Below, in pieces: positions 1 to 64,000 of a stretch of DNA of 64,000 nt. The DNA lies in assembly GCA_010356995.1 (NCBI GenBank), contig ML996696.1, positions 64,364-128,363 on the forward strand, read 5' to 3'. Position 1 is the stretch's first letter. Each line of letters starts with the position of its first letter. The DNA is from Trichodelitschia bisporula (taxonomy: Eukaryota). The position numbers and the translations under genes were made by a program. A model generated the notes under the pieces. The model did not search any database. It was given only the letters and a program-made list of their open reading frames with translations, and was not told the DNA's origin.

Positions 1-584
1 CTTCATCCTGGATAAACCAGACTTGGAAAAGCCGGAGGGGTGGGTGTTTTACATCCTGGCCACGTGGCCGATTCAGGGGGAGGAGGATGAGACAAATGCG
101 GAGAATAGGCTCGAGAGACTGAGGGCGAAGATGGGCGGGTGGGCGGATCCGTATAAGAGTGTTGTGGAGTGGTTGGATGATGGGGTGCAAATTGGGAGGG
201 ATGCGTTGCGGATTTGGCATCCGGTTCCGTGGGAGAATTTTGGGGGCAGGGTGAGTTTGGCGGGGGATGCGGCGCATAGGTACGTGCTTCCCTTTTCTTC
301 CCCCTCTCTTGGTCTTGGAGTAGACACTGATTTGATGCCGCAGTATGACGTTCCACCGCGGCCAAGGCGGGAATCTAGCCATCAAGGACGCACATGAGTT
401 TGTGGCTACGATGGTGAAGGTGCGCGATGGCATGCCGCTGGCAGATGCGATGCGCGTATATGACGAGGGGGTGAGGGAGAGGGGTGAGGAGGTGGAGATT
501 AGCAAGCAGCAGGCGATTGCGTTTCATGATTTTGAAAGGTTTTTGGAGAGTCCGGTTGTTCAGATGGGGATTAAGCCGAAGTAG
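1..584 (+). CDS. FAD-dependent monooxygenase (group A aromatic hydroxylase type), 3' part only; intron 280-343
   Basis: Splicing GTACGT(280)..CAG(343) gives RVSLAGDAAHSMTFHRGQGGNLAIKDA, the GD/DG fingerprint of group A flavin monooxygenases; stop TAG 582-584. Confidence 0.9.
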
Positions 585-924
585 GTGATGGGGGGGGGGG
601 GTAGGTTGGGGAGGGGTATTGGGGAAGGAGAGGGAGTAAAGGCATTTTTCGGTTTGTATGTTGTGTTAGAAGCATCGTGTGTTGGGAATTGGGCGAGACG
701 TAATGGGGCACTTTCGGTGTTTTTAATGCAATGGGCTTTCGTCAACTTCGAGAGTGTGCCGCTTGCACAAGATCCGAGGCCGCCTCGAAGAGGCCAATGC
801 TATTCCCTTCAAGTCACTCACACACATCACCACACAACACACCCAAGTTCAAAATCAATAAGCCTCAGAATTGCTACCAACCCCTCTCCCCCATTATCCA
901 CCCCCAACCAGGCTAGACCTAGCC

Positions 925-1259
925 CTAGTTGTAGCACCAGTTCGGGCGCCTATCACGCGGAATATCACGGCACTCGCCGCGGCGATCGCCCCGGTCGCGG
1001 TCGTGCTCGCACTCGCGGTAGCGGTGACGCTCGTCATCTGCCCCCTCAGTCAGCTCATTCACTTCCCCCTTCAGCCTACGTACAGGGAATCCGATCGCAC
1101 GCATCAGCCGTGAGTTCCGCAGCCGCGGCGCTGGCTTCGGCGGGCGCGGGGGCAGCGAAGGCGGTTGCGCTGCGCGGGTTAGCAGGTGAAGGGATTGTGG
1201 TGAGGGGGGAAGTACCCGAGGCCCAGGAGGGCGAGAAGGAGGGTCTTGGTGAGCTGCAT
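925..1259 (-). CDS. Small secreted cysteine-containing protein (~80 aa, 3 exons)
   Basis: ATG at 1259. Two canonical introns (GTACTT..GCTAAC..CAG and GTACGT..GCTGAC..CAG) give MQLTKTLLLALLGLGATAFAAPAPAEASAAAAELTADACDRIPYDERHRYRECEHDRDRGDRRGECRDIPRDRRPNWCYN*: signal peptide plus 4 Cys. Confidence 0.8.
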
Positions 1260-1583
1260 TTTGTACAGTGGAGTGCAAAGTCAAGGAAGGAATGTGTTTG
1301 CTGTGCTGTTGATGCTGTTAGGGACGAGAGACTGCGGTTTATATACCCGCGCCCGCGAGGCTGCGTCGCCACCAGTGGTGGTAGCCGGAGATCATGATGA
1401 TATTGCGTGTTGCGCGGCCTTGGACCTGGGAGGTGGATGAGGGGCAATATGGGAAGGGGGGATTGACGTAACCCGCTCTCTGGGGGGGGGGGAGTGGAAG
1501 GGACTAATTTTGGGGATAGAGATTTTTAGAGGAAACAGTGATTGCGTGTGAGGGCGCTGGTTTCCAGGGATTCAAACAAGCGT

Positions 1584-1612
1584 ACCCAAGCTTTTGACGA
1601 GAAAGCTTGGGT
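1584..1612. repeat. Perfect 11-bp inverted repeat with 7-nt spacer
   Basis: ACCCAAGCTTT-tgacgag-AAAGCTTGGGT, about 330 bp upstream of the small secreted protein ATG. Confidence 0.7.
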
Positions 1613-3570
1613 GAGGTTAATTAAGGCTTCTCTGGGCGTGGAGGTTCTGTGCCGTTAGCGTAGGGCTGATCCGAGGACACTGGGAATGTCGTGGGAAAGA
1701 GGCTGGGTGTATCTCCGTTGCGAAATATCTCCACTTCAATCAGATATTCGGAGGCTGGCAGCTCCGCAGAAGACGGCGGGCCGTTCTTTGTCGCTCTTCG
1801 CTGCTTTGTGCCATTTCATCTCCCCCGGCCCGGTTGCTTGTCGCGAGAATCCGGGGTAGCAGGGGCCTCATAAAGGTTCAATATCACAGCCAAGAATCGG
1901 ACACTTAGAGCAACTTGCGCTGCCGTCGCGCGTGTCCAGAGCACACAAAAGCCCGGAATTTCAGGACCTATTTCCAGCGCCTGGCTCCCGTACCCAGGCC
2001 GCGTCGACGGTCCGATATTGAGCCACATAATCATGTGTATCCGGGTCACTGAGTGAAAATCAAACAATCTGCGAATTTCAGGTCCCGTGTGTACACGTAG
2101 ATTCAATTTCTGCATTATTGCGCGCGGTTATGAGTGTTGTACCCGATACCGGCGGATTGGGCAGCCGGCGAATGGGCGGTGGGTGAGTCGGAAGACCTTG
2201 CGCTGAGGAAAATCCGTCTGCTTGATGGGAAGCAAGGAGGACTGAAGCCTCTGGAGAATCGACAGTAGCCACGGACCGGCGCGGGAGTGTGTTTGGGGGT
2301 TGATAGATTGATTAGCGTGACGTCTTAAGTAATTCATGTCAAACGAAACAAACGGATGATCCTTTCGCAAGAGGCTCTTTGTCCGGGCCGTGGAAGTCGC
2401 GAACTCGGCCGTATGGAGTGCGGGTGAGATTGCCGGGAGTGTGATCATCGTCGGTGGAGAAGGATACATGAGACGAGAAGACTTGGAGAGCGAGCGGATG
2501 TCGATGGGATGGAGAGACGTCACCGACGTTGGCGTCCCGGTGCGGGTCAGGCAGCACTAGATCGATGCCTTGAATCCCTCCCGAAGACGCTCAGCCGCCG
2601 ACGTCCCGACGGAGCTCGAGCTGCGAACATGTCGACACCGCGCTTCATCCACGGCTAACGTAACCCGCTAGGTAGCTGATCATACCCTTCTTCACCTTCG
2701 ATGTCTTACTCATTATCGTGCGCATACGGTGCACATCCTGCACGCCTGGTGAATGACAATACCCGTCCCGCCTCCGATCCATCGCGAAGCCATCCCGTAT
2801 GAACGCCTCATCGACGCCTCTTCGGCCAAATGCTCCGATTGAACCATTTTGATACCAGCCGGCATTCCATCCATCCAGCAGGATTGGTATCTGTCCCGCC
2901 ATCATCCCAGCCAGCCAGCCACACGCGGATATCGAAATAAGTGTCACACGAGCCCGCTTCCACACTGTTAGACCGACGGGACCGCGACGACGATACAGCC
3001 ACAACGAGCGATAGATAAATGTACAAACTCAGCCTAGAGATACAAGTTGATGCTAAGACTGCGGCTGAAAATTTAATTTAAATTCCTTTATGTTGATGCG
3101 AGCTGATATTCTTTCTCAAGCTTCATTGTGTGTAATACCTATTTCCATCTCCGCGTGCCAGCCACCATTGAATACCTCGGAATCCCTTTTTCTCTCATCT
3201 CTCAGGGAGTACTTATCGCAGACCAGTGAGTTACAGATCAGACTTCGATTCGATTTTCGGCGCTTGGTTGATGCATGAAGATCCCAAATGCGGCGCAGTT
3301 TTGACCGCATACGGTTATTGCGGCGAGGCGGAACACGCTGCTGGTTTACGAGCACGGCGTCACTAGCTCCATGCCTATGGCCTGTGATGTAACGCGAGCA
3401 GGAGCATTTCCATGTCAGAAAGAAACGGGTTGAACACGATGTAATGTGCTCATGGCCGAAAGAAGGAGCGACCCACGATATCACGTAGAACTACATATTC
3501 TCTCTCGCCTCCAACTCTCCTCTTCTCTCTATCATCAGCCTCATTTCCTCAATTTGCACTGATATAAAAA

Positions 3571-4152
3571 ATGCACATATCAAAAGCCTTACTCCCATTA
3601 GCCCTAGCCGGCGCCGTCCTCGGCTACACCGTCCCCGCCTCGACGCCCCTCTACCGCGTCAGCATTTACTACAAGCGCCTCCCCAACCTCACAGAAGAAG
3701 CATTCCTCGACCATTGGCACAAAATCCACGGCCCGCTCTGCGCGCCATGGCTGGTCAAATACGGCGTTGCCGACTACCAGCAGGTAAGCCGCTTTCCTTC
3801 CCTCCCGCCCGTCCCCGGCTAAGCAGCCCAGTTCCACACCCCCTCCCTCCAGCGCGCCGAATTCGCCGCAGACAGCAACCGCACCTTCAGCGCCCCCGTC
3901 CCATTTGACGGCGAAGCCGCCTTCCTAGTCGCAGACTGGCGGCGCTTCATGTCCGGCTTCAACGACCCGTACTACATGGACGTAATCCGGCCCGACGAGG
4001 AGAAATTCGCAGACGAGAAAGATGCCCTAGGCATTGGCCAGAGCGCGCTCGTCATGGCGCTGGTTACCAGGCCCAACTACATTGTCAAGGATGGGAAGAT
4101 CGTGGTGCCTGTCTCGGCGGAGGTTGAGGAGAAGTGGGCGCAGTATAATTAG
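3571..4152 (+). CDS. EthD-family dimeric alpha/beta-barrel protein with N-terminal signal-peptide-like segment; intron 3784-3831
   Basis: KRLPNLTEEAFLDHWHKIHGPL, YQQ|FHT, FDG and DPYYMDVIRPDEEKF match the EthD pattern; N-terminus MHISKALLPLALAGAVLG is hydrophobic. Confidence 0.85.
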
Positions 4153-4167
4153 CTATTTGAGCTTGGT

Positions 4168-5279
4168 CTAGAAGATGGCCAGCGCGTTAGCCTTGCTCCC
4201 AATGCTCCCTGGTTCCGTTAGTGACCGCTCAAAAATCCCATATCAGACTCACCAGGCACCGCATCCGGCGCAGCACTCAGCAAAAACGTCCACCGCCCCT
4301 CCCGGTGACACTTCTCCACCACCCCCTCCAAATCAAACAACTCCCCAATCGGCATCCCCCACCGTGGCAACATGTGCGCATGCAACACATTCTCCTTCCC
4401 CGGCGGCCACGCCTCCAACGCAATACAATCCGCCGCCGCCGCCGCGAAGTAATTATCATGCAAAAAATCCAGCATCTCGGGACTTTGCTCCAGGCCCGCA
4501 AATTCATAGTCGTATACCCCCTTGATATTCGCGAGTGCTTCCCGTTTCTCCTGGCTCATGGCGCGGTACTGTGCGATCCACCCCGTGCGAATGAGCAGGA
4601 TGTCGCCGATGCGGAATTCAACCCCTTGTGCCGCGGCGGTGGATTGCACTTCCTTCAGCGTGATGGGGCGCGTGGTGAAGGCGTCGATTTGCTCGTCCAG
4701 ATGCCCGTATACATCGAGGAGCACCGCCCGCCCTACAATCCCCTCTTTAGCCCACGCCCCCGCCCCGCACCGCGTGGACGCCAGACTCCCATCTTCCTTC
4801 CTCGCATCTATTTCATCGATCGTAACCTTTGCCCGTTAGCCCCTTCCCCTCCATTGTATCCACATTATCCCCCCTTCCAAGGGGGCACTACGCACCCCGT
4901 TGTAAAATTGCAGCGTCTCCGGCTCCGCCACATGCCGAAACCCATCCCACTGACTCCCACTCTGCGGATTGAGCAAGTAGGTCTCGTCATACCCCCCCAC
5001 GCCTAACTTCAAAATCTTGTGCTCGAAGGCGGCGCGCCCGAAGAGCGGGGGGGAGGGAAAGGTGAGGGGGAGATCCATGCTGATGACGGTCCCGTCGCGG
5101 ACGTTCTCCCGGGTGGTCTGTTGGAGGCGTTCGGGGGTGAGGAGATTCAATCGACCACGCTCATCATCCTTTCCCCAGAACCAGGCTGCCCCTGGCGGGG
5201 TGCCGGGGATGGAAGGGAGCTCCGCGCGTTTCGGGAAGTCGGAGAGGAGGCCGTTGGGGTTGAACTTCATTGTAGACAT
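4168..5279 (-). CDS. Putative cyclase (kynurenine formamidase-like metal hydrolase family); introns 4827-4895 and 4209-4252
   Basis: Motifs WFWGKDDERGRLNLLTP, NPQSGSQWDGFRH, GIVGRAVLLD, GDILLIRTGW, WGMPIGELFDLE; splicing gives terminal GSIGSKANALAIF*. Confidence 0.9.
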
Positions 5280-5390
5280 TGTTGCTAGTCGATAGTGTGC
5301 GCTCCATGATCACGAAGCCCGGTGAGTCTTTTATGATAAATTGATTCCATGCGGATATGCGAATCCGCGATCGCTGATGTCACCCCTACA

Positions 5391-5469
5391 TACCCCGCAT
5401 TCAGGGTGAAGTACAGCAACGCGGGGTAAGCCGCGATCAATCTTATCGATCTTCCCCGCAATTCAGGGT
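5391..5469. promoter_or_regulatory. Cluster of three SYGGRG (CreA/Mig1-type) sites in the cyclase promoter
   Basis: CCCCGC 5393-5398, GCGGGG 5421-5426, CCCCGC 5454-5459. TACCCCGC/GCGGGGTA form an inverted pair and CCCCGCA(A)TTCAGGGT is directly repeated. Confidence 0.45.
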
Positions 5470-5556
5470 TCCCCATTTCCGCCTTCGAACACCTTCACGT
5501 GACATTCTCCATTCTTTGACTTTCAGCCTTTGCTTCAGCCTTCATCCCAATCTCCT

Positions 5557-6388
5557 TTAGCAAACCTGCCCCCCATCAATAACATGCACCGCCCCGGTAA
5601 TAAAACTACTATCCTCACTCAACAAAAACGCAATCAAGCGCGCCACCTCCCCCGGCTCCGCCTTCCGCCCCAACGCCTGCCTCTCCATAATCCCCTCAAT
5701 CCCCCTCGTCATCTTCTCGCTCAGCGTATTCACCATTGGCGTCGAAATAATGCCCCTGTTTCCACATTAGCTCTCTCCCCCCCAAATAAAAACCATCCTC
5801 CACAACTCACGGCGCAATAGCATTAACCCTAATCCCCTTCCTACCAACCTCCTTCGCCGCACTCCGCGTAAGCCCAACAACACCATGCTTCGCAGCAGAG
5901 TAATTCGCATTCGCCGCATTTCCCTCGATCCCCGCAGTGCTCGCCACGGTGACTATACTCCCCTTCTCCACGCCCGCCTTCTCCATAGCCCGAATCTGCG
6001 CCCTCAGCGCATAAAAGACACCCGTGAGGTTAACATCGATCAAAAACGCCCACTCCTCATCACTCAACTGGCTAACATCATGTTCACCAATATTCTTCCC
6101 CACAACACCCGCCAGATTCGCAGCCCCGTCCAGGCGGCCGAATTTTTCAACGGTGCCGGCGATCCAGGCGTCGACGGCGGCGCTGGAGCGCACGTCGGTC
6201 ACGGTGCTGAAGACACGGTCCACGCCGCCGGAGCTGGTAATTTCGGCGACAGCGGCGTCGAGCGGCCTCTTGTTGATATCCGTGAGGGAGAGGGCGCAGC
6301 CGAGGGAGAAGAGGTGGTGGGCTGTTGCGAGACCCATGCCGGAGGCGGCGCCGGAGATGGCGATGACTTTGCCTGCGAGGTTGGACAT
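5557..6388 (-). CDS. Classical short-chain dehydrogenase/reductase; intron 5756-5810
   Basis: SGAASGMG Rossmann motif, NLAG, catalytic YSAAK, IRVNAIAP|GIIST, C-terminal FITGAVHVIDGG. Confidence 0.93.
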
Positions 6389-6881
6389 TGTGCTTTGTTT
6401 TTGATTTTTGGGGGGGTTGATGCGGAGGGTGGGTTTAAGTATGCTGTTCGTTGCGGAAATGTAGTTTCGAGTATTTGGTCCCGTGTTGTGGTTGAGGCGG
6501 TAAACGTTTACCATGTCGGATGGGACGGCACATGTCATTGGCTGGTGGGGCTAGGCTGAGGGACAGCCTTGTGCGGTGGGTTCCGTTCACAAAGTTGGAG
6601 AAAGAAACAATGCAGCCTTTGTTGCTTCGTTCACAATCAGTTACAAAGACTCACAAAATGGAGTTCGACACTCACTTTGACGAACAGTTTCCTGTTCACA
6701 AACTACTCCGCATCTGCACATATAAAATCGGCCATGTCCCGCCTCCTCCAAAGAGGCATCAGCACACCTGCACCGGAACAACAAAGGGAACAGCCAACAG
6801 CTCCACTCGACCATCTTCCCGCACAGCCACCCTCTTTTGTAGGCACCACCCCTCAAGCCCACCTAACACCAGCTCTTCACC

Positions 6882-8945
6882 ATGGCCCCCAAATTCGAGT
6901 ACTCCAACGAGGATCCCCTCGACCAATCCCCAGGCGGTCTCCGAAACGCCGAAGACTTCGACTTGTTGCACTCCAGACGAGCCACCCGAGCAGAAGACCG
7001 CGATCGGCTGGCCGACCGGTTCGAACGCATGGACGTGTGGGATCGGACCCCGTCCCGGCGGCCCGGGACCGAACGTGCTGTTCCCCGCGACTACAATGTG
7101 AGAGAGGAGGCACCCCAAATCCGTCGGGTCCCAGTGGCCGATCGCAATAACCGCGGTCCGCCCCGCCAAGCTCCCCGCGACAAGGTAAGAGAAGAAGCAC
7201 CCCGATGCCGTCGGGTCCCACCGCCCGATTATAACTACGACGGCTCTCCCCGCGAAGATCCCCGTGACGACAAGGTAAGAGGGGAATCGCTCCGAGACCG
7301 TCGCGCCCCACCGCACGATGCGCGCGACTACGAGGTAAGAGGGGAACTCCCCCGAGACCGTCGCGCCCCACCGCCCGCGCCGCGCGACTATAATGCAAAG
7401 GAGGTAAAACCCACAGGCCTTCGGCGTCCCCTTCCCAAGCAGGAGAACGACGACACCCCTCCCCGCAAACCCAGGCCTCCCGCACCTCGAGCTGCCGAAC
7501 CCAAGCCCGCGTTCAAGCGCCCTATATATCCACCCTACGAAGCGAAGTACCGGGTGCCGGACGCAGCACCCTTTGAGCCTGCGTCCGACAATCCCCGGCG
7601 CGAGCCTCGAGAGCGCCCTGCCTTCCGCCACGCCAGTCACAAGGCAAGGGAGGCGGAGCCCCAGTGGGCGGAGCCTAAGAGGGCGCCGCGGCCGCGGACA
7701 CCGCCGAAGCGGGAGGGGCGTCCGATGGAGGACCGCCGGAGGGAAGAACGCCCAAGAGAAAAGCGCCCTAAGGAAGAAAGCCCAAGAGACGACCGCCCAA
7801 GGGCAGAGCCTAAGCCCGAGGGACGGGATGCGCGCCCCGGCGTAGAGCCGGCTCCTGCTGCAGCTGCTGAGCGTGACCCGGAGATCGCAGTAATTACTGC
7901 TACCGAATTCATGCACAAATCAGTCTACCTCAAGACCATAGGGGAGGGCGGCGAAGGCAAGGCCCAGCTGTGGGAGTGGAATCCCCACCGCAAAAACAAG
8001 AAAAATCGGCTGTATGCTGTAATCAAGGTGGTCAAGTCTAAGAAGAACTCATATGGCAAGACACCTGCTGAAGTCAAGGCGCTGGAGCGCATCGCCAAGT
8101 TCAAGCATCGGGCCATCATCACCTACTTCGGGTGGTCGCCGGATTGTCCAGTTTCGGGGTGCAATTCCATTGTCCTGGAGTACATGGACATGGGGGATTT
8201 GTACCGGATGAAGTATAAGGCGGTTGAAAAAGAGGTTGCTGTTCCAGAATATTATATCTGGAATATCTTTCGGCAAGTTGCTGCGGCCCTGGCCTTCCTC
8301 CATGTCGGCCATTCGACGGAGTACCACAATACTCCCGAATGGCGGCCAATGGTGCACCATGACCTCAAGCCGGAGAATATCCTGGTGAGGTATCGCTCAA
8401 ATAACCGTCTCCCTCTCGTCAAGCTCACTGACTTCGGTATGGCCGAGCCGCGGAATTCCCTGCTGGATGGCGATAAGAGCATGCACGGCACCCCGCACTA
8501 TCAACCTCCAGAGAACGTCTACACCGCTGCTGCCGATGTCTGGGGCCTCGGCGCCGTCATCCACTGGCTGTGCCTAGGCGAGGGCCCAGTCGATGGACGC
8601 GGCAAAGAGGAGGCGATCTTGGCTGACAAAAACAAAGATTTGGAATGGCGTCTCCCCCGGCGGGTCCTGCGGATCGACCACGCGCCTCATGTACGGGGTA
8701 CTCAGTATCCCAGAGGCACGGCAGATCAGCCGTGGGAAGGTGTGTACTCCAAGCTGCTGGCGGACTGTCTCCATCTAACACTTCGACCAGAGATGACCAA
8801 GCGGATTACAGCATACGACTGCCTAGTGACAGTGGAAGGCAACTTCCGCTATTACTATAATTTGGCCAATCTTGACACGAAGAACTTCGAGAAAATCATC
8901 CGGGGGTCCAAAGTGTTCGATGTGATGCGCGCTAACCCCAAGTAG
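6882..8945 (+). CDS. Intronless Ser/Thr protein kinase (NIMA/Nek-like fungal type, non-RD) with repetitive charged N-terminus
   Basis: 687-aa ORF with GEGGEG, VIK, HHDLKPEN, DFG, GTPHYQPPE and DVWGLG; IWNIFRQVAAALAFLH resembles the NIMA group. Confidence 0.88.
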   Translation: MAPKFEYSNEDPLDQSPGGLRNAEDFDLLHSRRATRAEDRDRLADRFERMDVWDRTPSRRPGTERAVPRDYNVREEAPQIRRVPVADRNNRGPPRQAPRDKVREEAPRCRRVPPPDYNYDGSPREDPRDDKVRGESLRDRRAPPHDARDYEVRGELPRDRRAPPPAPRDYNAKEVKPTGLRRPLPKQENDDTPPRKPRPPAPRAAEPKPAFKRPIYPPYEAKYRVPDAAPFEPASDNPRREPRERPAFRHASHKAREAEPQWAEPKRAPRPRTPPKREGRPMEDRRREERPREKRPKEESPRDDRPRAEPKPEGRDARPGVEPAPAAAAERDPEIAVITATEFMHKSVYLKTIGEGGEGKAQLWEWNPHRKNKKNRLYAVIKVVKSKKNSYGKTPAEVKALERIAKFKHRAIITYFGWSPDCPVSGCNSIVLEYMDMGDLYRMKYKAVEKEVAVPEYYIWNIFRQVAAALAFLHVGHSTEYHNTPEWRPMVHHDLKPENILVRYRSNNRLPLVKLTDFGMAEPRNSLLDGDKSMHGTPHYQPPENVYTAAADVWGLGAVIHWLCLGEGPVDGRGKEEAILADKNKDLEWRLPRRVLRIDHAPHVRGTQYPRGTADQPWEGVYSKLLADCLHLTLRPEMTKRITAYDCLVTVEGNFRYYYNLANLDTKNFEKIIRGSKVFDVMRANPK
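7080..7410 (+). repeat. Coding tandem repeats in the kinase N-terminus
   Basis: PRDYNVREEAPQIRRVP / PRDKVREEAPRCRRVP / PRDDKVRGESLRDRRAP / ARDYEVRGELPRDRRAP / PRDYNAKE. Confidence 0.85.
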
Positions 8946-9500
8946 GCGGGATCGAGGCTGAGGTTGGGTATATAAGGAAGAAAGCCGGTCGGAGAACGCC
9001 GTCTGCTGCTCCTTTAACCACACAAATGTTAGCTTCCACTTGACTTAATATAAATGTGAATGATGACAAACCCGTGCAGCTCCGAAGAAGTCACGACCAA
9101 TGTGATGTGGACGATAACCCAGCGATGACCCTCCCGCTCAAAGGACATACTTATATCCTGCCGGCCGATAGAGAATCGTGCTGGCGGAGTGCGAGATGTG
9201 ATGCATGACCTGAAGTAGGCGGAATCGAGGTCAGTATATAATGGAGAATGCCGGTCGGAAAACACCCTCTGCTGCTTTTCTAGCCAGACGAATGTTAGCT
9301 TCCACTTGACTTGATATGAATATGAGTGATGGCAGACCCAGTGCGCCTTGATATAAATGTGATTGTTGACGACCCCGTGCGACTTCAAAGGAGTGACGAC
9401 AAATGTGACAATAGACGATAACCCAGCAATGAGCCGCTCGCTCAAAGGACATGCTTGTATCCCGCCGGCCGACAAAGAACCGTCCGTGCCGAGTGCGAGA
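8918..9500. repeat. Diverged ~280-bp tandem duplication including the kinase stop and 3' UTR
   Basis: GATGTGATGC..AAGTAGGCGG.ATCGAGG, GCCGGTCGGA, AATGTTAGCTTCCACTTGACTT, GACGATAACCCAGC and CGCTCAAAGGACAT each occur twice in the same order. Confidence 0.9.
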
Positions 9501-10219
9501 GAAGAAGACCATTTCCCTCAAGACACGGCCGGGAACGTGTTAAGATTGAGATGCTCCGGTGCCTGTGTCGTGCTTCTCCTCTTTGTTTCTCGAGTAGCAA
9601 GTTCCCGCCCTGTGCCAGTAGCCTGCGTTCTCGTTGGCCATCTGTTTCTCAACTCATCGCCCGCCTTCTTCCGCCCCCGTATGCGGAGTGGTATACCTTT
9701 GCTGACAGAGCCGTAGAGAGTTTAGTGTAGTGCGAAGAGAAGAGAATATGATGAAAGCTGGCTCTGATTTGAAGAAAGCTCTGGTGAGGTTTGAATCAGC
9801 TCCTGAGCGCCAAGTTTCGGACGAGGAAGGCACGATGGTGAGGGGTCCATGCTCTAACCGTGGCCCAGCAGAGCACGCGGGTTCGATTCCCTCTAATAAG
9901 CCGGACACGTCGAGCACCTCTCCATGTTGCGGTGCCAAAATTCTGAGCTCAAATTCTATTATTAGCGAGGCTAAACCGCCGCAACGGTGACCGCAAGGCG
10001 TAAAGCCGTGTAAGTGCGGGCAGGTTCTAGTTCTAGGTGCCGAAATCTGAATCAGGACCTGATTCATCGAGCATCACGATGCAATTTCTTTTTCCTTGCA
10101 TCTCCGCAACGAATATTTTGATCTCCTTCGGTCGCATTGAAAGTTCACACCATATAATCCCAGCGATAACACGTAAAGACATGAGCAATGATATGTGAAG
10201 AATGTTATCCACCATGAAC

Positions 10220-10720
10220 CTGAGACATGAAGAAAGGTATCCGCCGTGAACGCAAGAGGGGTATCTTTCATGAAGGCGGGAAGAAAGGCATCCGCCTGAA
10301 CGCAAGAAGGCTATCTGCCATAAGCGCCAGACATGAAGGGTATCCGACCATAACGTGAGATATCTAAGTGCCCAGTCCCGATAAGCCAAGTATGCAGCGG
10401 CCAACAACGCCGGAATATCCAACACCATCACGGAATATACATGACAACGCCCAGGTCAACGGACCAGATACAGAAGAGAGAGGGACTAGCCCTTGATATC
10501 CGACGCCACCGGTTTGGGGGGTATCTGAGGGTAGTTAGCAATGGAACTCATTAAACGTTGCACCGAAGCGAACGGATGCATGATGGAAGAGAGGGATGAT
10601 GAAAGAACATCACGATGAAGGAAGAATACCATGATGAAGGAAGAACATCATGATGAAGGAAGAACATCAAGATGAAGGAAGAACATTATGATGCGTGAAG
10701 CCACGCATAGAAGCAATGAT
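10220..10720. repeat. Degenerate ~50-bp repeats (10220-10350) and ~20-bp minisatellite (10580-10720)
   Basis: AAGAAAGG.ATCCGCC.TGAACGCAAGA x2; (ATGATGAAGGAAGAACATC)-like unit about 5 times. Confidence 0.8.
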
Positions 10721-10994
10721 GGAAAAGCACTTACACTATGGTACAGCAAGTACAACATTCTCAGCACCATGACTAGAAGATCACGAAGTCTAATAAGGAT
10801 CAGTAAAGAAGCAAGACCAAGTGATGAAGAACTCACGATGTGTTCCACCACAGTACGCCATCACCTGTTTCCAATCATCGACACCAAGTGTCAAATGCTG
10901 AAGAGGAGTCAGTACAAGAAGAAGAGGTAAGCAAAGGAAGCATACAAAGATTTCCACCACAGTATGCCACCACATGTTACTAGATCACGAGGAT

Positions 10995-11376
10995 CTACCT
11001 TTTTCGTTGTTTAGCCCGCCAAGCACCGTAATCTTGTGGACCTTCCCACGTCGATGAGTCTGTTCGATGCTTCGAATGGTGTTTTTCGTGAACCGCTCGA
11101 GAGGCCATGGCTTTCATTGCGCCTGCAGAGTGTTAGCAGGGTCAGAAAAGAGAAGAGGGGCAGTGACTTACCGTCGGAGGGTCCACCTGATGAACCAGAT
11201 CGATTGGGTGCTGGTGTTTTGGCTGCAGGTGGCTTGCGAGGGGCTTTGTCGACAACTGGTTGCTTCCCTTGTGCCTTGCTGCTCAGGCCGACGGAGGGTT
11301 GTGGCGCAGGGCGAGAGATGGGGCGGGGCTTATCGAGGCCGGTGTCGCCGGAGGGCGCTGAGCTGCAGCAACCCAT
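10995..11376 (-). CDS. Small (~110 aa) disordered basic protein with N-terminal MGCCSS lipidation motif; intron 11123-11171
   Basis: ATG GGT TGC TGC AGC TCA start; intron GTAAGT..GCTAAC..CAG joins ...GGPSDG to AMKAMASRAVHEKHHSKHRTDSSTWEGPQDYGAWRAKQRKR*. Confidence 0.65.
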
Positions 11377-11600
11377 CGTGAAGATCGCGAAAATTGGAAT
11401 CGGTTGATGAGGGTCGAGTCAACGAATCGAAGAAGAGGATCGGTGAATACAGCTCCGAGCTCAGGCAAGTGACATGTTAACACTTGACTGGCTGGAGGAA
11501 CGACAAGAGGCAAAGATGAAAGACGTTGAAATGGGTTCCGCGGGCTTCATGCCCGTCGGCGAGGAAAAGAAGAAGAGGAGCGGAGAGGGGGGGGGCGCCT

Positions 11601-12188
11601 CTACTTATAGGTTCTGAGGGCACGGAAGGTCGGTGTCTGTGGGGACGGAGGAGTCGGCGTCGGAGATCTTTGCGGTGGATGGCGAACCATACTTGCGACT
11701 GATAAACATTGTGAACTTTGGGTGGCCCAGCCTCCATCCGTTGTTGAAGTTGCTGGGGCCCCAGATTCTGGGTCCACCACATTCCCGTCAGTCTTCGGGG
11801 TAGCGGAGATGGTGTTCCAGACCCCCACCGTTACCGAGCCGTGCAATGTGATGTTCGATACTGATACCATTAGGACTCAACAGATATCCCAAGCTCCGCA
11901 GGTGTCACACTCATACCATTTGGTGCATTGTATGAAGAGGTCAGGGTCACCGTAAAGATGGTGGCCGTTTTGACCGCGCGTCTTTGCGGACGCGGGCGGC
12001 CATACTTTTGAGTATTGCGTTGAGTCCTTGGTGGTTCCATATGGGCGCGCAAAGGCCAGGGACTTTATCTCTGTGGGTGGCGGGATCACGAATGCAGCTT
12101 GTTGGGCGGTACTACTAGCCGGGGGGGGGGTGCGCTGTAGAGCCGTACTAATGGCGGAGGTCGGCTGCAGATCTGACCGCAGATGCAT
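11601..12188 (-). pseudogene. Possible degraded ZZ-type zinc-finger gene fragment
   Basis: WYECDTCGAWDIC resembles the ZZ YxCxxCxxxDLC half but is followed directly by TGA; the frame continues to 11601. Confidence 0.25.
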
Positions 12189-14165
12189 GCAAGGTACAAT
12201 CGGTAGATCGGAGTGAGGGATATTGTTTAGCCCAACGCCCTACCCCACCCAGATCGCTCTCCGACGATCGATCGGACCCTGCAGGTGGCTGGTGACTCCG
12301 AGGGCGATATCGCTTTGGATACGGATATCACCAAAATGTGGCTGACTCACGATCGTCGGGATTTTGGTACTAGTCGAGTGTGACGGCTAGTCGGTGATTG
12401 AGCGGATGGCGGCGGAAGCATTGCGTCATGACGATGACGGAGGGAGCGTGCTGGGGGGTACTGGTGGCGGGGGCCAGGGAGAGGTCTGGAGCGCGGTACT
12501 GACAGCGAATTAAGCCTGTGGAGCGGTGCTGACGACGAACGAAGCGCGTGGGCTGCATCGCTGGCGGAGGGGGCCTGTGGCCGTACCGATTTCGGAGGAC
12601 GCTGAGGCCATACCAAGAAAGAACCTGATGGAGCGGAACCGTAAGAGGCCGGAAGAGATCGTGACGAAGTCGACAGTGTCGTACTGCAGTCCACCGTCGT
12701 GAGCCGTGGTCGCTGTTGCTCAAGATCTCGATCGATGTCGCCCCTTCCCATTTCATCTGCGCATGGAGGCTTTAGTTGCATTGCGAGATGATTGACTGTA
12801 CTACATCGATCAGCTCAACTCTTAATGCACTACGAATAACAACTCCATTACCAAATAATTGTGCTGGAGCCGACGCAACTTGGGCCGAAGCGACTTTCGG
12901 GCCGTGAGTCGCTTTCTCGCGTTCGGATCCGAGACGACGGAGGCGCACGGTCGGTGAGATTTGCCGGCCGGGACGACGTAGGCGTGTGATCGGTGAGCTT
13001 CGCCGGCCCGCCTCCGCGGGTGAGATACCGAGCCGTAAGCTGTTTGCTCCCGAAACTTGAGCGTCATATTCCTGTCTCGATGTTAAAACGGGCGGTACAG
13101 GAATACTCGACGGTCCTCCATCGGGGATCCTGGAACAGAAACCGTGGAAGAGAAAATACCTGGAGGAATGGCTGTATATCTGTACACGCAGCAGAAGTCG
13201 TGCCATCACACCGGAGTGGTTCTTCAAAGGCTCGGTCGTCCGGTGTGAGGGAGACTGGTAATCGTAAGTTAAAAGTTCAAGAAGAAGCCGAAGCAACACG
13301 CGAAGTCGAGGCTATCAGAAGGTGGCCAAAGAGACGCAAGGAATAATATACCTATGAAAGCGATACGTCCCTTGCGCAGAAACATCGCCTCCAGCGCCTG
13401 GCAAACTACCAAAGTGCTGATAACTTTCCTCTCCGGTATATGTAGTTGCTGGTACTGCGGTTCTGCAAGACATGTCGTCCAGTTTACGTTCCACATATAC
13501 GTCACCATCACCCCACCCAAGTACATCTGGGGTCCAAGGGTCACAGAATCAAGCGTGACCCTCCTTTCCTTCTGCCTGGTGCGCAGCACACTGCAAAGGC
13601 CATGAGAGGCGGCCCTGATTTTCGGTTGCGTGGCCATGGTCGTACTCACGTTGCTGACAACGGCCCCTGTACCCCTTGTTCAACGGGTTGATTGGGAAGC
13701 ATTATGCGACGGAAAAGCGTCAAAGGAAGATGGTAGATGCGAGTGGCGCCTCTGGGTCTGCCTCGGTGCGTTAGAGCGACGACTTCACTTTCGTGTGCCG
13801 TACCATAACATCAGGCTTCATCTAGAGGAAACGGATGGGCGAAGCATTCGAGATGGCATCAGCCTTGCGTCTCTAAATTGCGCCAAGAATGCCTTGCAAG
13901 CGACATCCAACCCCATCAATCCTCGCGCACTAGAACTAGCCTCAACCAATGAGCAAGGCTTCCAAAAGCTTGACCCAACACCATCAAACATCCTCCCTAT
14001 CTCCCCAAAAAATCTCGGTCACTATTTCCCCGCCTCCGGCCCGTAACCCGCACAGCCACCCAGCCCCACGGCCCGGCCCGCCCCCTACTCCCCGCGCCAC
14101 ATCCTGCACTACACTCGGCGCCGCGCCGGCATCATCCGCCAACCTCACCGCGATTGACACCAACC

Positions 14166-15161
14166 ATGCCCTCTCTCAGCACCGCCCTCTCGTACGCCCT
14201 CCTCGCCATCCCGCTCTACCTCTTCCTTGGTGTACCTCTCCAAACACTCGTCTCCCCCGCCCCACGCCGCGTTGCCCCCTTACTCAGAAAAACAGACGCT
14301 CTGAGTGTGCCGGACCCATACCTGCAGTGCCCGGAACATGGCTACCAAGTGCGCGTGGTGCATCGCGAGCCGCTCGTTGTGTATGTCAAGGGTTTCTTGA
14401 GCGAGCCAGAGAGGGCGGGGTTGCTTTCTGCTGCGTATGTGTCGTGCTCGTGGCTTGCGAACCCAGCTGACGGCTCCTTTAGGTCAGAGTTCTCCCCCTC
14501 GCCGCTGACCTCCGGATCCGAAACAGCCCTCAACACCGCCATCCGCAACTCCTCGCGCGCAACACTGCCGCGCTCAGACATGGTACGGTGCATTGAGGCG
14601 CGGGCAGCGGCACTACAGGGCGAGAGGCTCGACGTGTTCGTCGAGAAGCTCTGGTTGCAGCGCTATGAACCCGGAGGACACTATGCGCATCATTTTGACT
14701 GGAGTGGGGATTTAAGGGCGCGGGGTGCGGGGCGGGTGGGCTCGTTTATGGTGTGGGTGCGGGAGCCGGCGGCTGGTGGAGGGACGGATTTTCCGAGGTT
14801 GAGACATCCGGGGCGTCAGGGGGGGTGGTGTGGGTTTGTGGAGTGTGGAGATGGGGAGGAGGAGGGGCTTGGGATGGGGGAGGAGGAGGTTGGGGTTACG
14901 TTTAAGCCTGTTGCTGGTAATGCGGTGTATTGGGAGAATTTTGCGGCTGATGGGACGGGCTATGAAGAGACATGGCATGCTGGGTTGCCAGTTACGGAGG
15001 GGGTGAAGATTGGACTGAATATCTGGAGCTGGTATCAGCCTGGATATACGGAGCTGTTGCTGCGGGAGGCGCAGGCGGCTGGGACGGCGGGGACGGACGG
15101 AGAAGCGGGCGGTAGCGGAGAAGAGATGAGAGACCGGAAAGCCGGCGAGGGTGAATTGTAG
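14166..15161 (+). CDS. Prolyl 4-hydroxylase alpha-like 2OG-Fe(II) dioxygenase with N-terminal membrane anchor; probable in-frame 48-nt intron 14435-14482
   Basis: EPLVVYVKGFLS, LQRYEPGGHYAHHFDW (HxD), GGGTDFP, TFKPVAGNAVYW, WHAGLPVTEGVKIGLNIW. Confidence 0.9.
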   Translation: MPSLSTALSYALLAIPLYLFLGVPLQTLVSPAPRRVAPLLRKTDALSVPDPYLQCPEHGYQVRVVHREPLVVYVKGFLSEPERAGLLSAAYVSCSWLANPADGSFRSEFSPSPLTSGSETALNTAIRNSSRATLPRSDMVRCIEARAAALQGERLDVFVEKLWLQRYEPGGHYAHHFDWSGDLRARGAGRVGSFMVWVREPAAGGGTDFPRLRHPGRQGGWCGFVECGDGEEEGLGMGEEEVGVTFKPVAGNAVYWENFAADGTGYEETWHAGLPVTEGVKIGLNIWSWYQPGYTELLLREAQAAGTAGTDGEAGGSGEEMRDRKAGEGEL

Positions 15162-15399
15162 TTCCCACCTAGAGCATGTACTTGTAACCTTTGGTCGGCC
15201 AGCGCGGGGAGATGCATTCAATCGGGAGAAGTAGAATGAACGCGAGGATCAAACAAACAAACTGTCTAGCTGATAAGACCGCTAGCCCTCCAGCCCGTCA
15301 CTCAGGCCTCGTCTAGCGTACTCTCAATGCCTGTACTATGAAACGCAGGTTCTTGTAGCGCGCGGGGGGTGGAACAGAAACTTGGGCTAAAACTACACG

Positions 15400-15718
15400 C
15401 CACTCCATACGCCTCCGACTCCCGCCCTCCTCCGATTCTCCATCTTCCTCAGACTCCCCATACTCCTCCGATTCCTTATCCTCAGCCGCCTCGACCGTTG
15501 ACTCCGTATTCTACTCACTGGCCAGCTTGAATCTCGCCCGGTCTATTGTCCAATTGTACGCCAGCAAGGCGAGTGCCGTCAAGGGCACCGTTATGATAAC
15601 CAAGACCCATATGCGCTGCGCGTCGGACAAAAACTGGGATGTACTGGAAAAAGGCATCGAAAGGAGCGTGGTTACGGCGGTGCCAGGGAGGAAGATCAGT
15701 GTCATCACTGCGATTCCC
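15400..15718 (-). pseudogene. Tandem duplicate of the terminal two-TM exon of the CorA-like gene
   Basis: IAVMTLIFLPGTAVTTLLSMPF..IWVLVIITVPLTALALLAYNWTIDRARFKLASE* repeats 15735-15963; it has no splice acceptor of its own. Confidence 0.8.
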
Positions 15719-15797
15719 CATCTTCCTCCAACTCCCCATTGTCTTCCGACTCCTCATTCTCCTCGCTGGCCAGCTTCCGTCTCGCGCGGTTCATAGT

Positions 15798-17461
15798 TCA
15801 ACTGTACCCAAGCAAGGCGAGCTCCGTCAGAGGCACCGTGATAATGACCCAAACCCACATGCGCTGTGCGTCAGACAGGTAGTGTGAGGTGTTTAAGAAG
15901 GGCATTGCAAGGAGAGTAGTCACAGCGGTGCCGGGGAGGAAGACCATTGTTATGACCGCGATCTATAGAATTAGGTTACGGGCAAGGCGAAGTGGCGTGG
16001 TAGGAGGGTACCGTTTTCATGGCCACACTGTCTTCTTTCATGCTGCGCGCCACCCGGTAGGCGGTTCTCGTCTCACGCCGAGTTGATTGCAGGATGCGCT
16101 GCATGGTTGCGTTACTGTCGACTTGCATACGGTTGTATATCTGGGTCGGTCAGTCGGCTTCCGGAGAGGCGCATCCGGGAACGTACCTGGTCAAAGCAGT
16201 TATCGACTCTGTTTTTCACCCCCTCCAGATCCGTTCTCAGGATATCGGCTTGTGTCTGCAAGTACATCAAGTTACTCGCGGTACAAGTCCATCTCGTAAT
16301 CTGTGCAGCGTCATTTCCGCTCGGCTTCATGTCTTCATGCAGCCTTCTGATCTCCTCTATGATCTTAACATAATAGGCTATCCACTGTTGCATAGTCTGC
16401 AGGTATGATTGATAGCCAAAGAGGTTCCGGGTGGTATACCTGGAGGCCGCTGAGTTACTTTTGCCGTTGGCCTTTGATTTTTTTCGAATTCTTCCTATGA
16501 GTGATTAAGCGAGCCCTTTTAAACAAGACTGATGCCCACCTTTTCAAAAATCTGCTGCAATAACCGCACCATGCTTTCCTGCCACCCAGCTAACGGCTGC
16601 TCTAGACACGGTAGCAATATTTGAAGACCCGTTTTGACCATCGACTCGTCATTGCTTAACGCCTCCAAACGCTTCGCTATGTATTGGAAGTCCAAGGCGG
16701 AAGCCGAGGCATGACCAAGGAAGCTATGGAGTACGAAAATAGTGGTAGTCTTCGAAGGCTCATCGCGGGATATGAAAGCTGCTGTTCTTTGCGACTCGAC
16801 CCTATTTTTCTCGGTGAACGTGAAGGGAAGCATCATCCAATAGTTCCATGACTTTGCAGAGTGGAGCGGTTGGAAGCTCGAGCCCATCACATCAAGGAAC
16901 GCACAAAGGGACCTAAGAAAATTGGCGGGGAAGTGGAGGAATTCGGCCAAGGAGAAGAGCGTATACATTGTAAGCGGGAAGCACGGGTTAGATAGGTCGC
17001 TTATACTCGTACCTTTTGCTGCGTGTGCTAGCACGGAGAAGTAGCGCAGCCCGTTAAAGGCAAGGACTGCTTCGCTGAGAATCTTATCGAAATTGGCGTC
17101 GTTTACTCCTCGCATCTGGAGTTTCGAGCCCTCGGGACAATCGTTCGGCAGGAAGCCGTACTTGAAGTCAGTTTTGTTGGGGATACCCCAGAGCATGGTT
17201 TCATCCAAGTATTCCTGAATGTCAGGCCGGTGTTTACTACGTTTCGTTCATGAATAAGTACGAATATCAGAGAGTCAAAGACGGACGAAGGACGTACAGA
17301 GTGGGCAGGATGTAGCCGGCGGGGAACCTGGACGGAGCCGCATGCGAGCGGGATGCTGCACTACTTGACGTATGTCTGTTGGACAGCTCCACGCTCGGAT
17401 TGGTGCTGATTCCTGCGCCATTCGGCGCTGACACGCCGGACAGCTCCACGTCGGGTGGCAT
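15798..17461 (-). pseudogene. Fungal CorA-like (two C-terminal TM helices) gene, 5 exons, with an apparent frameshift near 16480 and a TGA where the duplicate has TGG
   Basis: Spliced C-terminus MKEDSVAMKT|IAVITMVFLPGTAVTTLLAMPF..MWVWVIITVPLT is the CorA-like DSxxMKxIAxxTxxFLP motif. Exon 3 is in frame only if the A7 run (16478-16484) is A8. Confidence 0.7.
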
Positions 17462-18473
17462 CTTGACAGATGGGGGCAGGTGAAATCTCGGACATCAGCC
17501 GGCACGGCATAATGAAGGGTATTAGTACTAGATGTTGTCAATCAGGCTGGGGCCAGTGCCGAAAGCTGAGGCCGGGCACCTCAGCCTGTGGCCGCATCCA
17601 GGCGCATCTCATGATGTGGCATCGACTTGGTGAGAACGCCTCGCTCAGCCTCACCATTTTCAAGTTCAGGATTGAGCGACTAACCTTATTGGTGTGTTGC
17701 AGTGTCACCTCAATAGGAACATGCACTCAAGCACCACCCCCAATCGCTCGGAAGGCCGCCAGGAAATCGTGCCCATCGTCCATACGATTCATGCGGCACT
17801 TTGACCCGATCGAGCTCGAGAATTGTGGATGTTCGATTCCCTAGCAAATAAAGCAACAAAAACGACACGAGGAACGTATGGGAAAAGCAAAGCTTTGGAT
17901 TCTGATTCCGACTTGAGATGAAGAAAGACACAAGACGAAGGCAAACTCTTCTAATACACGGATTTATATGGCAGGAATCCCCGTAAGTCCTCCCTCAATT
18001 ATCCTTTGGCATACGCCATCATAGTCATGTTGTTACTAGACCATTTCTAAGGGCATTGGGACGTGAAAGATACATGGTATGTGTGTGGACAGAATGAATT
18101 GAGTATGAAAGCATGAGGAGGGGAACTCCAGCTACTCTGGAGCCCTATATGTAGCCCTGCAGCACGTGCTCTTGGGCCACGTGCCTTGTCATTGTTGCTT
18201 GAGGCTCACGGCACGTGCGTACAATATGGTAATTGCAAAAGTAATTGGAAGACAGGGGGAAGAAGAAGAGCTCGAGGCTCCTCACGGACTATGTACGAGA
18301 TACTGTGCGGGCTTGCCTCACACCTTCCTCCATCCCGTAGTCGCGTCATGTTGGGCTGTGCCGTGCTTTCTCTGACTTATCCCGTCACGTGATAACAATG
18401 TCTGCCTTATGGCCTAATCTCCTCTGCTCCCACACCCACAGGTTAATCCATAACACCTTGCCACGTAATATGC

Positions 18474-19050
18474 TCATACATCGTACTCACACGAGAGGAT
18501 CAGGATGTTGGACCGCGACCGCAAGAACATCAGACCACCTGCCGTTTGATTCCATTTCGTGAGCTTCGCGGCATCTAGTCCATTTGGCTTCCAGCCATCA
18601 TGGAGCCTGATAACCTCCTGGATGATACTGGGTAGCAAGGCCATCAAGGCTCGTCTAGGCTGCAGGTACAACTGGAGATCAAAGATCCGCTGGCTGCCAT
18701 AGTTGGAGCCCGCCGTATTTGTTCCTGCCGTCCGCATTACGTCCATTTCGGCTGTTTCCTACGGGCAAGAGCCATCAGAAAGTGGGCCTTCATAAACAAA
18801 ATTTAATACCTACCACGCAAGAAGCCTCTCGACCTGACCACTTCACGGTTCTCAGCTACCCAACTACTGACCTCTCTCGGTACGGTAGCAACATCTCAAG
18901 TCCCGTTTTGGCATTCTACTGGTGGCCACCGTCCATAAGGTTCATGCGGCACACCAGTAGGTGGTAGGCATTGGTTTTGATGATACTCTTCACAGTGTCG
19001 GAGTGTTCAAGGTTGCGCAGCAGCATTTGCATGCCCAAGAAGCCGACCTC
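18474..19050 (-). pseudogene. Degraded paralog of the CorA-like gene (middle part)
   Basis: KTGLEMLLPYRERSVVG* matches KTGLQILLPCLEQPLAGW; IIQEVIRLHDGWKPNGLDAAKLTKW matches IIEEIRRLHEDMKPSGNDAAQITRW; intron at the same position. Confidence 0.8.
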
Positions 19051-20164
19051 GACTTTTCAATACTCGGGACGCGAAGGCGGAGAAAGGCGGGCGGGAGCTT
19101 CATGTTTGGTATTGTAGAAACGAATGGAAGAGCAGAAGCTGGGAAAAGATCTCATAGTTAGCTACCCGTCGGGGCAAAGCAACGGAGGTAGAGGGAAGTG
19201 TGATGAAGGAAGAGAGAGAGAGGTGAGCGCGAAAGCCGCTGAAGCGGGAATCGAGAAAGGCGGGGGAACGTACGGTAAACGAGGTTGGATGATCTGATAC
19301 TGGTGCGGCCAGGCCGGTGCAAATACCGGAGGTCTCGTGGAGCGCTCCTACTGGCTGAATAGACAGCAGGCGTATGATGGGAGCAAAGCTCAATATATAG
19401 GCATTGGCAGCTGTGTAAACTGGAGATTGTAGTAGAAGACAAAGAGAGGAAGAGAGGAAGAGACTGTCGAGACTTAAATACACGATGCCAAGTATCCTCC
19501 TTTGCGCCTTCCTTCTGTCATACCTTCATTACATGATAACCCTGAGTACGTACCTTCCTGACATAACAATGCTCCTTCCATATCCACATCACTACCTAGA
19601 GTAAGAGCCCGGGGGCTCTATTGCTCTTGCCCGCACGTCACCGCTCAAACTAGATATAATGACGTCAAATGTTCCCCTTCACTTCCCTAGTCGCGGGTGT
19701 ACCTTCTGCAACTCACAATGGGCCTTTCAATGGGCATGGCTGCTCCTTCCGCACGGTAGTGACTGCATAACATGTGATCAAGGCATATATGAACCTCACG
19801 GTGATGCAGCCCGGTTGGCGGAGTCCATAGTCGTCGAAGGAAGACTCGTGATGCGGTCGGATCATGATGCAATTGAAGTATTCACAGCAAGCATTCGTGG
19901 CAAGTTTCACTTTTTTGGTTATCTAGGAACCCGCAACCAGATCCACTGCCATCCTCCAACTATACACAACAATCCACAAGTGCCAACCAAATGGTTGGAT
20001 ACCGACCAATTCCGTATGATCAAAGATGACTATCCAAGTCCGCGACAGCCTTCGACGATCTGCTCAGAAGTATTTAGCGTGCGGGGGCTTTAGCTGGGCT
20101 GTCGAGAATGTTGCTAACAGATTTAGATCCGGAATCACAAAGAGCGAGTGAGCTTACCAGTCGT

Positions 20165-21313
20165 TTACTCGGGATCCTCATAGATCTCGAACGGGGTGTC
20201 CGAGCTTGAGTGCTGAGAGACCGAGGAAAGGAGCTCGTAATGAGCTGGCTGGATCTCTGCCTGGAAGGGAACGGTCTCCTGGACATTGGGAAGCTCCCCG
20301 AGAACTTAGCGATGCCCATTGAGCTGCTGCGGCATCAGAGGCGCCACCAGGGAACCAGAGTCGATGTGGGAGTTCTCGAGAGCCGGAAGGATGTTCTCTT
20401 CATTTTCGTTCGAACAGATGTTCTCCTGATCATCATACGGATCGAAGTTCTCTTGATCATCAAACAGAGCGATATTATCTTGATCCTCGTCGTACTAAGG
20501 GATATTTTCCTGATCCTCATCGTACGGAGGGATGTTCTCCTGATCTTCATCGTTCTCTTCCTCGTCCGCCTCCCAATAGAGCTCAACCTCGTCGGGACGC
20601 ACGACAGTGCCATCGTACCAGACATTGACACGGTCCGAGCAGTATTGGTTGAAGTCGCTCATCAACTCATCGTCCCCGATCCAGGCCATCTCGAGCGCAC
20701 GGTCGCACACAGCAAAATGATACCCGTCCCACTGGAGCAACGGAATGACGTGGTTCCCCTCGAGCAAGAAGAACGCAGAATAGTCGCTGCGGCCCTGTGC
20801 GTGGACTAGCAGCCGGTTCTCACTGATGGGGAATCCATCGCGATGGAAGTCGGACATGACCCGGTGCTCAAATTCGTCGATCAGGTGGTTCGCCACGGCG
20901 CGTGGGTCGATGTCGATAAGAGGACGGCCTACGAACTGCATGAAGGGCGAGTTGACGGGATGGACATCCTCAATCTCTGCGTGCTCCGAGAACTGCGAGG
21001 CGGCGGCATCGTCGGCTTCCTTGACTTCGTCCAGAGTATTCCCCTGAGTGGCGTTGGTGACATCGGCCTGGGTATCATCGATCTCCTTGACTTGACCGAG
21101 AGTATTCCTCTGAGTGGCGTTCGCAGCAGCGACCTGACCATCGTCCTGCTTGGCACCGCTGTCGTACTTGATGTCGTCGTCAACGTTGCCGGCAACAGAC
21201 TGGACACTGTCCTCCAGGTCCACGAAGTCATCACACTTGACCCGCTTCACAGCGCCGCCATGGATCGGGCTGTCAACTGGACGCGAGCTCCGATAGTGCT
21301 TCTTCGACGGCAT
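20165..21313 (-). pseudogene. Acidic low-complexity protein gene; open to 20495, then continues in frame through TAG/TAA stops
   Basis: 272-aa ORF with a 22-aa internal duplication (NATQ.NTL..VKE.DD). DQENI repeats continue past TAG 20495 and TAA 20306 to TAA 20165. Confidence 0.55.
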
Positions 21314-22353
21314 GCTTGCGATGGTTGCTTGTGTACAGTGCCATTAGAAGACTGTTTATATTGTGGATGAATGATTGTGACGCGTAAAGTGACGCGAACT
21401 TGGGCGACTGATAATAACGGAACGGTCCGTCCAAGCACTATTTACCAAATCTAGAAATGTATGGCAGGCGAAGATTGCAAAGAGCCGGTACTTGCAAGAG
21501 AGAGCGCTTGAGCAAGATGTATGATTGAGGCCAACAATGAGGGCGAATGCAATGTGGTGAGGATGCGAGATTGAGGAGCAGAGTGTGTACGGTTGTTGAG
21601 GGAAAGGAATTGTCGAACAGCAGGTAAGGGCTACTATCGACTGCCAGGAAGCTAGCCGTTTCGAGAAGAATTGGGGTGTGAATGAAGACAAACAACGTTT
21701 ATCCTGAGACCCGGAGCCAAAAGGACCGATGGCGGGCGCCAAGAGAACAGCGGCTTCCGTTGGGGTGGCTGTGCTGTCGGTATCGATATACAAATGTCCG
21801 GTCCGAGGTTGGGGCCGACGGAAACGTTCGATTGACGACGCTTGAGAGATGAGACTGGGGAAGGAGGAGCTTGTTCGGCGGCGTCGGGGATAATGACCGC
21901 TGAGGCGATCGATCTGCGGAGGTTAGAAGGGGCTATCATGTAAGAATAGGGAACGGACTGATCGTCTTGGGGCATATATGCCTCATTGTTCGAGGCTTGT
22001 ATATGGGGCCATTCTCTGGGCCGATCCCCGCTGCGATGGGGGAGACTCGGCCTCATCCTTCTCCGGATTGAGGTCAACAATGCCTTGAGCAGTTATACTG
22101 GTGTGCTCGGTATAGTTCTGGCTTAGATGATCAGCAGCTTCCCTCATGCTTCAGGAGTGATGAACATAGTATCTCACCATACTTTATAGATGCAGGGCTG
22201 ATATGCCGTACTGAGATATATACCCCCTGACATGTCCAAGAGCCCTCTTTCGCTCCAAATATGGACGAGTCAGCGTGGACTCCATTGACGCTGGCAATAA
22301 TTGATAATTTTCATGGCAAACTTCGTTATGATTCAGTGCAGCTTCATCGCTCA

Positions 22354-22691
22354 GGTGGTGCGTTTGGAATTTGGCGCTGAAGTCGAACGCTAAAGGAGGT
22401 CCAGCGGAAGGACATAACCGATGGCCAAATGAATGGCGAGGTGAATGACCAAGTAGATAACCGAATGAGAATCAAATCGTAATCCAGTGAAGATCAGAAA
22501 AGAGACATGATGATTTGGGTCAGCCTCATCGCTAAGGTGGCGCGTTGGGAATTTGGGGCTGAAGTCGAAATTCGAACGCTAGAGGAGGTCCAACGGAAGG
22601 ACATGGCCAACGGCCAGGTAAATATCCAAGTAAATAACTAAGTAGACCCAGGTGAGGATCAAGTCGTAACCAAGTGAAGATCAAAGGACAT
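22354..22691. repeat. Diverged ~155-bp direct repeat upstream of eIF3k
   Basis: GGTGG.GCGTT.GGAATTTGG.GCTGAAGTCGAA..GGAGGTCCA.CGGAAGGACAT..AGTGAAGATCA at about 22354-22508 and 22536-22691. Confidence 0.85.
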
Positions 22692-22881
22692 CCAAAGTGT
22701 AAAGGTATCAAGCCATCCCGCCCCCCAAGACCCGACGTCCAAACAACATTTTCCGCCTCAGGCCCAAAAGAAAACGCCACCATCGCCTGCCGAGAGCCCA
22801 CTCCAAAACTCCAACCCCATCATCACCGCCGCGCCCTCACCGCAAAAAATCCCCCACCAACCACCCACCACACCCTCCACC

Positions 22882-23804
22882 ATGGGCGTCCCCTTCGACT
22901 ACTCGCCCGAGCGGCCCGAAGCCATCGATGTCATCCTCAACGGCCTGGACAGGTACAACCCAGAAACCACCTCCACATTCCAAGACTACGTGATGCAGCA
23001 GTGCGAAAATCGCACGTACGATTGCTACGCCAATCTCGCGCTGCTGAAGCTGTACGTACACACCCCCGGGTCAGAGCAGAGCGTTATGATGAGTTGCACA
23101 CACGTTTCCTATTACCCGACGGGATCTCGACCCCGAGGACGAAACCCCATCTCTGAACCGCGCGCACACTCTCCCCGCCCCTCCCCACCAGCTACAAAAC
23201 ACCGCTAACCACACACCCCCGGGGTGCACACAGGTACCAATTCAACCCGCACCTCACCCGCGACGAAACCATAACCAACATCCTCGTCAAAGCCCTCACC
23301 GTCTTCCCCTCCCCCGACTTCAGCCTGTGTCTCTCCCTCCTCCCCCCCCACACCCTGCACCCCACCAGCACAACATCGCACACAAACCCAGCGGCAGGCG
23401 ATGTGCCCCTCTCCGAATCCGTCCAAAAGCTCACCACCCTCTCCAACTGCCTCGCAACCGCGGACTTCACCTCCTTCTGGTCGACCCTGGACTCCGATGA
23501 TCTCTACGCCGACCTCATCGCCGACGTATCCGGCTTCGAAGAGCTGATGCGCTTGCAGATCGCGCTTGAGGTTAGCAAGGCAGTCCGTGAAATCCAGCGC
23601 CCGGTGCTGGAGTCCTGGCTTGCGCTGCGGGGGAGCGAGTTCGAGGCGTTCATGACCAAGGTGTGCGGGTGGGAGATTGTGGATGGCGTGGTGAAGGTCC
23701 CTCTTAACAAGGAGAATGAGGCCAAGGGCACGGTGGTGCGGGAGAATGTCAAGTTCGACCAGTTCGGGCGCCTTATCCGCCGCGCGTACGAGCAGCCGGC
23801 GTAG
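22882..23804 (+). CDS. eIF3k: Translation initiation factor 3 subunit K; intron 23052-23233
   Basis: [60 protein letters not shown]. Confidence 0.95.
23081..23162 (+). ncRNA. Candidate intronic box C/D snoRNA
   Basis: Box C ATGATGA 23086-23092, D' CCGA 23116-23119, box D CTGA 23153-23156, short terminal stem. The D' guide CACGTTTCCTATTA is complementary (one G:U) to the conserved LSU rRNA sequence UAAUAGGGAACGUG as recalled. Confidence 0.65.
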
Positions 23805-23973
23805 ATCTTAGGTCAGGTCAGGGTGGGCGGCGTTCCGGTGGCAGTGCGGCATTGCGGCCTAGATATCGGGCTGCAAATATCACTTGATCGGCTACTGTAG
23901 GGCCGTTGTGTCTGTTATGCTTCTGCCGCTTACTTGCGTGATGTGTCTACCGCTGCTCATTTACGAGCTCTAT

Positions 23974-25262
23974 CTACCGCCCCTTAACAACCTCCTCCCA
24001 CTGCACCCCAACCCACTCCTCCGCATACCCGACCTCGCCATCCCCCGTCCCCCGCGGCGCACAATCCAAACTACACACACCAACAATAACCGTCCCCCAC
24101 TCCATCCCCTCAAGACTCAACTCCTCCTCCTCAAGCACAGTAATAGCATGCGGCGTAAGCTGCACCTCAAACACGCGCTCAGCACCACACTCAGCACACC
24201 GCGGAACCCTCCCCCTCACCTCAACCTTCCCACCCTGTTTCGGGGCCATCAGCGCTTTTCCAACAGCGTCGTCGGCGCTGTACAGCAGCGGTACGCCGCC
24301 GAATTCGTACCGCAGGACTTGCTCGCTGTTCTGCCCCACCCTATCCGCAAATTTTTGAAACGTCTTATCCATGCTTGACTCGAATAATTGCTCCGTCCCC
24401 CCACCTCCGCCGGCGGTGCTGGCCTCGCTATCGTCTACGACGACGCGCTGGGCTATGGGTGCGGGTGTGGCGTCTAGTGTTTCGTACTCGGCGTCGAGAT
24501 ACCACAGGGGGTAGGGAGGGGGAAACTCCGCTTCCGCGGGCCAGGGCTCGGACGGCCGCGGCGCGGTTGCGCGTTCCGGCGCAGCCCCAAGCCGCGCCTT
24601 TTCAGCGAATGTCGTGGCTAGGGAGTCCGTTTCCGCAGCCGGCGGTTGCGGGGGTTTAGCCGCCAAGCTCGACGTAGTAGAGAACGGATTCGCCGCAGAA
24701 GCACCAGAAGAAGAGGAAAACGGATTCCCAAACGGATTCCCAAACGGATTCCCCCCGACCGGTGGCGCGGCGCCAAACAGCGCATTCCCGAGCAGCGGGG
24801 CCGGTTTAGCTTCAGCGGGTTTGGATTCGGGAGCCTTGGGCTTGGTGGCTTTGGCGGCGGCGGGGTCTATCCGCACGGCGCGTATGGCGCGAATGGATCC
24901 CGCTTTGCGCCGACACGTCTTGCGCCGACAGGCGGAGATGTATAAGCGCCGCTCGTGTCCGGGAAAGCGTTGCGGGAGCTCGGCGTTAAGCTGTAGGAGG
25001 AGCGTGAGCGGATCTTTACAGCTTCCACATCTCGCAAACAAGCCTGACGGAGATGTAGTGGAGTCGATCCAGTCCTACTCGGGGGGGTTAGTTCTAGTTA
25101 CGTGAGGATTTGGTGGGGATGGGGGGGAAGGGGACGTACAGGCCGCCCGCCCAAATGGCTCACGGCATCGTCGGTAGGTTCTCGCGATGGATAGCCCAGC
25201 AACACGCTGGTCTCTGTGTATGTGCCCGAGGCGGCGGAGGAATCGCTGTCGTAGGGGGCCAT
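23974..25262 (-). CDS. TSR4: PDCD2/Tsr4-family ribosome biogenesis protein; intron 25075-25139
   Basis: VLLGY..SHLGGRP|DWID, CGSCKDPLTLLLQL, QVLRYEFGGVPLLYS, CAECGAERVFEVQLTP, MEWGTVIVGVC (PDCD2_C pattern). Confidence 0.9.
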
Positions 25263-26183
25263 GGTTGCGGCCGAGGGGCGGATGTGCAGATGCGAGGAGG
25301 GGTGGTGGTGGTGGGGTTCGAGATGCCAAAGATTTTGGGGGCTGTCGATATCGATAAGGTCCGGGCGCTTGGCGGGGGGGTGAGGCGGGGGGTGAGGAGG
25401 CGAGGCGGGGGACGTCGTGGAGATGGAAATACGGGTGGGACATTTGGATTTTGGGGGAACGTCTGCGGATTGTCAAGTGCTTTAATCAGGTTCAAAAGAA
25501 ACGAAGGCCAACTCTGAGTTGCTGAATATCTGATTCCAGGTTGAAATCTCTGCTAAATATAATGACGATGGACGGCTTAGGAGCATTTAACGACCGACGA
25601 CAACGAACTTCTCCTCCTTGACTTCTCGCCTTCATGTAGCTATCCGCCGTATGATGATTCATGGATTTTCCATCCCGGCGCAAAGCAGGCCTCGTGTTTG
25701 CTTCTGGATAATGTGGGAGTAGGCAGAAGTGAGATGCAGCTTCTCGCTTTGACTACGCCATGGCTTTTGGATATATCCGATGCTTTCATACGTTTAAGGT
25801 ACGAACAACAAACAAATTATCCCCAGCACCTATCCCGCTATGAAGCCGAGCATCGAAGAACAAGGTTATCCAAAAGGAAGCGCCTCCCGTCAGCGCAAAC
25901 CTTGCTCCTATCAAACTTCACTTCGGTAACATGCAAGCAGGCATCATCAAAAGAGCCCATGCATATCGTAAGCTGTTTGGCTCGATATCATTGCCATCTT
26001 TATTCCTATCGTCATAAATACCCCGCTGTGGCCGCTGTAGTCTCAGATCGCAGTGCCGCATCATACATGCAGGCCCAAGATTCAGAGCGCTCACATTCAG
26101 GAGGCCAACAGGATCGCTTACCGCATCAGGGCTCTCAGCTTCGCTCGTAGCCGACGGTTACCCTTCCCCCTCGGCCAGCCATC

Positions 26184-28311
26184 ATGGCCCCTATTAAGAT
26201 GCCCGAAGTCATCGACCTAACGTGTAAGTCACTCACCACCATGCCTCCTCTCCACCCCCTAACCCGCCCAGCGGAGACAACCCAATCCGACGCGGTCCGT
26301 CTCCTAAGCCACTGGATCGACCTCACCGTCCCCGAATACCGCGCCTGGGCACCCCCGGAATGCGCCCCCGTCACGCTGCGCAACGGGCCCATCTTCCCGC
26401 CCTGGATCACCCTCGACAAATACGCCGGCCTGTCCCCCGGCACCTGTGTCGAGCTCCATTCCACCGGGCCTCACCGAAATGGCGACATCTTCTACATCGT
26501 CCACATCCTGCAAAACACTGCCGACCAACTCATCGTCCTCCGCGGGCACCGCCTCGTCCGCGCGCGCCACATGGGCGGCATGCTGCAACCGCGCCGCAAG
26601 GAGCTCTGCCTTTTCGTCAATGCCGGCCTCGACGACACACGCCCTTTCCTCACGCAAGGCATGGAAGACGTGCCCGCAGCCGAGGTCATCATGCCCCGCA
26701 CCGTGGCCTTCGTCCCCGCCCCTAGCTCCGGTTGGCAGCTGGGCAACGCGACGCAGCCGATACTGGTCGACTCCGACGCCGAGTTCTCGTGTCGCTACGT
26801 GTTGGTGTCGTGGCACAAGAGCACGGCGGCGCGGACGACCAAGCGCGCGTACGAGGGCGAGTTGCGCGGGTTGTACGCTTCCGAGATTGCGTTTTTCACT
26901 GGTGAGCCTGTGGGACCGCAGCGCGTGTGTCCTATGTCTGCACGGCGTCTGCCGGGGGAAGTGACGTACTGGGATGGATTTTGTGGGCTCGGGGGCGCGG
27001 CGCAGGGGGCGAAGATGGCGGGTGCGCGGGTGGAGTGCGCGTTCGACATCGACGAGAAGGCGTGCACGACGTTTAAGCTGAATCACCCAGAGGCCGAAGT
27101 GTACCGGATTGACGCGCACCACTTCGCGCAAGATGACGGTCCGGCCAGCTGCTCGCCGGATCTGTTTCACCTGTCTTGTCCGTGTCAACCATGGAGTCCG
27201 GCACATACGCGCGTGGGCAAGAACGATGAGGCGAATGAGGCGGCGCTGTTTGTCACCAGTGCCATACTGAGCAAGTACAAACCCAAGATCCACATGCAGG
27301 AGCAGACCTTCGGACTGCCGGGGTGGCATCCGACGCAGTTCTCTGCCCTGCTGAATATGATTTCCGGTGAGGGGTATAAGGTGCGCTGGAAGGTGGCAGA
27401 TCTTAAGGACTATGGAGTGCCCCAGAAGGCGCGTCAGCGGCTTATCATTCTAGCTTCGCGGTTCGCCCCCTCATCCCCTGTGTCCCGATCTAGGTTTCGC
27501 GAACTAACTCACCCTCAGCGCCGACATCCCACTCCCGCGCTTCCCGAGCCCCACTCACGGCAACTACCCAGACCTGCTCCCCTACCGTACAATCCACGAC
27601 GCGGTAAGCCGCATTCCCGACACAGCCCCCAACCACCGCTCGCGCATCACCTGGTTTCCCCGCCCCCGCGAGCCCTACAACGCAACCCGCACAATGGCGT
27701 CGTGCGTGCTCGCGAGCGGTGGGTGCCGCGACCACACGCCCGACGGACGGCGTCGGTTCACGCCCGCCGAGAATCTGGCTCTGCAGACGCTACCGTGGGA
27801 TTATAAGTTCCCGGCTAGACTCACGACGGGCACGATGAAGAAGTTGATTGGGAATGCGGTGCCCCCGGTAGTTTGGAGGTTAGTGGTGGAGAAGTGTGTT
27901 TGGATGTTAGAGGCGTGGGAGGGGGGGCGGGTAGATGAGGAGGGGAGGAGGGTGCGTGTAAGCGCTGGTGCGAGTGGTGCGGGTGGTGCTGGTGCTGGTG
28001 CGGGTGGTGCTGTCAACGGGAGGGAGGGGAGTGTGGAGAGTGCGGTTAGTGGGGCGGAGTCTGGGGGAAGTGACAGTACGGTTCGGGTGGGGGATGGTGG
28101 TGCGGACAAGGGCGATGTTGTTATGGATGAGGGAGAGAGACGCACGCCGGCGACGCCGCCAAAAGTGAGTGCACGCGGGGGCGTGGTGGATCTTACTGTT
28201 GACGAGGACGCGGTTGATTTGACGCTGGATGAGGAAGAGGATCGGGCGTTGGGTGGGGACGAGGGGGAGGTGGAAGTGGAGGTGATTGATATTATGGATA
28301 TGGATGATTAG
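26184..28311 (+). CDS. rid: RID/Masc1-family cytosine-5 DNA methyltransferase; intron 27461-27518
   Basis: Motif I DGFCGLGG, motif IV SCPCQPWS, motif VI EQT (27300-27308; the Masc1/RID variant of ENV), motif VIII YGVPQ.RQRLII, motif IX RRFTPAE, motif X LIGNAVPP. Confidence 0.88.
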
Positions 28312-28364
28312 GCGTTGAGAGAGGGTGGTGGGAGCGGTAGTGAGGAGAATGGAATGGTGATGGA

Positions 28365-28677
28365 TGGTGGTGGTGGTGGTGGTGGTGGTGGTGGTGGTGG
28401 TTCAGTGAAGATGTCCAGCCTGTTCTCTCCTTGGGTATATAGTAACGTAGTTCGCCACATGTCGTCATCGGGTCTTCCGATATGTGCAGCGGGGAATAGA
28501 TGGGTCTGATGTAAAACAAAGGGAAGGAGCAGCCACACCTTTGGAAGGGGCAGCCACACCTTTGGAAGGGGCAGTCACACCTTTGGAAGGGGCAGCCACA
28601 CCTTTGGAAGGGGCAGCCATACCTTTAGGAGGAGCAGTTGTACCTTTGGAAGGAACAGTCGTGTTCTTGGAAGGAGT
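28365..28677. repeat. (GGT)n microsatellite and 21-bp minisatellite
   Basis: GGT about 12 times at 28365-28401; GGAAGGGGCAGCCACACCTTT unit about 7 times at 28523-28677, decaying towards the 3' end. Confidence 0.95.
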
Positions 28678-28920
28678 ATCCTTAACCTAGGGAAGTGGCG
28701 AGGGGCGGCAACGGAAGGAGCCCTGGAGGACACGGACTACACCGTATCCACACAGAGGACTTTGAATGGCCCCGCCACTCTTCTCTCTGTCCTGTTCTGT
28801 GTATTTTATGATGCTTCCACTCTGCACTTGTTGGATTGACATGTACCCTGAGCCATATTCCCACTATGGTCGCCGTGATGCTGAGGATAGGGATAGCGGT
28901 GGTGGTAATAGCAAGGCTGA

Positions 28921-29480
28921 GGCGGTGATAGTGCTTCCAAAGCTGATGGCTCAGACTAATGACGATGCTGGTACAGCGAATGTGAGTTCAAACCCGTCCT
29001 CTCAGACAGTAATCCACTCACGACCGTGGTCACCATGCGTCCCGTCCTTGATCATCGCCGGCTGTACCCCTTGTGATGGCAGTGATGGTGATTCCAAGGC
29101 TGATTTCGAAGCCTACTGATGATGATGATGATGATGCAGCGAATGTGAGTTCAGACTCGTCCTCTCAGCCAGCAATGCACTCACGACCGTGGTCACCATG
29201 CGTCCCGTCCTTGATCATCGCCGACTGTGCCCCTTGTGATGGCAGTGATAGTGAAGCCCAATGATGATGGTGATGCAGTAAATGTGAGCCCAGACCAGTC
29301 TCTTCAGCTAGCAATGCTCCCACGACCGTCGTCAACAGGCATTTCGTGCATCATCATTGCCGACTATGCCCCTTATGATGGCAGTGATGGTGAAGTCTCA
29401 TGACCATGGTGATACGGCGAATGTGAATCCAGACCACTCTCTTCAGCCACCAATGCTCTCACGGCCATCGTCCCCCGCAT
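28921..29480. repeat. Four-copy tandem repeat, period 163/139/139 bp
   Basis: G[CT][GA]AATGTGA anchors at 28976, 29139, 29278 and 29417, followed by CACG[AG]CC[GA]T in every copy and CCCTT[GA]TGATGGCAGTGAT in copies 1-3. Confidence 0.9.
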
Positions 29481-30219
29481 CTACATCCAGCTAATCTCTA
29501 TCTCGAGTCCCGACAGTAGCAAGGCATCGACCAAGCACGCCAGCGGTGACCAGACCGGTCTTTTCCCCCAACATACACCTCGATACCGTCACCGCGCCTC
29601 CCCATCTCTGTTGACGGGAGGCGGTGATCGCGAGGCTTGCGGACGGTGTCGCGGAGCGTGCCGGAGTCCAGACGCGTCGTCTCCCAGGCCACAGGAATCC
29701 GGAACTCGAGCATCCGGCCGGGACTCGAGAATCCGGATCTGAAATACTGATGATCGATACCATGGCTAGCACTATGATGTCCACAATGCGGTGAGCAAAA
29801 GTACCCCTGGCCCCAGCGCAGCTGTCCGACGCAGCACTCGCACCCAACAGTGCCATTATGACGAAGGCATCATGGCGCCCAAAGCCTCGCCCGGCCGATT
29901 CCACCCTTCAACCATTGGGTCGTGCCTGGGCACCAGCCTCAGGGACTCACCTTCTGTGGTGCAGCACCGTGGCGCAGATATCAAGCCCAGCTGCTGTGTT
30001 GCCGCTACATAGTGGGGGAAACAAGCCTCTGGTAGGGCTATTTTTTGCTCATGATGCAGGACGTGGAAGTAATAGTAAAGTGGGAGACACAGCGCCACGA
30101 TCGTCATGCAAGGTCTGGACGCGGTCGCGACGTGGGTCGCAATACTGCGCGATGCTGCGTAGTGATGTGGGGTTCGGCGTGGCCGTGGGGCTTTGGTGCC
30201 CCGCTAACTGGATTGGGAC

Positions 30220-30257
30220 GGGGGGGGGGGGGGGGGGGGGAGGGGGGGGGGGGGGGG
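30220..30257. repeat. Poly-G tract (G21-A-G16)
   Basis: Read directly from the sequence. Confidence 0.9.
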
Positions 30258-31210
30258 TTCACGACAGGCGGGACGGGAGACGCATTTGGTTGGTTGACTG
30301 AGTTAGGGGAAGGAGGATTGCGATGGAGAGTGCATCACATTATGTGAGATCCGAACTGGGAGGATGTTGACATGAAGTTGATATCACGACGAAAGAGGCA
30401 AGATCTTGGACGATCATCGCGGACCCGATCGCCGTGTTCGGGAGGAACGGGTAACGGGTGCTGCCGTGAACAGCGGCTGGTGGAGAGGCTTCGGTTTTCT
30501 TGTGGTGGTGATTGGTGTGTGGTCTTGAACTCTCTGAAGGCTCCGATTGGCTACGGTTGTCGGACTTGCCGGGTTGTGGGCGCAGTTTGGATGGAGGGGG
30601 AGATGCGGGTAAGGAATGTGGAGAGCTGGATGGGCTAGATTCGGGTTTTTTTGTTTGGATTCTGAGAGAGATGGCTTGTGAAGTTGGTGATGGGGCGGTG
30701 GGCGATGATGGGAAAGACGTCATGATGGGAGTTTGATGATGAGGTGGGCAATGGTTGCGAAGAGGAAGTTGTTCTAGAACTAGGAGTCGGGAAGTGATGC
30801 TTTTCCTCGGGTGAACTGGGCGGGTTCACAAAGTGAGTTCGTGGATACCCCGCCTATCTCGTAGCGAGTACCCTTCCACAATGCCCCTACCACGCCCTAC
30901 AGCGCCTCTCCACCACCAGTACGACGCCCTCTACCAGTACAACCACCCTCAACCGCGCCATTCCCACGCCCAGTAGCTAGCACGCAGAGAGAAGCGAGCG
31001 CCAATCTCCTCGCTCCCCTTCGTCCCCAAAACAAACACGTGAAGCGCGCGACTAACCAACAAAAGTCCCCCCGGCGATAAACGACGGGGAGACTTGCTCT
31101 CATTGCCCTTCATCGCCCTCTTCCTCAGCACCTGTGCAACACCTCTCCGCTGGTCTCCGATACACTGTCCAGCGCTGAACGGAAAGCAACTCAGCCTCAG
31201 CCCTACCGCG

Positions 31211-31214
<4 letters not shown>

Positions 31215-31247
<33 letters not shown>
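31215..31247. repeat. (GA)n microsatellite upstream of metacaspase
   Basis: About 16 GA units. Confidence 0.95.
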
Positions 31248-31251
<4 letters not shown>

Positions 31252-31737
31252 CGCATTGTCCTCGTGCACTCCATCGCCCATCAGTTGTCAACCCGTCCCG
31301 TCCCTTACCCTGTTCGTCCGCAGTAGCCCCAGTGTCCCCCCCGGTCTCCATTTTCAGCTCCCCCTCCATATCCCCCGCCCAGCCGATCCGCGCGACCCTG
31401 TTTCTTGGCCAGAGACTTCCTCTCTTCTCACCTCCAACCTCCAACCTACAACCACCTAAACCTACCCCCAACATCACCACCACCACCTCCTCCTCCCACT
31501 ACTTAAACCGCGGTCACCCACCGGTCCAGGAAAGGATCATCACGCCAGCTTCACTCGCCTCTCAACCGCTCACCGCATTCCTTCGCCTCCGCTCGCCGGA
31601 CATTCCAGTCTCCCCGCCCCGCCTCCGAGCCGTCTAACGCGCTGCCGATCACTTCTACTCCGCCGCATCCCGCATCCCGCACGACGCTTCTGAGACCGCA
31701 TCTCTCTCTACACTCGTCTCGACATTCTTCAGTCGCC

Positions 31738-33936
31738 ATGTCTTACTTTCCCGGCCAAGGCTACCACGGCGGCCAGCAGGGCGGATATCCTCAGCAACCA
31801 CCACAGGGTGGCTATCCCCCACAGCAGGGCGGCTATCCCCCGCAACAGGGTGGTTATCCGTAAGTATAAGATCTGTTCTTGCTCATCGAGTTGCTTTGCG
31901 GCCCGGTGCTGCTCTCGCTCGTTTTGCTCGCCGCATGGCCACTGCTGACTGTCTAGTCCTGCCGCCCCGACCTACGGCGGCGGCTACCACACTCCCTCGC
32001 CCCAGCCTCCCTACGGCGGATACCAGTCCCCGCCAGCGGCGCCGCAGTATGGCGGTTACCAACAGGTAAATCTCTCGTTTTTCATCCGCACTGAATGCAC
32101 ATCCTAACAGCCGCAGACGCCTCCCCCGCAGCCGGGCTATGGCGCGCAACCCCCGCAGCAGCAATATCACGCCCCGGCACCTGGTGGCTACCAGCAACCC
32201 GGGGGCCACGGACCGGCACCACCGCCCCAGGCGGCCCAGCAATTCGGCCACGGCGCGCCCGGCAACTACACATTCCAGTACTCGCTGTGCACGGGTAAGC
32301 GCAAGGCGCTGCTCATCGGAATCAACTACTTCAACCAGCGCGGGCAGCTGCGTGGGTGCATCAACGATGTGAAGAACATGTCGGCGTATCTGAATCAGCA
32401 CTTTGGATACAAGCGTGAGGACATGGTCATCCTAACCGACGACCAGCAGAACCAGATGAGCCAGCCGACGAAGGCTAACATCCTCCGTGCTATGCACTGG
32501 CTCGTCAAGGACGCACAGCCGAACGATTCGCTCTTCTTCCACTACTCGGGCCACGGCGGCCAGACGAAGGATACAGACGGCGATGAGGAGGATGGATACG
32601 ATGAGGTTATTTACCCCGTCGATTTCCGCACCGCCGGCCACATTGTCGACGACGAGATGCACCGCATCATGTAAGTTTTTTTCCACTCGGTAGCGAATTC
32701 CGCTAACCCCTCCGTAGGGTGCAGGGCCTCAAGCCCGGTGTGCGCTTGACTGCCATCTTCGACTCTTGCCACTCGGGCTCGGCACTCGACCTGCCATACG
32801 TGTACTCGACGCAAGGCCTGCTCAAGGAGCCGAACCTGGCCAAGGAGGCCGGGCAAGGTTTGCTCGGCATCGTGTCGTCGTACGCACGGGGCGATCTCGG
32901 CGGCGTGGCGACCGGCGCGCTCGGCCTGTTCAAGAAGGCAATCGGCGGGAACGACGTGTACGAGCGCAACCTGCGCACCAAGACCAGCCCCGCGGACGTG
33001 ATTATGTGGAGCGGAAGCAAGGACAGTCAGACTTCGTACGTTGCCCCTTTTCTTGATTTTCAGGTTGTTGAGGAGATTCTTTTTGGTCCGGGGAGTTGCA
33101 CTGTTTTTGAAGGCCAGTCGAGGGTCGATCGGGTTTGGTTTGAACATGATTGATGCGGTTTGGAGAGGAGGCTGCCGGGTGCGGTCCTCTTGCTTTGATT
33201 GCTTTCTGGTTGCATATGTTCGCATATTGGCTGATCTTCTGCCTCTTCTTCTTCGTCTTCTTCTCTGGTTGGATTTTTAGAGTTTCCTTCGCTTCTCTTT
33301 CTTCTTTTCTCTGGATGTCTTAGTAGCAGTTCGACTTTGTATCTCTCCTCTTAGCGTTTCTCCTCTTAGATTTTCTTCTCTTAACGTTTCTCCTTTTCCT
33401 TTCGTCTTCATCTCTTTTCTTTTGGCTTTCCTCTCTCTTCTTTCCTTCTCACGTGACCCTGCTTCCACGCGTCCATGCTTTCCTTTCCTTCTTTTGCCGC
33501 TTAAGATACCCCTTGTAGCGTAGAGCCCTTCTTTTCCTTTTCTTCTTTTGCCGCTTAAGATACCCCTTGTAGCGTAGACTCCTTCGTTTCAGCCCAGAAT
33601 CAGCTCCGAGGCCCATGCGGGTCTCGGGGCGACGGGTTACGTTGGGTCTCCTTCCCCTTTTCCTCTCCTCTCCTCTCCTCTCCTCTCCTCAGCCTCACTC
33701 ACCTCCTTCAACCGAACGCCAGCTAACGTACCTCAAACAGGGCCGACGCATCCATTTCCGGCGAAGCCACAGGCGCCATGTCCTGGGCGTTCATAACGTC
33801 GCTCAAGAAGAACCCGCAGCAGAGCTACGTGCAGCTGCTGAATAGTATTCGTGAGGAGTTGCTCGGGAAATATGACCAGAAGCCGCAGCTTAGCTGTAGT
33901 CATCCGTTGGATGTCAGTTTGTTGTATGTTATGTAG
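31738..33936 (+). CDS. MCA1: Type I metacaspase; introns 31860-31956, 32066-32116, 32671-32717, 33036-33740
   Basis: Q/G/Y/P-rich prodomain, [26 protein letters not shown] (catalytic His), IFDSCHSG (catalytic Cys), [24 protein letters not shown]. Confidence 0.96.
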
Positions 33937-35361
33937 GGGGGCTTGGGCGGGGGCCTTGGGCATTGGTGGGATGGGATGGGCAAAATTCGGGGGATGTAGA
34001 TAAGGGACTCGGTCGTTTCCTGGTTTGATGCGGGGGGGCCTTCTTGGGAGGAGGGCTGGTTTATGTTTTTGTGCTGCATTGGTATACTGCGCTCGCGAGT
34101 GTGTGTGTCCTTAATAGCTGACGTCTTGATATGTATTCTTTGCTGTGTACGGGATGAACTGTGCGGGGGGATGGGGAATGGGAGGGTTGGTGCTTATGTC
34201 GGGACGTAAGGAGGCCATAGCTCCCAGTAGCGTCATGTCAGGGCACATTGGCAAGGCTGTTTGTGAGGCTGTGTACCGTGGTAAGGCTGGCCGATTTGTG
34301 TTGATAGCCTTGTGAGCTGCCGATGCGAACCCGGCCTAATGCTGGTCCAGCTCGTGAGATTTCTCCTGTCACAGGCATTGTATAGATCTCGGGTACATGA
34401 ACAGCGTCTACATTCTCGAGTAACAAATGAAAGTCATGACGATGTGCTTACACCCATCAGATGTCTACTACTGTACGGTACATGGCGATTACGTGTGGTC
34501 GAACGCGCGCACGCCTCACCTGTTGCCGGATTGGGCAATCGCTCGAGCTAGAGAATGCAGTGCTCCGTGGCGCAGGCGGGAAGATGCAGCGGATCGGTTC
34601 TCCGCTCGGGGATTAAAAGGCTTCGTGAACGCTTTGCCCATCTGCTCGAACCTCTCTGCTTTTCCTCCTTCTCGCTCTTTCTCAATCTGCCCTCGTCGAT
34701 CTTCGCATCGCATCCATTGAAGAACTGAGCAGCGAGTTAAGTGAGTGTGAAAGACGCACCCCACCCGACACCGGACGCAGCTAAGCGCCCGCTGTGGCTG
34801 AGGCGCAGGAGTCACGGGACGGGCGCAACGGGCGAGCAGTTGGGGCGCGGTCTCACCTCCACAAGCGCCAACCTCCCCTCTTCACGATCTTCTGGACAAA
34901 GCGACAATACTCCTTACTGTCGCGAAACCTTTGCGATAGCTTGGATTCTCCCGCACACGGTTAAGGACGACGAGCGCTGAACCATTCTGACCCTTCGCCT
35001 CCGACTGCGACTCCGACTCGCTTTCACTTGCCCCTCGCCAGCTCGGCGCAAGCGCTCCCGAACCATCACACGACCCGACGAGAAGCAATGTGGTAGCCTG
35101 CCGGCTTGAGTAGCTTCCGGACGGAGGTTACGCTTGTGAGGCGAGGTTGACCGGTTCGAGAAACTGGGAGGTGGATTGCGGAGACGCTGTCGATCGCATC
35201 GACTCTACCGCATACCTGCATACCTCACCACTGCGCACCCGGAACACCCCACAACCACTGGCACCATCGCGCAACCCACCATACGCCTGCTCGCCTCCAC
35301 CCATCCATACCCTTCCTCACCACCATCACCGTGACCCCGCCCGCCCGCCGCACACCTCACG

Positions 35362-38300
35362 ATGCACGCCCCCTACCGCCCCGGGCAGGGCCTCCCCCCT
35401 CCTCCCCCCCCCCCAAAACACCACCGGCGCCCCAACCGGCCTCGGAATCCCCCTCCCTCCCCCACCGCCCCTCCCCCGCAACCAGCAACAACACACAATG
35501 ATGATCCCCCCGCCGCCGCCCGCCGCCCCGCCCAGCGCTCACCCGACGTACTGGAACCGGCAACCGAGCTACACGCCGCTCAACGCAGCGCCCGTGCCGT
35601 ACAACCCCACCGCGTACCAGAACTACAGCCAGACGAGCCTGATGCCGCAGAGCCAGAACAATGAGACGCTGGTTAGTGCGACGTATATCCCTGGTGGTGA
35701 GGGGTGGGGGCCGGGCGTGGGTATTCCGCCCCTCTATCCGCTTCCGAGGCAGGAGAGTTATGCGGATTATGCGCAGGCCGGCACGTACAATGCGCAGGCC
35801 GGCACGTATAATGCGCAGCAGATGATGACGAATCGCACGCCGGTTGAGGATCAGGGATATCAGCAGGATAACAGGACGTATCAGAATGTCCATCGGCAGC
35901 CGTCCACGTCCCGGAATATTGCCATTCCCGGTCGCGATATTCCTGCGTACCAGTCGCCTGGCCCCCCGACGGCGACGATGGCGAACCCGCAGCATCCGTC
36001 GCCGGCCCAGCAACAGGCCAACCTCGCTGCCATCGGCCACACGCCGCTCTCCCCGTCCGACCCCGGCGCGCAATGGCCCCTCGAGCGTGTACTCTCCTGG
36101 CTCGCGCAACAGGGCTTCTCGAAGGACTGGCAGAAGACGTTTGAAGTGCTCAACCTGCACGGATCGCAGTTCTTACAGATTGGCGGCGGTCACGGCGTCC
36201 GCGGCAATGTTGGCATGATGCACTCTATCATCTTCCCCAAGCTGCAGCAGTTGCAGGGCTCGGCGTATGATCCCAGTGTTGAGCGTGAGGAGGGGAAGCG
36301 TCTGCGGCGCTCGGTGCGCAAGATTGTTGAGCATGGCGCGGCGGGGAGTGGGCTTACGCCACATCGGCGCGAGGCTTCGCTTACCAGCGCTGGTACTGAT
36401 CATACTGTCGAGACATCTCCTGGTCTCGGCGGTCCGAACTTTACGTCCACGCCTACGACCGCGGGTACGGGTGACGATAGTCCTGGACGCTACCAGTCTC
36501 CCGGTGCGCTCTTCACCTCGCGCCGCAGCTCGACCAATCGTCCCCTGCAGGGCGACTACGCGGAGAACAATAACAACAGCCGTAGCCCCTGGACGCAGGA
36601 CATCCTACGCAACATCGGGGACTCGTTTTCGAACAGAAAACACAGCCGCACCGCGAGCCGCGAGTTTGTGCCCGAGCCGAATAGCGCCTCGCATCGCGAT
36701 GTCATGCGCCAGGCGAGCCCGCAGCAGCAGAGTCCCGGGGTTCAGGCTGCGAAACTGAGTTCTTCGGCGCCGCGCGCGGGGTTCCATGCGAGAGAGATGA
36801 GTACGGATTCGGGGACTACGCGGCGCAATGCGCTGGAGGGGCCGCGGCCGCCGAGTACGGATGTTGCGACAAGAAATGCGAATGGGACTGGGGAGACGCC
36901 CGTCAGTGCGAAGGAGCATAAGGGGTTGTTTGCACGGCTGAAGCGTAAGGAGCGCAATGGCGAGGCGCACCCTTCGCCTGACGACTCGAGCATCGAGAGC
37001 CCGACGAGTCCGATTGACCTCATTAAGGGCACGTTCATGAGCGTCATGCCCCGTGCGAGCCACAACTCGAGCGAGGTGAGCCTGCACCGGCACTCAGCGT
37101 ACGCGGACGACCGCGGCGGCGGCGTGCCCGTCGATGCGGCGCCGCGCCGCTTCGTCTTCGTGACATACGACGGGTGGAATTATCGCCTCGTCGAGGTCAC
37201 GCACGTTGATTCAGCGGCCTCGATGCGCCAGGCCATCATGGACAATCTGGGCATGCCGCATCTCGCCACCGTCAGCCTGCATCTCACACAGCCGGGCCAG
37301 ACAGAGCATGACGAAGCCCTCTCCGATGACCTGCTCATGTACGCCCGGCGCAGCATGGCGGATGTGGCGGGCACGCTCAAAATTTTCGCTAACATCCCGG
37401 CTGACGCGCTCCCCGCCGGGGCAAACAGCAAGCGCATGTCCGTCACCGGGCGCCCGCTCAGCGACGCCATGATTACCCGCCTCAAAACGGACAATAACGA
37501 CTCGCCTACCGATCCGCCGAAGAGCTCACCGGCTGATGATCGTCCCGACCGCAAATACCGCGCTTACATGGACCAGCGCAAAGCACGCCTCGCCCGCGAC
37601 GCAGGCGACAAGGATCAAGGCCCGGGCATCCGCGCCTCCCGCACCGTGGACTTCGACGAGGGCCGCCCGTCCCCGTTCCCCAAGGGCCAGTCGCCGCAAG
37701 AAACCGCCGCGCCAGATGCGCCCGCCCGCCCGCCCTCCGCACCCCATCTCGCCCCCCACCCCGCCACCGACGCCGGCCGCCCCTCCCCCTTCCTCGACTC
37801 CGGGCGCTTCGATCCAGGTCGGCGCAGTCGCGAATTGTTGCCGCACCGCCCGCCCCCGCCCCTGCCTGCCGCCGACTCAGATACGCTGATCAAAGTCAAC
37901 AGCCTGAGCAAGCGCGGGTCCGGCGGGCACAAGCCGCGCAAATCATGGCCGGGTCCAGAGGGAACTTCCCCGCCCAGGCGCGCTCTCGCGGCTGTTGAGT
38001 TTGCCGCGCGGGCGGGCAGTCCAGGTGCGTATTCCCCACGCTCGCCCGGCATGCGCACTATGAGCCCCGGGGGTACACGATTTGTTATTCCTGACTATGT
38101 GCAAGGTGCCCCTCATGGCGAGGCGAGTCCGCCGGCTAAACCAGCTCTCACTTTGCAGATTGCGAATCCAGTTACAAGGCGCGCTGGTGCGGCGCAGGCG
38201 GAGAGGCCAAGGAGCCCGGAGATGAGTCCGACGGATGCGAGGCCGGATAAGGCGCAGCTGGCGCGGATGCAGAGCCGGAAATATGGACCGAATTTCGAGT

Positions 38301-40177
38301 TCAAGGAGGCGCAGGTTGAGTGGCGGATGCCCGTGCAGGCGGCGCCGGTTGCGGAGGAGGATTCGGATTCGGATGATAGTCTTTTTGCGGTGCAGATTAG
38401 GAAGATGCCCGGGGATTCAGCGGCGAGCTCGGCGCATCCGGATAATGAGCCAAGGAGTCCCGGGCTGCCGCAGTTGCAGGTTAATACTACCCGCTCGAGG
38501 GTGGCGTTCGATCCGGCGCCGGCGGAGCACAGTGCGAGTCCGTACAGCCCGGGCTCGGCGGAGAATAGTGGGCATCCTGGCGCTACGCCTAGTACCCCCG
38601 ACGACTGGGACAATAAGTTCCTCCGGAGACAATCTTTTGCGAGCGATGTTTGGGCGAACCGTCCCCCCGCTGAGGGCATCGTGGATCATCTGGATGAGTT
38701 CTTCCCGAATCTCAATCTCGATCAACCGGTTATCGAAGAGACGGTGGACGACGACGGCCTGGGCAAGGAAATCGACACGGGCACCTCTGGCACCGCAGTC
38801 TCGACTCTCAAAAGCGAATCCGACACGCTCGGCTCAGACGAGAGCACGCTCAAGCGTGGCGACACCATTGCCTCCATTGCGCGCCGCAACGTTGCCCGGT
38901 CAGGTGGCCTGGGGCGCACCCGGTCCATCCGCGAAGTCGTCCAGTCCGCATACCAGCACCCGCCGCTGCCCGCCCCGGTGCCCGTCGCTGGACCGGGACC
39001 GGGACCGGGACCGAGCGTTGCAAGAGTCAATACGCTACGCCAGAACGCAAGCGGTGCGATCCAGCGCCGCAAGAGCACGAAGATGTTCGGCGCGCGGATC
39101 GAGCAGGTCAAGCCCCCGCGCGGGAGCCGGCTGCTGCATCTGGAAACCATTCCGCAGGACACGATTGCCTTGCCCGAGCCCGCTGCGCCGAGTGTACCGG
39201 CTCCGCCGAAGCGGCAGGCGACGTTTAAGTGGGTCAAGGGCGAACTGATTGGGAAGGGGACGTTTGGGCGGGTGTACCTCGGGATGAATTTCACGACTGG
39301 AGAACTCATTGCCGTGAAGCAGGTGGAGGTGAATGCGAAGGCAGGGGGGGGAGACAAGGAGAAAGTGAGGGAGATGGTGGCGGCGTTGGATATTGAGATC
39401 GATACGATGCAGCATCTTGATCATCCGAATATCGTCAGCTACCTGGGGTGTGAGAGAAGGGAGTTCAGCATCAGTATTTTCCTGGAGTATATCTCTGGTG
39501 GGAGTATTGGGAGCTGTTTGAGGAAGCATGGCAAGTTCGACGAGCCGATTGTGAGTAGTTTGACGAGGCAGACGCTGAGCGGGCTTGCGTATTTGCACAA
39601 CGAGGGGATTTTGCATCGGGATTTGAAGGCGGATAACATCCTGCTTGACGTCGATGGGACGTGCAAGATCAGCGACTTCGGGATCAGCAAGAAGACGGAT
39701 AATATCTACGGGAACGACGTGTCGAATAGCATGCAGGGGAGCGTGTTCTGGATGGCGCCGGAGGTTATTCGGAACATGGGGCATGGATACAGCGCCAAAG
39801 TGGATATTTGGTCCTTGGGCTGCGTGGTGCTGGAGATGTTTGAAGGGAGGAGGCCGTGGAATAAGGAGGAGGCTATTGGGGCGATTTATAAGTTGGGGAG
39901 TTTGAATCAGGCGCCGCCGATTCCGGATGAGGTGTCTGCGGGGATTAGTCCGCAGGCCTTGAGCTTTATGCTGGATTGCTTTACGATGTGAGTTGGCTCT
40001 CGTACATGGGGGGGGGGTTGGTTGGATGTTTGGGATGGGGCTAATGTGTTGTGCTGCAGTGATCCGGCGGATCGGCCGACGGCGAAGAGGCTGCTTGATC
40101 ATCCGTTTGCGTTTTTTGATCCGCATTATAATTTCTTGGATACGGATCTTTATGCGCGGCTTAGGCCGGGGAAGTAA
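35362..40177 (+). CDS. BCK1: Cell-wall-integrity MAP kinase kinase kinase; intron 39988-40059; likely start ATG 35362 requires a 1-nt shift in the C11 run 35404-35414 (first in-frame ATG as assembled is 35498)
   Basis: SAM-like WPLERVLSWL..FSKDWQKTF, DVWANRPPAE..LDEFFPN, RRKSTKMFG, kinase GELIGKGTFGRVY, HRDLKADN, GSVFWMAPEV. Confidence 0.95.
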
Positions 40178-41048
40178 GGCGGTGTCTCGAGGGTGAGGAG
40201 AGAGGAGGGGAGGTCGAGGCCTTATGCTGGAACTTGGGCGTTGGGGCGCGTGTGGGGTTTGGGCGGAGGGATGGAGCGGATGGAGTTCCAGGGAGTGATT
40301 GAGGGACGGGATGGGATGTGATGCAATATGGGACCGGGCGCACACTGGACTCGCGGCGATGCGTGCGGCATTTGGACTTGCGATATGGTACGGACATGTA
40401 CGTAGTGTGTATTCAGCCGGTTTACTGACGCCTTTTGGCCCGTTTGTGTGACCGGCGTGTAGGCGTACCTACCGCATCAATGGTGTTTCCCGCATCATGC
40501 GAGCGCACGTTGACTTCGCCGGAGGGGAAGTTGGCTCGCGTGTGTGGGACCCCGGATCTGCCACGCTACCAAAAGCTTCCAGGGGAGGCCATCAACTTGA
40601 AAACGAGACTTTCGATGACCCTCCCCGGCCACGCCCTCAGCCTTACCCTCCGGCACGTGCCGCCCTCGTGTCCAACCTCCCGCCAGGCACCACGGCCCCC
40701 ACCAGGCATACACCTACCTATCACAAGGCTGAGAAACCACATTTACCAACATCATTTCCCTTCCGTAGACGCGCGTGGTTCTCCAACCCCCAAAAAAAAG
40801 CCGCACATACTGCTTCGTAATCCGTCTGCCAACCCCCCGTAGCCGATCTCGCAGCCTAAGCGACTTCGGCCCCGCATAATCGGCACGCTCCCGCCGCGCC
40901 CATCCATGCCGTCATTCCCGGTCCGCGCGTCGTCACACCGGGGCGGGGTATATGAGGGTCACAACGCCGCCTCAGCGCCCACACTCCCTTTATCCAGTCC
41001 CCAACACCCCTCAGAAGTCCCCCTAACCTAATTTCTCCCCCCGCAACC

Positions 41049-42090
41049 ATGGCCTCCCCAAAAACCGCCGTCAAAGTCGTCTTCGGCGCAATGACCTTCG
41101 GCGCGGAAGGTCCGCTCCCCCCCCGCTTCCAACCCCCTCCATCCAACTAACCCTGCCGCAGGCAAAGAACAAGCCCGCACGCACGACCTCGCCGCCGCCG
41201 CTGAGATCCTGGACGTTCTCCAGGCACACGGGCACTCCGAGGTCGACACGGCGCGCACCTACGCCGGCGGCACGAGCGAAGAGTACCTCGGACAGCTAGA
41301 CTGGCGCGCGCGCGGCCTTACGCTGGCGACCAAGATCAGTCCGCGCAGCGGGGTGTGGCGGCATGATGGACCGGGCCTGCGCGAGGCGCTGCGGCAGTCC
41401 CTGTCCGCGCTCAAGGCGGATAAAGTCGACATGTGGTACCTGCACGCGCCGGACCGGAGCGTGGCGTACGAGGAGACGTTGCGCGTCGTCGACGAACTGC
41501 ACCGCGAGGGCAAATTTGACAGATTTGGAATCAGCAATTATGCGGCGTGGGAGGTGGCGCAGATTTCCGAGATATGTATACGCGAGGGGTGGATTCGCCC
41601 CACTGCGTATCAGGGCGTGTATAATGCGCTGCATCGGGCGGTGGAGCCGGAGTTGTTCCCGTGCTTGAGGAAGTATGGGATTAGCTTTTATGAGTTTAAT
41701 CCGCTTGCGGGGGGGTATTTGACGGATCGGTATCATAGGGATCAAGAGGAGGTTGAGGCGGGGAGTCGGTTTGATCCGAAGCGGAATCAGGGTGCAAATT
41801 ATCGCCGGAGGTATTGGAAGAGTGAGTACTTTGATGCGTTGGATGTGCTGCGGCCGGTGGCGAAGAGGCATGGGCTTACGGAGGCGGAGTGTGCGCTGAG
41901 GTGGATTCAGAATCATTCGTTGCTGAGTGGGGAGGCGGGCGATGCGGTGATTATTGGCGCGAGTAGTAAGGAGCAGTTGGAGGAGAATTTGGTGAATATG
42001 GAGAAGGGGCCTTTGCCGCAGGAGGTGCTGGATGCGCTGGATGAGGGGTGGGCGAAGGTGAAGGGGGTTTGTGCGAGTTACTTCCATTAG
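41049..42090 (+). CDS. Aldo-keto reductase (AKR7/aflatoxin B1 aldehyde reductase-like); intron 41110-41161
   Basis: VVFGAMTFG, EVDTARTY, LATK, YLHAPD, GISNYAAWEV, YQGVYNALHR, FNPLAGG, IIGASS. Confidence 0.93.
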
Positions 42091-42435
42091 CGGAGGAGAG
42101 CTGTCGGTTGGGTTGAGGAGCAGTCCTTGTGTCTTCTGGAGGGCGGATGGGTTTACGATCGGGCTCTGAATTGCGTTTTAGCACCGAGTTTTTGTATCCG
42201 CGAGGCACCACGGGGATATATTCGGAGATAATCGATACACCTTGACTTGTGAGACGGATGCTAAACGGCGAAGTGATATCACCCTGACAAAATAATAACC
42301 CAGAAATGCAAAATGACAACAGCACGAAGTGCCACAAGAAGAAAAAGAAACCCCATTTCCAACTCCCGCCCACCGAAGCAGACCACATTTTCCCACTTCC
42401 CCGATACTCCCATCCCGTCCAAAGCTCCCCCACCC

Positions 42436-45400
42436 TCACGGAAGTACCGTCGTACTCGTCTGCACCGAACTCGCCGTCGCCGAACTCACCACCGTTGTCG
42501 TCGCATTACACGTCTGCGCACAAAGAACCCTCAACCCCACCACGCTCTTCGGCTGATTAAAGCTAAACATCGTGCCATTCATCGTGCCATTCACCGGCCC
42601 AGCCCCCATAAACCTCACCGTAGCCTCCGTCCCCGTATCCCCAACCATATAATAATCAAACGTCCCGCACCCCCGGCCTGGCCGCATCATACCGGGCCGT
42701 AAACGACCAGTGCAGATTGGGGTTATACAAAGGCCGGGCGACCCATTCCACGGCCAGTGTCCAGGCTGTCATGCTGTAGGAGATGCCGTCGCCTGTGCCT
42801 TGCAGGTACAGGTCTGTCCACAGGGGGGCGATGACGCCGGTTACGGCCGTCCCGAAGTTGGAGGTAGGGAAGGCAGTGTGGGCGAATTGAGAGGATCCGG
42901 CGCCGAGGGAGAGGAACTGGCGGGTTAGCATGCGAGGGTTTGTGAGAAAAAGAAATTGGGGGGCTTACGCCGTTGGAGCTGGCGTAGACTTTGTTGGTGG
43001 GGGGCTGGGAGAATGTTAGTGAGGAAGAGGTGGTTGGGCTGGATGATGTGGTGCTGGGTGATGTGCTGGAGGGGATGCTGCTTGATGTGCTGGGTGTGCT
43101 GCGAGATGACGAAGAGCTGCTTGATGATGAGAAGGTGCTTGATGGTGGGGAACTGCTCGGTGATGAGCTGCTCGATGACAAAGAGCTGCTCGATGATGAG
43201 GAGCTGCTTGACAATGAAGGGCTGCTCGATGATGAAGTACTGCTCGACGAGGAAGAGCTGCTTGATGAGGAAGAGTTACTTGATGAGGGAGAGCTGTTTG
43301 ATGAGGAAGAGCTGCTCAATGAAGTCGAGCTGCTCGTCGACGTGGTCGAAATAATCGTCGACACTAAACTACTCGTCGCCGTCGCCCACGTCGTATTCCC
43401 CGGTATCCTCTCCGTCCCATTCCTCCCCAAATCCGTCAACCCCCCACGCTGATCCAAAAACGTCGCATTGGGCCCGACATTGCTAACATCGCTCCTAAAC
43501 GCCCCAAACCACGCATACCGCTCCACATACGTCAGTCGATCCATATACGCCACACTCTGATTAAACTGCGCCTGCGTAGTTGGCAGATCCACATGCGCAT
43601 CCGCCACCTCCGTGACCCAAATCGTCATGCTCGGGTACGTAGCCCGCATCTGCCCGATCTGCCCCGCCAGACCCTGGAAGTTGCCGTACCAGTGCACGCT
43701 CGCGAAGGACGCACTACACCGGCCCGCACACGCAGTGAAGAACTGCTGCAGCCAGGTAAAACCCCCCGGGCTCCCCGTCACAGCCCGCGCTCCGAGCCTA
43801 ATTCCATACACGGCGAGGGGCTCGATGTCGCTGATCCAGCGGGTGGCGACGGCGGCGGGGGTGATTTGCGAGACCCTGGTGGAGAAGTTGCGGTCTGGCT
43901 CGTTGAAGGTGAGCACGTGGGTTATGTTGGCGCCTGCGAAGAGCTGGGCCAGGACCGTTGCGGTGAAGTTGGTGGCGAAGTTGCCCCAGAGCATGGGGAC
44001 GAATTGGAGGGGGGTGTTGTTGAAGGGGGCGGAGGGGGTGGAGGCGTAGTTGTAGTACCAGGACAGAGGTGGAAGGAGCCAGTTCGTGGCGTCTTCTGGG
44101 TGGGGAGGGTGGTGGAGGCGTAGACGAGGCCGCGTTTGGAGGTTAGGGGGGAGGCGGTGGGGGTGGAGGAGGAGGTGGAAGATGAGAGGGTTGAAGAGGT
44201 AGAGCTAGTAGACGGCGAAGCGGAAGAGGTAGAGCTGGTAGACGGCAAAGTGGAGGAACTTGAGCTTGATGACGAAGCGGACGACCTCGAGCTTGACGAA
44301 GAAACAGACGAACTCGAGCTTGACGAGGAAACAGACGAACTCGTGCTCGATGACGATGAAGCAGACGAACTCGAGCTGGGAGACGACGTAGAAGATATGA
44401 ACCGAGATGGTCGACGAAGTGGAAGAGCTCGAAACCGAAGATAACGTGGAAGACGACGTGGAAGACGAAGTGGCCGATGATATGGTCGAGGAGCTCACGG
44501 ACGGGGACGAGGAGGTTGATGATGAAGTGCTGGAGCTGGAAGAAACGGAAGTCGAACTTACCGTTGAACTGGACATCGAAGATGTGGTGCTGCTGCTGCT
44601 GGAGCTGGAGCTGGAGCTGGACGATAGCGTTGAGGTTGAACTTGAAGACAGGCTTGAGGAGGTGATAGTTGATGATGCCGATGTTCTTAGTGTTGAACTG
44701 GATGCTGAGCTCGAAGTGCTTGACAACGTGGAAGAACTCATGGATGTCGTTGAGGAACTCATAAAAATCGTTGAGGAGCTCATGGTAGAACTCGAGGGAC
44801 TCATGGACGCCGTGGAGGAACTCATCAAAGAACTCGAAGAAGCCGGAGCGGATGAGACCAATGAGCTCGTAGACGACGAACTCGACATTATAGACGAGCT
44901 GCTTGAACCCGATTACGAGCTTGCCGAAGATGACGGACTCGACATAACTGAGCTCGACATCGTACTTGACATCAGACTTGACATTGCACTCGACGGCATC
45001 GAGCTGGACATACTCGAAGTCGAAGAACTCGAAGCCACTGAGCTTGTCGAACTGCTGGGGCTGCTAGAGCTTGAAGTCGAGAAGCTGCTCATCATTGAGG
45101 ACGGGACACTGCTGCTCGACATAGCCATGCTGCTGGACGAAGAAGTGCTGGACGACATGCTGCTCGTAGCCGAGCTCGAGGGCGAGGAGCTCGCTGCAGC
45201 CGAACTGGCCGAACTTGAGGAACCCGACGAGGAGGCGGGTGCGGGTGAAGTTGCCGAGCTGGGAGCCGATACCGAATCCGAAGTCGAGGACGCAACCGAA
45301 ACCGACACCGCCGTATCCGAAGACATAGAACGCGGCATCGAACTAGTCGAACTCGCCCCCTCAACAACCCTAACCCTCAACCCCACCTCCACGCCCCCAT

Positions 45401-46089
45401 CCCAAGGCTGTCCCATCATCGTCTGTCTCTTCCTCCCCGCCGGCGCCTCGCCCGCATCCCCACCACCACCACACACTCCCCCCCCACAAGCACCCACCTC
45501 GCGCTATCCCTATCCTACCCCTCCCCCTCAACCCTCCAAACCAACCACTCCCCCTCAACACCGAACCCACTGCTCACCGGCCCAACCGAGTCCCCGGTGT
45601 GAGGCGCGAAGACTTGCCCATCAACGCCATGCTCGGTGTTATACACCAACCCATCCCGCGTGACAACTGCCCGTCGACGAGGTTGAGTGTGGCGGGGGGA
45701 GGGAGGGAGGACGACCCGCCGCTGGGCTGCAGTAGGAGGAGAGGCATTGGGGAGCTGGGGAGGAGGGAGGAGCTCGGGGGCGGGAAGTCGGGTAGTGTCA
45801 ACGGGCCCGGGACGGTGCGGATGCTTTTGGGGAGGGGCATCGAATTCGAATTTGGGCCTGCCGACGACATGGATGGGGAGGAGGCGGAGGGCATGGCCAG
45901 CGGCACGACTTCGAGCCAGAATCCCGCCCCCGCGCTCACAGCCGCATCGGTTGGATTCGGCGGCCCAGAACCGGTGAGGGAGCTGGTGGGGGGCGGGGAC
46001 GCGGTGCAGAGGCCGTGGGTGCGGGTTATGGTGAGGAGTTCGGCGGATATGAGACCTGGGAGGAGGAAGAGGAGAAAGAGGCGAGACAT
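42436..46089 (-). pseudogene. Large secreted Ser/Thr-rich GH128 beta-1,3-glucanase gene with multiple lesions
   Basis: Signal peptide at 46089; GH128 motifs KRGLVY, WYYNY, FVPMLWG, FNEPD, VHWY, IWVTE, VERYAWFG. Stops near 45515 and at 44913; frameshifts near 45660, 45460, 44400, 44100 and 42670. Confidence 0.8.
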
Positions 46090-46559
46090 GGTGTGGTTTC
46101 AGGTGAAGGAGGATAAAGATGCTGAAGGATATACTTGTAAAATGAGTGTAGTGGTTAACGAACGGACGTCAGGCGTAATGGAGTGATCGCACCCGCGAAG
46201 GTCTCAGCCGAAGGAACGTTAAGATCGTGAAAGGAGTGGGGGGGCTGCGAAGTAAGACGTAGCCGACTCGAAGCGTGGTAAGTAATCCCGCCCGCGCCGC
46301 TCATTCTGCGGGCATCACGTCTTGAGGGAATGCTGCTTCGGTAAACATGTCCCTTACTCCAGGGGTGGGAACTCATTTCTTCGTACATTCCACATTCGCG
46401 TCCCTAATTACCAACAGCACAAGCCTTGCACCGCACTAAGAATTACTCAAACTACACGTAAGCGTACATACCGACTCGAACCCCCCCTTTTCCAGCGTCC
46501 AAACTATACACCGAAGATCAGGTAGTGAAAGACCGACGCCCCCAATCCCGTTTCCCTAT

Positions 46560-48193
46560 CTACAACAGCACCAAGCCCGCGCCGAAACCCGCTGCTACGA
46601 CGAGATACGCACCCATCAACAAGCTCTGGGTCGGCACCGTGCTCACCGCAGCGCCCTTCTTCGCGCTGCCCGTGCCACTGCCACTCCCACCGCTGCCAGT
46701 CACGGTCCCCGTCCCGGCGGCACCAGCCTGGCTAACAAGCGCCGCACACGTCCCCGACGCAGTAGTTAAGCTCTTAAGCGTCGCGGAGCCACCAAAATCG
46801 CACGCCGTCGACGCACTATTCTGGCCCTTGTAGTACTGGTTAAGCACAAAGCCGAGCTGCTCGGTAGAATTGCAGACGGAGTACGCGCCGTACGCGCCCG
46901 TCAGGGCGTTGGCCTGGATGCCGGCGCAGTACTTGACGCCCATGCCGCAGACCTGGCCGAACAGCTTGCCGTAGTCCTTTTCGGAGATGGCGGTCGAGGG
47001 CACGCATTGCAGGGACTGGTACATGCAGCTGCAGAGCTGGTTGTTGGGCCCGGGGGGGAGGGGCGAGCTCTTGGCTTCCCAGGTGCCGGTTTGCACGGGT
47101 GGGCAGGAGGCGGGCTTGTTGGTGGGGTTGTAGGAGTCCATGTTCACGCCGGTGGGGGCGATGGAGGCCAGGCGGCTGGAGAGGGCGGTGAAGTCCGGGA
47201 GCAGGGAGGCCTTGGTGCCGGTGACGGAGACGAGGCCTGGGAGATTAGCAAGGGTTTGACGTGAAAAAGACACAACTTACCGTAGTTGTTCGCCTCCTGG
47301 AAGTACATGTAGACAATGCCACCCGAGAACACGCCGGTCATGTCGGAGCTGTACAGAGAATCGACTTCACTGAACTTGCGCGGCTGGACGGTGTTGCAGC
47401 CGTATTCGGCGAAGAATGATGGCACCGAGTAGCTCGAGAACTCCTGGACGCGCTTGTCGTAGCCCGACTCCGTGAAGGACGAATCGCCGCACCACGAGTA
47501 GATGTTGTAGCCCCAGAAGTCGATTGCCTCGCTCTGGTCACCGCAGTTGAAGTAGTTGGCCATGTTCTCGCGAATGACGGCATCGTCGTTGGTCGCATAT
47601 CCGACGTACATGGTGCGGTATCCCTTGGCCTTGATGTACGCCTTGGTATCGCGCACGGCCGCCTTCACGAAAGCGCTCGCGTTGGTGTTGGTCTTGTTGT
47701 TGGACACCTCGTTGCCGGCAAAGAAACCAATGACATTGTTGTACTGCGAGAACATGTCAACAACGGCGGTGTAGCGCTCGTAGAGGGCATCGTTCCAGGC
47801 GGGCGAATCGCGGTTGATGGACAGGTTCGGCTGGCCCAGGTCGGCAATGATGTAGATCTCGTTATCAAGGAGCAGCTGCATGCACTTGGAGTGGTCCTTG
47901 GTCGGGTCGACGGCGTACGTGCGGATGACATTGGTATTGAGCTGCTTCAACAACGGAATGTCCTGCGCGCAGCGCGTGGCGTCGGCCAGAGGGTCGAGGT
48001 AGTCGGTAGAGTCGGAAGTGGCGCCGCTGGGCCCGATATCCTGCTGGTAGGCGACGCCGCGGATGAAGAACTGCGTGCCGTTGGACTTGTAGAAGAACTT
48101 GGAGCCCTTGATCACGATGGGATCGACGTCAGCGACGACGGAGCGCGCAAAGAGCGCTGCCGCCGCGACAGCAGTAGCAATGGTGAAACGCAT
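46560..48193 (-). CDS. GPI-anchored 1,3-beta-glucanosyltransferase, GH72 with CBM43/X8 Cys-box (Gas1/Gel4-type); intron 47237-47280
   Basis: Signal peptide, [36 protein letters not shown], Cys-box CSCM..C..CG..C..C..CDF, S/T/G linker and hydrophobic GPI tail. Confidence 0.96.
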
Positions 48194-51100
48194 GATGATG
48201 TTGGAAAAGTTATGACGATGCTGAAAAGTCGCCTTTCACCAAGAGGAGGTGAACCAAGCGTTCCGGATTCGGCGTGCTGGTGCCAATAATATCCGGGATG
48301 GCGCAAACGACAGTGGAGAACAAAGAGCGATTAAAGACTGTACTAAGTAGGGAAGAAATCGCGTCCTTGGGAAGGAATTGTTTGGTGTTGCAGTGTCGTA
48401 GTTGCGACAGGAGGAATGAAAGCGCCAAGTGCGAGTTTCCAAGAAAAGGGGAACGGACGGCAAGGGAGGCGCTGGGGGTGGTGTCCGGGGGGTGTTAGAC
48501 CTTGCCTTTTTTGGCCCTTCACTAGGGATTTCGATTCACTGAATGGCTGGCAATTGGCTGACGGACTGCTGTACGAGCTTCAGGCAAGCGAGGGGGAAGA
48601 GTGGGGGCGACGCGCAAGCGTCCTCCGTGTCCGGTCTTTGAGGCTTTTTGGTTTGCCGGATTCCGGATGCGAAACCTGGAGTGTACAAAGTGACAACCGT
48701 GGAGAAGTGTTTGAAGGACAACAAGTGGAGAGCTTTCTGCGTTTTGGAAATCAAGTGGGAATGCTGAGACTCAAATTACTGGAGTGAAGCCTCACCGGAA
48801 GTCATCAGGATGAAACGGATAGCAGACGAATGCGGATAAATACTCTCTTCCCATCATGCGCGTCCTGATACTCGGACTGATATCCCTCCTCAATGCCCTT
48901 CCCGGTCTCATCCCGGTTTCTCGAAGCGCAGATGTCCGGACTAGCATCCGGTTTCCAGTCTCTCGCATCTGACATGCATAAGCTTCTCACCTACAAAGTA
49001 CACAGCCTACCAACTTTGTGTCGCGCGAGACATCAGATCGAACGCGAGCCTCTGACGCGCCATCTCCTGCAGAATACGATTGCTGCTAGCGAACAGGAGC
49101 TGCATCCATGAATAGCAGAGATGAAGGTTGAATGCGAAGGATCCAAACATATTAAGTCCTTTGATAGCAACTGCGCCATCTAGGGCCGTCCAACGAAGCT
49201 CAAAGGATCGACGCGCACTAATCCGGCATCCGCGGCTTCATCAAACCAAGCACCGGCGCCATCAAAGCCATCCGCCTTCCTATCGATAGCTGCTGTTAGA
49301 CACACTAACAAGTGTTCCAGACCGTCAGTCAATCCTTCGACGCTATTGTCGTCAAGATGGAACATGAGGAGCTTCCCTCAGGCCTATATCGTGCGTTCGG
49401 CATGGGACATCAGTAGGCGCGCGCCTCTCGTTGTTAGTTAGGGCAGGTCCAGTTATGAACAGATGAATAGGCAACAGTACTCTACACAACCGTGTGCGAT
49501 ATAACGAGCCCAACCCCGGTGAGGTTGGATCGCGGACAGGGTCTCAGTCTGAACCACCTCGCGGATACGGATGGCAGATCGCGACTGCGTGTAGTTGGAA
49601 TGGTTGGAACGGTTGGAATGAAGCTTCCTGAACAAAGCATCGGCGGTAAGAGCGATGCTTGGATATCAGTTCCCCAACGGAGGACCAACGGGACGATGTT
49701 TCCTTTTCCATTGATGGGTGATGCGTTGACGTCATCATCTGGCCCGAGCACAAACGACGAGCGTTTACCGAACGTCCAACGACCTTTAGCAAACAAGCCC
49801 TTCAACTCATTCATCATGTTTGAATTGCCCCATCTTTGTCGTCCGACCCATGGCCGGTTCCTCTGCATCCCTATTGTGCTAGCGACCAACTCCACTGGTG
49901 ATATAGGATGAGACGCGTAGTCTAACTGTCTGCATCTTCAATATCAACTTGCCGGTCTCGTTCCATAAGGATCGGGATGGCGGACTCAAGAAGTCCATCT
50001 AGCCATACGCTGCATAGTTCAAATATTTCTACTCGTCATCAACTGCTGTGAGGATTGTTCTTTCATGACAGCAAAGATCGTTTGAGCTCAGAGGTTGTCA
50101 TGCCCCATGCTGGCGAGAAGGATGAAATCACCGAGTAAGCTAGGTTGCATCCATTGCTTTATATACTCGAAGGAGCTGACACGCAGGCACCAGGCTGCCA
50201 CGGCGCGCTCTCGTACAAGTTGGCACCGACGCTGTCCGACGGCACTTCGAAGCGATGACTCGACTGTACGGTACTACCACAACATATGTGTCACCTGTTA
50301 CGACAGCACGATGATCACGGGGTAGACGGAACACTACTACGAGACACTCAATTAGAGCAACCACGAGCTGAACGTCGCGGCGGGACGTTCGGCGCGTGCG
50401 TCGTACGACATCGGCGTTCCCAGTGGAATCGTCTAACCGCTCTTAAGTAGTGTAGTGAAGGCAATCTTCCAGAAGCAGATATAACGACTTCGCTCCCAAA
50501 GACCAACTCCGCTTCTCAATTAAGGCAAGCACGCCTCTATTCGCGGTGTGCCGAGAGAAGGAAAGGGAGGATGAGCGCAGCGAGCCCCAGACAGACCCCT
50601 TTCAGACCACCTTCGACACGACCGTGAAGCCCGCCATCCCATCCACCACCGGTCCCCGCGAAACCTCGCCGCTGCTTCAGAACTATGGTTCCCGACACTG
50701 CCACGGCCGCGATAACGCCTACTGTGTCACTTACCTTTCTGCAAGGGCTTTTGGTACCACAAGAAGCGCATGCAAGCTCTCACGCCGGCGCTAGGTATCG
50801 GATGGGACTCGTGCACGAGCTATTGAAGGCCGAGGTGGGACGACTGTTGACGAGGACTTGTGAGCTAACTTGCACTTCGTGTCTCCTGTGATTTTCGGCA
50901 CTGGGACCATGAACTCCAACGGCCTGAGCGGGCGATGAGCCTAGAAAATACGTCGGAGGCAGCCGAGGAGCTGTTGGAGCAGTGGATCGCGAGGCGAATT
51001 TCGGTTGATAGTTCGCCACCTCAGCCTCCTCGAGCACTGGAACGTCAGTCATGGCATCAATGTTCCTCGTTGTGAATTGGCTCCTGAGGAGTACCGAGTA

Positions 51101-54100
51101 GCGATGTCAAGCTGCTAGGCCACATGCACGGCAAGGCCGGCAGTCTAAATGAACAACTATCTCCTGATAACCTTTCCAATCCCATACCGCATGTCATTGA
51201 GAGGAACCGAAGTCATTGTCATTGTCCGCTCTGTAACTAAATCTGAATTTTGTTTTTGATATCGACCTTGACTCCCAAAGGCCCAAAATCAATTTAAAAC
51301 CATATCTGAGCCCAACCATCCCATCCATGAATTTATCCACCTTAAATCACTCCGTTATAACCCTTCTTCCATGTCACATCTGTATATACACCCAGGCCAC
51401 GCCTCTATCCTCGCCTCAATCGACGTCATTCCATCAAGCCGCAACCTGGCACAATCCCCTCGTTCCTCGGCAGTCTACAACTACGACGGCAGACCGATCC
51501 TCGGGCCTTACTCGCTGGTGAGCGTCGTCCATGTGTTCTATATTGTAGCTTGTATACGGCGGCCTAAGAGCCCGACTGCCTATTCAGTGTTTATTACGGT
51601 AGGGCGGACGCTCAGCAGCCTAATCCTTCCCCAGCCAGGTCCCAGCTCCATCGTCGGAAGATAAGCCACTACCCCGACGCTCATCACGCAGACCCATAAA
51701 CGGCGTAAGTCATTGTGGCCCAGCCCGCATGGTTCCTGCACAGAATGATATGGCTAAGCCAAACCAAACGGAACAAATGCGGATTGACCTCCATGATCCT
51801 CCGTGAATCCGTCTGCACTTATCCCGGCCGAACACGGTCGTGCATGCCCGCGACTCGGCTTGCAGAAAGTCAAATTTAACAGCTGAAGATATCACAGAGG
51901 CATTGCGCAAAAAGGACCGCGGGATGAAGTCTACGGGAAGATTAGAACTGGAGATTATGCACCGCAGTCTCAGAGATTATGCAATGCAGCCTTAAACTAT
52001 CTGTACGGAACCTACGCATCCCCATCACTCTTCGACTCACCCACGTACCGGATACGGATGTACGTATCGCCAAACTCACCAGTCTGAATCTCCAAACCCT
52101 CGCACCAAATCCCATCACCCCCGCCATCCCAAAACCACCAATCCCCACCCCAATTCCCCATCCCCATGCACCCGCAAAATGACAGGACCCCCGCGCCTCC
52201 CGCCTTGGGACGCAGTCATCCGGAGCCTCAAGATTCGCCTCAAATTTCTCATCATGCGGATGTAAACGTTGAAGCCGGGCCGGGAAGGCCAAATAACCCG
52301 CTCCCGAGACGGAGGAAAACGCGCCCCTTCCACGCTCTGTGACCCCGCTGCGTAACGCAGCCTCCGCGCTCGTCCCACCGACGACGCACGATAGCGAAGC
52401 GCAGTCGGGCTTGCGTACCCAAGTCCCCAGTTTGAGGAAGCTGCCTTGCTTCAGCTGAACATACGCAGCGCGAGCGATGCAGCAGTATGTACGGCGAGGA
52501 GAGGTGACGCGGCTTGCGCACCCAACGGCGATACAGTCCAGTCCCGAAGAACGGGGGGGAGATAGGAAAGCGGAGACCCGACCGGCGCGCTTACGGCGCA
52601 ACACGGCTGCGGTGCAAAAGTCCGATGCAAACGCTTCCACTCCCGCATACACTCCTGCACAATTTCTGCACTGCAAAAAACTCAGACCCAAAAGTCCGAT
52701 TCCTTTCCCCACTGCCCTCGAATCGTGGACCCGAACCACAATTGGGTGGCGATTTTGTTCGCTTTCCGTTGAAGTTGAGATCGGCCCTTCGCGCTTCGCT
52801 GCTCGTTCTATTTCAGGCCCGTTGGATGCAGAAGCGGCTCGTGGAAGGGGGTGCGGCGCCACCTACGGTAAGTAGGGGGGATTAGCACTGGGTTCTGCGG
52901 GTGGCGGTTATGGCCGGGGGAAGGAGGGGTGTGGCGGTGCAGATGGAAGCATGATCACGACCACCAGTATGTCCATACGTCCTTTGCCATGCAAGACGTC
53001 GTGGATAATGTCATGGCTGTGCTTGCTCATGGGAAGCGTGAGGTGCAACGGCATCTCTCAGTTCTGGACGGCGTTCCAGATCACAGGTGTCTGCTGGGAA
53101 AAAGGTGACCTCAACGTCAGCGCCGTTGAGGCCCCTAAATTATGAGCTAGCCACGCGCGAAGTTGGAACGCAAGAACTGCTTCCACATGGCATTCTGTCA
53201 AGACTACGAGCCAAGTGCACGATGAGGCCATGGAGGGTTGACAGTTGAACCCCGGAGCTTGAATTGGTGTAGAGTTAGCTTTGCGGAACACAATGCGCTA
53301 CTGACCAGGAGGCCGATGCAACGTTGCTGAAGATTTCGACTAGGCGCTTTGCGCGCGATGTCTCGTTCGAAGATGAAGATATGAGGCATCGCACACCGAG
53401 TCCTAAGTGATGGGTAAGCCGACAGATGAACTAGTTCATGAGATCCGTTGTCGCCGTCATAGTCTTGGGGTCATTGCTCGAATGCCGGGGGACACCATTG
53501 CCACTTGATTTGTTGAACTGATACCATTCTACACCCTCAGTCGAGGAGCCCCATAGTCTGGACGGTGGAAAGCCAGTTGGCATAGCCAAAGTTGTCTTTG
53601 TTCGGAACGTGGTGGGTGATGGCGTTTTTGAAGCGATGAAAGACGTTGGTGACGTACACGGAAGACGGATGGTACGGTAGAACAGAGCGAATGTGATGCT
53701 GCAAATTGGAACAGGCCCAAATAATTGCGATAGATGAAGTTGATGTGTCGAATTGATGCGAGACTACTGTACGGCCTGACGATGTAGAAATGTTCGTGCG
53801 TTGTGCGTCTGATATTTGGGCGATGTCAAGCATCCTCGTCCCTTCCTTGGTTTCTCGTCCGCTCTTTCCTCGAGCGCCTCTGATGATGGCGTAGTATTGC
53901 TGTCTCAGTGCACACCGTAAGGAAGACGACAGGACAGAATTCATCAACTCGTGTTACCATTCTACATGGCAGGCCGACATCGTCCAAGATGTTGTACCTG
54001 AAAGCTATCAACGAAGTACTTCTGAAGCGGAACATGAATAGACCGCAATTTGATGATTCGCATCCTACGTTAGTACCAAGCGCAAGTCCTCCGTACTAGT

Positions 54101-56130
54101 GGCTGACCCGGCAAGGCCTCCCATTTCCTATCTCTCCTTTATCGTGCTTGGCTGACGATGCTTGATTGATGGAAGATTCGGCCCTATTCGAGTACTCCGA
54201 TCGTGGCTCCGACATTCAGTCGTGCAGAACCCGAACACCGCATCCTATGCCCCTTTCCCTTCCCCTTCCCCTTCACCCTACCTCCGTAAAATGTGGATTG
54301 ATATCGCATTCGAACGAACCTTTCCCAAGGCCTTCCATCGCCAAACACCGGATCGCAGCGGCGTCTTGCACGACCAAGTGGGGCAGAGGGCGCAACCAAG
54401 CGGGTCACGCCAGGAACGCCCACACGGATAGTGGCGGTGCAGGGACCGGTGCCAAACCTCTGTAGGGAGACTCGGCCGTGTCACTTGTCAGGGAGTGGTA
54501 CCGACCGGTGGCTGCTCGGCGCGGGCGAGGGATCTACCGAGCGAGCCGCCGCCACCCGATCGGCGCAGGGCGACCAAAAGTGAACAGAAGCTGAAGGAAC
54601 CCGGTGTGCGTGGAGCTGGTGGAGCCGATAGGGACAATTGGACGGTAAGCGAGGCTAGTGGACAGGTGTTGAGGATGCAATGGTGACGAGTGGGTGAGGT
54701 GGCGAGAGAAAGGACTTGTTTTGGGGTACCGAAAACGGATTTGGGACAACTGGACGGAATGGGCGAAGGGTCGCGACGAGGGGGGAGGGACGCTGGCCAA
54801 ACAACGGAATGGAAGCTCCTGAGCCAATGCATGGCCTTAAGCATGGTCGGCGGCACCGCCACGGTCCATGCAGCACACCTGCAGGAAGAGATGCGCAGGC
54901 GCAGTGCGCGCTGCAGACTGCAGCAGTGCGGCTAAGTTAGCGCAGAAGAGTTGCATGGACCTTGGAATGGGAGGCGATGACGAAGGGCCAGCGAGACCCT
55001 TGAACTTTGCCATTATTTTAGCTGGCAAGGAGCGAGGAGCGACATGCGACAAGCGACTACGAGAAACAGGGAAGGGGACCGTGCGAACCAGTCCGATATC
55101 AGCAGTTGGCAGCGGGAGGCTGAAAAGGCATTCAGCAATCAGAAGAGGGCGCCTCATGCATTGAATGCCCCCAAAAATCAAGGAGCGGGTTTTAGTAGAT
55201 AGGCTTAATTACGCTACTGGTTATGGGTCAGGGCACTGGGAGGTTTGCAGGATAGGCTTGCAGCGGGGCCGGTGTTAAATCGTTGCATGGGCGATTGGGG
55301 CTTTCCAGGGGGAATTGGGGCAAAGATAGAGAAGAGAGTAAGCAACTTGAGAAGAATCGAGTGAAAGTGCAATTTGGCGGATTCTAGGGGAGGACGGAGG
55401 GGGTGATGGGGTTCAGGGGGGTTTGGTTGGTCCGGCCGTTTGCCCGTAATTTAAGTAGACAGGGTCATTGACGCCGTGTGAAGAAGGGGAATCGGCCACG
55501 AGCGACCACTAGCATGCATTAGATACGGCGCTAGGCCGAACTCATGTGCGTCGCCCCCTTTCCCCGGGCGCAAGGCGAAAAGAACAGTTGCCAAGGGACT
55601 GTCCTGTCCCCCGTACTTGCTAACCCTCTTGACCCACCTCCCTCTCCACCACCAACAACCCTCCCCTCGCCTCCTCTCCCTTTGTTCCCTCTTCTTCCCT
55701 CAACAACCTCCTTCCTGACATTCGTTGTGCTTCGTCCCTTCGTTTTTGCGTAGGACAACATTGTCAATTCGTCTCTCTGCGAAAGACGTTTGTCATAATC
55801 CTCAACTTCGACATCACCAACCCCCCCGACAACACCCCCCAGTGAATCTCCGACGCTAAGCCAGGAGTTAACCGTCGCTGCTGGGCAACGCTCGCTGGGA
55901 ATCTGCAGGAGAGGCTCACGCAAACAACCCAACCCTTCCGCCAGCCACCTTCTCTCACCCACGTACTTTCGTTCATCTCAAACACTCTCTCCCACGCTCT
56001 TTTGCAACAACCGTACAGCTCGCAACACAACAATCTGTTCTGACTTTTCATCCTTCGAACACTCATCGAAGCTCACGCGCAAAAATAATACCCTAATTTA
56101 CTCGCCTTGTGGGCCCGTACCCAAAACGTA

Positions 56131-56278
56131 ATGCCCAAGAACTGAGGTGAGTGGCCAGCGACTTCCGCACGCGCTTCCCCTCGCGTTTCATGTCCCCACA
56201 TCCCACCCAAACAATCTCGCTCCTCGACCTAATTCTTCTATCAACGCACCCGTCCTGACGTTCTCTCCGCATGTCTAG
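56131..56278 (+). promoter_or_regulatory. FKS1 leader: 4-codon uORF (MPKN*) followed by a 5'-UTR intron 56147-56278
   Basis: ATG CCC AAG AAC TGA at 56131-56145, donor GTGAGT at 56147, branch-like CCTGAC near 56254, acceptor TAG 56276-56278, 25 nt before the FKS1 ATG. Confidence 0.6.
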
Positions 56279-56303
56279 TTCTCCATAATCACATTTCCCC
56301 ATC

Positions 56304-59300
56304 ATGTCGGCTCATCCGCAAGCCGGTCATCACGATGACGGCTACGACCACCATGCAGCGCCCGGCAACGGCCAGGCCGCATACTACCAGGACGATTACT
56401 ACGACCAGAACCAAGAGTACCCGGCGCAGCAGCAGCCCGGTGGCGAGCACTACTACGACGAACAGCAAGCGGGCTTCTACACCGACCAGCAGCCTGGCTA
56501 CAACGCTCAGGACGGCTACTACGATCAGCAGCAAGGCTACCAAGGCGATGAGTACTACGACAACGCCTACTACGATCAGGCCGGCGCTCCCGGCCAGCAG
56601 CAGTACACAAATGGGTGCGTTTCATCGTGTCTCCTAAAGTGTCAACGGCTAACCGTCGCAGTGGCCAACCGAGGCGTCGCGGGCAGGACTCCGAAGAGGA
56701 CTCAGAGACGTTCAGTGACTTCACAATGAGGTCAGACGTGCATCGTACCGCGGATATGGACTACTACGGCCGCGGCGACGAGCAGTACAACAGCTATGGC
56801 GAGGCGCCGGGTGGTCGTGGCTACCGGCCCTCCTCGTCACAGGTATCGTACGGTGGCAACCGCTCTTCGGGTGCGTCGACGCCCATCTACGGCGGCGAAT
56901 TCGGTGCTGCGCTCCCCGCCGGTCAGCGATCGCGTGAGCCGTACCCAGCATGGACGCCCGAAGCGCAGATTCCGATCACCAAGGAGGAAATTGAGGACAT
57001 CTTCATGGACCTCAAGGCCAAGTTTGGCTTCCAGGGCGACAGCGTGCGTAACATGTACGACCATCTGATGACGCTGCTCGATTCGCGTGCGTCGCGCATG
57101 TCCCCGAACCAAGCTCTTCTTTCGCTTCATGCCGATTACATTGGTGGCGAGAATGCCAACTACCGTCGCTGGTATTTCGCTGCGCATCTCGACCTCGATG
57201 ATGCCGTCGGCTTCTCCAACATGACCCTCGGCAAGGGCAACCGTGCAACTCGCAAGGCCCGCAAGGCCGCCAAGGCGAAGGCAGACGCGAACCCTGAGAA
57301 CGAGGAGCAGACGCTTGAGGCACTTGAGGGCGACAACAGCCTGGAGGCGGCCGAGTACCGCTGGAGGACGCGCATGAACCGCATGTCGCAGCACGACCGC
57401 GTCCGTCAGATCGCACTGTACCTGCTGTGCTGGGGAGAGGCCAATCAGGTGCGCTTCATGCCGGAGTGCCTCTGCTTCATCTTCAAGTGTGCCGATGACT
57501 GGCTCAACTCGCCGGCCGCGGCCAACCGGCACCAGGATGCTGAGGAGTACACGTACCTCAACAATGTCATCACGCCGCTGTACCAGTACATCCGTGACCA
57601 GGGATACGAGATCCAGGATGGCAAGTACATGCGCCGCGAGCGCGACCACTCGAGCATCATCGGGTACGACGACATCAACCAGCTTTTCTGGTATCCCGAG
57701 GGCATTGAGCGTCTCGTGCTCGAGGACAAGACGCGCCTTGTGGACTTGAAGCCTGCCGAGCGCTTCGAGAAGCTCAAGGACGTCAACTGGAAGAAGTGCT
57801 TCTTCAAGACGTACAAGGAGTCGCGGTCGTGGTTCCACATGCTCGTCAATTTCAACCGTATCTGGGTCATCCACGTCACCGCTTTCTGGTTCTACACGGC
57901 CAACAATACCCCGACATTCTACACCAAGGGCTACGAGCAGGAGAAGAATCAGAATGCGCCTCGTGCGTCCCACTGGTCAGCTGTTGCTCTCGGCGGTTCT
58001 GTCGCCTGTCTCATCATGATCGCCGCTACGATTGCCGAATGGTTCTACGTCCCGCGCAAGTGGGCAGGTGCGCAGCATCTCACGAAGCGCCTGCTCTTCC
58101 TGATTGGCATGTTCGTCCTGAATATCGCGCCCAGCGTGTATATTTTCGGCTTCAATCACACGAACACGATTGCGTATGTGCTTGGTATCGTCCAGTTCTT
58201 CGTCGCCTTGGCCACGTTCCTCTTCTTCTCGATCATGCCCCTCGGCGGTCTGTTCGGCAGCTACATGATCAGCAAAAAGTCGCGTCGCTACGTTGCGAGC
58301 CAGACGTTCACTGCGAGCTGGCCGACGCTGAAGGGTAACGATATGTGGATGTCGTATGGTCTCTGGGTGCTTGTCTTCACCGCCAAGCTGGCCGAGTCCT
58401 ACTTCTTCTTGACGCTGTCGTTCCGTGACACCATGCGCATTCTGTCGATCATGGACATCCGTAACTGCCAGGTGGACGGGATTATCAAGTTCAAGCTGTG
58501 CGTCTACCAACCGAAGTTTCTGCTGGCTCTCATGTTCTTCATGGACTTGATCCTGTTCTTCCTCGACACGTATCTTTGGTTCATTCTCGTCAACACGCTC
58601 TTTTCGGTAGCCCGCTCGTTTTACCTCGGCGCCTCCATTTGGACGCCGTGGCGCAACATCTTCTCCCGGCTGCCGAAGCGTATCTACTCCAAGATCCTGG
58701 CTACCACTGACATGGAGATCAAGTACAAGCCGAAGGTGCTCATTTCCCAGATTTGGAACGCCATCGTTATCTCCATGTACCGCGAGCATCTGCTGGCTAT
58801 CGACCACGTGCAGAAGCTGCTCTACCACCAGGTGCCGTCGGAGCAGGAGGGCAAGCGCACTCTGCGTGCGCCGACCTTTTTCGTGTCGCAGGAGGACCAT
58901 TCTTTCAAGACCGAGTTCTTCCCAGCTCAGAGCGAAGCCGAGCGCCGCATTTCCTTTTTCGCACAGAGTTTGTCTACGCCAATTCCGGAGCCGGTTCCTG
59001 TCGACAACATGCCCACGTTCACGGTCATGATTCCGCACTACAGTGAGAAGATCCTCCTGTCGTTGCGCGAGATCATCCGCGAAGACGACACGTACTCCCG
59101 CGTCACGCTGCTCGAGTACCTCAAGCAACTGCACCCGCACGAGTGGGACTGCTTTGTCAAGGATACCAAGATTCTTGCCGACGAGACATCTCAGTTCAGC
59201 GGTGACATGGGGGAGAAGAGTGAAAAGGATGCGGCCCGCAGCAAGATTGACGACTTGCCGTTCTACTGCATCGGGTTCAAGTCTGCTGCTCCTGAGTACA

Positions 59301-62187
59301 CTCTCCGCACGCGTATCTGGGCTTCTCTGCGCTCGCAGACGCTGTACCGCACCATCTCCGGCTTCATGAACTACAGCCGCGCCATCAAGCTCCTGTACCG
59401 CGTCGAGAACCCCGAGGTCGTGCAGATGTTTGGCGGGAACTCGGACAAGCTGGAGCGCGAGCTCGAGCGCATGGCCCGTCGCAAGTACCGTATCATCGTC
59501 TCCATGCAGCGCTATGCCAAGTTTTTGAAAGAGGAACGCGAGAACACCGAATTCCTGCTCCGCGCGTACCCTGACCTGCAGATTGCGTACCTGGATGAGG
59601 AACCACCTCTCGTCGAGGGTGACGACCCGCGTATCTTTTCTGCGCTCATTGATGGCCACTCGGAAATTATGGAGAACGGCATGCGGCGTCCCAAGTTCCG
59701 CGTGCAGCTCTCTGGCAACCCCATTCTTGGTGACGGCAAGTCTGATAACCAGAACCACTGCATCATCTTCTACCGCGGCGAATACATCCAGCTTATCGAC
59801 GCCAATCAGGACAACTATCTTGAGGAGTGTCTCAAGATCCGCAGCGTGCTGGCCGAGTTTGAGGAGATGACCACGGATAACGTTTCGCCTTATACGCCCG
59901 GCATGGCTCCTACCGGAAAGTCCCCTGTTGCCATTCTTGGTGCCCGTGAATACGTCTTCTCGGAGAACGTTGGTATCCTCGGTGACGTCGCTGCTGGCAA
60001 GGAACAGACATTCGGTACTCTGTTTGCTCGTACCCTCGCGCAGATTGGTGGCAAGCTCCATTACGGCCATCCCGATTTCCTCAATGGCATCTTCATGACG
60101 ACTCGTGGTGGTGTGTCCAAGGCTCAGAAGGGCCTGCATCTTAACGAGGATATTTACGCCGGTATGACTGCTCTGCTCCGTGGCGGCCGCATCAAGCACT
60201 GCGAATACTACCAGTGCGGCAAGGGTCGTGATCTTGGCTTTGGTTCGATTCTCAACTTCACCACGAAGATCGGCACTGGTATGGGCGAGCAGATGCTGTC
60301 TCGCGAGTACTACTACCTTGGCACGCAACTTCCGCTTGATCGGTTCCTGTCCTTCTACTACGCGCATCCCGGCTTCCACATCAACAACTTGTTCATTATC
60401 CTCTCGGTCCAGATGTTCATGTTTGTCATGATTAACCTCGGCGCGCTGAAGCACGAGACCATCATCTGCCGGTACAACAAGAATGTCCCCATCACCGACC
60501 CGATGAAGCCCACGGGCTGCGCCAATCTGGCTCCGGTTATGGAATGGGTGCAGCACTGCGTTATCTCCATCGTCATCGTCTTCTTCATCTCCTTCGTGCC
60601 TCTCGTGGTGCAAGAGTTGACGGAGCGTGGCTTCTGGCGCGCGGCTACCCGTCTTGCCAAGCACTTCGCATCTCTGTCGCCCTTGTTCGAGGTGTTCGTT
60701 TGCCAGATCTATGCGAGCTCGCTGCATCAGGACTTGTCGTACGGCGGTGCTCGGTACATCGGTACCGGTCGTGGCTTTGCGACGGCTCGCGTTCCATTTC
60801 GCATCCTGTACTCTCGCTTTGCGGGCCCGTCCATTTACATGGGCTCACGCTTGCTGTTGATGCTTCTGTTCGCCACATGCACGGCTTGGGGTCCCTGGCT
60901 CGCCTACTTCTGGATCTCGCTGCTTGCGCTCTGCATCTCGCCGTTCCTGTTCAATCCGCATCAGTTCTCGTGGCACGACTTCTTCATCGACTACCGCGAG
61001 TACCTTCGCTGGCTGTCGCGCGGCAACACTCGCTCGCACGCTGAATCGTGGATCGGCTTCTGCCGTCTCTCGCGCACGCGTATTACGGGTTACAAGCGCA
61101 AGGTCCTCGGCGAGCCGTCCGACAAGATGTCCGGTGACGTCCCGCGTGCTCAAATTTCCAACATCTTCTTCAGCGAAGTGTTGGCTCCGATTGTCGTGGT
61201 TGTCATTACGCTATTCCCCTACCTGTTCATCAACTCCCAGGTTGGTGTGACTACCGAGAACAACCCCGACGTGGAGATCAAGCCGACCAACTCGCTGTTG
61301 CGTGTGGCCATTGTCGCGTTCGCTCCCATCGCCGTCAACGCTGGTGTCCTCACTGCCTTCTTTGGCATGGCTTGCTGTATGGGCCCGCTCCTCAGCATGT
61401 GCTGCCAGAAGTTTGGTGCGGTGCTGGCCGCCATTGCCCACGCGATTGCGGTTATCATGCTGTTCGCATTCTTCGAGGTCATGTTTTTCCTCGAAGGCTG
61501 GAACTTCTCACGCGCTATCCTGGGCATGATCGCCGTGATGTCGATTCAACGCTTCATTTACAAGCTCATCATCGCCCTTGCCCTGACTCGCGAGTTCAAG
61601 TCGGACACCGCCAATATTGCCTGGTGGACGGGCAAGTGGTACAGCATGGGTTGGCATACGATTTCGCAGCCTGGCCGTGAGTTCCTGTGCAAGATCACCG
61701 AGCTGGGCTACTTTGCAGCGGACTTTATCCTCGGACACATGCTGCTCTTCGTCATGTTCCCAGTACTCATCATTCCCATGATTGATAAGATCCACTCGGT
61801 CATGCTCTTCTGGCTGCGTCCCAGGTATGTATTTTTTCGAATGGTGTTTTAGCATATGCTAATAGCGTCTCCAGCCGTCAAATTCGCCCTCCCATCTACT
61901 CGCTCAAGCAGTCGAAGCTGCGCAAGCGCCGCGTCATTCGCTACGCTATCCTGTACTTTGTGCTGTTGGTCATCTTCATCGCGCTCATCGTCGGCCCGCT
62001 GGTGGCTAGCCGGTACATCAAGTTCAACTTCAAGGTCGCCGACCTGGTACAGCCGACTGGCCGGAACAACAACGATACCTTCTCCTCCGAGACAGGTACG
62101 GCCAACCAGAATGGCGGAGCCGCGGCTACAGATGGTGCGGCTGCGACGAGCGCTGCTGCCCGGCGTCTGTTGGTCAAGTACATGTGA
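56304..62187 (+). CDS. FKS1: 1,3-beta-glucan synthase catalytic subunit (GT48); introns 56615-56661 and 61825-61874
   Basis: [76 protein letters not shown]; many TM helices. Confidence 0.99.
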
Positions 62188-63423
62188 AGCGGTTAAATTG
62201 TTGGAAGGTGTAATTATATGCTTGGCTGTTGGGCCTTGTCAATCGCTTGGTTTATTCAACCAGCGCTGTGGATAGTGTGATTGGGGGTGGGCAAGCAAGC
62301 AAGCAACGGCGCGGCATGCGGGGGAGGGCTTAATGAAATCATACACTAGTGATCGGACTGGCTTGTTTTTGCGCTTGGTCTTGTTGGGTGCATCTTTGTG
62401 GCGCTAGGATTGATGGCGTCGGACTTGTTCATTTTTTCTTTTCTTCACGGGGAAGAGAACTTTATGGGAGAGTGTATATAGATGGTAGGCGATATTGAAT
62501 TTGTTGACGCATGGCTTTTACTCCAACGTGGTTCCAGTGAATGGTGAGGTTTGTGGTGTGGTGCTCTGCTCGGGGATGCCGTTGACTCTGCCACGCGGGT
62601 CTTCAGGTGGGTAAAGGCTAGACCTACTGCTTTTGAAGCCTCTAACCTTCGCTAGACATCCCCAACTCATTCATCCAACTGCAGTCTTCGCTCTCCACGT
62701 CAAATTTCTACAACTTCCATATTTCACGTGACACACCCTCGATGCAGCTGACAAAACTCCGAAGGTCCAGTCCTGCCAAAATCTACCCCTCACGCCTGGA
62801 ATACGAGTCGGAAATATACGTCTACGCGGGCCCCAAGGCCTAAGATAAACCACCAATCTCACTTTCCGCCGTCAGCATGTTCCGCAATCTATCGCAAACG
62901 CGCCATCGCGTGCCCCCATCCGGCATAATCAGCAACGGGTATGACGCCGATGGAAGAGCAAAGTACACTCCCAAATATCAACTCACTGCATTCGCTAAAC
63001 TGAGGCTCAAAGTGCACGGCAGCAGTTTCTCCCCAGATGCTCACGTCGATGACATCGATCTGGACCGCCATGCCGTTACTTCGAGATCCAACGCTGTAGT
63101 TCTAGTAAAATCTTAAACACATCCCGTGTCCCGCCATGTATATTGCCCAGCGCCGCATCACCTGCAACAACCTCTCGATCCACCAATCCTCCCCCGATGA
63201 ATGAGAGAGATCCGCCAATCCGCCTCCCCCCGCGCATTTATTCTCCGCAAAGGCGGCACAACCTGCCCCTTCAAGCCCTCCATCTGACCCTCCGCCCGGG
63301 CCGTGCGCGCGTCGCATCCATAAGGTTATATACCCAACGGGCGCGGTGCTCGCGCGTGCTTGCTTCACGACCACCAACCCCAGCTTCACCCATCCTACCG
63401 CCGCCATGCGACCAGACACAAGC

Positions 63424-64000
63424 ATGACAAGCTCACTCTTGCTCGCCCTGCTGGCAAGCGTGGCCCCCCTCGCCGCGGCCCACGGCCATGTCACTGGTAT
63501 TGTGGCGGCGGGGAAGTACTTCACGGGGTATACGCCGAACTTCCAGTACATGAATCCGAAGCCCAAGGTGCCGGCGTGGAGTGCGGGGGGGTATGGGCAG
63601 GGGGGGATTGTGGCGGATGCGTATAATAAGGTATGTTCTCCTCTGGGCTGTATAAGCTCGCACTAGCTCGCCCGCTGCGCTCGTCGACACTCGCTGACAC
63701 TTGCTCGTTCCTTAGATCGACATCGTATGCCACGACAACGCAAAGCCTGGCGAAGCCTACGCCACCGTGCCCGCGGGCTCGAAGATTGATATTCAATGGT
63801 CCCCCTGGGCGGAGTCGCACCACGGGCCCGTCATGGACTATCTCGCGCCCTGCCCGGGGGACTGCCTTACCCTACGCGACGGCTCGGGGCTCAAGTTCAC
63901 TAAGATCGCGGAGAGTGGGCTGATCACGCCCGGCCCGCCGAGCAGCTACGTGTGGGCGACGGATGTGATGCGCAAACGGAACAATACGTGGAGCGTGACG
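63424..64000 (+). CDS. AA9 lytic polysaccharide monooxygenase, 5' part; intron 63631-63715
   Basis: Signal peptide followed by N-terminal His (HGHVTGI), DIVCH, VPAGSKIDIQW, SHHGPVMDYLA, FTKI. Confidence 0.92.

Follow-up and report, generated by a model that had tools for sequence, protein, structure and literature searches.

Gene and locus

The window, that is, the whole 64-kb stretch of Trichodelitschia bisporula DNA analyzed here, contains an entire FKS1 gene (Table 1). The translation of its joined exons is 100% identical to protein P0002 (1928 aa), which bears the NCBI name FKS1, Trichodelitschia bisporula, and hot spots 1 and 2 (HS1 and HS2) share the frame of one 1745-codon open reading frame (ORF). 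Three Pfam domains were matched, all above curated cut-offs: Glucan_synthase (PF02364; E 0), FKS1_dom1 (PF14288; E 4.9e-38), and FKS1_dom2 (PF23605; E 1.6e-76). The protein aligns end to end with the solved Saccharomyces cerevisiae Fks1 and Gsc2 chains; 1320 aa align with residues 456-1776 of 7xe4_F and 475-1795 of 9wzs_A (2090 bits), and the alignment is collinear and takes in TM5, TM6, TM8, and the hot spots. Domains, structure alignment, and orthology identify the predicted product as the Fks1/GT48 beta-1,3-glucan synthase catalytic subunit.

Table 1. Positions of the features in the window
Feature	Position	Strand	Remark
GH72 beta-1,3-glucanosyltransferase (Gel/Gas) gene with X8 domain	46560..48235	-	Divergent from FKS1; Pfam
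5' UTR intron, 132 nt	56147..56278	+	GT..AG; joint 56144/56277 (cut +2)
FKS1 coding region	56304..62187	+	Three exons; 1928 aa; TGA stop included
FKS1 CDS exons	56304-56614, 56662-61824, 61875-62187	+	Joined translation = P0002
Coding intron 1, 47 nt	56615..56661	+	GT..AG; joint in X1 and X2 contigs
Hot spot 1, aa 686-694, FLTLSFRDT	58406..58432	+	TTC TTG ACG CTG TCG TTC CGT GAC ACC
Thr694 (ACC)	58430-58432	+	Equivalent of S. cerevisiae P647, C. albicans P649
Met695, immediately 3' of HS1	58433..58435	+	S. cerevisiae I648; Ile in 117/119 relatives
Val708, loop beyond TM5	58472..58474	+	S. cerevisiae G660; Gly in 119/119 relatives
Hot spot 3 (HS3), aa 738-748	58562..58594	+	Trp743 intact; LDTYLW = aa 738-743
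Phe744, next after HS3 Trp	58580-58582	+	S. cerevisiae Y696; Tyr in 209/211 unique sequences
Ala761	58631..58633	+	S. cerevisiae I713; Val in 118/119 relatives
Hot spot 2, aa 1398-1405, EWVQHCVI	60542..60565	+	GAA TGG GTG CAG CAC TGC GTT ATC
His1402 (CAC)	60554-60556	+	Equivalent of S. cerevisiae R1357, C. albicans R1361
Val1408, TM8 just past HS2	60572..60574	+	S. cerevisiae F1363; Phe in 110/119 relatives
Coding intron 2, 50 nt	61825..61874	+	GT..AG; joint in X1 and X2 contigs

Contigs from four public runs (two samples, two studies, one organism label) were compared over positions 56000-62400, with zero letter differences and zero indels. Runs X3 and X4 are of DNA type and possibly the assembly's own source; the X1 and X2 contigs are spliced and thus derive from RNA. 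The joint of the 5' UTR intron is present in the X1 and X2 contigs and absent from X3 and X4. Deep RNA contigs cover the mRNA with 0 differences, and FKS1 is thus transcribed and spliced. The next-best database match is 91% identical, and the searched sequence collections held no other T. bisporula isolates or congeners.

The GH72 gene (Glyco_hydro_72, E 6.5e-125; X8, E 4.1e-23) has its counterpart in most relatives: a divergent GH72 gene lies upstream of FKS1 in 27 of the 30 relatives' loci in which the sequence reaches 9 kb or more upstream. It represents ordinary conserved synteny and is no part of a resistance device. In the FKS1 tree, the T. bisporula gene groups with the Venturiales orthologues of Venturia and Verruconis (support, 0.997). 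Because its tree position is the one that the species tree predicts, its locus is conserved, and it is transcribed, we regard it as the housekeeping orthologue. These same observations take away the special standing that a preliminary description of this DNA had given to a "Gas/Gel-linked FKS1 copy."

Hot-spot residues

Residue numbers were mapped by alignment with the solved structures and an Fks2-to-Fks1 offset of 19. The hot-spot strings that the preliminary description had read for HS1 and HS2 were both confirmed, as was its intact HS3 Trp, and the codons behind Thr694 and His1402 are the same in the DNA contigs and in the spliced RNA contigs, the check having been made on contigs. It was also right that the changed sites are clinically named ones: P649/P660A in HS1 and R1361H in HS2 are tied to echinocandin resistance in the available parts of PMC2812698 and PMC7711656. 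Six further changes lie near the gate through which glucan exits, at otherwise conserved positions (M695, V708, M731, F744, A761, and V1408). Phe744, directly past the HS3 Trp, had been overlooked in the preliminary description.

Thr and His are both rare at their sites, which sets aside the concern, raised beforehand, that these residues might be common in relatives. Among the 119 closest relatives, the HS1-end residue is P in 113, S in 3, T in 2, and A in 1, and the HS2-site residue is R in 116, H in 2, and I in 1. The corresponding counts in 211 unique sequences are P 198, S 9, T 3, and A 1 for HS1 and R 204, H 6, and I 1 for HS2. The PMC13147539 supplementary file with a 411-row orthologue table was scanned with 12 three-letter patterns representing an HS2 with His, and none matched. 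HS1 variants occur in 46 of the 211 wild Pezizomycotina sequences; they are fairly common there, and so a variant hot spot by itself is not exceptional. The identical HS1 string is found in Diaporthe ampelina.

All six sequences with His in HS2 are also changed at the equivalent of F639, S643, or P647, as are 40 of the 204 with Arg (211 unique sequences). They fall into at least four lineages: T. bisporula, L021, P0278, and a group of P0077, P0099, and P0294. The HS1 changes that accompany His are P-to-T, P-to-S, F-to-Y, S-to-I, and S-to-P plus P-to-S. L021 is a contig whose sister is a species of Chaetothyriales.

Deviations at columns at least 90% conserved were counted across the alignment. 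Eight of 40 lie within 66 of 1269 columns that form a gate zone (Fisher p = 7e-4), a zone picked after the data were seen; seven sister sequences, whose deviations number 16-35, place 0-3 of them in this zone. When the count is confined to the hot spots as published, which span 20 of 1269 columns, it includes 3 of the 40 deviations (p = 0.023), and this enrichment weakens with the threshold (p = 0.023, 0.042, and 0.17 at 90, 95, and 97% conservation). Enrichment inside the strict hot spots is modest. Distances from clade ancestor to tip are 0.112 for T. bisporula versus 0.081-0.133 for five sisters, and by this measure its FKS1 shows no general rate acceleration. The lineage is isolated and has the longest terminal branch of the tree set (0.112); at conserved columns, just 2 of 120 sequences show more deviations than it does.

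Published effects of the same residues

In a yeast scan, R1357H alone gives S. cerevisiae resistance to anidulafungin, caspofungin, and micafungin (PMC13147539 Table S2). In the available text of PMC13249079, the same change gives caspofungin resistance in spot assays with reduced growth, R1357H/G/S all lower growth in yeast, and R1357 and F639 make up the gate, where R1357 hydrogen-bonds S643 and glucan. P667T in Nakaseomyces glabratus Fks2 is a clinical allele with caspofungin MICs of 0.5-2 ug/mL, scored resistant; isolates carrying it were scored micafungin sensitive, with mixed anidulafungin results. P647A is pan-resistant in yeast, and the C. parapsilosis HS1 likewise makes S. cerevisiae resistant across the echinocandins. 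Y696F has been reported sensitive, and the scan differed from that report for anidulafungin only. Hot-spot effects thus vary with background and drug.

Interpretation

We think it likely, by analogy with yeast Fks, that this housekeeping, syntenic, expressed FKS1 orthologue carries natural gate polymorphisms that would leave the enzyme and the fungus less sensitive to echinocandin-type lipopeptides. The exit gate of the glucan channel consists of HS1 (TM5), HS3 (TM6), and HS2 (TM8), and echinocandins act there, wedged against the emerging glucan. This gate has been reshaped in the T. bisporula lineage, with H1402 in place of the Arg, T694 in place of the helix-breaking proline that ends HS1, and the six further positions around the gate altered. 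Both main substitutions lower the echinocandin sensitivity of yeast Fks, from which we infer a tolerance phenotype in T. bisporula; it would be an intrinsic polymorphism of the sort seen in C. parapsilosis P660A or the Fusarium F-to-Y change. Inhibitor-producing competitors in dung are one candidate cause of fixation; another is a single primary change followed by compensating ones.

It is unlikely, in our judgment, that a chance gate change in this long-isolated lineage was merely followed by neighboring changes that restored function, leaving sensitivity normal or irrelevant in nature. Such compensated drift would agree with a terminal branch that no other in the set exceeds, with the small number of sequences that deviate more, with the strict hot-spot enrichment of only p = 0.02-0.17, and with drug effects that differ by background. 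The growth cost of R1357H/G/S would lead one to expect compensation nearby, and the R1357-S643 contact would account for the co-variation of HS1 and HS2 without any drug, in both cases going by the available text of PMC13249079. On the other side, drift alone is unlikely to have fixed a growth-costing change in an essential enzyme of such high conservation; R1357H is resistant to three echinocandins in the scan and to caspofungin in spot assays; HS1 proline substitutions have repeatedly been linked to lowered susceptibility; and at least four lineages have acquired the His, all of them together with a change at one of the HS1 resistance sites. A sequencing or assembly error at the ACC or CAC codon has next to no probability, since the contigs of four runs, two independent spliced RNA assemblies included, agree; at the contig level, it is refuted.

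We consider it very unlikely that T. bisporula itself makes an echinocandin-like lipopeptide, an enfumafungin-type triterpene glycoside, or a papulacandin-type compound from which the altered target protects it. Dung fungi are known antibiotic producers. Producers need target-level protection, for which Pezicula radicicola and Coleophoma empetri provide cases, but in the available part of PMC9987125, the described producers carry an additional FKS gene (prfks1a, CEfks2) beside the housekeeping one, whereas the altered T. bisporula gene is the syntenic orthologue. Self-resistance, which the preliminary description had proposed, also finds no support in the surroundings: the 30 long ORFs searched across the window, which extends only 1.8 kb downstream of FKS1, contained no NRPS, PKS, or terpene cyclase domain, and neither did 10 further ORFs flanking the gene. 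The enfumafungin contacts are unchanged (F686 and W743, equivalent to C. glabrata F625 and W681), and none of the 21 papers found for Trichodelitschia deals, judging by title and opening lines of the abstract, with metabolites or antifungal susceptibility. It is more improbable still that the gene is an auxiliary duplicate, relaxed or specialized, with a canonical FKS1 elsewhere doing the housekeeping. Some Pezizomycotina do have extra FKS copies, according to the same part of PMC9987125, but this gene sits at the ancestral GH72-FKS1 locus in the tree position expected from the species tree, its ancestor-to-tip branch is no longer than those of its sisters, and deep spliced RNA contigs cover it. 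Each of two database searches returned one T. bisporula protein among the best 120 matches, which is weak evidence in the same direction.

Beyond T. bisporula, we raise as a possibility, though a doubtful one, that the gate Arg turned to His at least four independent times in wild Pezizomycotina, always with a key HS1 change, through either inhibitor selection or epistasis. The pairing agrees with the bond between R1357 and S643 in the gate structure solved recently. Were selection the cause, natural glucan-synthase inhibitors would favor target resistance at several sites in saprotrophs of the environment and would have done so long before clinical use; were epistasis the cause, HS2 His would need an HS1 partner change to be viable, and the glucan exit gate would follow an epistatic rule. 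Either way, T. bisporula would be the one named member in which the pairing is testable, and the pairing could help to interpret combined FKS genotypes.

Echinocandin resistance has mostly been studied as an acquired clinical trait, and natural hot-spot polymorphisms are known in a few pathogens. A free-living dung fungus whose single detected FKS1 joins the HS2 Arg-to-His and HS1 Pro-to-Thr changes with neighboring ones would be evidence that natural variation in the drug-binding gate of glucan synthase reaches the very positions that matter clinically, and the fungus would offer a natural example of compensation for the growth cost of R1357H and a non-pathogenic model for whether environmental inhibitors shape their target. 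The practical weight of this is limited while tolerance is a prediction.

Comparison with known systems

A close likeness is to the Candida parapsilosis complex, in which the natural polymorphism P660A replaces the proline that ends HS1 in the only housekeeping glucan synthase and confers intrinsic reduced echinocandin susceptibility. T. bisporula differs in having Thr rather than Ala, in adding the HS2 Arg-to-His and other gate changes, and in being a filamentous dung saprotroph whose tolerance is predicted from sequence. Its His is the same change at the same gate arginine as C. albicans R1361H and S. cerevisiae R1357H; those alleles are drug selected or made in the laboratory and reduce growth, whereas in T. 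bisporula, His appears to be the wild-type state of the species and stands among neighboring substitutions. The Pro-to-Thr change at the HS1 end is identical to N. glabratus Fks2 P667T, but that allele belongs to a paralogous gene in a pathogenic yeast, and its phenotype varies with the drug (caspofungin resistant, micafungin sensitive).

Among filamentous ascomycetes, the F-to-Y change at the first HS1 residue of Fusarium, Neurospora, and Magnaporthe Fks1 and the Scedosporium HS3 polymorphism are likewise natural, and intrinsic resistance has been connected with them; they lie at other positions, and T. bisporula retains Phe686 and Trp743. Should the tolerance reading be true, the gene would resemble P. 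radicicola prfks1a and C. empetri CEfks2 as target-based protection from glucan-synthase inhibitors in a non-pathogenic ascomycete. Those two genes are additional copies connected with production, whereas the T. bisporula gene is the single one detected, a syntenic orthologue in a window without biosynthetic genes. With wild-type substitutions at hot-spot positions known to lower sensitivity (T694 and H1402), T. bisporula FKS1 is a further example of natural hot-spot polymorphism of an already known sort.

Results

Fks1 of Trichodelitschia bisporula is altered at the end of hot spot 1 (HS1) and at the arginine site of hot spot 2 (HS2), echinocandin-resistance positions at the glucan exit gate. 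The preliminary description had given HS1 as FLTLSFRDT, HS2 as EWVQHCVI, and the LDTYLW of hot spot 3 (HS3) as intact, and all three are as read in the sequence. The gene contains a 1745-codon open reading frame (ORF) with a short GT..AG intron, read from the sequence, on each side. Translation of the three joined exons gives exactly P0002, the 1928-aa NCBI FKS1 protein of this species. The product carries the Pfam domains Glucan_synthase, FKS1_dom1, and FKS1_dom2, and 1320 aa of it are collinear with the solved Saccharomyces cerevisiae Fks1 (7xe4) and Gsc2 (9wzs), at ~2090 bits.

Contigs from four public runs (two samples, two studies) were compared over window positions 56000 to 62400; the two DNA-type runs are possibly the source of the assembly itself. 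Zero alternative letters and zero indels were found in the contigs of all four runs. Three GT..AG joints (one 5′ UTR, two coding) are present in the contigs of runs X1 and X2, and the DNA contigs are without them; X1 and X2 are therefore RNA runs, a status that no database record gives and that was judged from the spliced contigs, whose depth is no measure of expression rank. The X2 contig has 6527 letters, of which 115 to 6286 match the compared stretch, and overhangs it by 355 letters (114 and 241 at the two ends); the FKS1 mRNA therefore reaches outside 56000 to 62400. These data confirm the gene model and both hot-spot codons in transcripts at contig level, with the same ACC and CAC letters in all four runs, two of them RNA. 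Sequencing error at these codons is excluded, also at contig level, by the concordance of the four runs.

Features of the FKS1 locus, in window coordinates unless prefixed with metagenome contig L021
Feature	Position	Strand	Remarks
C-5 cytosine DNA methylase ORFs	26151-28311	+	Two adjacent ORFs, N- and C-terminal parts of the domain
Spacer, GH72 to FKS1 start codon	48236-56303		~8.1 kb
FKS1 5′ UTR intron	56147-56278		132 nt
FKS1, complete gene	56304-62187	+	Exons 56304-56614, 56662-61824, 61875-62187
HS1	58406-58432		FLTLSFRDT; Thr694 = ACC
HS2	60542-60565		EWVQHCVI; His1402 = CAC
GH72+X8	L021:2659-5001	-	Adjoins FKS1; same GH72-linked locus type
FKS1	L021:8165-13867	+
Aminotransferase gene	L021:14811-15937		Just downstream of FKS1

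Residues were mapped by structure alignment with a constant Fks2-to-Fks1 numbering offset of 19; the Candida albicans equivalences are those in excerpts of PMC7711656 and PMC2812698. F686 and W743, the equivalents of the enfumafungin contacts reported in C. glabrata FKS1, are unaltered in T. bisporula. A first protein search returned 2306 matches among 7866 candidates. The best 120 of 2306, each with 87% identity or more across 901 aa, were aligned (nearest non-self protein, 91% identical) and, minus self, provide the 119 relatives counted below.

Fks1 residue equivalences and residue counts among 119 relatives
T. bisporula	S. cerevisiae Fks1	C. albicans	Relatives (n = 119)
T694 (HS1 end)	P647	P649	P 113, S 3, T 2, A 1
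M695	I648		I 117
V708	G660		G 119
W743	W695
F744	Y696		Y 119
A761	I713		V 118
H1402 (HS2 site)	R1357	R1361	R 116, H 2, I 1
V1408	F1363		F 110

A non-Pro HS1 end and a non-Arg HS2 occur together in 0/119 of these relatives, drawn from the best 120 of 2306 matches. The set was enlarged with 80 metagenome loci and 40 proteins from a search with 61 aa around HS2, leaving 211 unique sequences after duplicate removal. In these, the HS1 end is Pro in 198, Ser in 9, Thr in 3, and Ala in 1, and the HS2 site is Arg in 204, His in 6, and Ile in 1, so that T694 and H1402 are rare. The residue following the HS3 Trp is Tyr in 209 and Phe in 2. HS1 variation in itself is not rare: equivalents of F639, S643, or P647 (S. 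cerevisiae numbering) are changed in 46/211, chiefly F-to-Y. A 50%-identity representative search gave at least 150 proteins, and an alignment was made of those 900 aa or longer. This set extends to callose synthases of oomycetes and plants, in which hot-spot alignment is unreliable; Pro and Arg predominate in its recognizable fungal Fks1 proteins, and it holds further double variants, e.g., P0126 and P0132.

FLTLSFRDT occurs once in the 411-row orthologue table of PMC13147539, in Diaporthe ampelina, and belonged to the pool of natural hot spots grafted in that study; per-variant scores for these grafts are absent from the supplement examined. Of 12 three-letter patterns that would indicate an HS2 with His, the supplementary file holding that table contains none, and a full-text literature search for FLTLSFRDT matched no paper. 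Single natural hot-spot variants are found in proteins of Lineolata rhizophorae (P0012; HS1 WLTLSFRDS), Microthyrium microscopicum (P0089; HS1 FLSLSFRDA), and Pseudovirgaria hyperparasitica (P0066; HS2 R-to-I, NWIQICII). Metagenome contigs L041 to L044, L047, and L052 share the HS1 ALALSFRDS (F-to-A, T-to-A, and P-to-S) and have the canonical HS2 arginine.

In the 211-sequence set, every sequence with HS2 His (6/6) also has a change at a key HS1 position: T. bisporula (P-to-T), contig L021 and protein P0278 (each P-to-S), and proteins P0077 (F-to-Y), P0099 (S-to-I), and P0294 (S-to-P and P-to-S). Key HS1 changes are present in 40/204 sequences with HS2 Arg, and HS1 is canonical in P0066, the sole R-to-I sequence. 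The difference between non-Arg and Arg sequences has a Fisher p of 4.8e-4, uncorrected for phylogeny, the six His sequences representing about four lineages. The 40 added proteins were chosen by likeness to the T. bisporula HS2, which enriches His and places no bias on HS1 state. P0077, P0099, P0294, P0102, and P0092 form one clade rich in resistance-position changes; the first three share HS2 R-to-H and C-to-S (DWVFHS..) and have three different HS1 states, and in their neighbors P0102 and P0092 the S643/S645 position is changed S-to-P or S-to-T. L021, sister in the tree to a Chaetothyriales sp. protein, independently combined HS1 FLTLSFRDS (P-to-S) with HS2 DWVDHCVL (R-to-H), and no biosynthetic domains were found in its 22 kb. 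In P0051, a 2423-aa Chaetothyriales record, FKS1 is joined to an aminotransferase domain (PF00155); because the aminotransferase gene is separate in L021, this fusion is probably a gene-model merger.

T. bisporula deviates at 40 of the 1269 columns with at least 90% agreement among 120 sequences (best 120 of 2306). Eight deviations (694, 695, 708, 731, 744, 761, 1402, and 1408) lie in the TM5-TM6 stretch (680 to 765) or the TM8 stretch (1395 to 1410), which together comprise 66/1269 columns (Fisher p = 7e-4 for a zone picked after the data were seen). Seven sister sequences, with 16 to 35 deviations each, have 0 to 3 in this zone (p of at least 0.2). Enrichment is weaker when HS1, HS2, and HS3 are delimited as published, at 3/40 deviations in 20/1269 columns (p = 0.023 at the 90% threshold, 0.042 at 95%, and 0.17 at 97%), and three hot-spot deviations are also reached by five other sequences. 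The terminal branch of T. bisporula (0.112) is the longest in the tree set. Its distance from the clade ancestor, likewise 0.112, lies within the range of five sister tips (0.081 to 0.133), and so FKS1 is not evolving faster than in the sisters; what stands out is the location of the changes, not their rate. A comparison with the GH72 neighbor gave distance ratios of 1.16 for FKS1 and 1.03 for GH72, a weak result limited by introns to 9 genomes.

Discussion

The changes at both sites have counterparts in yeasts. R1357H is resistant to anidulafungin, caspofungin, and micafungin, with literature and scan in agreement (Table S2, PMC13147539). In excerpts of PMC13249079, R1357H confers caspofungin resistance, and R1357H, R1357G, and R1357S each lowered yeast growth; in the structure described there, the glucan exit is gated by F639 and R1357, the latter being hydrogen-bonded to S643 and to the glucan as it emerges, and caspofungin occupies a groove of glucan and hot-spot residues. 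R1361H is a clinical allele of C. albicans (excerpts of PMC2812698 and PMC7711656). P667T in Nakaseomyces glabratus Fks2, a Pro-to-Thr change at the HS1 end, has a caspofungin MIC of 0.5 to 2 μg/mL and is scored resistant; it is micafungin-sensitive by score, with mixed anidulafungin results. P647A yields pan-resistant yeast, as does the HS1 of Candida parapsilosis. Y696F is reported as sensitive, with the scan at odds for anidulafungin only.

The preliminary description spoke of a Gas/Gel-linked copy and suggested self-resistance, or exposure to competitors' inhibitors, as the source of a possible tolerance. An opposite-strand GH72 homologue lies upstream of FKS1 in 27/30 relatives' loci whose upstream sequence spans 9 kb or more, and 34/34 GH72 matches have this opposite-strand orientation. 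The linkage is thus ancestral synteny, which marks the T. bisporula gene as the FKS1 orthologue. In the full-length tree it groups with Venturia inaequalis and Verruconis gallopava (support, 0.997), in agreement with the position of Phaeotrichales next to Venturiales. Against this synteny, an auxiliary FKS copy is unsupported and very unlikely. GT48 counts are absent from the supplements examined of the 101-Dothideomycetes genome paper. In T. bisporula, 10.1 kb separate the GH72 edge from the matched part of FKS1, versus 4.1 to 6.7 kb in 27 relatives; the spacer has unremarkable GC content and ORFs without a Pfam match.

Self-resistance, in which T. bisporula would produce an inhibitor and be protected by its altered target, is likewise unsupported and very unlikely, since the window's 30 longest ORFs encode no NRPS, PKS, or terpene cyclase. 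Their products include kinases, a 2OG oxygenase, PDCD2, CSN8, a C-5 DNA methylase, an aldo-keto reductase, a Glyco_hydro_cc protein, and a GH72+X8 glucanosyltransferase; the two methylase ORFs are probably one gene with an intron. Ten ORFs flanking FKS1, lying either downstream of it or within the 8 kb between GH72 and FKS1, gave zero Pfam matches.

In our reading, the T. bisporula gene encodes the housekeeping Fks1 of a dung-inhabiting saprotroph, and the glucan exit gate of this enzyme has been remodeled. T694 and H1402 are two substitutions that reduce echinocandin sensitivity in yeasts, and by this analogy the enzyme is, on balance, likely to be measurably less sensitive to these drugs. 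Fixation could have come about through selection by inhibitor-producing competitors or through one primary change followed by compensation. T. bisporula joins the known natural Fks1 hot-spot polymorphisms, such as P660A in C. parapsilosis and F-to-Y in Fusarium; a more novel lead is that HS2 His recurrently occurs together with an HS1 change.
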